Of a DNA stretch of 64,000 nt, positions 1 through 64,000 are shown piece by piece (the stretch's first letter is position 1; the number at the start of each line of letters is the position of its first letter). Source of the DNA: Auanema rhodensis. Its lineage: Eukaryota > Animalia > Nematoda. Made by a program: the position numbers and the translations under genes. Where the stretch lies: the NCBI GenBank assembly GCA_964057225.1, contig OZ059896.1, positions 12,524,001-12,588,000 on the forward strand, given 5' to 3'. The notes under the pieces are model-generated. The model searched no databases. It saw only the letters and a list, made by a program, of their open reading frames with translations, and was not told the DNA's origin.

Positions 1-490
1 TTTTGGTTTCTTATCCAGTAAAATTTGCATAAATTTTTGTGTTTTTCTGACAACTGTATTTGTTAGAATGCTGCCTTAATATCACATGTTATTATGATAG
101 GTTTCGTTCTGCAAGCTATCATTATATCGTGTATATATGTGATGAATGATCGTTCGGTGTGTATTTATTATCTCATTTAATGAATGGCTATCCTTCTGTT
201 TAGCTGATGCATCGAATACGATTCAAAGCGGGTTAGGTTTGCTGGGTTTCCAAACCCCATGATGAGGCATATAGAATTCAAGAGATTCCTGTTGGTTGCT
301 GTTAATCTCTCCAACAACATTGTCTGTGATGTAGTTTTTAATTGTTTTGGTAAAGTGTGAGAGCATTTCTGGATTGGTAATTAGTTTTCGCCGTAGGGAT
401 ACAAATCTATGTTACGCGGGCATTTTGTTGTTTTTTAGACTTTTGAAGTTATTTTGTAACGGGATCGGTGCAATGATACGGTTGTTATCA
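1..490 (-). pseudogene. BEL/Pao reverse transcriptase N-terminal fragment
   Basis: Manual minus-strand translation gives YMPHHGVWKPSKP..IVFDASA and DIKAAF, typical Pao RT motifs, with stops. Confidence 0.75.
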
Positions 491-494
491 ATTT

Positions 495-1271
495 TTATAT
501 CTTTTGAGTACATGCATTTTCTGTATTGACGCCGATAGAATCCAGTTCAAATAGGTTCATAAGGTGTTCTTTATGAGAAGTTTCTTTTGTTATCTCTTCT
601 ACTGTAGAGCATAATATTACTTCTCGTTGTGTGTTATCATCGGGAAGAGGAGCTTCCCCATGTATCATGTGGCCCAATATCGAATTTTTCAATCTCATAC
701 GTGAGGGGAGTTCGGTTTCTTCGTTTAAGTGCATGAATAGTTTGTATCTATCCGTACCTATCAGTATATCCGGAGTAAATGATTCTCCGTTTGTTTTTGG
801 ATTGGCTAATTTTACGTTTTTGTTTTGTATGAATTTTATGTCTTCTTTGGATAGTTTTGGACAGCGTATGGGTGTGGTTAACATGGGTTTGGTAAATAGT
901 TTTGTTACGATAATGGATCCACTGGAGGTTCCAAGGATTACTTTCACGTCTTGAACTTCGTGCGTTTCGGACAATGCTCCAATACCGTAAAAGATTTTCT
1001 TTTGAGAACCAAGAATGGGCAATCCTAACTTAGTGGATAAGTCCTTAGATATAAACGATCTTATAGATCTTTTGTCTATGAGCATGCGTACTTGCTCATA
1101 TTTTTTACTATTGTGATTGTATATGTTTGCCATTGCTGTGCGAAATATTACTTGACTTTCTTCAATATTATGGGTGTCGGCAATGTGATTAAGTGATACT
1201 GGTGCATTAAGTGCCTCAGTAGGGATTCGATTAGTGTCTGATTGCTTGTTTATATTCTGTTGTTTTTTCAA
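495..1271 (-). pseudogene. BEL/Pao aspartic protease region (DUF1758-like), active site degenerate
   Basis: RMLIDKRSIRSFIS (cf. LLDSGSQRSFI), PDILIGTD, NSILGHMIHG. Confidence 0.82.
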
Positions 1272-2555
1272 TCAATGACTCTTCTGTGGTGATCAGTAAA
1301 GCTTGATCTTTGTTAATTAAGGAAGTTTCTTTATCTTTTTGGATACTTTGTACGTTTTTTCGTCCTTGTGAGCACAAGACGGAGTTATGGTCTCCATGGC
1401 AATTCCGACATTGTTGTTTTCTGCATTCGGAACTTTTGTGTTTTTCGGAAAAACAAATCCAGCAGATGGCCTTTCCGCGGATGCGGTGTTTTCTTTCTTC
1501 TGGTGTTTCAAATGGGGTGCAATGATAAAAGCAATGTTTGGATAAGTTGCAAAAGACACATGGCCAAGTTTGGGTTTGGATGAATGAAAACATCTTCAAC
1601 GATGTGGTAAGGGAATTTGTTAAGAATCATAGTGGTACACATTTCGCGGGATACCGTAGCTCCGGCTGCTTGAATTTGCCTGATGAGTGCCTTGGTTTCC
1701 CTGAAGGTTTCCTCACATGATTTGCATCATTGCTTGCAATTCTTAAACTGCGTAGTTGTGCTAAGAAAAAGTTTATATCGAAGAAATAATCTCCAAATTC
1801 ACAAACTAATGCTTCTCGCATGAGCTCATAATTTTGAGCAGAGGGTTCTATTCCTCTGATTGCTATTTGTGAATCGCCTTTGAGGCTTTCACAGAGTAGG
1901 TTTACCTTTTCTAAGGTTGTAAACTGTTCATTATCATGAACAAGTCTATCAAAACTGCCCCAGAATGATTTGAAGTTCTCTGGTTTGCCATCAAATGTAG
2001 GTAGCGACATCGCTGGTTTTTGAATGCTAGTTTGTTGAATGTGTAAAAATGACTTGATAATTTCCAAGAAGTGATCACTTGATTTGCTTTCTGTTTTATT
2101 GTTTTTATTGTTGAGTAATTGATGTTGTGTTCAGATTCAATCTTATGACGCACTTTTCTCAGTTTTCTGAGTATGCGTTCGGCCTACATGATGTGTTGAT
2201 CAAGCTTGATAATGGCGTTTTGAACTTTTTCAATATTGGGTTCAAAGTGATCATCGGATGTGAAAGCGATGTATTCCTCGTCTAATGCTTTACGAAGCGT
2301 TTTGTCTGATGCTTCATAAAACTTTTGAAATTTTTTCTCGTTATCTTGATGATTTTTCAACGATCCTTTGAATTCGGGTTGGACTTTTGTCCAGCGAATG
2401 ATAAGGCCAGAGAGTCTTTCCTCTTCTTCCTCAGTGTGGAAGTCGCAATCTACCAGAAAACCAGGAAGGTCCTTCACTTCTATCTCGTATCGTGTAAGCA
2501 GTTCTCCGAAAAACTGGTTAGATTGTTTGATATGATTGACAAAAAGAATTGACAT
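1231..2555 (-). pseudogene. gag: BEL/Pao Gag (coiled-coil N-terminus, DUF1759 core, zinc knuckles), frameshifted
   Basis: ORFs 2184-2555, 1627-2067 (LPTFDG..FKSFWGSFDRLVH..EKVNLL) and 1231-1599 (CVFC..H..C; CWIC....H....C; CRNC...H...LC). Confidence 0.85.
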
Positions 2556-2825
2556 TTTTGCAATGAATAATGCATATATTTCTTTTTCTTTCTTTTTTTC
2601 TTTTTACATTGTTTGGTGGTTGATCACAGTATATGTGAACGTAAGGAAAGTAAACCTCTGTTTCTATCTTCAGAGTTTGCTTCATGTTCAAGTCTTTTGG
2701 GGGTGACTTGACGTGGTCCAATGATTGCCACGATTTTTTTTCACATATGTTTTTGCCCCAACATGCTTGGTTTGAGTTGAATCTTACCTGCCACGCGGGA
2801 CTTACAGCGGCTAGGATCTGAACTA

Positions 2826-2837
2826 GCCGATGCACCA
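2826..2837 (-). promoter_or_regulatory. Primer binding site, tRNA-Gly(GCC) type
   Basis: TGGTGCATCGGC 3 nt after the LTR end; complementary to the ...GCCGATGCA-CCA 3' end of tRNA-Gly(GCC). Confidence 0.75.
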
Positions 2838-2840
2838 ATT

Positions 2841-3104
2841 TGTGGCGTTATATCACAAGTGTAGAGTATGGTTTATGAGTAGAACACAAGCGAATAAGTA
2901 GAAGAAGGCTTATTGATAAGTTTAGCAAGACAAGCACGGAATAAAATCACTGGCCGCGATCGTTGAAGATGTAAATGTGCTTTTATTTTTGGGCGGTTTT
3001 TGGTTTGAAATAAAATGTTACTAACGCCACATGTGAACACATATGGTGTGCAAAAATGTTTTAATGCATATTCAAAGAAAGAAGATGAAGAAAACGAGAG
3101 AGAG

Positions 3105-3145
<41 letters not shown>

Positions 3146-3198
3146 GAAAAGAATCGTTTAAGATATAAATTATAGAAACTCACTCGCTTATCGCGACA
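2841..3198 (-). repeat. BEL/Pao 5' LTR (358 bp), contains (GA)n microsatellite
   Basis: TG...CA termini, adjacent PBS, second copy at 8025-8359. Confidence 0.85.
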
Positions 3199-4033
3199 CT
3201 TTTTTTCCTGTTATTTTGTTTTGGCCGATATATGTTTAATAGATTCACTTTAGTTTTTGTCCGGAATTTTGAGTCTTCGAAAATAACTATATACTACACT
3301 AGCAAGCAGAAGAAAACCTTATATTTGTTGATTATTTTTTTTAATTTCTTTCGGTATATTTAATTTTTCACAGTGAAATCGGCGAGCACATGATTCACAT
3401 GTGCGAGCTATTTAAGTGACCAATGCCTAAACGAGCCACGCTTAGAAAATGAGACTGATACAACACATTTTTTTGCTCAAACTTAGATCGATTGCTTCAA
3501 AGACATTTGTGTCTTATCTAATTATATTCTCTATTTTAATTTTTCTTAATTTTTCTAAATTTTTGTTAATGTATGATTCCTACATAATTTTTTTGTGATC
3601 TGATGGTTAATCTTTTTATCTGTTGACGTTTCTCGCAAAATAGCAAATAAAGTGTTTAGTTCTACCCACTTAACAAAGAAAGTAAAAGAACATATATATT
3701 TCGAGCATAAAACGTGCGGAAAAGTTGTTAACTCGTTAGTATCTGTTTCACTGTCCAAAACTTTGTTTCTTAATATCCAAGGTCATGTGATTAATTCTAA
3801 TTTCAAACTTAGTTGATTAAGTTCGAACAAGGTTCTTCTCAATTAACCACAAGTACAGCACCAAACTTGGATAACTGCAATCAGCTGAGTACAAACTTTG
3901 AGAAAAATAAAATTTTAAATCTCCTCTCAATTATATTGTTATTACTTTTTTCCCTGTTATTTTAAACAAAAAAAAATTTTAAAAGGGAGGACTCAATCTT
4001 ATATATGACAATTCTCTGTTGACAGATTACAGT
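3199..4033 (+). repeat. Diverged tRNA-Gln array spacer unit
   Basis: Colinear with the spacers at 34.4-41.4 kb (cacatgtgcgagctat, aacgagccacgcttagaaaatgag, accaaacttggataac, atatgacaattctc). Confidence 0.9.
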
Positions 4034-4044
4034 GGTTCCGTGGT

Positions 4045-7000
4045 GGCTTTATGACAGGTACACCAAAAAACTTGTACACATCACGTACACCTTACATGTA
4101 CACTCCAAATACTACTCGTACACCACTCATTTTACCTTAGTGTATATGTAGTATTTTTGAAAATTTTGTTTAAATTCAAATAATTGCTCACCTATCGTGG
4201 AAATGTTTACTATTATATGATACTTCGAATGAGTTAAGAAATTTTATCTTTTACAATATTGATAATTTGGGGTTACATGATGAATAAACTAAAATGATTT
4301 AAAACTTCGTCTTTGTTACGTATGTTTGATTATCAAGTTTAGAAAGCATCATCATCTGCAATTGAGATTTCTTCATATCTAGAAAATGTGGATATGTTCA
4401 GGGAAGACGATGATGTACTATAAATCAAATTTTTTTTCCTCAGTAGTTCAATTTTCGCTCGCTCTGCAATTTCAATGTAGTTTCTGGTCTTATTGTTACT
4501 GCTAAACTGGTTGAACTTTCTTTTTCTGAATTTAGTACCATGCTCCGGTTTTGCTTGATCTTGGAATAAACATATACAGATTTTACTTTTTTTTATCTCA
4601 AGAGTCTGTATTACTTCATTTTTTTCTTCATCAGATAATGCGAGGAAGACAGCTGTTCTGTAATTGGAATATAATACGTTAACAATATTTTTGAAAACTT
4701 ATGAACGCAGAATTTAAGTTTTTCGTTAATTTTCTTGCATTCATATATAAAACATGCGAGGTCAGCTTTGTCGAATGTAACTACAGTACAACTGAAAACA
4801 ATATTGTTCGAAAGCAACCATTTTTAACGCACCTCATATCTGTTTTTCTAAGAAGAATTCTGTACTGTTCGAATGTTAAAACAGTTAATTCATTTACAAG
4901 TGAAATAAGTATGACCCTATCAACTTTTTTATTTATTTGATTGTTAGAAAAAGCTCTCATGAATGAAATGAACTAACCTGGAATCAGCCAACTTGGAAAA
5001 TTTTCGAAAACATCCTCCGGTAAAAATTTTTCTAATCCGTATTCTCTCAATTTTTCTCGCTGCTCTCGTTTCGACATCGTAACCCATACCTCTTTTGGAA
5101 CAGCATGAGAAGTCTGATACCGGGATACTTCACCAGAAATAGCTCTTGCACAGTCGTGTATTTCATCTGAAAAATTATTATTAGTTTGTTCTAAGTTACG
5201 AGAAAAACAACTCTTGTGATATTGAAGCAAATCATTCAATAACTTTTGCGCAGGTTTTCTGCTTTGAATAATCATTTTGAAATGGGCATTTTTGGCCTCA
5301 ATTATATTTGAACTCAAAAATTGCGCAGGCCGGCCGGCCCTTATTTTTGAGAACAAACTATTTGATTCAAAAAAAATTTCAAAATTCTCTAACAGCCTAA
5401 AAATATATTCGTTGTGCATCCCTAAAAAAACAAAAAGATCTGATACCGTATTTTGGCTCTTCCTGGCGGCATACAAGCGATGAATCTAAGCATTTTTTCC
5501 GAATATTCTCTACAATTCAAACATTGTAAGATACCTCTTTTCAACATAGTCGAACCCATAAGCTAAAAATGAATTTTAAACAGTTTTTCGCAAATTGATT
5601 TACGCCTTTCTTTTCACCCCACAATTCTTTTTTGAGATTTTCAAACATATCCAACGAATTGCAGTTTTCTTTCAAATTGTTTAAGCGATGAACATCGCAA
5701 CGAATTAACATTGCATGTTTCAAAAAACAGCCCCAATTTTGAATATGAATATATTTACATCGAAGTAACTAACTGTTTTATACTGCTTAAATGAAGTATC
5801 ACCGTCATGAACAATCAACCCAACAGCTTTACTCTTGCAATACTTAGAAAACATATTATTGAGAAAAACCGTGAATGCTTCATGATCTTCTAAAGTTTTT
5901 CTATTGTGAATCATAACGGTTAGAAGAAGACTGCTGTTTTTTCCCGAAGATGAACTTCTAAACAAATTGTGCTACTCAAATACTTTTGCAATAAATTGTT
6001 AGCACCTGAATATCTCACTGATGCCAATCACAACAGTAACGAACTCCGATGACGCTAAGCTGAACGTAGTATCGAGCATTATGCAAGAACCGATTAGAGG
6101 TAGGCTGCCACTGCAATTGACAACAGAAAGATGAGAATCTGTAATGTAAATGAGTGTTTTAAAATCAGCAGTGAGCTCACTAAATGTTCGAATAGCATTC
6201 TCAATACTCATATCAAGCATATTATCTACCAGCTGGCGATGATGAACTAAATCATCAAGAAAAGGAAGGCTTTGACTAAAACATTCTAATGCAACTGGAT
6301 AGCACAGCATAAGTCTGACTTTCACAAATCTATCTTCTGAAAATCCACTGATTCACACTCCATTTTTCCGTTTGACTTACCTTGTCGCTCAATAATTGGC
6401 TGACTAAGTATTTCGAACTGATCAACAGCATCGATATATCTATTCATGACTTCCTTAAAATTCAAGGGCGATTTACGTCCTTGATTACTTTTGACGTGTG
6501 TGGCAACACTTCTGCTCAAACTTGTCAGCTATAAAAATTATTGAAAAAACGATTCAGCGGTTAAGTTTCATTTTTTGAGTTGTAACATTCACTCCTTGAT
6601 CTGCTAAAAGTGTTTTAGCCTGTCGGGTGGAGCGATGTTTTAAAGCTTGAGAGTATTGCAAAAATCAACAGACGGCTTGAGAGTATTGCAAAAATTTAAT
6701 AGTTTCGGAAGTGAAAAAATACTAACCTCGGAATAGTAAACGTAGAGTATATTTGATAACAACTCCTTCTTTGACGAAACATAAAAAAAATTTGTCAAGT
6801 TTTTTCACCTCTCTAGAGAAACCTGCATACCTGACATGTCTATTTTTATGAATTCTCAGAACAATATCCGTTTTTTTCTGAAGTCTGAATAAAAAGTCCT
6901 TCGTTCTCTTCAAGGTATTTTTCAAAAGATTTCCCTGTGATACGAACGCCATCCAAATCTAAGCATTAATTACATCACAGAAAAAAAGCACTGGCTTACT

Positions 7001-7546
7001 TGTGCCAGACCATGGCACAAAACAATCTGCTGTAATGTCATGTTGAACAATTGAATCCCTAGATCTGAAGAAGAAAAACGTTCCTTGAGGAATATCTTCT
7101 AACACAGTAAAAAAATCAATAGCTGATTCCTCATCAACCCTGAATATTAAATTAGAAATGTTAGAATACTTGAACAGAAGTGATATACCTAGTTTTGTTA
7201 ATTTTCTGTAAAGCTTCTTTCACGTTGAGATTTTTCATATTAAGAGATTGATAGAACAAAACTGCGACAGATCATCAAACACACGTGAGAAAAACGGAGT
7301 TTTAAATTAGTTTATTCATCATGTAACCCCAGGTTATCAATATTGTAAAAGATAAGATTTTGTAACTCATTCGAAGTATCATATATTAGTAAACATTTCC
7401 ACGATAGGCAGGCAATATATTATTTGAATTCAAATAAAATTTTCAAAAACACTACATAAATACCAAGGTAAAATGAGTAGTATTTGGCGTGTACATGTAA
7501 GGTGTACGTGATGTGTACATGTTTTTTGTGTACGTGTTCTAATGCC
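4045..7546 (-). mobile_element. Mutator/MULE-like DNA transposon 1 (3.5 kb) inserted in tRNA-Gln
   Basis: 9-bp TSD TTCCGTGGT (4036-4044, 7547-7555); ~250 bp TIRs starting GGCTTTATGACAGGTACAC / GGCATTAGAACACGTACAC; internal transposase. Confidence 0.92.
4330..7238 (-). pseudogene. Intron-containing MULE DDE transposase, probably disrupted; ends approximate
   Basis: Exon pieces IMLDTTFSL (D1), LIVHDGD (D2), IRCDVH (CxxH), SSNIIEAKNAHFK (E), in Mutator order, separated by short AT-rich introns. Confidence 0.8.
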
Positions 7547-7609
7547 TTCCGTGGTGTAGTGGTTAGCACTCAGGACTCTGAATCCTGCGACCCGAGTTCA
7601 AATCACGGC

Positions 7610-8790
7610 TTCCTTCCTCAGTGTGGAAGTCGCAATCTACCAGAATACCAGGAAGGTCCTTCACTTCCATCTCGTATCGTGTAAGCAGTTCTTCAAAAAA
7701 CTAGTTAGATTGTTTGATATGATTGACAAAAAGAATTGACATTTTTGCAATGAATAATGCTCATATTCCTTTTTCTTTTATTCTTTTTACATTGTTTGGT
7801 GGGTGATCACAGTATATGTGAACGTAAGGAAAGTAACCCTCTGTTTCTATCTTCAGAGTTTGCTTAATGTTCAAGTTATTTGGGGGCGACTTGACGTGGT
7901 CCAATAATTGCCTCGATTTTTTTTTCACGTATGTTTTTGCTCCAACACGCTTGGTTTGAGTCGTATCTTACCTGCCACGCGGGACTTACAGCGGCTAAGA
8001 TCTGAACTAGCCGATGCACCAATTTGTGGCGTTATATCACAAGTGTAGAGTATGGTTTATGAGTAAAACACAAACGAATATATAGAAAAAGGTTTATTGA
8101 TAGGTTTAACAAGACAAGAACGGAATAAAATCACTGGCCGCGATCGTTGAAGATGTAAATGTGCTTTTATTTTTGGGCGGTTTTTGGTTTGAAATAAAAT
8201 GTTACTAACGCCACATGTGAACACATATGGTGTGCAAAAATGTTTTAATGCATACTCAAAGGAAGAAGATAGAAAAAGAAGAAAAAGAGAGAGAAAGAGA
8301 GAGAGAGAAAAGAATCGTTTGAGATATGAATTATAGAAACTCACTCGCTTATCGCGACACTTTTTTTCCTGTTATTTTGTTTTAGCCGATATATGTTTAA
8401 CAGATTCACTTTAGTTTTGGTCCGGAATTTTGAGTCTTCGTAAATAACTATATACTACACTAGCAAGCAGAAGAAAACCTTATATTTGTTGATTATTTTT
8501 TTTAATTTCTTTCGGTATATTTATTTTTTCACTGTGAAATCGGCGAGCACATGATTCACATGTGCGAGCTATTCAAGTGACCGATGCCCAAACGAGCCAC
8601 GCTTAGAAAATGAGATTGATACAACACATTTTTTTGCTCAAACCTAGATCGATTGCTTTAAAGACATTTGTGTCTTATCTAATTATATTCTCTATTTTGA
8701 GTTTTCTTAATTTTTCTTAATTTTTTGTTTATGTATGATTCATACATAATTTTTTTGTGATCTGATGGTTAATTTTTTTGTCTGTTAACG
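7610..8790. repeat. Direct duplication of ~2425-3630 (BEL gag start, PBS, LTR 8025-8359, tRNA spacer)
   Basis: Near-identical sequence including the same LTR/spacer junction gcgaca|ctttttttcctg. Confidence 0.9.
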
Positions 8791-9145
8791 TATCTTGCAT
8801 GTAGGTATTGTTATGTTCAGAGTTATCCGATTCATATTCAATGTATTGATTGGGTTTGGTATTATTTATATTATTATCCTCATGTCTTTCATGTTCTATC
8901 AGTTCATGAGGATTCTGTTCGGGTATACTTTCTATTGGAGTACTGTTGTTCTGTATGTTGCATCTTATCTCCAATGGATAGAGCTGATTGATTGATCTGC
9001 TAATTATTTTTCCATTACTAGTTACTACTTTTGCGGAACGTATGTTGCAGTCTGAACTAGTGATTGTTTCTATGATGCGCCCAAGCTTCCATTTTCCTCG
9101 GGGCAACATGTCATTCTGTATCAATACTATTTCATCCGGTTAGGG
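8790..9145 (-). pseudogene. BEL/Pao integrase C-terminal domain (DUF5641-like) fragment
   Basis: IQNDMLPRGKWKLGRI..DCNIRSAKV..RSINQLYPLE. Confidence 0.88.
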
Positions 9146-9149
9146 GAAG

Positions 9150-10662
9150 ATGTTTGTGTGATTTTTTCTATCGCATGTGGTATAGCAAAATTCATCAATT
9201 TGAGAATTTTCTCTTTTCATTGTTACTTCCGTGATTGCTACTTTTGGAGAGCATTTTATCATGAATACTTCTCTCTGACAATCGATAGAAATTCATGTTT
9301 CTTCTGCCGCAAGGCATTGAAATTCTGCGGATGCACCCTGCCCGCAAGAATAGCAGCCAGATAGGCTTGTGAGAGTGGGTGCACAAGGTAGATTATTAAA
9401 GAAAATTACTGAGTTTAGAAATAGGGAAAAGTCTACTGAAACTAGATTTTCATCCAAATTTGTGGAAAAGGATAGTGTGTTATTTTTTGTTGTGAATTTT
9501 CGATCAGGATATGATATCTGTGATGTATTAGACATCTTATCTATGTTAGGTATGTTGCAAATACATTTAACTTCGTTAAACCTATTGAATGTGCAGGGAC
9601 AGAATGAAGATACTGTACAGTTGTTGAATTTTCGTAATGCATCATTCTCTGTTGCACATTGAACGATTGCTTTTGTATTTAAATCAGTAATATATGTTTT
9701 CTGTTCTGAAGAAAAGAATAGTTTTATGTATAGTTCTGGAGGAGGTTTGGATTGTGTGAGCGTTGTAATATTAAAAAGTGTTCATGATTTTTTGTGTATG
9801 GTTTTAAAGTGATATTATAATTATTTTTTATTTGGAGTAGTGAGGTTTCAATGTGGAATACTGTTTGCGTTGACCAACTATCGCAAGTATAGACTTCATA
9901 TGCTTCTTTCGACATGGGTATGTGTTCCAGTTTGTAAAAAAGGCAAGGATTTGTCCATATCATGGGACATATGTAAAATCTCGCTGAAGATGTGAAACAG
10001 CCAGATTGTGTAGGGAACAAATATGGTTTAAATTCCTCGATTTGATCATGAAGTGAGTTAATTTCACATATTCCGTCACATGAGCCTCTATGGCGACATC
10101 GTAAGATGCTGGATATGTTGGCGGTCGTCAGTCTGGTGAAGTATGTGGTGTTCTTTTGGCAGATATGTTCTGTGTATAGTTTAGTTATTTTGAATTGGCC
10201 AATTTCATGATTAGAGTGTATTATGTTGATACATAACTGTTTTGTTCCGGGAGAGAATATTATGTCTTGACTATATTCGTGATAACACTCTAAGTTTTGA
10301 TCGCAACGTATGTTAACATAATGTTGTACATGAACATCGGAGCAAGAATGGGAGTTTCCTACGTATACAACTAAGATAATTGCAAATAATGAAGGTAAGG
10401 AGGATTGAGATCCTCTGGTGAGGATAGAGAATTTCGGTGTTTTTCTTGTAAAGTGTAGCGTGGGATAAATATTTTTTTGAGAGGTTTCTTGTTCTCTGTT
10501 ACCGTCTTCTCGTGTGTTTATATGTGTCATATCTGTACTTTCATTATTGTCTGTTGTGTTTTGGACCATTTCGAGGTCTTCTTGTTCTTGGACTTCTTGA
10601 TTTCTGTTTTGAATATTAAACACATTAAGCATATTTTGAGTAATCGTTGGCTCGTGTAACAA
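9150..10662 (-). pseudogene. env: BEL/Pao envelope, phlebovirus Gc-like class II fusion protein, frameshifted
   Basis: Hydrophobic signal SLFAIILVVYVGNSHS then CSD..; RCRHRGSCDGIC, SGC..C....PCLFY, YEVYTCDSW, GCYSCGQGA, the Cys pattern of Gc-like envs in nematode BEL elements. Confidence 0.8.
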
Positions 10663-10979
10663 ATAAAGACCTCCTTGATCGAACTTAAAATAAGAATGTA
10701 TATATTATAAATGTGTGAAGTGTGCTGCGCATCTAACTAATTTGGCAGTGTGCCATTACTTAAAATCAATAATTAGTCTTTTATAAGAATGTTTCTTTTT
10801 TTTTTGTTAGTTTTTTGAACAGTAGTTTGGTTCTGATGTGCAAATTATTTGATAATGTGGAATGTGCGTTCCACTTATTTGATTCTCCAATCTTGACATT
10901 TTTCAGAAACATTTGTATGCTAAATTGGAATTTACTGTACATTGACTGATATGTTGTTGAACTTGAATTTATCTCATGC

Positions 10980-11029
10980 TTAGCACTCAGGACTCTGAAT
11001 CCTGCAAACCGAGTTCAAATCTCGCCGGA
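10980..11029 (+). pseudogene. 5'-truncated, diverged tRNA-Gln(CTG)
   Basis: TTAGCACTCAGGACTCTGAATCCTGCAAACCGAGTTCAAATCTCGCCGGA followed by T-run and old spacer. Confidence 0.85.
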
Positions 11030-11646
11030 TTTTGTTTTTTGTTTCGGCTGATATATGTTTCACAGATTTACTATGATTTTTGTCCCAAACTTTGAGTCTC
11101 AGAAAATAACCATGTACTACATTATCAAGCAGCATAAAACCTAATATTTGATTATTATTTCATTTAATTTCAATCGGTATATTTAATGTATATGTTAATG
11201 TATAACTCATACTGTAATTTCTTGTGATCTAATAATGACTTCTTTTATCTGCTTACGTTCATATCAAAATATCGATCAAAGCATTCGGTTCTGCCCAACT
11301 AACAACAAAAGTAGAAAAACATATACAATATTTCGAATATAAAAAGTGTGGAAGAGTCGTTGTGTCATTAATATTAGTTTTACTGCCCAAAACTGTGTTT
11401 TTTAAAATTCGAGCTGGAGTAATAAATTTTAATTCCGAACTTGGTTATTGAAAATAAAAAGAGGATTTTCTTATTTGACTACTACAACAGTAACAAACTT
11501 GGAGAACAGCAATAACCTGAGTTCCAACTGCCAAATGCTAAACATATACGAGCTATTCAGATGATCAAAGCCTAAAACAGCCACGCCTATAAAATGAGAC
11601 ACATATAACGAGTTGTCATTTTTGCTCCAATCCATGTCCGTTGCTT
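11030..11646 (+). repeat. Strongly diverged, rearranged tRNA array spacer
   Basis: Recognisable spacer motifs (gatatatgtttcacagatt, actgcccaaaact, cgagctattc, ccacgc). Confidence 0.75.
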
Positions 11647-11762
11647 TAGAGCTAGAAAGCCGTGTAAAATTTAATAACTACGCCCCCAAACAGCTGTCAA
11701 AAATATACTTTGGACGGCGTCAGCTGCTAAAAACATATTTTTGGGAGCGCGTAAGCCGTAAA

Positions 11763-11931
11763 ATTTATTGTAACAAGTGAACTTCTCAAAATACAAAAAA
11801 AGATGAACATATTAGAATAGTTTAACATTTTATTTTACTATACAAACCAATACAAAATCTCTATAGAGCACACATTGAATGTTTATATCATAAGATTAAC
11901 AAACAGTTGCGCTGACCTCAACGCGACGCAT
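11763..11931 (+). repeat. Left arm of long-range inverted repeat
   Basis: ataagattaacaaacagttgcgctgacctcaacgc and ctctatagagcacacattgaa are exact reverse complements of blocks in 26313-26467. Confidence 0.9.
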
Positions 11932-12284
11932 ATCGAGGTTTAATTTAATAAACATTAATAACTGCGTTACATACTAATTTTCCCCGTCTTTCCATGGTCG
12001 GAAGATATATGTACTTCTACCACGTTCCTAAGGTAGGCAGACCCGAATTACATTAAGAAAGATGATAAAAAGATAAAATAAAGTAATAAAATAGAGAATC
12101 TATTGAGATGAGACTCACATGGCTATAAGACAACCCGTCTGGGTCAGGCCAGAAGCAAGAGTGCCATGTGTGTCCCATGTTGTAGGCATGATATTTAATT
12201 ATCGACAACCGTTTTATTCATCCCGTAAGGTAAGTTAGACTGAAAAGAGATTTAAGTATCCCTAAACTTTAATAATTTCTAAAC

Positions 12285-12611
12285 ATGACTTGCAAGTACA
12301 GTACGTTTTATGATCATTTCTCTGGTGTTGGTGTTAAAAAACCTTATTAAAAATGTAAGAAATGTGATGTTGCATACACTAAGTGTGAATCTACTACTAT
12401 GTTGAACAGACATATGAACCAGTGCCACCCAATGAAGACGTCTTCTGCTGGAAAACTAACCAATTTCTTTCCTACTAAGAAGGAGTGTAACCAGGCTGAA
12501 CTGAATTGTTTTTTGCTTCGTACATAGCAACATCGTATGCTCCTGCTTACTCACTAGAGAACAAGTTTCTTCATGAGATTGTAAACAATTTGAACCCTTC
12601 ATGCAAAGAAG
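12285..12611 (+). pseudogene. hAT-like transposase N-terminus (BED zinc finger and following domain), disrupted
   Basis: FYDHF..KCKKC...STTMLNRHMNQCHP, then FASYIATSYAPAYSLENKFLHEIVNNLNP; one stop and one frameshift. Confidence 0.75.
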
Positions 12612-13204
12612 GTTTTTTTGAAAGTTTAAATAAAAATAGTTTTAAGAATATATATGAATTGTTTCAACTTTTGCTTATAATTTTTATGTGTTTTTGTTTG
12701 TTATAGTCGTTATTTTTTATTTAATTGAAATGGTTACAAATATATGTTTAGTTCGTTACAAAACTATTAGAAAAATACAAAATAATTAAATGTTTCAGTT
12801 TTTGAGCATCAAAATTTTTTTTAATGTTTAGAAATTTAATAAATACAAATTAAATAGTGGTAGAAATTTAAAATTGTTTAAAATATGGAATTAATTAAAA
12901 GGGATGGAGTGAAATGGTTCAAAAAATATAAAACATTTAAATGTTTCAATTTTTGTATATCAAAATATTCAAATTCGAATGTATTTTAATGATTAAAAAT
13001 TTAATAAATAATATTATGGCATGGATTTGGAATAAGATTCAATTGTATTCATTACTTTAACATATTATTTTTCAAAAAGCCTCCAAATGTCAAATGATTT
13101 GTTCAAAAATAACTGGCAAAATTCAAAATTGTTCAAGATATGTAATCAAATAAAAGATATAGAGTAAAAAGAATTGTAACATGAAAAAAAAGGAAAAGCT
13201 CGTA

Positions 13205-14543
13205 CCTTTAATCGACAAATATTGTTGGAGGATGAACCGCTTTCTAATTGTTCTTTGCTAGTTGATGGCATCTCGGGATTCCATTTTCTGGAAAAAAAAT
13301 TTCATGCTTCTTCAGCTGGACCAGAAAGTCTGTCGAGCAAAATGGAAAAATTTTCAATCTCTGACGAGGGTTAAACATCAATAACTGCTGTGAGTATTGA
13401 TGTTTGTACAGTAGGTGGGGATCGAAGATTGTCGTGCTATGTTCTGTTGCATAGTTGACCAATGATCGGGAGCATTGTTTGTATGTTGTTCGACTGTAAT
13501 TGGTCGAGAATCGTAGTGCGCGTGTCTCAATGGTGAGAAAGCTTTCCGCTTATTAGCTGCTCCAAGTGGGGTTCCAACATTGTCAGCATCAGCTTTAGCT
13601 CTTTCCAAGCTATTAGAACCAGTACTCAGATTGTTAAAAGAATGAACAAGATTATTTTCTGATATCGGCATTAGGTCATCGTTCAACAGAGTGGAGTTAC
13701 TGTTTGGTTCAAGCATTGAAATATCGTGCTGAGGAGATGCGATCATAACGTCACTATTGTTCGCTCGAGTAGTGTACACTCGTTTTTGAGTAGGTTGTCT
13801 TTGTGTGAAACCGATTTCATCAGAACTTGTACTTTGTGTTCTGTGTCGTCGTGTTCTATCTGGTGTGATGCTCAAATGTCTTCGTATTCCAGAAAAGAAA
13901 CTCATCTCTAAGTTTTTTCTGGAGTATTTAATTCTGTTCATGTCATTTTGCAATGTTGTTGAGTCATGTATTGTAGAGTCAAATGAACTCTGATGGTCAT
14001 CGAGTTCATCTAGGCGAAGTTGGATAAGTTGAGTATTTCCTCAACTTCGCCTGTGTTCACCATGAGATCTCTCTCACCGCAATAGTCCAAAATGCCCTTG
14101 ATCAGTTTGGTGACAAGTTTGTCGATTTCATGAGCTTTCATGGTCTTATGGGCTTGAGGGTGTTTGGCCAACATCCTTTTATAGCTAACTTGGTAAAATT
14201 CCAACCAAGTTGCTGGGTAGTCCACATGGGTGCGTTCCTCGAGCATCACTCGATGTTCGTCTAACTGATCTCGTAGTGATCGGAAGACGTCGCCAACCCG
14301 GATGGCTTTATAATATATACGCATCAAGCTAGGCTTGCGCGTATGTATAAACTCTCGACATCTGTCGATGTCATCAACCGGGGGGAAGATGAATGCTTGA
14401 TGGTACGGGAGGATGTCCTCCTTTACCGTGTTGAACAACTTCAACGCGTGAGTTATATTTCTTTTTAAACAACTTAACTGTCTTGCTAAGGCAGTCAGGT
14501 TACGAGTTTCCTTTTCCGATGGAGAAGAGGGACTCATAATCAT
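13205..14543 (-). pseudogene. Unknown protein, frameshifted (ORFs 14010-14543, 13378-13953, 13244-13462)
   Basis: Consecutive same-strand ORFs with coding-like GC content in AT-rich flanks; helical N-terminus and Ser/Thr/Asn-rich middle; no family recognised. Confidence 0.5.
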
Positions 14544-14912
14544 TTTTTTTGAAGAGAAATATTAATGTTCAAGTTAATTTTCTGTTTAATATAGTTAATT
14601 TGTTTATTGATTATTGAAAATCAACTGAATTAAAGTCCGAATATAATAGTTGTCGATAGAAGGAATAACAATATAAATATGAGAAAAAATGTGAAGATAA
14701 GAAAAGATGTGCAAGTAATATGGATAAGCAAATAGTTTACTATTAGAAAGTACAATGAATATTTAGTTGAATATTTGTTAACAGTTTTTTTTTGGAGTGT
14801 TATACTGTTCCTTTGTTTGTGTAGTTGTTACTGTTTCGTTAAATTACATGTGTGGAGTATTTTGTGAAAAAATGTATGTTTTATCTTTTGAGTATATATA
14901 TATATATATATT

Positions 14913-15665
14913 ATACTTGGGCAACGATACAATACATTTCGATACGATTTCGATAATTATCGATAATTTGAATATCGTTATCGATTAATTTGAATTAACG
15001 ACACACTGTTTTTACCAAAAGTCGATAATTTGAATATTCGATAAGGTATGAATAAATCCTAAAAAATCCTAAAATCTCAAAATCATAAATATTGATTTTT
15101 TTTTAATTTTTGAGTGTTTTTATTTTCTCTTTTTTTTGTTTTTTTTTAATAATGGTGAAATGTTGGGTATATTTTAAAAGAGAAAATATTGGTGGTATAA
15201 ACTATGCCAAATGTAAAAATTGCGGTAAACGTTATAAGTATTCGGGATCTACAACTGTACTGACTTCTCATAATAAGAAGTGTACAATAGTTAAATAGCC
15301 TGCTAGTTCTGCTTCCTCTGAAGTTTTATCCGTTTCTTCCTATTTCCATAAGCCTATATCTGCCTCCATTAACAATAAACTAATGAAAAACCTATTAATC
15401 TTCTTCTGCACTTCGCATATTCCGCCACGGTGTATTGAAAACTCGGCTTTCGCATCATTTTTAAAACTTTTGAACCCCTGTTACCATCTGCCAAGCAGAC
15501 GCCAACTGATGAGGCAAATCCATGAGACAGCAAATGGTGAGTTAAGTGTATTATTAGTTACAATTATACTTTTTTTTAGAAATAAATTTAAAAAATATGG
15601 AACTAATGGAGACCGCAAAATCAATTTGTCTTAGTTGTGATTGCTGGTCAAGCACAAATGCAGGT
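14913..15665 (+). mobile_element. Second hAT-like transposon remnant (5' end, BED finger, truncated)
   Basis: Subterminal CGATA/TATCG repeats after a (TA)n tract; CWVYF..AKCKNC..YSGSTTVLTSH..KC; IPPRCIENSAF..LNPCYHLPSR; SLSCDCWS-like first catalytic Asp. Confidence 0.75.
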
Positions 15666-15670
15666 AAGTT

Positions 15671-17182
15671 TAATTTGCAATTGTAATTTGAAAAAAAATT
15701 AATTTGAATTGTTTTTGTTATATGCGCAAGAACATTCTTTCCAACCTAATATATTCGGCTTTCATTCTAGCAGTACAATAGTAATGCTTTGGTGGCAAGA
15801 ATGGTAGCACTTTGCCATCATTTATTAGAACATTATAGAGGTATGGAAATTGTCCTTTACTCATATCAGGTACACCAAATGCTTTGGGTAACGCTGATAA
15901 GGGTAAGGGCACTAATAAACAACTATCTTTAAAATATAAATGATTAATATTTTGATCTTTTGAAGGCTGGGGTCAGGATATATTCCACGATGTATAAGTC
16001 TAGATACCAAAAAATGTATGTCAAAGCGCGAACCATTATGCGCAATCAAAATTGCATTATCATTTTCAAAAAAGTTGAGTAACCAATCAAGGAAACGATC
16101 TGTTATAGACCATTCATTATCTCCTTGCTGGTACCAAAAATGGCCCTACTGGGTTGTACATTTTTCACATATATTAGAATCTATACAACTTTCACAAAAC
16201 TTTTCATATACAACCATATTGGGCCATTGTTTGCTTAAAACTCAACAATGCTTCGATAGGCATTTGCGAAAAGCCTGCCGAAAATTTAAGGTATTTTATG
16301 AACATTTTAAGTTGTACATAACAAGCTTAAATCCAGACATGTGTGGCGCGTGATCACTATCACATGGTCCGTGCTGATAGACCGCACAAGTGCAATGAGA
16401 AATTTTGCAAAAAGTGTGATCAGACAAAGCCTGAAGATCACTCTTGTTGTTGGGTTCCACCTAACAACAACAAGAAGGATCACTTAAAAAAGAAGCAAGA
16501 AAAGTACAAGGTTTGTAATTGATATTTTTACAAGTGTTATGCTTACTCGTTTAAGAACATATTCTATGACTTTGTTACAGTTGTGTTGATAAACGGCACA
16601 AATGTCTATGAATATGCAGATGAACAATGGTCCAATATGGTTGTATATGAAAAGTTTTGTGAAAGTTGTATAGATTCTAATATATGTGAAAAATGTACAA
16701 CCCAGGAGGGCCATTTTTGGTACCAGCAAGGAGATAATGAATGGTCTATAACAGATCGTTTCCTTGATTGGTTACTCAACTTTTCTGAAAATGATAATGC
16801 AATGTTGATTGCGCATAATGGTTCGCGCTTTGACATACATTTTTTGGTATCTAGACTTATACATCGTGGAATATATCCTGACCCCAGCCTTTAAAAGATC
16901 AAAATATTAATCATTTATATTTTAAAGATAGTTGTTTATTAGTGCGCTTACCCTTATCAGCGTTACCCAAAGCATTTGGTGTACCTGATATGAGTAAAGG
17001 ACAATTTCCATACCTCTATAATGTTCTAATAAATGATGGCAAAGTGCTACCATTCTTGCCACCAAAGCGTTACTATTGTACTGCTAAAATGAAAGCCGAA
17101 TATATTAGGTTGGAAAGAATGTTCTTGCGCATATAACAAAAAAAATTCAAATTAATTTTTTTTCAAATTACAATTGCTAATT
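15671..17182. repeat. Large inverted duplication (~560 bp arms 15671-16230 and 16623-17182)
   Basis: Mirror ORFs 15718-15912(-) and 16942-17136(+) are nearly identical; each arm includes a mariner ITR. Confidence 0.92.
16480..17100 (+). pseudogene. Protein-primed PolB exonuclease-domain fragment
   Basis: IFYDF (ExoI-like), MLIAHNGSRFDIHFL (ExoII), FKDS..LPLSALPKAFG..KGQFPYLYN. Confidence 0.85.
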
Positions 17183-18203
17183 AATGAAAATTATTCACCG
17201 TTAGCTTCAGTACATTGTTCCCAACGATTGAGCAGAGAATAAATACCTTTTCTATAAAAATCAGGTTTTTTAGTGTTTATAAAGGAGGGTGGGGTAAACA
17301 TTCATAACCTAAATCAAAAATTTTTTTTATTGTTGGTCTTGAGACATGGGGTCTTGCATTATCCTGTAGTATGATAGCCCGTCTCCTATTGATCAGTCCT
17401 GGCTTCAAACTCAATAATTTTTGGTGCATTTTATCAATTTCTTGGCAGTACGATTCCGCATTTATTGTATCATTGAGCTGTAAAAACTCATAATGAATTA
17501 TTCCTGTTGAACATCACCAAACAGTTAACATAACTTTCGAATATGTTAAAGCTGGTTTTGGAAAGTGTCTAGGAGTTTCCTTGTTGTCCATCCAGTGAGC
17601 TCGTTTCTCATGATCGTTTATCATTATTGTAAAAGACCTATTTTTTTGTCACAAGTAATAAGCCTCCAAAAGTTTATTGGGCACCTATTTATCCAATTTT
17701 TTCACTTTTTCGAGTTTTTTCAAATGAGTTAATACAGTTGTATGACTCACTGAAAGTTCGTCGGCAAGGTTTTTTGAGCTTATACTCGTATCCTTTTCCA
17801 AAAATTCGTCTAATGCTGAATCATCCAACGTCGTAGTTCTTTCGTTTTTGGCTTGATCTTCTAAGTTCTCATCACCGTTACGGAATTTTTTGAACCAAAA
17901 TTGAACAGTCCTTGAATTGGTTGTTCCAAATCCGAAAGCACGGTTGATGTTGTTGGTTGCTTCAGAAGTTGTGTGCCCTGACTTAAATTCGTACAAAAAA
18001 AGGGTTCTCAATTGGGATTTTTGCATCATTGATCTATAATTTTTAAATTAGTAATTATATTGTCATTTCATAAAAATAAGTGAAAAACTATCTGCTTTAT
18101 CATATAAAACTTATATATTTATTATTTTTGTTTTTAGCGCCCAGATAATTCAAATTGTTCAGATGAGCGTGAAGAATGCGCAAGAACATTCTTTCCAACC
18201 TAA
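17105..18203 (-). mobile_element. Mariner element 1, internally deleted
   Basis: ITRs TTAGGTTGGAAAGAATGTTCTTGCGCA at both ends, TA flanks; HTH ORF 17685-18029 stops at the WVP motif; residual DNARPH. Confidence 0.92.
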
Positions 18204-18237
18204 TATATATATATATATTATGAAAGCCGAAAATATA

Positions 18238-19045
18238 TTAGGTGTGTAAGTTGAAACGCGGCCATAGTGTGTTATGTCAAAAAAATCAAAAAAACTGTTA
18301 CAAAAGAAAAGAATTTATTTTTGAAAATATTTTCCCTCGCTTTCTATCACTTTCTCCCATCTCTTCTTCAAATTTCTTACTCCATTCCTGAAAAATGTTT
18401 TAGATTTAGAATCGAAAAAATTTTTAACGAATAGTTCAACTTCTCCTAAAGTTTTGAAGCTTTCCCCTCTCAATCTATGCTCCATTGACCTGAACAGATG
18501 ATAATCTGTTGGGGCAAGGTCTGGAGAGTAAGGGGGATGCTTCAAAACTTCCCAATCCAGCTCCTGAAGCGTTTGTTGTGCCTTCGCACAACAGTGAGGG
18601 CGCGCGTTGTCGTGTAACAACGTCACGCGCCTGCTTCTGAGCTCCTCTCGAGCTTCAATGGCAACATTGAGCCGTCTGAGTTGCTCAGAATAAAACTCTC
18701 CATCTATGGTTCTACCGTAAGGTAAAAGCTCATAGTGGAGAACTCCGTTTTCATTCCAGAAAACAGACAAAAGAGCTTTTTTCGCCGTTTGTGGGTTCGC
18801 CTTTCGAGTCATAGAAACTTCCTCTCCTGGGCTAACCCAAAACTTTGGCCGGGCTGAATTAGAGTAGAGAATCCACTTTTCATCTCCAGTCACTAACCTT
18901 TTAAAAAAACCCCTTCTTCGGCTCAAACTCAGAAGATTTTGAGCTGAATCAACTCTTGTTCTGAGATTGCTCTCAGACAGGAGATGCGGGGAAAATGGAG
19001 AAAATTTATGAATTTTCCCCATTTTTTTAAGCCGATGTGAAATAT
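18238..19045 (-). mobile_element. Mariner element 2, 5'-truncated; DD34D catalytic domain ORF 18315-19022
   Basis: VTGDEKW, LLHDNARPH, HPPYSPDLAPTDYHLF; one ITR TTAGGTGTGTAAG after TA. Confidence 0.92.
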
Positions 19046-19190
19046 TATTTCAATATTAAATACAATTTCAACAATAATTTCAATTTGTGGAAAAGAAAAT
19101 GAGGAAACAGAACAAGGAGTTTTGGCGCAAGAAGACAAAAAGTTGAAATTTGACAAAATACGACCACTCATTAAACAAGCACTTTAAACA

Positions 19191-19862
19191 CTAAACATTT
19201 CTGGCAACATAAACAATAGGGTTCTCCGCTGTTATATCAGATAGTATACGCTGCTTCTCACTTGTTAAAGAATGATTGTCAATCAGTAAATGACTATAGG
19301 GAGTAGACATTGCATCATCATACGCCTCTAGAGCATTTTTAAAACGTGGCCCAAATAATTGCTGCAGACAATTACGTATTTGTAATATATCTGAATGACT
19401 TTTCATCAGTATTATATATGTACTATTGATTCGACTGGTCCTGTCCAGTTGAAATGCCGCTTGCACAAGATTAAACACTGCCAAATTCCAGTGATGAGCC
19501 CATACTGTAAAAATGTTGTTGAGTAATTCCTTTGCTGCTTTATTCGATGAAAAAAAGTTCATCAAATCATCCAGCACTAGTATAGTATTTACTCCCTTTT
19601 GTTCTTTTATCTAATCAGGATCAGGAGGCTCTTGAATAAATATTAAACGCTCATCATTTATTGGTACACCTGACGATGACCCACATTGACTGAACCAGAA
19701 TATTCTATCAATGGGGACTTTGAAAAACTTTTCAGTATTTTCACATATGTGCTTTATGAGGGTTGTTTTACCGCATTGGGTAGCACCTATTACAGTTGTC
19801 TGACTGGGTAGTTTGAAGCTGAAAACCATAATCAACCACTCGTAAATGTACCTAAAATGCAA
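19191..19862 (-). pseudogene. Maverick packaging ATPase (A32/FtsK-like) with one in-frame stop at 19611
   Basis: Walker A GATQCGKT, Walker B LVLDDLM, HHWN..VQ, RINSTY, PYSHLLID. Confidence 0.9.
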
Positions 19863-19908
19863 ATGATTTCATTTGCAATAGTGTACACGTATCAAGTGGT
19901 GGTTTGTC

Positions 19909-20766
19909 ATGGATGATTTTTACATTACTCTTCCATCATCAGTTGACTCTGAAAAAAGTAATACATCATCAGTGTTTCTTACCAGATTACCTGAAACACT
20001 AAGGCTACGCAATAATAGATATTGCATTGGGCTGACAGACATCATTTTTCCTTGTTCTATATTAAATGTTCAAAAAGATTTATCTTATACACTACGTTTT
20101 TCCAATAGAAAATTTATTCTACACTTGCCTGAAGGCAACTATGCAAATGGTGATGAAATAATACGCGGAATCAATGCTGGAAGAGAATCATTTATCGCCA
20201 ACAATACAAAGCCTCTTGGAGCTGAGGAAAAAGCACGTATAAAAAGTTTAATAGATAAAGATGAAGATGTAAAAAAGTGGTGTAATAATCGCCAGGCTGA
20301 GGCTAAGCTAGTGGAGGAAGTGCTTGCAGATGCCACATTTCAGTTTAACAAAACATTGCAGCGCATAGAGTTTGTAACAAGCAAGCGACTATTAATGAAT
20401 GCAACGCTTGGTGATGATTTTGCATATTTTCTTGGTTTTGAAAATAAAAACATCAACGATACAATAATAGCCAGGCGTCCCATTGATTTTTCAAATAACA
20501 TTAATACAATGTATATATATTGTGATATTGTAGAATATTCCATTCTTGGTAATGTGAAAGCTAATTTACTTGCATGTTTACCTGTACCACCTCCTACTGA
20601 ATTTGGTAAAATGATTGCCAAAACATTTAATCCTATTCGTTATGTACCAATCACTAGACAAACACTCGATACCATACGTATTGAAATTTTAGATGAATTT
20701 GGTCGTCCTATGCAATTTAATTATGGTTCTACAGTTGTTACATTGCATGTTAAAAATATGAAATAA
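19909..20766 (+). CDS. Maverick minor capsid protein (penton)
   Basis: FYITLPS N-terminus; YIYCDIV..G...NLL..P; YVP..DTIRIEILDEFGRP.F..G...VTLH C-terminus. Confidence 0.85.
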   Translation: MDDFYITLPSSVDSEKSNTSSVFLTRLPETLRLRNNRYCIGLTDIIFPCSILNVQKDLSYTLRFSNRKFILHLPEGNYANGDEIIRGINAGRESFIANNTKPLGAEEKARIKSLIDKDEDVKKWCNNRQAEAKLVEEVLADATFQFNKTLQRIEFVTSKRLLMNATLGDDFAYFLGFENKNINDTIIARRPIDFSNNINTMYIYCDIVEYSILGNVKANLLACLPVPPPTEFGKMIAKTFNPIRYVPITRQTLDTIRIEILDEFGRPMQFNYGSTVVTLHVKNMK

Positions 20767-20771
20767 ACGCT

Positions 20772-21266
20772 TTATTCAACAGTTATACAATACCACATTT
20801 TTATTTTCGAAGGTTTAAAAGATAGTTTAGGGCAGTTTTGTTTGTCGCTCGGCTCGTGTTGTGAATGTTCTCCGTCACTATTGCTGCGGCATCTTTTTGA
20901 TTGGGTTGAATGTACAAACTCCTCAGCTTTTTCAAAGGGTTTGCTGGTATCATTTCCATCACCATCTTCACCATTCGTTCCATTATTATTATGAATACGC
21001 CGAATATGACGCTCACAATTGAATCTTGTTCCAAAAGTTTCACTACAATGAGGGCACAAACGTCTACGAGCACCATCCAAATGTCCATATTTTTGAATAA
21101 AGTCAGCATTGCTGATATAATTGTTACATATGGGTTGAATCCCTGCATGTCTTTTCAAAACGTGATCACTAAAATGCTTGGTTGAAGAAAATATTTCCTT
21201 GCATGTACCACAATATTTGTTACATAAAAGTTCCATTAGATTAAAATGAAAAACGACCACACGCAA
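20772..21266 (-). CDS. C2H2 zinc-finger protein (two fingers), Maverick accessory gene
   Basis: CGTCKEIF....HFSDHVLKRH and CPHCSETF....NCERHIRRIH. Confidence 0.7.
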   Translation of the reverse strand: MRVVVFHFNLMELLCNKYCGTCKEIFSSTKHFSDHVLKRHAGIQPICNNYISNADFIQKYGHLDGARRRLCPHCSETFGTRFNCERHIRRIHNNNGTNGEDGDGNDTSKPFEKAEEFVHSTQSKRCRSNSDGEHSQHEPSDKQNCPKLSFKPSKIKMWYCITVE

Positions 21267-21489
21267 TCAACCCACTTTCATATAATGAGCAATAATATGA
21301 CTAGTGTTATACAAAAGCCCAATCCCAATGCTATACCTTTAATAAATGGCACTGAAATACATTTCAACATTCTCCTGTATAAAGGCGCTGGTTTAGATTG
21401 CTCCAACGTGTATTTGACACATAATTCACAGTGACAAGGAATATTCATAACTGATCACGTAATGTAGCAGGTTATTAATGACAAATTTC

Positions 21490-21957
21490 TTATATAGTAG
21501 CCAATTTATAGTCGAATACTTTATGCATAAACGCTTTAATAAAGACATCATCATTTTTCAATAGTTTAAAAAATGAACAAATGCTTTCAAATGAATTACC
21601 AGCCGACAACATTAGTATTACAAATACCACGTAGCCACCACAAGTGTATTCAATTATACGTTGTGGTTTGCAAGTATTAATTTTTACCTTTTTATATTTG
21701 GCCAGATAATTTTGAATGTACTTGTTCATTTTATATCCCAAGCTACAGAAAAAATAGGCTTGCTTGTTACGGACAAAGATGACCTGCCAATGTGTGCCTG
21801 GCTTATCATGTGTGTCAGTATTTACGACAAGTGCAAAGTTTTTTTTAGTTTTTTTTTTTCGCGTTTTGGGTAGAGTATCAGCGCTATATACACCGAGGAA
21901 TAGTTTCCGAGTGCTGGGGACAGATTGCAATAGTGAAACTATTTCAGACGAATACAT
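21490..21957 (-). CDS. Maverick adenain-like cysteine protease
   Basis: FLGVYSAD, VNTD...PGTHW, Q......CGGY; likely start at MYSSEI. Confidence 0.9.
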   Translation of the reverse strand: MYSSEIVSLLQSVPSTRKLFLGVYSADTLPKTRKKKTKKNFALVVNTDTHDKPGTHWQVIFVRNKQAYFFCSLGYKMNKYIQNYLAKYKKVKINTCKPQRIIEYTCGGYVVFVILMLSAGNSFESICSFFKLLKNDDVFIKAFMHKVFDYKLATI

Positions 21958-21996
21958 TTTAGTAGAATGATCTAGTGTAACTTTTGTATTGCGCGC

Positions 21997-22419
21997 GTGC
22001 GGTTCGATATGCCGCACCTCCTTTTGGATGTCAACTCTATTCAATGGACAACACTTTTAAATCAACAAATGGGTGGCGCCCCATTTAGCGGAATGATGTT
22101 TCAACGTGGAATGCAGAGGGGTCATGGTTTGGGTGCTATTTTGGCAACTTTGGCATCATTTCTACCACGCATCATTCAATCACCTATAGCCCAAAATCTC
22201 ATCAATGCCGGAAGAAACGCCTTATCCAGTGCTGTAAGCAATAGTCCAGTTGTAAATTCACCTCTTGGCGGACAGTTGCTGAAAACTGGTAATGAAATTG
22301 TCGATGGGGTGCTGAAAGGCGATAATATCAAGGAAACTCTTAAACTCCGGCCGGCAAGCTATACGAGATCTTACCGGCTTGGGCAAACGGCGACGACGCA
22401 AAACCACAAAACCTCATAA
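21997..22419 (+). CDS. Maverick PW-like/core protein (3' end possibly frameshifted)
   Basis: QMGG...QRGMQRGHGLG followed by an amphipathic helix, directly upstream of the capsid gene. Confidence 0.7.
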   Translation: MRFDMPHLLLDVNSIQWTTLLNQQMGGAPFSGMMFQRGMQRGHGLGAILATLASFLPRIIQSPIAQNLINAGRNALSSAVSNSPVVNSPLGGQLLKTGNEIVDGVLKGDNIKETLKLRPASYTRSYRLGQTATTQNHKTS

Positions 22420-22459
22420 GCGGTTGTGCATCACTCGTGAGCGGTCGTTTCACATTTAA

Positions 22460-23794
22460 ATGGCTAAATTGATAGATTCAAAATCAGCACAAGCCCTTTT
22501 ACCTAATATCAACTATGGTGATATACCTGCGTCGGCATTAGGTGTTGAATCCACTCGTACTGTACAAGTCCCTTTGAAAAATACTTTTCTTCCTCAAGGA
22601 CCATGGGAATTTGTTATAGCTCAAAATTCCAAATCATTCCTCAATCTGAGAAGATGTTGGTTGAATGTAAAATTTAAAATTGTAACCACAAACGGTGATC
22701 CAGTACCAGACAACCTTGTTTTTGCACCATGTCAACAATTTGCTGCCAGTTTAATACATTCGTATCATTTGAAAATTGGCGATGTTAGCGTGTATGACTC
22801 TACCGTGAATCATGCCTATAAAACATATATCGAGAATATTTTAATGTATAGCAACGATGTTAAAGAGAGCAAACTTGCCATATCAGGCTATTATGCTGAT
22901 AGATATATAGATAATGCATCCAGTGCTGGATTTAGAACGCGTCAAACGCTTGTAAAAAATGGCATATTGTGTGAGATGGCTGCTCCCGTCAGTATCGACC
23001 TATTTAATCAAGAGCGACTGTTTGTAAACTATTCAAAAATGGAGCTAACTGCATATCCAAACCGTGATAACTTTTTAATTGACACTCTAGGCTGGAATAA
23101 TGAAAACAAGGATACTACATTAAAGGAGGAGTTTCCAAATTTGAAAGTAGATATCAGCGATGTACATTTACTCATTCAAGAGTTTGATCTAAACGCTGGA
23201 TTAGCTATGGCTATAGAAGATAAACTCGCAAGGGATCGAATACACTACCCCATGACATCAGTGAAAATGCGCTCTTATTTCATAGAAGGAGGCCGCTTGG
23301 ATTCACCTAATAATATATTATTCACGTCTCATACACCAAAACGTGTTGTAGTAGGTCTTGTCGGCGCACACGCTTATAATGGTACTTTTAAACATTCGCC
23401 ATTCAACTTTAAACCGTTTGATTTGAAAAATATATACTTGACGCTCAACAATAGGTTAATACCTACCTGTCCTCATAATTTAGAATGGCGATCTTCCTAT
23501 GCCACAGCATATATTGACATGCTGGAAGGTTTGGGACTTGGTCGTACAGATTCATCCAATGGTATTACACCAGCAATGTATAAAGCTGGTTTCACATTTT
23601 TTGTATTTGATATTTTTCCTACTGTGCATTCGTCAGAGTTATTTGATGTTATACGACAAGGTAATGTAGCCTTGAAATTGGAATTTGGTCAACAAACGCC
23701 GCAAGAGGGCTTATATGCAATTGTTTATGCAGAGTATGACTCTATTCTTTCAATTGACAACAATCGTGCTCCATACATTGATACCAGTTTGTAA
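22460..23794 (+). CDS. Maverick major capsid protein (double jelly-roll), intact 444 aa
   Basis: GPWEF, YKTYIE.L.Y, DLFNQER, PKRVVVGLV..AYNG....PFNF, GFTFFVFD, YAEY...ID..R. Confidence 0.92.
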   Translation: MAKLIDSKSAQALLPNINYGDIPASALGVESTRTVQVPLKNTFLPQGPWEFVIAQNSKSFLNLRRCWLNVKFKIVTTNGDPVPDNLVFAPCQQFAASLIHSYHLKIGDVSVYDSTVNHAYKTYIENILMYSNDVKESKLAISGYYADRYIDNASSAGFRTRQTLVKNGILCEMAAPVSIDLFNQERLFVNYSKMELTAYPNRDNFLIDTLGWNNENKDTTLKEEFPNLKVDISDVHLLIQEFDLNAGLAMAIEDKLARDRIHYPMTSVKMRSYFIEGGRLDSPNNILFTSHTPKRVVVGLVGAHAYNGTFKHSPFNFKPFDLKNIYLTLNNRLIPTCPHNLEWRSSYATAYIDMLEGLGLGRTDSSNGITPAMYKAGFTFFVFDIFPTVHSSELFDVIRQGNVALKLEFGQQTPQEGLYAIVYAEYDSILSIDNNRAPYIDTSL

Positions 23795-23934
23795 TGTATG
23801 TAATAAATTCTTTAAAAGATTTAAGAATAAAATTTATTAATACAACTATTTTTAAAAATAAATACATGTACAATGATAAAATTTTATAAATACAAATATA
23901 TACAAGATGATAAAAATTTATAAATTCAAATATA

Positions 23935-26115
23935 TTATTCACAATAACCGTAGGGTAAAGTACTATAATCTTGTAGATAACAAAGTTTATCCATTACGAC
24001 TTTAGTACTTTTTGTCATATCCATTGTGGATATGGCACCGAGTTGCCTCTTTAACAAGGTTGTATTGGTTTTTAAAACCAATTTTTCTCCATCCATAACG
24101 AGTCCGCGAACCAGTCGCTCCATACTTTCAAAGTTTACCACTGACGCTGCCGTGTGGTCCAACGTCTGAAAATTATAAAATTATTTGAAAAGTCAAAGCT
24201 CGTTCTTACCACTCCCTTTGCCTTGTTACATATTTCACATCACCAGCTGCATTTACAAGTTTATAACTATAAACTTTTGCCGCTGGTGATACAAACTTGG
24301 TCATTGACCAACCATCGGGTATTTCAGAGGTTAGTTTACCTAACCATTCACCCTTCATATCCTCAATTGGATCTGGCTCATCCAGGCACCTTTGATAAAT
24401 TAGTGAATCCGTGTCTAAATAATGTAAGTTTAAATTGAATACAAAGTATAAAATTACCTGTATACACCAAATTCTTTCCAATTTTCTCCATTGCCTTATA
24501 CAATAGTAGCCTTGCATGAGCGGTTGTATAGGCCGCAATAGCTACATTTGTAAAAGGCGGTGGTGCCAAATGTGAATCCTCTGGTACTGTTGTGCAGTAC
24601 GCAACATTATCCACAATTTTGAACCCGGTGAGTTCCCTTGCAGGATCAGTAATGATCCTACCAATTTCCGGGTCCTCAACACCAATAATCTTGGTTTGGG
24701 CTTTATCAGGTCTTTGACCCATTTTACCCCAGACACTATATACCTTCACCAGGCATCAGGCTTGGCTGCACCGGTCTTTCATCAAACACATACATTTCAA
24801 TATTCATTGCCTGGCTAATTACAGCCTCTCGCTTTGATTGCTGCACCTTGCTGATGGCATTCATGATGGCAACGCCATCCAAATGCTCCCTTCTACGGAA
24901 ATCCATAAATATGGATCCCTTTTCAAAAGATGGGTGCTCTATTGATAAACAAAACAGTGCTTTTTGTTTATCTGGCACACCACTTTCAGCAAGGCACCGA
25001 TCAAGAAACTCATTAAATAGCCGCGGCATGACAACATGCATTGGCTCATTAATGGCTTCCAAATGTGGGAACGTGAGCGATCTAACGACCACGTTGGTGA
25101 ACCGACCAGTTCGTTTTATGCGTCGGTGTGACCACTATAATACATATTTTTTATAATGGTTATACGCTTTTAATTTAAATATAAATAATTTTTGTTCATA
25201 ACTTTTAATAAATTTACTTTTCTTTAAATTATTTTTATATTCTTTAATTAAAAATAAATGGCATTTGATTTTTTAATATAAAGATTTTTTTTTCAACTTT
25301 GAAAAAACTTTTATAAACATTTGTTAATGTTTAAAAATAAATGAAAGGGTCAAGATGGTGTTTTATTTTTTTACTAGTTCAAAATGTTTGAAATATTTAT
25401 AATTTGTAAGAATTCAAAATTGGTTGAAAGAAAGATATATAGTGAGATGAAATGTAAATATTTTAAAATGAATGCTGTTCAAAAGAATGAAAATGTAAAT
25501 TTCAAAATACTTGCAATTTGTTTGATAAAAGATATAGATTGAGATGAAATGTAAAGATGAGAGAGAGAGAATTTTATGAATGCAATTGAAAAAGAGAAAT
25601 AAATTTCAAAATGTTTTCAAAATATGCAACTGGAGCAAGAGAAAATTTCATGTTTCAAAAGATATATTATGAAATAATATGTAAATAAAAGATCGCACCT
25701 CTATTTTACAGACATCGTTGAATGTCGCTCCATATCCGACTTGCCCTCCACTGGTTGATGGGGTAGCGGGATCCCATTCTCTTAAAAAGAAAAAAAAAAC
25801 TAAATGTTATAATTTTTAATATCGCTTACTCATCACTGTCATCCGAGGTTATTACTTCAATAACCCTTGATGATGAGGGCCCACTGTTAAAAGTGGGTGA
25901 TGTGGGCTCACAGAGCTCGATCCCACCAGCCTCGGTAAACTTTATACGTTTACTAAAAAACAAAATATATATAAAGATTCAAAATTGTGTTAAATTACCT
26001 GAGCTGATTAATCTCTTCATAATCAAATCCTAGCTCTTCACATAAACGTTTATAACTAAAAAAAGAAAAAGTTTACAAACAAATAATCAAAAAGACACAA
26101 CCTATTAGCAGCCAT
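23935..26115 (-). pseudogene. Spliced protein-primed DNA polymerase B with internal deletion
   Basis: Hand-spliced in-frame exons from ATG 26115 (QVGYG, ..SKVQQS), then WGKMGQ, NVAIAAYTTAHARLLLY, YT^DTDS (intron 24415-24457), KVYSY, TLPYGY; exonuclease and motif A absent. Confidence 0.88.
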
Positions 26116-26312
26116 TGTACCTTGATATAATGAATACATCAGTCTACACATTGCTGTTGGCATTGTAATTTGTTATGTAACATGGATTTAGGTACAGCTG
26201 TCAAAACTAGCAGTTGCGATAAACTTTAAAATAAATAAGCATATTGAATACATCTGTTTTTATTGTCCCCGTCGGATTAATTTTTGTTATTCCTTCTTAT
26301 TTAATTAACTTT

Positions 26313-26467
26313 ATGCGTGGCGTTGAGGTCAGCGCAACTGTTTGTTAATCTTATTGTATTTACCTTCAATGTGTGCTCTATAGAGTTATTGTATTGTTAT
26401 ATTAGTAAAATAAAGTTTAAAACTAATCTTTTATTATAATTTGAAACCTTTACTTGTTAGAATAAAT
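26313..26467 (-). repeat. Right arm of long-range inverted repeat
   Basis: Reverse complement of 11763-11931; ~200 bp upstream of the polB start. Confidence 0.9.
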
Positions 26468-26511
26468 ATAATTAATAACAATTTGTAATTTCAAAAATTA
26501 ATAATTTAATG

Positions 26512-26666
26512 TCGTTCTTATCGAATTAACCTTCGAAATGTGTTCCATTAAATTTTGGTATTTCATATCGTTCTTATCGAATTAACCTTCGATATGTGTT
26601 CCATTGAATTTTGGTATTTCATATCGTTCTTATCGAATTAACTTTCGATATGTGTTCCATTGAATT
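26512..26666 (+). repeat. 56-bp tandem repeat, ~2.8 copies
   Basis: tcgttcttatcgaattaac.. starts at 26512, 26568 and 26624. Confidence 0.92.
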
Positions 26667-29535
26667 ACCCATAACAAGTACGGTGAACAAAATTATCTAC
26701 ATGCAAAAATTTTATTGATCTTTAAAAATAAAAACAGTAAAAAAAAGACACAATATTATAAAATAATAAACAAAATAAGTAAACAAACATAATTAATAAA
26801 TATAATAAATGAATAAAGTAATAAAATTTTAAAACAAATTAATATATTTAAAATTTAAATATAATTTATATATATAAAGGTTAAATATAATTTAAATATT
26901 TAAAATTTAAATATAATGAGGCAAAACGATTGCTCTCAACAAATCATGATTTACCCATAAGTACAAAACAGGCAAGTTCATGCAGCATATTTTTTCAATT
27001 GCTTTCTTTTTTAGATAAATAGTTTATCTCGTAATGTCGAACATGTAAAATCTCGATGTGGGAGAAGATAGATAACAGACCCATCAAAATTAATGGATCG
27101 TTTTGTAAACCATAATTCACATTTGGAGGATATGCTTCCACTATCTTTATACCGTAGCGAAAATGGAGGCAAGATATTTATTTTAGATTTGTAAGAACTG
27201 AAACTATTTTATATTCAGATGTGGATATGAAATTTGTTATTGGCTATCCTACAGCAATAAAATGTTTTTTAAAGATTTGCCTACACTTGGCGAGTTAGAG
27301 GAACATCGAACTATGGTAGAACAGTTTATGAATTTACAGGAAAATGAAGCGGATATCATTTTTAGTAAGCCATCAATTAAAACATTTACTTTCTCTTTCG
27401 AAAATCTCTTTTACTTTTACTCTTACTTTACCTCATATACATACAGACATTTACAATGGGTGAATAAATCAGGATCTCTGCTTATAATTAGATCTAGTAT
27501 TCTAGTGGATACTACGTTTGACTTAAGTGACATGTACTTGACCGTTGCTCTTGGATTGAGTGAAACATTTTTGTAAGTATGATTTATATAACTTGTGATA
27601 GTCTGATGCTTGTGATAGTTTGATGTTCAGAACAAAAGCTTCTGGTAAAAACAATGGAATGATTCTGGCAGTTCTATTTCATACAAAAAAAATAAGGAAG
27701 CCCATGAGTACTTTGCCAATTATTTAAATCAGAAGTTTTTTCTTTTTCTTTTGAAAAAACAATTGGGGCAATTTTAACTGATGAAGAAGACTCTTTAACT
27801 GTACATAAATCGTAAATTTTAAATCACATTTTGGTTTTAGAATTAACTTCAGGGAGTAAACATGAAAGATGCCATTCACATTCGTTGCGATATGCACCGT
27901 CTACAGAATATAAAAGATATTATAGGTTCCTGAGAACAATTAGACAGAATAAAAAATATTCTATATGGTTTGAAAGAACAGGTTTGTAATATAATTTGAA
28001 GTTTAGACGAAAAAAACGATTAAGAGACCAGAAGGTGTACTTTTATTGAAGGGAGTTCTAGGCAGTCTTAATAGATCTTCATATGATCGGCTTTGGGAAA
28101 TTTTACAAACCACGTGTGAAGGACAATTAAAGGATTGGTATGGCTCTGGATTTTAATCTATATAAATTACAACTTAGGCTAAACAAAAATAAAGATTCAC
28201 ATTTTCTGCATAATTCATTATATTCAAAGTTTCTTGCTGGCTGGACTACACAGTTTGTAACTACAAACTTGTTAGAAAGCAGGAATAACTTGTTGAAGAA
28301 TCATATTACTAGCTCTTTACCTGCTTATCGTGTTGCTGACATATTGTTGAATCTGCATGAAGGTTAGTTCAAAAAAATATTATAGTTTGTGTGAAATTTC
28401 AGAAGAAGTGAAGAACCGAATTCGAGCAATTCGAAATGTATCTGATACAATATGTACTCATAATACTATCAGTGATTTTGAATGGAAGACATTAACGCAA
28501 ATGGAAAAAAGCAATGTTTTGAAAAATTTTAGATTAGAAGATTATTTTTCAATTGATAAATACATATAACCAGTATCCATCCTGGGTGTTGAAATGTAAA
28601 AAGACAAACTTGAAAAAATTACAAAACCTTTTTATACATTATAGGTGAGGGCAAAATTTCAGAAGAAATTTTCCTCAAATCTATTGAACAACTTGTGCTA
28701 CACAACAGTCGTGAAAATGACAAAATGTTTTTCGTGATTGATGACAAAAACTTTACGAAGTAAAAAAATTTATGATTACAATCCAATTATGAGCAAATTC
28801 GTTTAATTATTTCAGCCCTGTTCCTGTTATACGGAAAGACGACGTCCTTCGCTGTTATTCCATAAGATGCATGAAAAACGTTAATTACTCTTATTATGTT
28901 TGCAAACACATGTAAGTCACCTCGTAAATAGAAGCCAAAATATTTTTTAGGTTCATTGTTCTTGATAATCAAGAGGAGGAGATAAAAAAATTAATTATAG
29001 CTGCTATGGATAGCAGGCGTTCAAGTCGAACAAGCAAGCAATGGAGATCTCAAAGAATTAGTGTTAACGCCGGAAGTAAATACAACAAAAGGAAATTTAC
29101 GACATTTTCCAAGCATAACAACCATAGAACATTTGACTGCTTGGTCAAGTTAGTTTAAAAAACTAATAAGTTTATATTTTGAAATTCAGCAACTCGCTAA
29201 ATAAAAATAATATAACTATTAACGAAGAATCTCTCAGGAACACATACGTAGAATTGGGTACAATAGTGTAACTGATCAAAAGAAAAAAATCAGTAAAATG
29301 AGTTAACATTTTTTCAATGTCTTATTCGTTGCTACTACTAACCAGTAATAAAAATTGAAATAATTGAAACATATTTGATTGGTAAAACAGAGGTTTGTTG
29401 AAAAGATAATATGGGTGATTGTGGCTGGGTCATAACCGTGTACTTTTGAAATGGGTGCTCTTGATTTAATTCATTTGGGTACCGAATGGGTGCATCTTGG
29501 GTCATAAACACTTGGGTCAATGTTGAAAGGCCTCC
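26667..29535 (+). mobile_element. MULE-like transposon 3, left end missing, transposase pseudogene
   Basis: ILVDTTFDL, IRCDMH, TTNLLESRNNLLK; TGGGT-rich right end finishing ..GGCCTCC joined to array spacer; boundaries approximate. Confidence 0.8.
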
Positions 29536-30167
29536 GTTACCCAAACGAGCCACGCTTAGAAAATGAGGCTGATATAACACGTTTTTTGCTCCTATCCTGA
29601 TTGATTGCTTCAGAGACATTTCTGTCTTATCTCATTATATTCTCTATTTTGTTTTTTTTGCAAAATTTTTATTAATGTATAATTCAAACTGTAATCTCTT
29701 GTGATTAGATTGTTAATCGTTATATCTGTAAACGTTTCTTGCAAAATAGCAAGTAGAGTGTTCAGTTGTACCTACTTAACAAAGAAAGTAGAAGAACACA
29801 GAGCAAAAAAAGTGCGGAAAAGTCGTTATCTCGTTAACATCAGTTTCACTGCCCAAAACTCTGTTTCTTAATGTCCGAGGTCATATGATGATATCTAATT
29901 TTGCACTTAGTTGATGAAAATCGAACAAGATTCTTCTCAATTGACCACAACTACAGCACCAAACTTGGATAACTACAATCTGCTGAGTTCAAACTTTGAG
30001 AAAGTTAGAATTTCGAATCTCCTCTCAATCATTTTGTTCCTTCTTCTTTCTGTTTTGTTTTACACAAAAGGAAGGATTGAATCTTATATATGACAATTCT
30101 CTTGTGAGAGATCACAGTGGTTCCGTGGTGTAGTGGTTAGCACTCAAGACTCTGAATCCTGCGACCC

Positions 30168-33100
30168 GGTAAACTGACAAGTTTACCAAACTTTAGGTTT
30201 ACCAAACTTTAGGTTTACCAAACTAGGTTTACCAAGAAATAGACAAGTTTACCATAGTTATATGGTATACCAGGTTTACCAGGTTTACCAAAGTATACCC
30301 AATATCAATTAGTGAACACTTTGCAAGGTTTACCAAGTATACCAAATTAAACAAAATAGATTAGAAAGAGTTTTGAGTATTTTGAAGAAGTTTTCAGGTA
30401 TAACAAACAAATATGATAAAGATGTGAAAATGTAAGTTTTTTTTTCAAATGATTGATGAGTAAATTTGAAAGTATAAGTTTTAAAAAGATATAGTAAGAA
30501 AAGTCAAAATCTAAATCATCCTAATCTCAAAATTCTTGTAAACTGAAATAGAATTTATTATCAAAGAACCTTAATTCATATGAAATTTCTAAAATGTTTT
30601 ATCTAGACTGATATAGAACTTATTAATAAAATAAATATTAATATTTGACAAGGTTGTCTTATAAGTGTTAAAAATATTGTTCATATTTGAGAAAAATAAG
30701 TTCATAAGTTAAACATAAGTTCATTATTACGCGTGTTGAACCCTTCGGTATACTATATTAATGACACCTACCATCAATTGGATGACAATTGAGCGTCATA
30801 TATAGTTCATAAATAAACAAAAATTGTGAACATCATCATGAACATAAAAAATAATTTGATTTAATCAAACCAATTTTAAACTTCACGTTTAACGCTTACC
30901 TCAACCTTTCAACTATGAATGCTTTTGAACTCCTTTTCGATAACAGCATTTCTGTTCTTGATTGCTGATTTATTGGGCATGCATCAGGGTAAAAATTTTT
31001 TTAGAATTTCAAAAAGACAATTCATTGTCTACAAGGATATTACTCGGGATATCTTCACTCCATGGAACAGAAAAGGTTAGTTTTATATTTTTAAGTTTCT
31101 ATATATAGTTTGTTTCAGGGGGGGTGGTCTGCCTGCTATTAACAACAAGACCTCTTCCAGAGGTTGTAAACTGGTTGACGGGCAATACATCCTTTGCTCC
31201 AAGGATGATTGTGCCGAATTTACTTACAGAACCATCCGCTGTAAGAAACCCGATATGGATCTCACCAAAGAGGTATTTTGTTTATTTAAGATTTACAATT
31301 AATTTTTGTTTTAGATTCATATGATCGTACAAGGCAAGGAAAAAATTATTGAACCCGTTTTAATAATTTACAACGTGCAGGCAAGTTCTCTCATTTTGCT
31401 TTTTGCTCTATGTACTATATTTAGGAATCTCTGCAAAACTTTGTGCCCGCGAAGCAGAGAATATTGCCTTCCGTTAGCCAAGATGTCAAAAATGTTCTGG
31501 AAAACAGAACAACAGCTGCTGCTAAGGAAATGCTCAAGGATTCTGAGATCAGCTCTAGTCAGGCAAGTGTGAAAGTTTCATGTTTTTTCTACATTTTCAT
31601 TTTTAGCTGACCAGTCTTGCTCGCAGTGTTAGCACCCACATTAAGTCGGGCACTGGCAAGCGATCACCCAGCGATATCAACAAGCTTGTTGATAGATTCG
31701 CGAATGGCAGCATGAAGGTAGAGCATATGGAGCCAATTAAAGTAGAAAGAACAGGTTAAATTTTATTTTTATTTGTTTTAATAGTAATAATTTACATACT
31801 AGATTGTGGTGTAGCGTTCTGTCAGATTGTTGGATACCCAGCAGCTTTCAAACATTTTTGTGCGTCATTGCCAACGGTTGAAGACATGGATGACCACCTC
31901 CGCTTTGTTAAAAGCATTTAATATTTGCCAAAACAAGAGGCAAAGGAAGCTTTTGGTGAGTATTTTATCATTGAAACTTAATTTTTTTCATATTTCAGTG
32001 AGGATTTTAAACCAAGTAAATGCTTCTGGAGCCCTTCCAATAATAGGCAGCATTATAATGATTGATACGACGTTCTCAATCAGTAGTGGTGAGTACATCA
32101 CGTTAGCTCTTGGTGTATCCGACATGTTTACGTAAGTTTTCATTAATCATATCTTTTTTTTAAATTTTGTATATTCAGGTCGAAAAAATCTGGAAAAAAT
32201 GCAGGCATAATGCTTGCATGTATGGTACATAGTACCAAACATGCTTCCAACCATGAAGCTTTCTCAGCATTTTTAAATAAGATGCTCTCACAATATGGAA
32301 AACACAAAAGAATCGCTGGTTTGTGTCATGATGGAGAAGATGATTTTAAAGCATACAATACTGTAAGAAATTTTTTTACATAAGGTTTAATTGTTCTTTA
32401 TTTTAGGGATCATTTTTAAAAGATGCTGTGCCGCTGAGATGTTCCGTGCACCGAATGGAGAATATCAAAAGCACATTCGGCAAGGACGATGATGCTGAGA
32501 GAAAGGAACACATTCTCCATAAAATATTTGGGAGAAAAAAAGAGGTATACTTGATATTGTTTTTAAACACTATTTTTATGTTTTAAGACTGAATATGGAA
32601 CGATCATGAGGAAAGGGGCTCTATCATCACTAAACCGTGATGAATATGAAAGGAAAATCCAAGATATTGTAAGGAATTGTGGAGAAAGAACTCGACAATG
32701 GTTGGTTTTTTTTAAATTCTTTTATTTTTTTTTAATTTAGGTTTATTTTACCAACAAGGACGATTTATATCAAACCAATAGTTTGATTCAAAAATTGAGA
32801 GCTGGGCAAAGCCAACAATTTTTTTCAACAAACTTGTTGGAGTCGAAGAATTCTCAATTGAAAGCTAGAATACCTCAACCTATTCCGGCTTATCAAGTTT
32901 TAGAGAAAATGCTGCAACTACATGAAGGTAATCAAAACATATTGAAAATAACTAGTAATTTTGTTATAGAAGAAATTAAAGAACGAATTGGAGCTGTTCA
33001 TCAGAAATCCGACAAACTGGCCACTCATTTTCATGTTGAAAACCATGAGTGGTTAGTAATGACACGCATTGAAAAAATGAATAAGCTCAAACTTTTCGGT

Positions 33101-34334
33101 TTGAGTGATTTCATTTTTGAAAATTCGTTGTCAAGCTATCCATCATGGATGAGTGAGCCAGTCGGGACCAGCAATGCGGACATGTTTTTTGAAACTGTTC
33201 AGCGTTTGGAGGTATTTCCTGCTGCAAAGGCAGGCATATATTTCACCAAGGACAGTACGGGAGCGTAAGCTAAGATTTTTTATTTTGAGTTTATCATTGT
33301 TATTCCAGATTGGGATGTGTCAATGAGACCAATAATGAGCTTGTATGCTCCAGTCCGGGATGCACGCAACGAAATTGCCCTAAGCATGCTCTATGCCAAC
33401 ACAGGTTTCTTAAGTTTGAGAAACAAAATATTATATTTTTGTTCCAGGCTAGCTGTCTTCATATCGTTAGAAAACGAAACAAAGAAAAGAGCGATCGTGG
33501 AAAATCTGGAACGAAAAAGAAATGAGAGAACAGTGCGAGATGTACAAGCTGAGCAATTGAGACCAGCTGACGGATCAAAGTTTGATCACAGAAGATTTGG
33601 TTCTCAATTTTCGAAAACGAACCGTAAGAGAAACTACTACGACATAGAGTAGGTTTCAAATACCTCGATTTGTAATCAATTTTCATTATAGCTCAACGGC
33701 CGATTCAGATGACGAGATTCTGATACCAGGGCCAGGGGGACAACAGGAACGCTACTACTCACTTTCATAAAGTTCCGTAGCTACAAAAATCAAACAACAA
33801 GAGCATTAATAAGGTCAGTAAACTAGCATATTTAAAATTTAATATTTCATTTCATTTACAATATTGATCCATCACACACTCTCAGCAATTTGAAAATCAT
33901 TATCAAAAGGTCAGTTAGAACGATTACTTAACATCTTTAATGAACACTTTTCATGTATGCAACAGCTCCACAAAAAGAAAACATGCGAAACAGAAGGTTC
34001 TTTAAGAATTAAACTTCCATTTTTTTAACACATCATGTTCAATTAATATAAAATTCTTTTTCCTGATATTATTATCACTACCTTGAAAAAAAAAACATAC
34101 AATTTCAAACTACAACTTTTTGTATTTTGGTATACTTAGTATAAAAATATTTTTTTGGTAAACTTGGTGAATTTGGTATACTTGGTAAACCTTGCGAAGT
34201 GTTCACAAATTAATATTGGGTATACTTTGGTAAACCTGGTAAACCTGGTATACCATATAACTATGGTAAACTTGTCTATTTCTTGGTAAACCTAGTTTGG
34301 TAAACCTGAAGTTTGGTAAACTTGTCAGTTATCC
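30168..34334 (+). mobile_element. Mutator/MULE-like DNA transposon 2 (4167 bp) inserted in tRNA-Gln
   Basis: 9-bp TSD CTGCGACCC (30159-30167, 34335-34343); ~180 bp TIRs GGTAAACTGACAAG / GGATAACTGACAAG made of GTTTACCA repeats. Confidence 0.95.
30915..33780 (+). CDS. Multi-exon MULE DDE transposase (ends approximate, integrity unverified)
   Basis: IMIDTTFSI, LCHDGE, LRCSVH (CxxH), STNLLESKNSQLK, SWIM-like C....C....C.....C.H; many short GT-AG introns. Confidence 0.78.
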
Positions 34335-35166
34335 CTGCGACCCCAGTTCAAATCTCGGTGGAACCTTCAAGTTTTGCATTTTGTTTTGACCGATATATGT
34401 TTCACAGATTCACTTTAGTTTTTGTCTGGAACTTTGAGTCTTCGAAAATGAATATTTACTATACTAGCAAGCAGAAGAAAAACTTATATTAGTTCATTGT
34501 TTCTTTTAAATTTAAATTAATTTATTTTTTCACTGTCAAATCGGCAAGCACATGCTGCACATGTGCGAGCTATTCGAGTGACCAATGCCCAAACGAGCCA
34601 CGCTTAGAAAATGAGGCTGATATAACACGTTTTTTGCTCCTATCCTGATTGATTGCTTCAGAGACATTTCTGTCTTATCTCATTATATTCTCTATTTTGT
34701 TTTTTTTGCAAAATTTTTATTAATGTATAATTCAAACTGTAATCTCTTGTGATTAGATTGTTAATCGTTATATCTGTAAACGTTTCTTGCAAAATAGCAA
34801 GTAGAGTGTTCAGTTGTACCCACTTAACAAAGAAAGTAGAAGAACACAGAGCAAAAAAAGTGCGGAAAAGTCGTTATCTCGTTAACATCAGTTTCACTGC
34901 CCAAAACTCTGTTTCTTAATGTCCGAGGTCATATGATGATATCTAATTTTGCACTTAGTTGATGAAAATCGAACAAGATTCTTCTCAATTGACCACAACT
35001 ACAGCACCAAACTTGGATAACTACAATCTGCTGAATTCAAACTTCAAGAAAGTTAAAATTTCGAATCTCCTCTCAATCATTTTGTTCCTTCTTCTTTCTG
35101 TTTTGTTTTACACAAAAGGAAGGATTGAATCTCATATATGACAATTCTCTTGTGAGTGATTACAGT

Positions 35167-35238
35167 GATTCCATGGTGTAGTGGTTAGCACTCAAGACTC
35201 TGAATCCTGCGACCTCAGTTCAAATCTCAGTGGAACCT
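35167..35238 (+). tRNA. tRNA-Gln(CTG), variant copy, probable pseudogene
   Basis: 72 nt; mismatches in acceptor, anticodon and T stems. Confidence 0.8.
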
Positions 35239-36044
35239 TCAAGTTTTGCATTTTGTTTTCACCGATATATGTTTCACAGATTCACTTTAGTTTTTGTCTG
35301 GAACTTTGAGTCTTCAAAAATGAATATTTACTACACTAGCAAAAAGAAGAAAACCTTATACTAGTTCATTGTTTCTTTTAATTTTAAATTTAATTATTTT
35401 TTTCACTGTCAAATCGGCAAGCACATGCTGCACATGTGCGAGCTATTCGAGTAACCGATGCCCAAACGAGCCATGCTTAGAAAATGAGGCTGACATAACA
35501 CATTTTTTACTCCTACCCAGATTGATTGCTTTAGAGACATTTCTGTCTTATCTCATTATATTCTCTATTTTGATTTTTCTAAATTTTCATTAATGTATAA
35601 TTCAAAATGTAATTTCTTGTGATCAGATTGTTGATCGTTATATCTGTGAACGTTTCTTTCGGAATAGCAAGTAGAGTGTTCAGTTGTACCCACTTAACAA
35701 AGAAAGTAGAAGAACATATATATTTAGAGCAAAAAAAGTGCGGAAAAGTCGTTATCTCGTTAACATCAGTTTCACTGCCCAAAACTCTGTTTCTTAATGT
35801 CCGAGGTCATATGATGATATCTAATTTTGCACTTAGTTGATGAAAATCAAACAAGATTCTTCTCAATTGACCACAACTACAGCACCAAACTTGGATAACT
35901 ACAATCTGCTGAGTTCAAACTTCGAGAAAGTTAAAATTTCGAATCTCCTCTCAATCATTTTGTTCCTCCTTCTTTCTTTTTTGTTTTACACAAAAGGGAG
36001 GATTGAATCTCATATATGACAATTCTCTTGTGAGAGATTACAGT

Positions 36045-36116
36045 GGTTCCGTGGTGTAGTGGTTAGCACTCAAGACTCTGAATCCTGCGACCCCAGCTCA
36101 AATCTCAGTGGAACCT
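36045..36116 (+). tRNA. tRNA-Gln(CTG), variant copy (B-box GCTCA)
   Basis: 72 nt; CAAGA anticodon-stem mismatch, T-loop mutation. Confidence 0.82.
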
Positions 36117-36933
36117 TCAAGTTTTGCATTTTGTTTTCACCGATATATGTTTCACAGATTCTCTTTAGTTTTTGTCTGGAACTTTGAGTATTCGAAAATG
36201 AATATTTACTACACTAGCAAGCAGAAGAATACCTATTACTAGTTCACTGTTTTTTTTTTTAATTTTTTTCGGTATATTTATTTTTTCACTGTCAAATCGG
36301 CAAGCACCTGCTGCACATGTGCGAGCTATTTGAGTGACCGATGCCCAAACGAGCCACGCTTAGAAAATGAGGCTGACATAACACGTTTTTCATTCCTACC
36401 CAGATTGATTGCTTTAGAGACATTTCTGTCTTATCTCATCATATTCTCTACTTTGACTTTGATTTTTCTAAAATTTCATTAATGTATAATTCAAAATATC
36501 AATTCTTGTGATCAGATTGTTAATCGTTATATCTGTAAACGTTTCTCTCGAAATAGCAAGTAGAGTGTTCAGTTGTACCCACTTAACAAAGAAAGTAGAA
36601 GAACATATATAATTAGAGCAAAAAAATTGCGGAAAAGTCGTTATCTCGTTAACATCAGTTTCACTGCCCAAAACTCTGTTTCTTAATGTCCGAGGTCATA
36701 TGATGATATCTAATTTTGCACTTAGTTGATGAAAATCGAACAAGATTCTTCTCAATTGACCACAACTACAGCACCAAACTTGGATAACTACAATCTGCTG
36801 AATTCAAACTTCAAGAAAGTTAAAATTTCGAATCTCCTCTCAATCATTTTGTTCTTTCTTCTTTCTGTTTTGTTTTACACAAAAGGGAGGATTGAATCTC
36901 ATATATGACAATTCTCTTGTGATAGATTACAGT

Positions 36934-37005
36934 GGTTCCGTGGTGTAGTGGTTAGCACTCAAGACTCTGAATCCTGCGACCCCAGCTCAAATCTCAGTGG
37001 AATCT
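36934..37005 (+). tRNA. tRNA-Gln(CTG), variant copy (B-box GCTCA)
   Basis: As the previous copy plus an acceptor-stem change (GGAATCT). Confidence 0.8.
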
Positions 37006-37811
37006 TCAAGTTTTGCATTTTGTTTTCACCGATATATGTTTCACAGATTCACTTTAGTTTTTGTCTGGAATTTTGAGTCTTCAAAAATGAATATTTACTA
37101 CACTAGCAAAAAGAAGAAAACCTTATACTAGTTCATTGTTTCTTTTAATTTTAAATTTAATTATTTTTTTCACTGCCAAATCGGCAAGCACCTGCTGCAC
37201 ATGTGCGAGCTATTCCAGTGGCCGATGCCGAAACAAGCCACGCTTAGAAAATGAAGCTGATATAACACGTTTTTTGCTCCTACCCAGATTGATTGCTTTT
37301 GAGACATTTCTGTCTTATCTCATTATATTCTCTACTTTGATTTTTCTAAATTTTCATTAATGTATAATTCAAAATGTAATTTCTTGTGATCAGATTGTTG
37401 ATCGTTATATCTGTGAACGTTTCTCTCGAAATAGCAAGTAGAGTGTTCAGTTGTACCCACTTAACAAAGAAAGTAGAAGAACATATATATATAGAGCAAA
37501 AAAATTGCGGAAAAGTCGTTATCTCGTTAACATCAGTTTCACTGCCCAAAACTCTGTTTCTTAATGTCCGAGGTCATATGATGATATCTAATTTTGCACT
37601 TAGTTGATGAAAATCGAACAAGATTCTTCTCAATTGACCACAACTACAGCACCAAACTTGGATAACTACAATCTGCTGAGTTCAAACTTCGAGAAAGTTA
37701 AAATTTCGAATCTCCTCTCAATCATTTTGTTCCTCCTTCTTTCTTTTTTGTTTTACACAAAAGGGAGGATTGAATCTCATATATGACAATTCTCTTGTGA
37801 GAGATTACAGT

Positions 37812-37883
37812 GGTTCCGTGGTGTAGTGGTTAGCACTCAAGACTCTGAATCCTGCGACCCCAGTTCAAATCTCGGTGGAACCT
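37812..37883 (+). tRNA. tRNA-Gln(CTG), variant copy
   Basis: Intact A/B boxes; one anticodon-stem and one T-stem mismatch. Confidence 0.88.
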
Positions 37884-39662
37884 TCAAGTTTTGCATTTTG
37901 TTTTCACCGATATATGTTTCACAGATTCTCTTTAGTTTTTGTCTGGAACTTTGAGTATTCGAAAATGAATATTTACTACACTAGCAAGCAGAAGAAAACC
38001 CTATATTTGTTCATTGTTTCTTTAAATTTTAAATTTAATTATTTTTTCACTGTCAAATCGGCAAGCACCTGCTGCACATGTGCGAGCTATTCGAGTGACC
38101 GATGCCCGAACAAGCCACGCTTAGAAAATGAGGCTGACATAACACGTTTTTCACTCCTACCCAGATTGATTGCTTTAGAGACATTTCTGTCTTATCTCAT
38201 TATATTCTCTACTTTAACTTTGATTTTTCTAAAATTTCATTAATGTATAATTCAAAATATCATTTCTTGTGATCAGATTGTTGATCGTTATATCTGTAAA
38301 CGTTTCTCTCGAAGTAGCAAGTAGAGTGTTCAGTTGTACCCACTTAACAAAGAAAGTAGAAGAACATATATATTTAGAGCAAAAAAAGTGCGGAAAAGTC
38401 GTTATCTCGTTAACAACAGTTTCACTGCCCAAAACTCTGTTTATTGTCATTCTACTTGCTATTTCGAGAGAAACGTTTACAGATATATATGAATATTTAC
38501 TACACTAGCAAGCAGAAGAAAAGCTTATACTAGTTCATTGTTTTTTTTTTAATTTTTTTCGGTATATTTATTTTTTCACTGTCAAATCGGCAAGCACCTG
38601 CTGCACATGTGCGAGCTATTCGAGTGACCGATGCCCAAACGAGCCACGCTTAGAAAATGAGGCTGACATAACACGTTTTTCACTCTGTAGAGTTGTACCC
38701 ACTTAACAAAGAAAATAGAATAACATATATATTTAGAGCAAAAAAAGTGCGGAAAAGTCGTTATCTCGTTAACATCAGTTTCACTGTTCAAAACTCTGTT
38801 TATTGTCACTCTACTTGCTATTTCGAGAGAAACGTTTACAGATATATATGAATATTTACTACACTAGCAAGCAGGAGAGAACCTTATACTAGTTCATTGT
38901 TTTTTTTTAATCTTTTTCGGTATATTTATTTTTTCACTGTCAAATCGGCAACACTAGCAAACAGAAGAAAACCCTATATTTGTTCATTGTTTCTTTTAAT
39001 TTTAAATTTAATTATTTTTTTCACTGCCAAATCGGCAAGCACCTGCTGCAAATGTGCGAGCTATTCGAGTGGCCGATGCCGAAACAAGCCACGCTTAGAA
39101 AATGAAGCTGATATAACACGTTTTTTGCTCCTACCCAGATTGATTGCTTTTGAGACATTTCTGTCTTATCTCATTATATTCTCTACTTTGATTTTTCTAA
39201 ATTTTCATTAATGTATAATTCAAAATGTAATTTCTTGTGATCAGATTGTTGATCGTTATATCTGTGAACGTTTCTCTCGAAATAGCAAGTAGAGTGTTCA
39301 ATTGTACCCACTTAACAAAGAAAGTAGAAGAACATATATATATAGAGCAAAAAAATTGCGGAAAAGTCGTTATCTCGTTAACATCAGTTTCACTGCCCAA
39401 AACTCTGTTTCTTAATGTCCGAGGTCATATGATGATATCTAATTTTGCACTTAGTTGATGAAAATCGAACAAGATTCTTCTCAATTGACCACAACTACAG
39501 CACCAAACTTGGATAACTACAATCTGCTGAGTTCAAACTTCGAGAAAGTTAAAATTTCGAATCTCCTCTCAATCATTTTGTTCCTCCTTCTTTCTTTTTT
39601 GTTTTACACAAAAGGGAGGATTGAATCTCATATATGACAATTCTCTTGTGAGAGATTACAGT

Positions 39663-39734
39663 GGTTCCGTGGTGTAGTGGTTAGCACTCAAGACTCTGAA
39701 TCCTGCGACCCCAGTTCAAATCTCGGTGGAACCT
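39663..39734 (+). tRNA. tRNA-Gln(CTG), variant copy
   Basis: Same sequence as the 37812 copy. Confidence 0.88.
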
Positions 39735-40552
39735 TCAAGTTTTGCATTTTGTTTTCACCGATATATGTTTCACAGATTCTCTTTAGTTTTTGTCTGGAAC
39801 TTTGAATATTCGAAAATGAATATTTACTACACTAGCAAGCAGAAGAATACCTATTACTAGTTCACTGTTTTTTTTTTTAAATTTTTTTCGGTATATTTAT
39901 TTTTTCACTGTCAAATCGGCAAGCACCTGCTGCACATGTGCGAGCTATTTGAGTGACCGATGCCCAAACGAGCCACGCTTAGAAAATGAGGCTGACATAA
40001 CACGTTTTTCATTCCTACCCAGATTGATTGCTTTAGAGACATTTCTGTCTTATCTCATCATATTCTCTACTTTGACTTTGATTTTTCTAAAATTTCATTA
40101 ATGTATAATTCAAAATATCAATTCTTGTGATCAGATTGTTAATCGTTATATCTGTAAACGTTTCTCTCGAAATAGCAAGTAGAGTGTTCAGTTGTACCCA
40201 CTTAACAAAGAAAGTAGAAGAACATATATAATTAGAGCAAAAAAATTGCGGAAAAGTCGTTATCTCGTTAACATCAGTTTCACTGCCCAAAACTCTGTTT
40301 CTTAATGTCCGAGGTCATATGATGATATCTAATTTTGCACTTAGTTGATGAAAATCGAACAAGATTCTTCTCAATTGACCACAACTACAGCATCAAACTT
40401 GGATAACTACAATCTGCTGAGTTCAAACTTTGAGAAAGTTAAAATTTCGAATCTCCTCTCAATCATTTTGTTCCTTCTTCTTTCTTTTGTGTTTTACACA
40501 AAAGGGAGGATTGAATCTCATATATGACAATTCTCTTGTGAGAGATTACAGT

Positions 40553-40624
40553 GGTTCCGTGGTGTAGTGGTTAGCACTCAGGACTCTGAATCCTGCGACC
40601 CGAGTTCAAATCTCGGCGGAACCT
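40553..40624 (+). tRNA. tRNA-Gln(CTG), intact
   Basis: Fully paired cloverleaf: GGTTCCG/CGGAACC, CAGGA-CT CTG AA-TCCTG, CCGAG-TTCAAAT-CTCGG; T-run terminator downstream. Confidence 0.97.
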
Positions 40625-41442
40625 TCAACTTTTGCATTTTGTTTTCACCGATATATGTTTCACAGATTCTCTTTAGTTTTTGTCTGGAACTTTGAGTATT
40701 CGAAAATGAATATTTACTACACTAGCAAGCAGAAGAATACCTATTACTAGTTCACTGTTTTTTTTTTTTAATTTTTTTCGGTATATTTATTTTTTCACTG
40801 TCAAATCGGCAAGCACCTGCTGCACATGTGCGAGCTATTTGAGTGACCGATGCCCAAACGAGCCACGCTTAGAAAATGAAGCTGATATAACACGTTTTTT
40901 GCTCCTACCCAGATTGATTGCTTTTGAGACATTTCTGTCTTATCTCATCATATTCTCTACTTTGACTTTGATTTTTCTAAAATTTCATTAATGTATAATT
41001 CAAAATATCAATTCTTGTGATCAGATTGTTAATCGTTATATCTGTAAACGTTTCTCTCGAAATAGCAAGTAGAGTGTTCAGTTGTACCCACTTAACAAAG
41101 AAAGTAGAAGAACATATATAATTAGAGCAAAAAAATTGCGGAAAAGTCGTTATCTCGTTAACATCAGTTTCACTGCCCAAAACTCTGTTTCTTAATGTCC
41201 GAGGTCATATGATGATATCTAATTTTGCACTTAGTTGATGAAAATCGAACAAGATTCTTCTCAATTGACCACAACTACAGCACCAAACTTGGATAACTAC
41301 AATCTGCTGAGTTCAAACTTCGAGAAAGTTAAAATTTCGAATCTCCTCTCAATCATTTTGTTCCTCCTTCTTTCTTTTTTGTTTTACACAAAAGGGAGGA
41401 TTGAATCTCATATATGACAATTCTCTTGTGAGAGATTACAGT

Positions 41443-41514
41443 GGTTCCGTGGTGTAGTGGTTAGCACTCAGGACTCTGAATCCTGCGACCCGAGTTCAAA
41501 TCTCGGCGGAACCT
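41443..41514 (+). tRNA. tRNA-Gln(CTG), intact
   Basis: Identical to the 40553 copy. Confidence 0.97.
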
Positions 41515-41589
41515 TCAACTTTTGCATTTTGTTTTGGCCGATATATGTTTCACAGATTCTGTTTAGTTTTTGTCTGGAACTTTGAGTAT

Positions 41590-44500
41590 TCGAAAATGAA
41601 TATTTACTACACTAGCAAGCAGAAGAAAACCCTATATTTGTTCATTGTTTCTTTAAATTTTAAATTTAATTATTTTTTCACTGTCAAATCGGCAAGCACC
41701 TGCTGCACATGTGCGAGCTATTCGAGTGACCGATGCCCGAACAAGCCACGCTTAGAAAATGAGGCTGACATAACACGTTTTTCACTCCTACCCAGATTGA
41801 TTGCTTTAGAGACATTTCTGTCTTATCTCATTATATTCTCTACTTTAACTTTGATTTTTCTAAAATTTCATTAATGTATAATTCAAAATATCATTTCTTG
41901 TGATCAGATTGTTGATCGTTATATCTGTAAACGTTTCTCTCGAAGTAGCAAGTAGAGTGTTCAGTTGTACCCACTTAACAAAGAAAGTAGAAGAACATAT
42001 ATATTTAGAGCAAAAAAAGTGCGGAAAAGTCGTTATCTCGTTAACAACAGTTTCACTGCCCAAAACTCTGTTTATTGTCATTCTACTTGCTATTTCGAGA
42101 GAAACGTTTACAGATATATATGAATATTTACTACACTAGCAAGCAGAAGAAAAGCTTATACTAGTTCATTGTTTTTTTTAAAATTTTTTTCGGTATATTT
42201 ATTTTTTCACTGTCAAATCGGCAAGCACCTGCTGCACATGTGCGAGCTATTCGAGTGACCGATGCCCAAACGAGCCACGCTTAGAAAATGAGGCTGACAT
42301 AACACGTTTTTCACTCTGTAGAGTTGTACCCACTTAACAAAGAAAATAGAATAACATATATATTTAGAGCAAAAAAAGTGCGGAAAAGTCGTTATCTCGT
42401 TAACATCAGTTTCACTGTTCAAAACTCTGTTTATTGTCACTCTACTTGCTATTTCGAGAGAAACGTTTACAGATATATATGAATATTTACTACACTAGCA
42501 AGCAGGAGAGAACCTTATACTAGTTCATTGTTTTTTTTTAATCTTTTTCGGTATATTTATTTTTTCACTGTCAAATCGGCAACACTAGCAAGCAGAAGAA
42601 AACCTTATACTAGTTCATTGTTTTTTTTTTGATTTTTTTCGGTACATTTATTTTTTCACTGTCAAATCGGCAAGCACCTGCTGCACATGTGCGAGCTATT
42701 CGAGTGACCGATGCTCAAACGAGCCACGCTTAGAAAATGAGGCTGACATAACACGTTTTTCACTCCAACCCAGATTGATTGCTTTAGAGACATTTCTGTC
42801 TTATCTCATTATATTCTCTACTTTGACTTTTATTTTTCTAAAATTTCATTAATGTATAATTCAAAATATCATTTCTTGTGATCAGATTGTTAATCGTTAT
42901 ATCTGTAAACGTTTCTCTCGAAATAGCAAGTAGAGTGTTCAGTTGTACCCACTTAACAAAGAAAGTAGAAGAACATATATTTTTAGAGCAAAAAAAGTGC
43001 GGAAAAGTCGTTATCTCGTGAACATCAGTTTCACTGCCCAAAACTCTGTTTATTGTCTTTCTACTTGCTATTTCGAGAGAAACCTTTACAGATATACATA
43101 TATGAATATTTACTACACTAGCAAGCAGAAGAAAACCTTATACTAGTTCATTGTTTTTTTTAAATTTTTTTCGGCAAATCGGCAAACACCTGCTGCACAT
43201 GTGCGAGCTATTCGAGTGACCGATGCCCAAACGAGCCACGCTTAGAAAATGAGACTGACATAACACGTTTTTCACTCTGTAGATTTGTACCCACTTAACA
43301 AAGAAAATAGAATAACATATATATTTAGAGCAAAAAAAGTGCGGAAAAGTCGTTATCTCGTTAACATCAGTTTCACTGTTCAAAACTCTGTTTATTGTCA
43401 CTCTACTTGCTATTTCGAGAGAAACGTTTACAGATATATATGAATATTCACTACACTAGCAAGCAGGAGAAAACCTTATACTAGTTCATTGTTTTTTTTT
43501 TAATCTTTTTCGGTATATTTATTTTTTCACTGTCAAATCGGCAACACTAGCAAGCAGAAGAAAACCTTATACTAGTTCATTGTTTTTTTTTTTTGATTTT
43601 TTTCGGTACATTTATTTTTTCACTGTCAAATCGGCAAGCACCTGCTGCACATGTGCGAGCTATTTGAGTGACCGATGCCTAAACGAGCCACGCTTGAAAA
43701 ATGAGGCCGACATAACACGTTTTTCACTCCTACCCAGATTGATTGCTTTAGAGACATTTCTGTCTTATCTCATTATATTCTCAACTTTGACTTTGATTTT
43801 TCTAAAATTTCATTAATGTATAATTCAAAATATCATTTCTCAGGATCAGATTGTTAATTGTTATATCTGTAAACGTTTCTCTCGAAATAGCAAGTAGAGT
43901 GTTCAGTTGTACCCACTTAACAAAAAAAGTAGAAGAACATATATATTTAGAGCAAAAAAAGTGCGGAAAAGTCGTTATCTCGTTAACATCAGTTTCACTG
44001 TTCAAAACTCTGTTTATTGTCACTCTACTTGCTATTTCGAGAGAAACGTTTACAGATATATATGAATATTTACTACACTAGCAAGCAGAAGAAAACCTTA
44101 TACTAGTTCATTGTTTTTTTTTAAATTTTTTTCGGTATATTTATTTTTTCACTGTCAAATCGGCAAGCACCTGCTGCACATGTGCGAGCTATTCGAGTGA
44201 CCGATGCCCAAACGAGCAACGCTTAGAAAATGAGGCTGACATAACACGTTTTTCACTCTGTAGAGTTGTACCCACTTAACAAAGAAAGTAGAAGAACATA
44301 TATATTTAGAGCAAAAAAAGTGCGGAAAAGTAGTTATCTCGTTAACATCAGTTTCACTGCCGAAAACTCTGTTTATTGTCATTCTACTTGCTATTTCGAG
44401 AGAAACGTTTACAGATATATATGAATATTTACTACACTAGCAAGCAGAAGAAAACCTTATACTAGTTCATTGTTTTTTTTTAATTTTTTTCGGTATATTC

Positions 44501-47500
44501 ATTTTTTCACTGTCAAATCGGCAAGCACCTGCTGCACATGTGCGAGCTATTCGAGTGACCGATGCTCAAACGAGCCACGCTTAGAAAATGAGGCTGACAT
44601 AACACGCTTTTCACTCCTACCCAGATTGATTGCTTTAGAGACATTTCTGTCTTATCTCATTATATTCTCAACTTTGACTTTGATTTTTCTAAAATTTCAT
44701 TAATGTATAATTCAAAATATCATTTCTTGTGATCAGATTGTTAATCGTTATATCTGTAAACGTTTCTCTCGAAATAGCAAGTAGAGTGTTCAGTTGTACC
44801 CACTTAACAAAGAAAGTAGAAGAACATATATATTTAGAGCAAAAAAAGTGCGGAAAAGTCGTTATCTCGTTAACATCAGTTTCACTGCCCAAAACTCTGT
44901 TTATTGTCATTCTACTTGCTATTTTGAGAGAAACGTTCACAGATATATATGAATATTTACTACACTAGCAAACAGAAGAAAACCTTATACTAGTTCATTG
45001 TTTTTTTAAAATTTTTTTTCGGTACATTCATTTTTTCACTGTCAAATCGGCAAGCACCTGCTGCACATGTGCGAGCTATTCGAGTGACCGATGCTCAAAC
45101 GAGCCACGCTTAGAAAATGAGGCTGACATAACACGTTTTTCACTCTTACCCAGATTGATTGCTTTAGAGACATTTCTGTCTTATCTCATTATATTCTCAA
45201 CTTTGACTTTGATTTTTCTAAAATTTCATTAATGTATAATTCAAAATATCATTTCTTGTGATCAGATTGTTAATCGTTATATCTGTAAACGTTTCTCTCG
45301 AAATAGCAAGTAGAGTGTTCAGTTGTACCCACTTAACAAAGAAAGTAGAAGAACATATATATTTAGAGCAAAAAAAGTGCGGAAAAGTAGTTATCTCGTT
45401 AACATCAGTTTCACTGCCCAAAACTCTGTTTATTGTCATTCTACTTGCTATTTCGAGAGAAACGTTTACAGATATATATGAATATTTACTACACTAGCAA
45501 GCAGAAGAAAACCTTATACTAGTTCATTGTTTTTTTTTAATTTTTTTCGGTATATTCATTTTTTCACTGTCAAATCGGCAAGCACCTGCTGCACATGTGC
45601 GAGCTATTCGAGTGACCGATGCTCAAACGAGCCACGCTTAGAAAATGAGGCTGACATAACACGCTTTTCACTCCTACCCAGATTGATTGCTTTAGAGACA
45701 TTTCTGTCTTATCTCATTATATTCTCAACTTTGACTTTGATTTTTCTAAAATTTCATTAATGTATAATTCAAAATATCATTTCTTGTGATCAGATTGTTA
45801 ATCGTTATATCTGTAAACGTTTCTCTCGAAATAGCAAGTAGAGTGTTCAGTTGTACCCACTTAACAAAGAAAGTAGAAGAACATATATATTTAGAGCAAA
45901 AAAAGTGCGGAAAAGTCGTTATCTCGTTAACATCAGTTTCACTGCCCAAAACTCTGTTTATTGTCATTCTACTTGCTATTTTGAGAGAAACGTTTACAGA
46001 TATATATGAATATTTACTACACTAGCAAGCAGAAGAAAACCTTATACTAGTTCATTGTTTTTTTAAAATTTTTTTTCGGTATTTTTATTTTTTCACTGTC
46101 AAATCGGCAAGCACCTGCTGCACATGTGCGAGCTATTCGAGTGACCGATGCCCGAACAAGCCACGCTTAAAAAATGAGGCTGACATAACACGTTTTTCAC
46201 TCCTACCCAGATTGATTGCTTTAGAGACATTTCTGTCTTATCTCATTATATTCTCTACTTTAACTTTGATTTTTCTAAAATTTCATTAATGTATAATTCA
46301 AAATATCATTTCTTGTGATCAGATTGTTAATCGTTATATCTGTAAACGTTTCTCTCGAAGTAGCAAGTAGAGTGTTCAGTTGTACCCACTTAACAAAGAA
46401 AGTAGAAGAACATATATATTTAAAGCAAAAAAAGTGCGGAAAAGTCGTTATCTCGTTAACATCAGTTTCACTGTTCAAAACTCTGTTTATTGTCACTCTA
46501 CTTGCTATTTCGAGAGAAACGTTTACAGATATATATGAATATTCACTACACTAGCAAGCAGAAGAAAACCTTATACTAGTTCATTGTTTCTTTTTAATTT
46601 TTTTCGGTATATTTATTTTTTCACTGTCAAATCGGCAAGCACCTGCTGCACATGTGCGAGCTATTCGAGTGACCGATGCCCAAACGAGGCACGCTTAGAA
46701 AATGAGGCTGACATAACACGTTTTTCACTCTGTAGAGTTGTACCCACTTAACAAAGAAAGTAGAAGAACATATATATATAGAGAAAAGAAAGTGCGGAAA
46801 AGTCGTTATCTCGTTAACATCAGTTTCACTGCCCAAAACTCTGTTTATTGTCATTCTCCTTGCTATTTCGAGAGAAACGTTTACAGATATATATGAATAT
46901 TTACTACACTAGCAAGCAAAAGAAAACCTTATACTAGTTCATTGTTTTTTTTCAATTTTTTTCGGTATATTTATTTTTTCACTGTCAAATCGGCAAGCAC
47001 CTGCTGCACATGTGCGAGCTATTCGAGTGACCGATGCCCAAACGAACCACGCTTAGAAAATGAGGCTGACATAACACGTTTTTCACTCCTACCCAGATTG
47101 ATTGCTTTAGAGACATTTCTGTCTTATCTCATTATATTCTCAACTTTGACTTTGATTTTTCTAAAATTTCATTAATGTATAATTCAAAATATCATTTCTT
47201 GTAATCAGATTGTTAATCGTTATATCTGTAAACGTTTCTCTCGAAATAGCAAGTAGAGTGTTCAGTTGTACCCACTTAACAAAAAAAGTAGAAGAACATA
47301 TATATTTAGAGCAAAAAAAGTGCGGAAAAGTCGTTATCTCGTTAACATCAGTTTCACTGCCCAAAACTCTGTTTATTGTCATTCTACTTGCTATTTCGAG
47401 AGAAACGTTCACAGATATATATGAATATTCACTACACTAGCAAGCAGAAGAAAACCTTATACTAGTTCATTGTTTCTTTTTAATTTTTTTCGGTATATTT

Positions 47501-49442
47501 ATTTTTTCACTGTCAAATCGGCAAGCACCTGCTGCACATGTGCGAGCTTTTCGAGTGACCGATGCCCAAACGAACCACGCTTAGAAAATGAGGCTGACAT
47601 AACACGCTTTTCACTCCTACCCAGATTGATTGCTTTAGAGACATTTCTGTCTTATCTCATTATATTCTCAACTTTGACTTTGATTTTTCTAAAATTTCAT
47701 TAATGTATAATTCAAAATATCATTTCTTGTGATCAGATTGTTAATCGTTATATCTGTAAACGTTTCTCTCGAAATAGCAAGTAGAGTGTTCAGTTGTACC
47801 CACTTAACAAAGAAAGTAGAAGAACATATATATTTAGAGCAAAAAAAGTGCGGAAAAGTCGTTATCTCGTTAACATCAGTTTCACTGCCCAAAACTCTGT
47901 TTATTGTCATTCTACTTGCTATTTCGAGAGAAACGTTTACAGATATATATGAATATTTACTACACTAGCAAGCAGAAGAAAACCTTATACTAGTTCATTG
48001 TTTTTTTTTAATTTTTTTCGGTATATTCATTTTTTCACTGTCAAATCGGCAAGCACCTGCTGCACATGTGCGAGCTATTCGACTGACCGATGCTCAAACG
48101 AGCCACGCTTAGAAAATGAGGCTGACATAACACGCTTTTCACTCCTACCCAGATTGATTGCTTTAGAGACATTTCTGTCTTATCTCATTATATTCTCAAC
48201 TTTGACTTTGATTTTTCTAAAATTTCATTAATGTATAATTCAAAATATCATTTCTTGTGATCAGATTGTTAATCGTTATATCTGTAAACGTTTCTCTCGA
48301 AATAGCAAGTAGAGTGTTCAGTTGTACCCACATAACAAAGAAAGTAGAAGAACATATATATTTAGAGCAAAAAAAGTGCGGAAAAGTCGTTATCTCGTTA
48401 ACATCAGTTTCACTGCCCAAAACTCTGTTTATTGTCATTCTACTTGCTATTTTGAGAGAAACGTTTACAGATATATATGAATATTTACTACACTAGCAAG
48501 CAGAAGAAAACCTTATACTAGTTCATTGTTTTTTTTAAATTTTTTTTCGGTATTTTTATTTTTTCACTGTCAAATCGGCAAGCACCTGCTGCACATGTGC
48601 GAGCTATTCGAGTGACCGATGCCCGAACAAGCCACGCTTAAAAAATGAGGCTGACATAACACGTTTTTCACTCCTACCCAGATTGATTGCTTTAGAGACA
48701 TTTCTGTCTTATCTCATTATATTCTCTACTTTAACTTTGATTTTTCTAAAATTTCATTAATGTATAATTCAAAATATCATTTCTTGTGATCAGATTGTTA
48801 ATCGTTATATCTGTAAACGTTTCTCTCGAAGTAGCAAGTAGAGTGTTCAGTTGTACCCACTTAACAAAGAAAGTAGAAAAACATATATATTTAGAGCAAA
48901 AAAAGTGCGGAAAAGTCGTTATCTCGTTAACATCAGTTTCACTGTTCAAAACTCTGTTTATTGTCACTCTACTTGCTATTTCGAGAGAAACGTTTACAGA
49001 TATATATGAATATTCACTACACTAGCAAGCAGAAGAAAACCTTATACTAGTTCATTGTTTCTTTTTAATTTTTTTCGGTATATTTATTTTTTCACTGTCA
49101 AATCGGCAAGCACCTGCTGCACATGTGCGAGCTATTTGAGTGACCGATGCCCAAACGAGCCACGCTTAGAAAATGAGGCTGACATAACACGTTTTTCACT
49201 CTGTAGAGTTGTACCCACTTAACAAAGAAAGTAGAAGAACATATATATTTAGAGCAAAGAAAGTGCGGAAAAGTCGTTATCTCGTTAACATCAGTTTCAC
49301 TGCCCAAAACTCTGTTTATTGTCATTCTCCTTGCTATTTCGAGAGAAACGTTTACAGATATATATGAATATTTACTACACTAGCAAGCAGAAGAAAACCT
49401 TATACTAGTTCATTGTTTTTTTTTAATTTTTTTCGGTATATT
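41590..49442 (+). repeat. tRNA-less satellite derived from the tRNA spacer (~528 and ~355 bp units)
   Basis: Repeating ORF pattern with 528/529 spacing; each unit has the spacer 5' half plus an inverted ~40 bp segment, and no tRNA. Confidence 0.96.
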
Positions 49443-49841
49443 TGTTATACTTTATAATTATGTACTTTATTCTTTCTATAATTTTTATGTATTTCTTTAT
49501 TCTGTGTTTTATATTTTATATTTTATAATTCTAGTTTCTTGTCTTAGTGTATTATGTTATCAGTTATATTTTGCAGCTTCAGCATTTTCCGAGATAGTTA
49601 TAATTGTCATTGACAACTTATAACCTTTCGTGGAAAATGCTGATAACATTCGCTATATAAGCTTGCCATTCAACTGAATCTTCAGTTGGCGGACTTATCT
49701 TTATCTTTATTTGTTTATTGTTTAAATGTTTTTTATTTATAATAAATCTTTCTCTCTTCCTCAAATCTTATTGTTTCTTTTACAACACATCAATCTAAGG
49801 GTCAATCATGGAATATTAATATCCAACTTAAGGATATTACA
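49443..49841 (+). repeat. Gypsy 5' LTR
   Basis: TGTTATAC...ATTACA; TATATAA and AATAAA present. Confidence 0.97.
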
Positions 49842-49854
49842 TGGAGGTTCCACC
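49842..49854 (+). promoter_or_regulatory. Primer binding site complementary to tRNA-Gln
   Basis: TGGAGGTTCCACC is the reverse complement of GGTGGAACCT-CCA. Confidence 0.92.
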
Positions 49855-50839
49855 TTAGAATCTTTTTACGATTTTTCGAACTCGATTAAATTATGAATTA
49901 TCATTCAGTTAAAGAGAATTTTTTTGAGCTATTTCCCTGGGCTACCACCTCTCTTTCCAATTCAGTACGAAGGGTCTCACTCATTTTTTTAATAAACAGG
50001 GTTGATATTTTGCGCAAGGGTGAGATACTGAATTGGCCAACTTTTCGATTTCTTTTTGTTTCTGCGCAGTTGTACTTTTGATTTTTCATTGTGGCGAAAA
50101 ATATATATTTTTTGGAAATGGAAAAGCTGTTTGATATAAGCAAAATTGGACCTTAATAAAGTCAATTTGCGATATTTTTGATAAAGATTACAAGTTTGTA
50201 CTAACAGAATGGCCACTGTAAGAAAATAACATCCGCTGTATCATTTGTCATATTTGAATTTAAACCTTCCTCTCATAATTTTTTGATTGTTGATTCAAGT
50301 TGAAACAAAGACTTTGGAATTTGAAAGATGCCTTGTTTGGTAATTCATTGTTATTCAGTAACAATTGAGAATTTGATTTGTCCGCCATACTCACTTCTCT
50401 AATTTATGAATCACATTGTCACATAATCATATCCTATCATCATCTTAACAATTAATTATATTCACTTTTTTTTTCCTCTCAATAGTTTGTTTTTGTATGA
50501 GTTCATTAATTAATTAATCTTCAACCCATATTATTATATATCTTTTTTTTCTTCTTCGATTTTTTTTTTCACGTTATTCACTAATTTATCCACTATTAAC
50601 TATTCATATTCTTATCTTGTTTACTAACTTATTCCACTATTTTACATTGTAGATTGTTCTGACTTTCCTCCTTTTCCAAAACGGCAACCTCCAAGAATAA
50701 TTATACGGATACGCCTTTCCGTACCTCTCAAAGATTAAGAGACAAGAGAAATCGTATTTCTCGATTTCCTTTTCCCGATAGTGACGACTCGTTTGACAAC
50801 GATTTAAGTCCATCGGACGACGAAAAAACGCCAACACAC

Positions 50840-51841
50840 TTGGCTGTAACACCGAAAAAAGAAAAAACTCCCCAGCGCGAAAAACTACCTCTGAAGCTCC
50901 TACTCAACATGAGACCACATGAGCAATCAAACAGAGATTCAACTCTGGAAACGCCTAATTTAATGGCATCTCCAGAGTTGACCAAAAACTTAACAAAAGT
51001 TCTAGGCAGTCCACACTGCCCCAAATACGATGGTAGCCGAAGCTTTCGATCGTACATCGATATATTTAACCGATTCGCGAATGCTGCGGGACTTTCTGTA
51101 ATTGAAAGAATTTTTCTTCTTCCTCTGCTGCTTCAGCAGAATGATTCTGCGATCTCTGCATATAACTCGATTCCTTCCGAAATTCGTGAACGAGGACCTT
51201 GGAAAGACCTTGTTTCACAATTGGCAGAGTTACTTTGCCCTGCCACGGAAAGGAATTTCACGATCGCGAAGTTGCTACGCTCGACGCAAGGAGAGAAAAC
51301 TGTTACTCAGTTTGCCTCATACTTGGAAGAAATGGCTTCCAGTATTATGAGCCCAACTGATCGAGAAAGAGAGCTCATATTAAGATCAGCTTTCTTAAAT
51401 GGATTGAACGCTGATTTAGGCATAATTGTTCAAGGAAAAGATCCGAAGACTTATGAGGAAGCAAAAAGGACAGCACGTTTTGAAGAAGCAATTCGTGCTA
51501 ACTATAAAAAACAGCATGAAGAAAACTCAACTATGCAAGAGTTGATCTCTGCAGTTCAGAAGATCACCATGAAGGAAAATAGGAACCAAAGGAACCATCA
51601 GCAGCCACGAGATTTCGAACGGAACAATGGCAACAATTCAAGAAACCCTTGGAAGAATTTCAAAAATAAATTCAGCAGGAACTCTGGCCCTCGACAAAAT
51701 TATGGAAACAACTACTCAATGGAGAGTAATCACCATTCGAGAGAACCTCGCAACAATTATCAAAGAGAAAATCGAGACAACTTTGCCAGGAATAATCGCG
51801 ACAATTATCCAAGAGAGAATCAAGGCAATCAACGACGATAG
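50840..51841 (+). CDS. gag: Gypsy Gag (start uncertain)
   Basis: PKYDGSRSF, QGEKTVTQFA (major-homology-like), FLNGL, PKTYEEA, Asn/Arg-rich tail. Confidence 0.9.
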   Translation: MAVTPKKEKTPQREKLPLKLLLNMRPHEQSNRDSTLETPNLMASPELTKNLTKVLGSPHCPKYDGSRSFRSYIDIFNRFANAAGLSVIERIFLLPLLLQQNDSAISAYNSIPSEIRERGPWKDLVSQLAELLCPATERNFTIAKLLRSTQGEKTVTQFASYLEEMASSIMSPTDRERELILRSAFLNGLNADLGIIVQGKDPKTYEEAKRTARFEEAIRANYKKQHEENSTMQELISAVQKITMKENRNQRNHQQPRDFERNNGNNSRNPWKNFKNKFSRNSGPRQNYGNNYSMESNHHSREPRNNYQRENRDNFARNNRDNYPRENQGNQRR

Positions 51842-54760
51842 AAACCTCGATTCAATATAAATACTATTGCATTACCATTCCTGCTCACAACAATAATCTG
51901 CACATTTCTGCTTCCCACTGTGAATGCTTCATATCAACTATGTTTAGCTCATAAAGGAGGAATTCTGATGACACCACCAGAGATAACAGGATGCCAAAGG
52001 AAAGCAATTCAACAAGCTCATCAAGTTAACGTTGAATTGTTCATTCCTAAACAAACCGTCGTAACATGGGAAGCGTGGAAATGTTATACACGCATCTATC
52101 GATTATGTGTAACGGATCAATTTTGGTTCCGAGAAAGCAATGACACCATCATTGGTAATGGATATGTATCTGTAGAAGAATGCCGTATAGCTGCTCGAGA
52201 CAAGAAATGGAAAAATGAAAAACTGTTGAGCGCTAATCCACTTACATATGAAGCTCCTAAGCCAGTATATGAACCGGAACGTTTCTTCAGTTTTACTCAA
52301 TGCGCCAACTTAACTCAATTTGTGATGGAGCGAGGAGTTATTACAAATTTAAAGGACAATACTATTGTATCTGACTTAATTGTCAACGCCGAAGGCTGTA
52401 AAGCTCAAATGGGAAGCTGTACATTTGGAGATGGTTCAGTAGTTTGGAAACCACCCACACCCCGAGCACCATGCCAATACACACGTATTGGACCTCTGTA
52501 TGGAATACTTGGAGATCAAACACTGCTAATATCAAGTCTAGAAACAGCACTTGTCTTAGCCAACACCTCAGCATCTACTACAACTCAATCTTGTTTTTCT
52601 TCACCAATTTTTGAATCCACTACTGAGACTCTTGTCTCGTTTATTGATTATCCGCATGCATATTCTCTACTGGATCTAACAAGTTATTTGGATAATCAAA
52701 TGAATCCTTCACGCCAACGCTATAAACGTTCAACAAATTCATCCTTAATTGCGTCATTTCGCTCAGAAATGGAATATAAGTTAACTCCTATTCAAATATT
52801 GGATCTACCGTTTGCTAGATATACTGTCACGTCTGGCGGAAATACCATACGATATATTCATAACTGGTATCACTATCAATCAGTTAGCAACGAATATCAG
52901 AACTTGACTGTTATTGCTCGATATCATCAATTTTTGCTGTCAGCTGTCCATATTTTGAACATTACTGATCATACTATAGATTACTGGGCAAATTTAAAAG
53001 ACTTCCGCGATCCGAATATTCTCTTACTACATGCTCTAGGAGGAGAAGAAAGCAAGATGATTACAAAAATGTGGATCGAACAAATGGAGCCTAGTTTTGT
53101 CATCGGTCAACTAGCACACCGACTTCCTATCAATTATATAAAAAGAATAGTTAAACCAGGCAATTCTACAATTTCGATTGCAAGAGATAAATTATGGGAA
53201 TTGATACAAATACCTGCAATCTTATCCAAAACAGAATATGTGCCACCACTCGAATTTTTGATATTCACAGTATATCAAAACCATCTCAACTTCACATTTG
53301 GAGATCCACGTTCTGTGGTATATAAAGCAAAAGAATTACTTCGTGAACTACGCTATCAGTATTCTCAACCTCAACTGATAGAATATTATCGAATGAAACT
53401 GTTCTTTCATAGTCATTTTATGCAACGACAAGTGAAAGATCAAGTATATGAAATGAAATTAAAGCTGTTGGATAACTCGACACTCAGAAACCGAGAAACC
53501 AATTTTGGAATACCGATGCCTTCGAATAAAGAAGATCTCTACAGCCGTAACATCAATATTGACGCTAAACAATTAACTGATTTAATGTCATGGTTTTCAA
53601 AACCAGCACCTGAAGAGATTACAAAAAGAGTATTCAGTCGCTCTATCACCACTAAAACTACGCCAACTGCACGATTTCTTAGTGCTACCTCAAAACCTGT
53701 TGTAAATACATCATCTACTACAAAACAAACAATTAGTACTATTCAAGGAATGACATCAATGCAACCCATGATTGGAAGCATAGAGAAAGCTCAAGAATTA
53801 TTCGGCACTCACTTAACTGATCACCAGAATACTATACTTCGACATCGAGATGCATTAACTACCATCAACAAACTCAACTATGGATTTGAACGAATGAGAA
53901 CCATACTGGTCGAAGAATTTCATCATCAACATCACAGCATATGTCATGCTCAACTTGAACTTATTAAGACATGGCAAGCTATATTTAATATCAATCCTAC
54001 GATTGCTATCAGATCTATTATGCAACGAGATGATATAGTGGCTCGAATAATTGGACGGAATCTTATTCGGGTTTCAACCTGTCAGCCAATAGAACCAATT
54101 CACATTTATCGCAACCACACATACAAAGATAAGTGTTATTTAGAAACACCCGTCATCACGGATGATGACCGCCTCTACTTTGCACCTCAAGATTCAGCAG
54201 ATTTGGAAGCATATGGAACTGAAATTCCATGTGAAACAGTAGAAAATGATATATGGAAAGAGGATGGAGAATGGAAATCCCTCAACGGAGTTACAAACGT
54301 AACTGCTTTAAACATTGGTTCAGATCAGTATCCCGATCTAGCAGCCATTCGATTTTCACAAAGAAATCTTTATGAAAATATCACCGATGAAAACTTAGTT
54401 AGAACAATAAGCTTAACATATGGACACATTTTCGCTTCCAATCCTCATAGAAATTTTCTACGAGTTATCACGAATCAAGCGAATTTGCCAGGCTTATCAG
54501 AATGGTTTACAAAAAGTAACGAACTTTTTAGTTCTACTCAAAATATTGCATCATCACTATGGGAACGAGGAGTTGATTTCTTTGCTGGATCCCTCAACAG
54601 AATGTTTATCTCTGCAGGTGTTATGATAGTTATATTAATCTTTGGATCAGCATTATACATTATTGTTGTATCTTATATCAAAGAGAAAGTTCCTATCTTA
54701 AATGTGAATGCAGTTGAACAACACGAACTACTCAACGCTGACATCGATGTTCCACTCGTA
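51842..54760 (+). CDS. env: Envelope glycoprotein, class III fusogen-like (herpes gB/rhabdovirus G family)
   Basis: In gag frame after the TAG: signal peptide ALPFLLTTIICTFLLPTVNA; Cys-rich ectodomain; furin site RQRYKR; NPT...RDDIVAR..G....C, CYLETPV; C-terminal TM. Confidence 0.82.
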
Positions 54761-57700
54761 TCGACGAAACTATTCGAAGATATTTTCCTACTGTCATCAC
54801 TTTTATTCCTATTATTATACCTTTTGTTGGATGCTGTGCAACAAACAAAAGAGAACTCCCATATATAAGAATCGAAGCAGAAGGCAGAGGACTCGTAGCT
54901 TTATGGGATAGCGGAGCATCTGTTTCATATTTGAAGGAATCATCAGTACGCTATTTAGGAAAAGAGAATTTCAACTCAACTAAAATCTCTGCCACCGCAG
55001 CAAATGGATCAATATTCAACTTTCTGGGTACAATAACGTTGGACATTGTTATTGCTGGATACCATCTTTCACACACATTTTTAATCTCTGAGGATAAACA
55101 TTGTCCTACTGAAATGTTACTTGGTTTGGACATCATGAAAGCATTAGAAGAAAAAGGAATAACAACTTCTCTACAAGCTCTACGCAAGCAATTAATAGTT
55201 GGAAACCATTTTCTACCATTATTATCCGCTAACCAGAAGAGCTTTCGCATCAGTTCAGACACCGTTTCAATTATAAACATTAGAGAATCTATTATTCCAC
55301 CCCGAACTAAAGCTATGATTCGTCTACAATTGGCAAAAGAACTACAACCAAAACAATACGCTCTTATACGATGTGGAAATGGACCTATTCAATTCACACC
55401 TACTGCTATCAAGACTTCACCACTCACAATATTCGCCATCAATACAGCAAATTATGAGGTGAAGTTAACAGGAAACACCATTATTGGAAAAGGAAAAATA
55501 GCAGAAGAAATTGGAATCCCACATATACCGGACTATATTCCACCAGAAGCTGATTGGTCAGATAAATTGCCTATTTTTGAGAAGAATCCTTTCGATAACT
55601 TAAAATTCGAATCAACGGATCTATCTAAAAATCAACGTCAAAATCTCAAAACTATGTTGAGAAGATTCAAAAATGCTTTTTTTAACGAAGATCGGAACAT
55701 TGGATTATTCAAAGGACCAATAGAACATTCAATCACTTTGAGAACCGATATGGACCTGCCCAAATCTCGATCATATCGAGTTCCTTTGGGTAAACAGGAT
55801 GAAGTTGAACGTCAAGTAAAAGAAATGCTAGACCAAGGAGTAATAGAAACATCAACATCAAGTTTTACAAGTCCAGTCGTCTTAGTCAAGAAGAAAGACA
55901 ACTCATTCCGCTTTGTAACGGACTTCCGTGCACTCAATAGTGTCACACAGAAACAGACTTATTCTATTCCGCATATACCAGAAATAATCGACAGCACTGC
56001 AGGAGCTCGATACTTCACAAACATCGATCTCGTATCGGGATTTTTTCAAATTCCTTTACGTGAAGAAGACCGTCACCTCACTGCATTTGTGACCTCATCA
56101 GGAGTTTATCAATATTGCAGAATGCCGATGGGTCTCTGTGGAGCTCCACATACATTTCAATCAGCTGTTCGCTATTTGCAAAATCAAGTAAAATGTCGAC
56201 TTTTTGTTTATCTGGATGATCTACTCATTATATCAAACACAGCTGAACAACATCTGGAGGATATAGAAGAAGTGTTACAAGCTTTACAAGGATTAGGAAT
56301 GAAAGCAAAACTAAGTAAATGCAAATTTGCAGCTACACAAGTTAAATTTCTTGGATTTATAATTGGTCGTGATGGAATACAACCTGATCCATCAAAAATT
56401 ACAGCCGTTATGAAATTTCCAACTCCTAAAACGGTCACCGCTATTCGTTCATTCCTTGGAATGACAAATTATTTTCGGCGATTCATCAGAGACTACGCCA
56501 AAATAGCCGAACCGTTGTATCAACTCACACACAAGGATCAAGATTTCGAATGGACGGAAGAACGTGAGAAAGCATTCGAGACTCTCAAGAAAGCTCTATG
56601 CACAGCACCAGTTCTGAAGCCACCAACAAATGGAGCACCTTTTGTTATTGAAAGTGACGCTAGTACTATTGCAATTGGAGCAGTCTTACTACAAGATACA
56701 GGAAATGGATTACACCCTGTTGCGTTCGCAAGTAGGAAGCTCTCACCTACAGAAAGAAAATACCCACCTATCGAATTAGAAGCTTTGGCACTCGTCTACG
56801 CATTACAACAATTTCGCACATATGTTTTAGGCACGTCAACTAAGCTAATAACGGATCATCGACCACTAACCAGTCTAATGAGTAGAAGAGATCTTATTGG
56901 AAGACTAGCGAAATATCAGTTAATGATCCAGGAATATGATATTGTGATTATGTACCGTCCAGGACGTATGAATAGTGTATGTGATGCACTATCCAGATAC
57001 ATAGGCAACGAAGCTAACGATGGTCCTAAACCGAAGCTACAGAAGACAACGCCAACAACAAGTTTAACGGATATCCAAGAAACCATCAACTATCTCATAA
57101 ATGTAACCAATGTGGAAACTCTGGATACCGACAAACTAATTCAGTTACAACAAGGAACACCATGGATTAAGGAAACTATTGCTGATATGTTAACGGAACA
57201 ACCTAAACAGATTAATAGCGATAGATATATTGTTATCGACGGAGTTTTACATGCTCGACCTAACAAACAATATCTTTCTCCAAGGATTATGATTCCGAAA
57301 CAAAAGACATTGAATCAAGTACTTGCGAAACTTTTTCATGAAGACGCAAGAATTGGAGCGCATCAAGGAATCAAAAGAACACATGCAGCATTATCAAGAA
57401 GATTCCATTGGACAAATATGATGGAAGATGCGAAAGAGATCGTCAGCCAATGCCTGACATGCGCAAAAAGGAAAATAAATCAACATGATACAACGAGAGA
57501 ACCATATGGAAAGTTTGTTACCCCACAAAAACCATTTGATAGGATTCATATGGATGTGACAGGACCTTTTTCCCCTAGCACTAATGGATTTAAATATATT
57601 CTTTCTATTCAAGATGCTTTTTCGAAATGGATAACGAGCATACCTTTACGCACACAGAATGCCGAAGAAACAGTCCGAAAGTTCCTGACGAATTTCGTCT

Positions 57701-58368
57701 TCATTTTTGGACCACCAGTGAGCATCGTGTCTGACAATGGAGGAAATTTTATATCTAAAGAATTCAAGTTAATGTGCAACGAATTTGGAATTGTACAAAC
57801 CTTCTCTCTGCCATATCACAAAAATACAAACGGTCAAGTGGAACGACTACATCGAACCATCCAGGAATGTTTATCCACTTGTGCTGAAAACCGTGTCTCT
57901 CAATGGGCCTCACAATTACCTAAAATCACATTCGCGTTAAATACAATCCCAAGTACAACTACCGGAATCAGCCCATACATTGCTTTATTTGGAAGAGACG
58001 CACGCCTACCTATGGACCGTCAATTACCAGGACAACCTCATCTAAATTCTCCTGAAGATGACGAATTATTGGAAAGAAATGAGAACCGGAAAAATACCTG
58101 GGATTCTATTCAAGAAAAAATTCAATTAAAATCAATTGAACAACAAAATCGGCTGAATAATAGTAACCGAATAGCATCACGTATATTTGAAATAGGTGAA
58201 ATGGTACTATTGAAGGATATGACGGTTCACGGCAAATTGCGACCCACTTATAATGGACCGTTCAAAATTACAGGCGTATACAACTCATATGTGGAATTGG
58301 AAATGAGTCAAGGAAAGATGAGAAAAGTACATAAGGATCTCATCAAAAAGCTTGCTGCAACATTATGA
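54742..58368 (+). CDS. pol: Gypsy Pol (protease, RT, RNase H, integrase)
   Basis: Frame open from 54742; LWDSGAS, YLDD, ESDAS..IGAVL, TDHRPL, H-H-C-C zinc finger, HMDV..SDNG..GQVER, GPF. Confidence 0.96.
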   Translation, partial: HRCSTRIDETIRRYFPTVITFIPIIIPFVGCCATNKRELPYIRIEAEGRGLVALWDSGASVSYLKESSVRYLGKENFNSTKISATAANGSIFNFLGTITLDIVIAGYHLSHTFLISEDKHCPTEMLLGLDIMKALEEKGITTSLQALRKQLIVGNHFLPLLSANQKSFRISSDTVSIINIRESIIPPRTKAMIRLQLAKELQPKQYALIRCGNGPIQFTPTAIKTSPLTIFAINTANYEVKLTGNTIIGKGKIAEEIGIPHIPDYIPPEADWSDKLPIFEKNPFDNLKFESTDLSKNQRQNLKTMLRRFKNAFFNEDRNIGLFKGPIEHSITLRTDMDLPKSRSYRVPLGKQDEVERQVKEMLDQGVIETSTSSFTSPVVLVKKKDNSFRFVTDFRALNSVTQKQTYSIPHIPEIIDSTAGARYFTNIDLVSGFFQIPLREEDRHLTAFVTSSGVYQYCRMPMGLCGAPHTFQSAVRYLQNQVKCRLFVYLDDLLIISNTAEQHLEDIEEVLQALQGLGMKAKLSKCKFAATQVKFLGFIIGRDGIQPDPSKITAVMKFPTPKTVTAIRSFLGMTNYFRRFIRDYAKIAEPLYQLTHKDQDFEWTEEREKAFETLKKALCTAPVLKPPTNGAPFVIESDASTIAIGAVLLQDTGNGLHPVAFASRKLSPTERKYPPIELEALALVYALQQFRTYVLGTSTKLITDHRPLTSLMSRRDLIGRLAKYQLMIQEYDIVIMYRPGRMNSVCDALSRYIGNEANDGPKPKLQKTTPTTSLTDIQETINYLINVTNVETLDTDKLIQLQQGTPWIKETIADMLTEQPKQINSDRYIVIDGVLHARPNKQYLSPRIMIPKQKTLNQVLAKLFHEDARIGAHQGIKRTHAALSRRFHWTNMMEDAKEIVSQCLTCAKRKINQHDTTREPYGKFVTPQKPFDRIHMDVTGPFSPSTNGFKYILSIQDAFSKWITSIPLRTQNAEETVRKFLTNFVFIFGPPVSIVSDNGGNFISKEFKLMCNEFGIVQTFSLPYHKNTNGQVERLHRTIQECLSTCAENRVSQWASQLPKITFALNTIPSTTTGISPYIALFGRDARLPMDRQLPGQPHLNSPEDDELLERNENRKNTWDSIQEKIQLKSIEQQNRLNNSNRIASRIFEIGEMVLLKDMTVHGKLRPTYNGPFKITGVYNSYVELEMSQGKMRKVHKDLIKKLAATL

Positions 58369-58412
58369 AAATTTTGGAAACCTTATGCATACCTGTGAGG
58401 ACACAGGACTTC

Positions 58413-58425
58413 AAGAGCGGTAGCA
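58413..58425 (+). promoter_or_regulatory. Polypurine tract
   Basis: AAGAGCGGTAGCA immediately before the 3' LTR. Confidence 0.65.
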
Positions 58426-58824
58426 TGTTATACTTTATAATTATGTACTTTATTCTTTCTATAATTTTTATGTATTTCTTTATTCTGTGTTTTATATTTT
58501 ATATTTTATAATTCTAGTTTCTTGTCTTAGTGTATTATGTTATCAGTTATATTTTGCAGCTTCAGCATTTTCCGAGATAGTTATAATTGTCATTGACAAC
58601 TTATAACCTTTCGTGGAAAATGCTGATAACATTCGCTATATAAGCTTGCCATTCAACTGAATCTTCAGTTGGCGGACTTATCTTTATCTTTATTTGTTTA
58701 ATGTTTAAATGTTTTTTATTTATAATAAATCTTTCTCTCTTCCTCAAATCTTATTGTTTCTTTTACAACACATCAATCTAAGGGTCAATCATGGAATATT
58801 AATATCCAACTTAAGGATATTACA
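58426..58824 (+). repeat. Gypsy 3' LTR
   Basis: Copy of 49443-49841 followed by TSD TATT. Confidence 0.97.
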
Positions 58825-61800
58825 TATTTATTTTTTGACTGTCAAATCGGCAAGCACCTGCTGCACATGTGCGAGCTATTCGAGTGACCGATGCCCAAAC
58901 GAACCACGCTTAGAAAACGAGGCTGACATAACACGTTTTTCACTCCTACCCAGATTGATTGCTTTAGAGACATTTCTGTCTTATCTCATTATATTCTCAA
59001 CTTTGACTTTGATTTTTCTAAAATTTCATTAATGTATAATTCAAAAAATCATTTCTTGTGATCAGATTGTTAATCGTTATATCTGTAAACGTTTCTCTCG
59101 AAATAGCAAATAGAGTGTTCAGTTGTACCCACTTAACAAAGAAAGTAGAAGAACATATATATTTAAAGCAAAAAAAGTGCGGAGAAGTCGTTATCTCGTT
59201 AACATCAGTTTCACTGCCCAAAACTCTGTTTATTGTCATTCTACTTGCTATTTCGAGAGAAACGTTCACAGATATATATGAATATTTACTACACTAGCAA
59301 GCAGAAGAAAACCTTATACTAGTTCATTGTTTTTTTTTTAATTTTTTCGGTATATTTATTTTTTCACTGTCAAATCGGCAAGCACCTGCTGCACATGTGC
59401 GAGCTATTTGAGTGACCGATGCCCAAACGAACCACGCTCAGAAAATGAGGCTGACATAACACGTTTTTCACTCCTACCCAGATTGATTGCTTTAGAGACA
59501 TTTCTGTCTTATCTCATTATATTCTCAACTTTGACTTTGATTTTTCTAAAATTTCATTAATGTATAATTCAAAATATCATTTCTTGTGATCAGATTGTTA
59601 ATCGTTATATCTGTAAACGTTTCTCTCGAAATAGCAAGTGGAGTGTTCAGTTGTACCCACTTAACAAAGAAAGTAGAAGAACATATATATTTAGAGCAAA
59701 AAAAGTGCGGAAAAGTCGTTATCTCGTTAACATCAGTTTCACTGCCCAAAACTCTGTTTATTGTCATTCTACTTGCTATTTCGAGAGAAACGTTTACAGA
59801 TATATATGAATATTTACTACACTAGCAAGCAGAAGAAAACCTTATACTAGTTCATTGTTTTTTTTTAATTTTTTTCGGTATATTTATTTTTTCACTGTCA
59901 AATCGGCAAGCACCTGCTGCACATGTGCGAGCTTTTCGAGTGACCGATGCCCAAACGAACCACGCTTAGAAAATGAGGCTGACATAACACGTTTTTCACT
60001 CGTACCCAGATTGATTGCTTTAGAGACATTTCTGTCTTATCTCATTATATTCTCAACTTTGACTTTGATTTTTCTAAAATTTCATTAATGTATAATTCAA
60101 AATATCATTTCTTGTGATCAGATTGTTAATCGTTATATCTGTAAACGTTTCTCTCGAAGTAGCAAGTAGAGTGTTCAGTTGTACCCACTTAACAAAGAAA
60201 GTAGAAGAACATATATTTTTAGAGCAAAAAAAGTGCGGAAAAGTCGTTATCTCGTGAACATCAGTTTCACTGCCCAAAACTCTGTTTATTGTCTTTCTAC
60301 TTGCTATTTCGAGAGAAACCTTTACAGATATACATATATGAATATTTACTACACTAGCAAGCAGAAGAAAACCTTATACTAGTTCATTGTTTTTTTTTAA
60401 TTTTTTTCGGTATATTTATTTTTTCACTGTCAAATCGGCAAGCACCTGCTGCACATGTGCGAGCTATTCGAGTGACCGATGCCCAAACGAACCACGCTTA
60501 GAAAATGAGGCTGACATAACACGTTTTTCACTCCTACCCAGATTGATTGCTTTAGAGACATTTCTGTCTTATCTCATTATATTCTCTACTTTAACTTTGA
60601 TTTTTCTAAAATTTCATTAATGTATAATTCAAAATATCATTTCTTGTGATCAGATTGTTAATCGTTATATCTGTAAACGTTTCTCTCGAAGTAGCAAGTA
60701 GAGTGTTCAGTTGTACCCACTTAACAAAGAAAGTAGAAGAACATATATATTTAGAGCAAAAAAAGTGCGGAAAAGTCGTTATCTCGTTAACATCAGTTTC
60801 ACTGTTCAAAACTCTGTTTATTGTCACTCTACTTGCTATTTCGAGAGAAACGTTTACAGATATATATGAATATTTACTACACTAGCAAGCAGAAGAAAAC
60901 CTTATACTAGTTCATTGTTTCTTTTTAATTTTTTTCGGTATATTTATTTTTTCACTGTCAAATCGGCAAGCACCTGCTGCACATGTGCGAGCTATTCGAG
61001 TGACCGATGCCCAAACGAGGCACGCTTAGAAAATGAGGCTGACATAACACGTTTTTCACTCTGTAGAGTTGTACCCACTTAACAAAGAAAGTAGAAGAAC
61101 ATATATATATAGAGAAAAGAAAGTGCGGAAAAGTCGTTATCTCGTTAACATCAGTTTCACTGCCCAAAACTCTGTTTATTGTCATTCTCCTTGCTATTTC
61201 GAGAGAAACGTTTACAGATATATATGAATATTTACTACACTAGCAAGCAAAAAAAACCTTATACTAGTTCATTGTTTTTTTTTAATTTTTTTCGGTATAT
61301 TTATTTTTTCACTGTCAAATCGGCAAGCACCTGCTGCACATGTGCGAGCTATTCGAGTGACCGATGCCCAAACGAACCACGCTTAGAAAATGAGGCTGAC
61401 ATAACACGTTTTTCACTCCTACCCAGATTGATTGCTTTAGAGACATTTCTGTCTTATCTCATTATATTCTCAACTTTGACTTTGATTTTTCTAAAATTTC
61501 ATTAATGTATAATTCAAAATATCATTTCTTGTAATCAGATTGTTAATCGTTATATCTGTAAACGTTTCTCTCGAAATAGCAAGTAGAGTGTTCAGTTGTA
61601 CCCACTTAACAAAAAAAGTAGAAGAACATATATATTTAGAGCAAAAAAAGTGCGGAAAAGTCGTTATCTCGTTAACATCAGTTTCACTGCCCAAAACTCT
61701 GTTTATTGTCATTCTACTTGCTATTTCGAGAGAAACATTCACAGATATATATGAATATTCACTACACTAGCAAGCAGAAGAAAACCTTATACTAGTTCAT

Positions 61801-64000
61801 TGTTTCTTTTTAATTTTTTTCGGTATATTTATTTTTTCACTGTCAAATCGGCAAGCACCTGCTGCACATGTGCGAGCTATTCGAGTGACCGATGCTCAAA
61901 CGAGCCACGCTTAGAAAATGAGGCTGACATAACACGCTTTTCACTCCTACCCAGATTGATTGCTTTAGAGACATTTCTGTCTTATCTCATTATATTCTCA
62001 ACTTTGACTTTGATTTTTCTAAAATTTCATTAATGTATAATTCAAAATATCATTTCTTGTGATCAGATTGTTAATCGTTAAATCTGTAAACGTTTCTCTC
62101 GAAATAGCAAGTAGAGTGTTCAGTTGTACCCACATAACAAAGAAAGTAGAAGAACATATATATTTAGAGCAAAAAAAGTGCGGAAAAGTCGTTATCTCGT
62201 TAACATCAGTTTCACTGCCCAAAACTCTGTTTATTGTCATTCTACTTGCTATTTTGAGAGAAACGTTTACAGATATATATGAATATTTACTACACTAGCA
62301 AGCAGAAGAAAACCTTATACTAGTTCATTGTTTTTTTTAAATTTTTTTTCGGTATTTTTATTTTTTCACTGTCAAATCGGCAAGCACCTGCTGCACATGT
62401 GCGAGCTATTCGAGTGACCGATGCCCGAACAAGCCACGCTTAAAAAATGAGGCTGACATAACACGTTTTTCACTCCTACCCAGATTGATTGCTTTAGAGA
62501 CATTTCTGTCTTATCTCATTATATTCTCTACTTTAACTTTGATTTTTCTAAAATTTCATTAATGTATAATTCAAAATATCATTTCTTGTGATCAGATTGT
62601 TAATCGTTATATCTGTAAACGTTTCTCTCGAAGTAGCAAGTAGAGTGTTCAGTTGTACCCACTTAACAAAGAAAGTAGAAGAACATATATATTTAGAGCA
62701 AAAAAAGTGCGGAAAAGTCGTTATCTCGTTAACATCAGTTTCACTGTTCAAAACTCTGTTTATTGTCACTCTACTTGCTATTTCGAGAGAAACGTTTACA
62801 GATATATATGAATATTCACTACACTAGCAAGCAGAAGAAAACCTTATACTAGTTCATTGTTTCTTTTTAATTTTTTTCGGTATATTTATTTTTTCATTGT
62901 CAAATCGGCAAGCACCTGCTGCACATGTGCGAGCTTTTCGAGTGACCGATGCCCAAACGAACCACGCTTAGAAAATGAGGCTGACATAACACGTTTTTCA
63001 CTCGTACCCAGATTGATTGCTTTAGAGACATTTCTGTCTTATCTCATTATATTCTCAACTTTGACTTTGATTTTTCTAAAATTTCATTAATGTATAATTC
63101 AAAATATCATTTCTTGTGATCAGATTGTTAATCGTTATATCTGTAAACGTTTCTCTCGAAGTAGCAAGTAGAGTGTTCAGTTGTACCCACTTAACAAAGA
63201 AAGTAGAAGAACATATATTTTTAGAGCAAAAAAAGTGCGGAAAAGTCGTTATCTCGTGAACATCAGTTTCACTGCCCAAAACTCTGTTTATTGTCTTTCT
63301 ACTTGCTATTTCGAGAGAAACCTTTACAGATATACATATATGAATATTTACTACACTAGCAAGCAGAAGAAAACCTTATACTAGTTCATTGTTTTTTTTA
63401 AATTTTTTTCGGCAAATCGGCAAACACCTGCTGCACATGTGCGAGCTATTCGAGTGACCGATGCCCAAACGAGCCACGCTTAGAAAATGAGACTGACATA
63501 ACACGTTTTTCACTCTGTAGATTTGTACCCACTTAACAAAGAAAATAGAATAACATATATATTTAGAGCAAAAAAAGTGCGGAAAAGTCGTTATCTCGTT
63601 AACATCAGTTTCACTGTTCAAAACTCTGTTTATTGTCACTCTACTTGCTATTTCGAGAGAAACGTTTACAGATATATATGAATATTCACTACACTAGCAA
63701 GCAGGAGAAAACCTTATTCTAGTTCATTGTTTTTTTTTAATCTTTTTCGGTATATTTATTTTTTCACTGTCAAATCGGCAACACTAGCAAGCAGAAGAAA
63801 ACCTTATACTAGTTCATTGTTTTTTTTTTTGATTTTTTTCGGTACATTTATTTTTTCACTGTCAAATCGGCAAGCACCTGCTGCACATGTGCGAGCTATT
63901 CGAGTGACCGATGCCCAAACAAGCCACGCTTAGAAAATGAGGCTGACATAACACGTTTTTCACTCTGTAGAGTTGTACCCACTTAACAAAAAAAGTAGAA
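58825..64000 (+). repeat. tRNA-less satellite, continues past the window end
   Basis: Resumes in register with the unit interrupted at 49442. Confidence 0.96.

Follow-up and report, generated by a model that had tools for sequence, protein, structure and literature searches.

Known Mutator elements insert preferentially into open chromatin and at the 5' ends of genes transcribed by Pol II. The retroelements Ty1, Ty3, TRE5-A and DGLT-A insert via protein contacts with TFIIIB, TFIIIC or Pol III. To our knowledge, site-specific DNA transposons in multicopy RNA genes are documented essentially only for Dada, Pokey being a weaker case. Dada, a DDE transposon, has its insertion sites within multicopy small RNA genes (tRNA, 5S, U1 and U6); the targeted positions concentrate around the A box and the anticodon, the targets differ by family, and the transposase is distantly related to those of MuDR, hAT, P and Kolobok (PMC3706591, PMC8869645). 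It makes a 6-7-bp duplication, carries a DxxH after the second D and has no terminal inverted repeats, its ends holding only short subterminal repeats that echo the target gene (PMC3706591). Pokey, in the account quoted in PMC3706591, is a cut-and-paste element that favours a site within a multicopy RNA gene and inserts elsewhere too. On Mutator target choice, PMC7337890 and bioRxiv 10.64898/2026.05.18.725947 may be compared; in the literature we found no description of a preference of Mutator elements for Pol III genes.

The window analysed here comprises 64,000 nucleotides of the nematode Auanema rhodensis (contig OZ059896.1, positions 12,524,001 to 12,588,000). In it, a Mutator-type element, E1, splits a tRNA-Gln(CTG) gene that belongs to a tandem array. 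The parts of the locus are as follows.

30168..34334, plus strand: E1, a Mutator-type (MULE) DNA transposon of 4167 bp; its family is multi-copy, and this copy is inactivated
30168..30354: left terminal inverted repeat of E1, tip GGTAAACTGAC, with eight GTTTACC motifs, starting with those at +14 and +30
34164..34334: right terminal inverted repeat of E1, tip ...GTCAGTTATCC
30159..30167: target-site duplication of E1, left copy, CTGCGACCC, 9 bp
34335..34343: target-site duplication of E1, right copy, CTGCGACCC, 9 bp
30119..30167, plus strand: positions 1-49 of the interrupted tRNA-Gln(CTG) gene (its 5' part), matching intact copies at 46/47 positions
34344..34366, plus strand: positions 50-72 of the interrupted tRNA-Gln gene (its 3' part), with the B box and the 3' strand of the acceptor
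30915..33652, plus strand: E1 transposase gene, about 14 short exons, introns of 40-70 nt, TTTCAG-like acceptors
35167..41514, plus strand: uninterrupted tRNA-Gln(CTG) array copies in units of 878-890 bp, the empty-site reference

A sequence-only reading of this DNA had proposed a clean 4167-bp insertion in tRNA-Gln, and the bounds 30168-34334 bear this out with small corrections only. The inverted ends, given there as about 180 bp, measure 171-187 nt and are 96% complementary across 158 nt; they terminate in the GG...CC tips that had been described, and the left arm holds one additional 16-nt motif repeat relative to the right. The 9-bp duplication CTGCGACCC is perfect in both copies and corresponds, as claimed, to tRNA positions 41-49, with the B-box-like AGTTCAAATCT directly 3' of it in the tRNA-Gln gene. 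When 30119-30167 and 34344-34366 are joined, a 72-nt tRNA-Gln(CTG) is rebuilt that ARAGORN calls as Gln(ctg) and that is identical to two intact neighbours, at 37812 and 39663. Contigs from four public runs contain the uninterrupted tRNA with a single 9-mer (joint 30157>34334), and loose ends seen in public-run contigs at 34366 mark the point where homology among tRNA-Gln loci ends. A composite or transduplicated origin of the two tRNA halves is rejected, given the clean duplications and a rebuilt site equal to the neighbouring genes. E1 entered the body of the gene through the usual staggered cut, which left the 9-bp duplication.

The array itself consists of tandem units of 878-890 bp, in which the tRNA makes up 72 bp, or 8%, in agreement with the earlier figure of 72 of about 880 bp. 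Several array tRNAs show an anticodon-stem mismatch and low Rfam scores. The window also holds a Gypsy element (49431-58830), a 15-kb element (11647-26467) and a decayed array, and can be described as a transposon graveyard.

All catalytic motifs of the D-D-CxxH-E transposase that had been read from the letters were found, in conserved exons. In E1 the first D lies in IMIDTTF (about 32060), the second in LCHDGED (about 32325), the CxxH is CSVH (about 32440) and the E lies in TNLLESKN (about 32840). Across the conserved exons these motifs align with their counterparts in the relatives E2, E3 and L002, described below, and in the Auanema protein P0001; the CxxH reads CDVH in E2, CDAH in P0001 and CDMH in E3. 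P0001 matches E1 with E=2e-50 and E2 with E=2e-72 (tblastn). The E1 frame is broken twice: five bases are missing behind 30964 and one is missing from the G run 31119-31124, such that exon 2 ends after 17 codons and exon 3 is shifted out of frame. In public runs, other copies carry five more bases behind 30964 and one more behind 31124, which restores both frames, and intact-frame copies were found in three labelled organisms. The family is multi-copy, and the copy in the window is dead, its frame having been lost after integration.

A check against the Pfam MULE family had been suggested. Pfam hmmscan of ten E1 exon pieces returned nothing relevant and no significant MULE match, and for full-length P0001 neither MULE (PF10551) nor Transposase_mut (PF00872) was significant. 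Indirect support comes from the ESM Atlas neighbours of P0001, which in features (0.95, 179 shared) and structure are almost all PF10551 MULE, FAR1 or SWIM clusters: nine of the ten named feature neighbours carry PF10551, as do nearly all structure neighbours. At the N-terminus, residues 38-131 of P0001 match DUF7747 (27.2 bits vs a cutoff of 25), as does exon 2 of E2 (E=5e-4), and the N-terminal feature neighbours include, at lead level, GCM, FAR1, DBD_Tnp_Mut and FLYWCH at 0.80-0.92. The DUF7747 N-terminus of the lineage looks like a WRKY-GCM1-type DNA-binding domain. Close relatives are few. A PDB sequence search with P0001 gave no match, an exhaustive HMMER search of 1.84 billion representative proteins with the 175-aa E exon returned only P0001, P0002 and one spurious match, and word-indexed protein searches with P0001, with a profile of P0001 and the E1, E2, E3 and L002 exons, and with a P0002-type exon profile retrieved only the query itself; among the 1.84 billion proteins there is a single full-length relative. 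E1 is a cut-and-paste element of a very divergent, small, nematode-restricted branch of the Mutator (MuDR/MULE) superfamily. Its motifs, the 9-bp duplication and the long inverted ends agree with the earlier assignment to Mutator and not to Dada.

Two further members of the lineage lie in the window.

4036..7555, minus strand: E2 (4045-7546) with its duplications; it represents a second MULE family within the E1 lineage, and its gene runs on the minus strand
4036-4044 and 7547-7555: 9-bp duplication of E2, TTCCGTGGT, perfect; it covers positions 3-11 of the tRNA-Gln gene, at the A box's 5' edge
27015..29532, plus strand: E3, a third family; decayed, 5'-truncated pseudogene with in-exon stops

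The sequence-only reading had placed a related element with different inverted repeats in a second tRNA-Gln gene at 4045-7546, and these bounds were recovered, with the TTCCGTGGT duplication on either side. The inverted ends of E2 measure about 290 nt and share 84% of their sequence; they differ from those of E1 in their end motifs, and the two transposases are about 30-55% identical over the conserved exons. E1 and E2 are different families of one lineage that represent two independent insertions into tRNA-Gln gene bodies. An end architecture of GG...CC tips, 150-300-nt inverted ends and a family-specific 6-7-nt motif at +14, at +30 and then repeated is common to E1, E2 and E3. The right tip of E3 (...GAAAGGCC at 29532), its sole surviving tip, is joined to array spacer at unit position about 283 and not to tRNA; Rfam found only tRNAs in the array unit, and no further RNA gene in the spacer that could account for this position. 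No further copies of the three end families are present in the window. Outside it, a contig of Auanema sp. JU1783 (L001) is exactly one element, with inverted ends of 146 nt that are 86% alike, and has no flank. A relative from another run, L002, found via protein similarity alone, ends inside a 5S rRNA gene. Its tip adjoins a 29-nt remnant that aligns over 28 bases, 26 of them matching, with a published oligonucleotide of human 5S rRNA, which serves as a TFIIIA binding probe in PMC13345412. The 5S identity was assigned through this oligonucleotide; Rfam gave no score on L002, the 29-nt remnant being too short. The junction falls where the internal control region bound by TFIIIA has its 3' edge.

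Does the lineage prefer Pol III genes? We infer that it probably does, from three informative insertions, two of which (E1 and E2) were picked for sitting in tRNAs, while L002 was sampled blind to its flank and is an unbiased extra sample. The earlier claim of a tRNA preference stands in part: two independent insertions and the 5S junction of L002 speak for it, and the position of E3 beside spacer and the base composition of the array speak against it. The tRNA is a GC-rich island within the array unit, where 66% of 9-mers with seven G+C, but only 20% of those with five, lie in the tRNA. Under a uniform null the two tRNA hits have p=0.005, and under a GC-matched null p=0.13, both for the array unit only; the proposed refutation through a taste for GC-rich 9-mers therefore partly bites. 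GC-rich 9-mers are abundant in exons genome-wide. Among the matches listed for reads on E1 there were no alternative tip flanks, and metagenome contigs scanned with the E1 tip gave three chance matches, in unrelated GC-rich DNA.

These numbers also bear on the likelier of two competing explanations, in which the elements are ordinary MULEs with at most a taste for GC-rich or open DNA, and the pattern arises from chance, from retention in transposon-tolerant repeats, where tRNA arrays abound and an insertion does no harm, and from the eye of readers for tRNA junctions. The GC-matched null, the spacer beside E3, the graveyard character of the window and the fact that E1, E2 and E3 are all dead or old copies speak for it. 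However, L002, a flank-blind sample from another run, still ends within a 5S gene, and both complete MULEs of the window lie in the 8% of the array unit that is tRNA, whereas both non-MULE elements lie outside, in spacer or satellite. We consider the absence of any targeting unlikely.

If targeting exists, it could also be achieved by a transposase that is tethered to TFIIIC, TFIIIB or Pol III, or drawn to nucleosome-free chromatin, and that cuts exposed DNA beside the A and B boxes while reading no sequence. Each duplication does border a promoter box on its 5' edge, that of E2 (positions 3-11) ahead of the A box and that of E1 (41-49) ahead of the B box, the L002 junction lies at an edge of the TFIIIA-bound region, and Ty1, Ty3, Dictyostelium TRE and DGLT-A offer a precedent in finding tRNA genes via Pol III factors. 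Known tethered elements, however, insert upstream or downstream of the gene and not at fixed internal points, and insertion into the gene body is characteristic of elements that read a sequence, such as Dada and R2 (PMC3706591, PMC8869645). Moreover, the E1 target may have been a weak Pol III gene, as the anticodon-stem mismatch and low Rfam scores in the array suggest, and CCGT occurs within the first 5 nt of flank in E2, E3 and L002, which hints at a sequence cue. The sequence-only reading had favoured the Pol III machinery over sequence on the ground that the two duplications differ. This conclusion does not hold, since E1 and E2 belong to separate families, with different end motifs and transposases; like the families of Dada, each could recognise a target sequence of its own, and differing duplications are no argument against sequence reading. 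We regard tethering as improbable.

The explanation that we favour, with a little less assurance than the preference alone, combines a Mutator-branch E1 with a preference of its lineage for the transcribed bodies of multicopy Pol III genes (tRNA and 5S), in which each family would most likely read its own short sequence, a strategy like that of Dada. Sequence specificity is a guess, because its demonstration would take a repeat insertion by the same family at the same site, and one flanked copy per family was examined. More tentatively, and with the balance somewhat against it, this nematode branch of Mutator may have evolved site-specific integration into multicopy Pol III gene bodies independently and family by family, with the target read by the WRKY-GCM1-like DUF7747 domain and with the long inverted ends and 9-bp duplication kept.

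Could such a branch be of use beyond this locus? A transposon that integrates site-specifically into multicopy RNA genes can multiply and yet spare its host. If our reading is correct, this strategy evolved at least twice within the group of CxxH/DxxH transposases, and it would help to account for the mobile-element load of the tRNA and 5S arrays of this nematode. E1-type and E2-type elements would then be a tractable related pair that strikes one 72-nt gene at two points, which would make it unusually clean material for studying target choice by DDE transposases and for engineering targeted insertion. The branch itself, if it does read its targets site by site, would be a compact cut-and-paste system whose safe-harbour address is built in. 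Should the preference not be real, E1 is no more than a dead transposon within a repeat array. New here are E3 as a third, decayed relative, the position of L002 in a 5S gene and the effect of the GC island on the null.

Among the known systems, Ty1, Ty3 and the Dictyostelium elements TRE5-A and DGLT-A likewise find in tRNA genes a safe place to land within a compact genome, but they are retroelements and insert beside the gene, not in it. Pokey, of the piggyBac family, is also cut-and-paste and also has its site in a multicopy RNA gene, the 28S rDNA of Daphnia; it belongs to another superfamily, targets TTAA and enters a Pol I rather than a Pol III gene. With Dada, E1 and E2 share their location inside multicopy small RNA genes and targets that differ between families. 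Membership in Dada is nonetheless rejected, since that group, as described, is set apart from E1 and E2 by the duplication (9 bp, not 6-7 bp), by the long inverted ends (170-290 nt) and by CxxH in place of DxxH; no convincing tRNA likeness was seen in the inverted ends that would correspond to a target echo. The closest resemblance is to MuDR/MULE elements (maize MuDR, Jittery, Hop, Phantom, Muta1), which share the 9-bp duplication (8-11 bp, typically 9, in the superfamily), long inverted ends (about 100-500 nt) with repeated subterminal motifs and perhaps an N-terminal domain of the WRKY-GCM1 type; the clusters nearest to P0001 in the ESM Atlas carry PF10551 MULE, FAR1 or SWIM. Unlike these, the E1 lineage is too divergent for the Pfam MULE model to score, has DUF7747 as its N-terminal domain and was seen inserted inside the bodies of Pol III genes.

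E1, the 4167-bp Mutator-type transposon (MULE) that splits a tRNA-Gln(CTG) gene, has the coordinates, lengths and 9-bp target-site duplication assigned to it by the sequence-only reading:

30168-34334: E1, 4167 bp
30168-30354: left inverted end of E1
34164-34334: right inverted end of E1, 96% like the left over 158 nt
30159-30167 and 34335-34343: the two copies of the 9-bp duplication CTGCGACCC

The tips of the element read GG...CC, and the left arm carries one additional 16-nt motif repeat compared with the right. The duplication corresponds to positions 41-49 of the tRNA-Gln gene, immediately 5′ of the B-box-like AGTTCAAATCT. Removal of E1 together with one 9-mer leaves a 72-nt tRNA-Gln that matches two array copies (37812 and 39663) exactly and is called Gln(ctg) by ARAGORN, and the uninterrupted site with a single 9-mer was found in contigs from four public runs with three labelled organisms (joint 30157>34334, 10 shared letters). 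Integration of E1 is shown to be of the ordinary Mutator type, with a 9-bp staggered cut.

The E1 copy in the window is dead. From the probable start at 30915, exon 2 meets a stop after 17 codons and exon 3 is out of frame. Relative to this copy, contigs from public runs have five additional bases behind 30964 and one behind 31124, and these differences keep the frame open across exons 2 and 3 into the conserved Cys-rich region. All four public runs contain multiple copies of E1-like sequence. The contig depth of the 3′ half (32400-34000) is two to five times that of the 5′ half (30200-32400) in the four runs, which suggests internally deleted derivatives of the E1 family.

The window contains two further members of the lineage:

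4045-7546, gene on the minus strand: E2, inserted in another tRNA-Gln
4036-4044 and 7547-7555: E2 duplication TTCCGTGGT, which covers positions 3-11 of the tRNA-Gln and lies where the A box has its 5′ edge
27015-29532: E3, third MULE of the lineage, 5′-truncated, with stop codons in conserved exons

An exhaustive HMMER search with the largest E1 exon against 1.84 billion representative proteins yielded a single full-length homologue, the 629-aa protein P0001 of the nematode Auanema sp. JU1783, plus a 76-aa fragment, P0002. Within the window P0001 matches three stretches: E1 (E=2e-50), E2 (2e-72) and 27015-28750. The genes have introns of 40-70 nt with TTTCAG-like acceptors, which, like the AT-rich composition and the Auanema origin of the homologue, points to a rhabditid-like nematode. 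All four catalytic blocks of the D-D-CxxH-E transposase proposed from sequence are present: the first D block is IMIDTTF, IMLDTTF or IMVDTTF across the relatives, the second is LCHDGED or similar, the CxxH block is CSVH, CDVH or CDAH, and the E block is TNLLESKN, SNIIEAKN or TNIIESRN. The Pfam check for MULE that had been proposed with it came back empty, with zero Pfam matches for single E1 exons and no match of full-length P0001 to the MULE family. In the ESM Atlas, the neighbours of P0001 are nearly all PF10551 MULE, FAR1 or SWIM clusters, whether compared by language-model features (0.95, with 179 in common) or by predicted structure (TM of at most 0.83, match side). Because these neighbours coincide with a 9-bp duplication and long inverted ends, we place E1, E2 and E3 in a very divergent lineage of the Mutator superfamily. 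The N-terminus of P0001 is a DUF7747 domain (27.2 bits versus a cutoff of 25), also found in E2 exon 2 (E=5e-4). As a lead, the feature neighbours of this domain are GCM, FAR1, DBD_Tnp_Mut and FLYWCH, which we take to be DNA-binding domains of the WRKY-GCM1 group, typical of Mutator transposases.

The ends of all three elements follow one plan, with GG at the tip and then a repeated motif, particular to each family, that first occurs at +14 and again at +30: GTTTACC in E1 (8 copies per end), GTACAC in both E2 and the Auanema element, and GACCCA in E3. Given these different motifs and an identity of only ~30-55% between the transposases across the conserved exons, E1 and E2 represent independent insertions of different families. 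The ends of E2 (~290 nt) are 84% alike, and its core exons 6-13 are open. The Auanema relative lies on a contig (L001:1-3319, CALQYR020003942.1) that runs precisely from one tip of an E2-like element to the other, without flanks, which suggests that the assembler broke there in repeated flanks; its annotation divides the transposase between two genes, of 629 and 104 aa.

The setting of these insertions is a repeat array:

29534-41514: tRNA-Gln(CTG) tandem array, units of 878-890 bp with one 72-nt gene each
42000-49430 and 58831-64000: 528-bp satellite, built from positions 154-629 of the spacer and an inverted piece of 40 nt
49431-58830: 9.4-kb insertion splitting the satellite
10980-11023: remnant of an old, diverged tRNA-Gln (positions 19-62 of the gene) within a decayed unit of 73-75% identity

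Past 42 kb the array gives way to the spacer-derived satellite, which is devoid of tRNA. The diverged fragment sits to the left of a 15-kb element (11647-26467), and the array formerly spanned the entire left half of the window. Between 35167 and 41514, the tRNA copies at 40553 and 41443 score 67 bits with Rfam and the rest 37-50 bits. Most of the lower-scoring copies, as well as the copy split by E1, have the anticodon stem CAAGA instead of CAGGA (an A-C mismatch), and weak genes or pseudogenes probably make up many of the copies. Downstream of E2, the tRNA-Gln stops at about gene position 60; the ~770 bp that follow (7605-8373) are unrelated to the unit, and neither inverted ends nor a duplication were seen there. 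Unit homology restarts at unit position 84.

Does this lineage prefer genes transcribed by Pol III? The insertions themselves are confirmed, and their interpretation as targeting of tRNA genes is partly supported. Both complete MULEs lie within the tRNA, which is 7-8% of the unit (p=0.005 under a uniform null, for elements chosen because they are located in tRNAs), and neither of the window's two non-MULE elements is in a tRNA, their sites being spacer or satellite. P0002, which was retrieved without regard to its flank, is encoded on a 1.5-kb Logan contig (L002, 1-1501, SRR22013515) carrying the 3′-terminal part of an E3-like MULE. The tip of this element, ...GTAAAGGCC, ends at 1472 and is followed by 29 nt of an antisense 5S rRNA gene; in reverse complement, 26 of the 28 aligned bases match a human 5S rRNA oligonucleotide (PMC13345412), so that the end of this relative, from another sample, lies within a 5S gene. 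The similar right tip of E3, ...GAAAGGCC, speaks against the preference, as it adjoins unit spacer at about unit position 283. This flank begins with TCCGT, resembling the tRNA 5′ end, so that a later deletion may have occurred. The window is AT-rich (~34% G+C), and the tRNA is a GC-rich island in the unit, containing 66% of all 9-mers that have seven G+C and 20% of all that have five. A mere taste for such 9-mers would therefore give both hits with p=0.13 within the array unit, a value at which the window alone cannot dismiss it; the sequence-only reading had itself named such a GC preference as grounds for refutation. If there were no Pol III preference, E1 would be no more than a defunct transposon within a repeat array. 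Protein searches for further copies returned only P0001 and P0002, and all matches to the E1 tip in a metagenome scan were due to chance. On balance, we consider it fairly probable that the lineage prefers the bodies of Pol III genes.

How would the target be chosen? Given such a preference, we lean towards each family reading its own short sequence inside Pol III genes, since the differing duplications come from different families and since sequence-reading elements such as Dada likewise insert at a point within the gene. Post hoc, and as a lead only, CCGT occurs within the first five flank bases of E2 (TTCCGT..., 7547), E3 (TCCGT..., 29533) and L002 (1473; flank CGTCTCCG, or CCGT with one shared C counted), and it is a possible target cue. 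The sequence-only reading had favoured the Pol III machinery over sequence on the ground that the duplications differ, an argument that fails once E1 and E2 are assigned to separate families. Tethering of the transposase to this apparatus would fit the E1 and E2 duplications, which lie at the 5′ edges of the B and A boxes, respectively, and also the 5S junction, which borders the region bound by TFIIIA. However, retroelements tethered to Pol III insert beside genes, whereas the insertions here lie within them, and we regard tethering as unlikely overall.

In the full texts searched, which include few subscription journals, we found no description of Mutator-type elements that target genes for tRNA or 5S rRNA. 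As target-specific DNA transposons, the papers on Dada list Dada itself, Pokey and some Cryptons (PMC3706591, PMC8869645). Membership in Dada is ruled out: Dada elements make 6-7-bp duplications, lack terminal inverted repeats and carry DxxH (PMC3706591), whereas the lineage described here combines 9-bp duplications with long inverted ends and CxxH.
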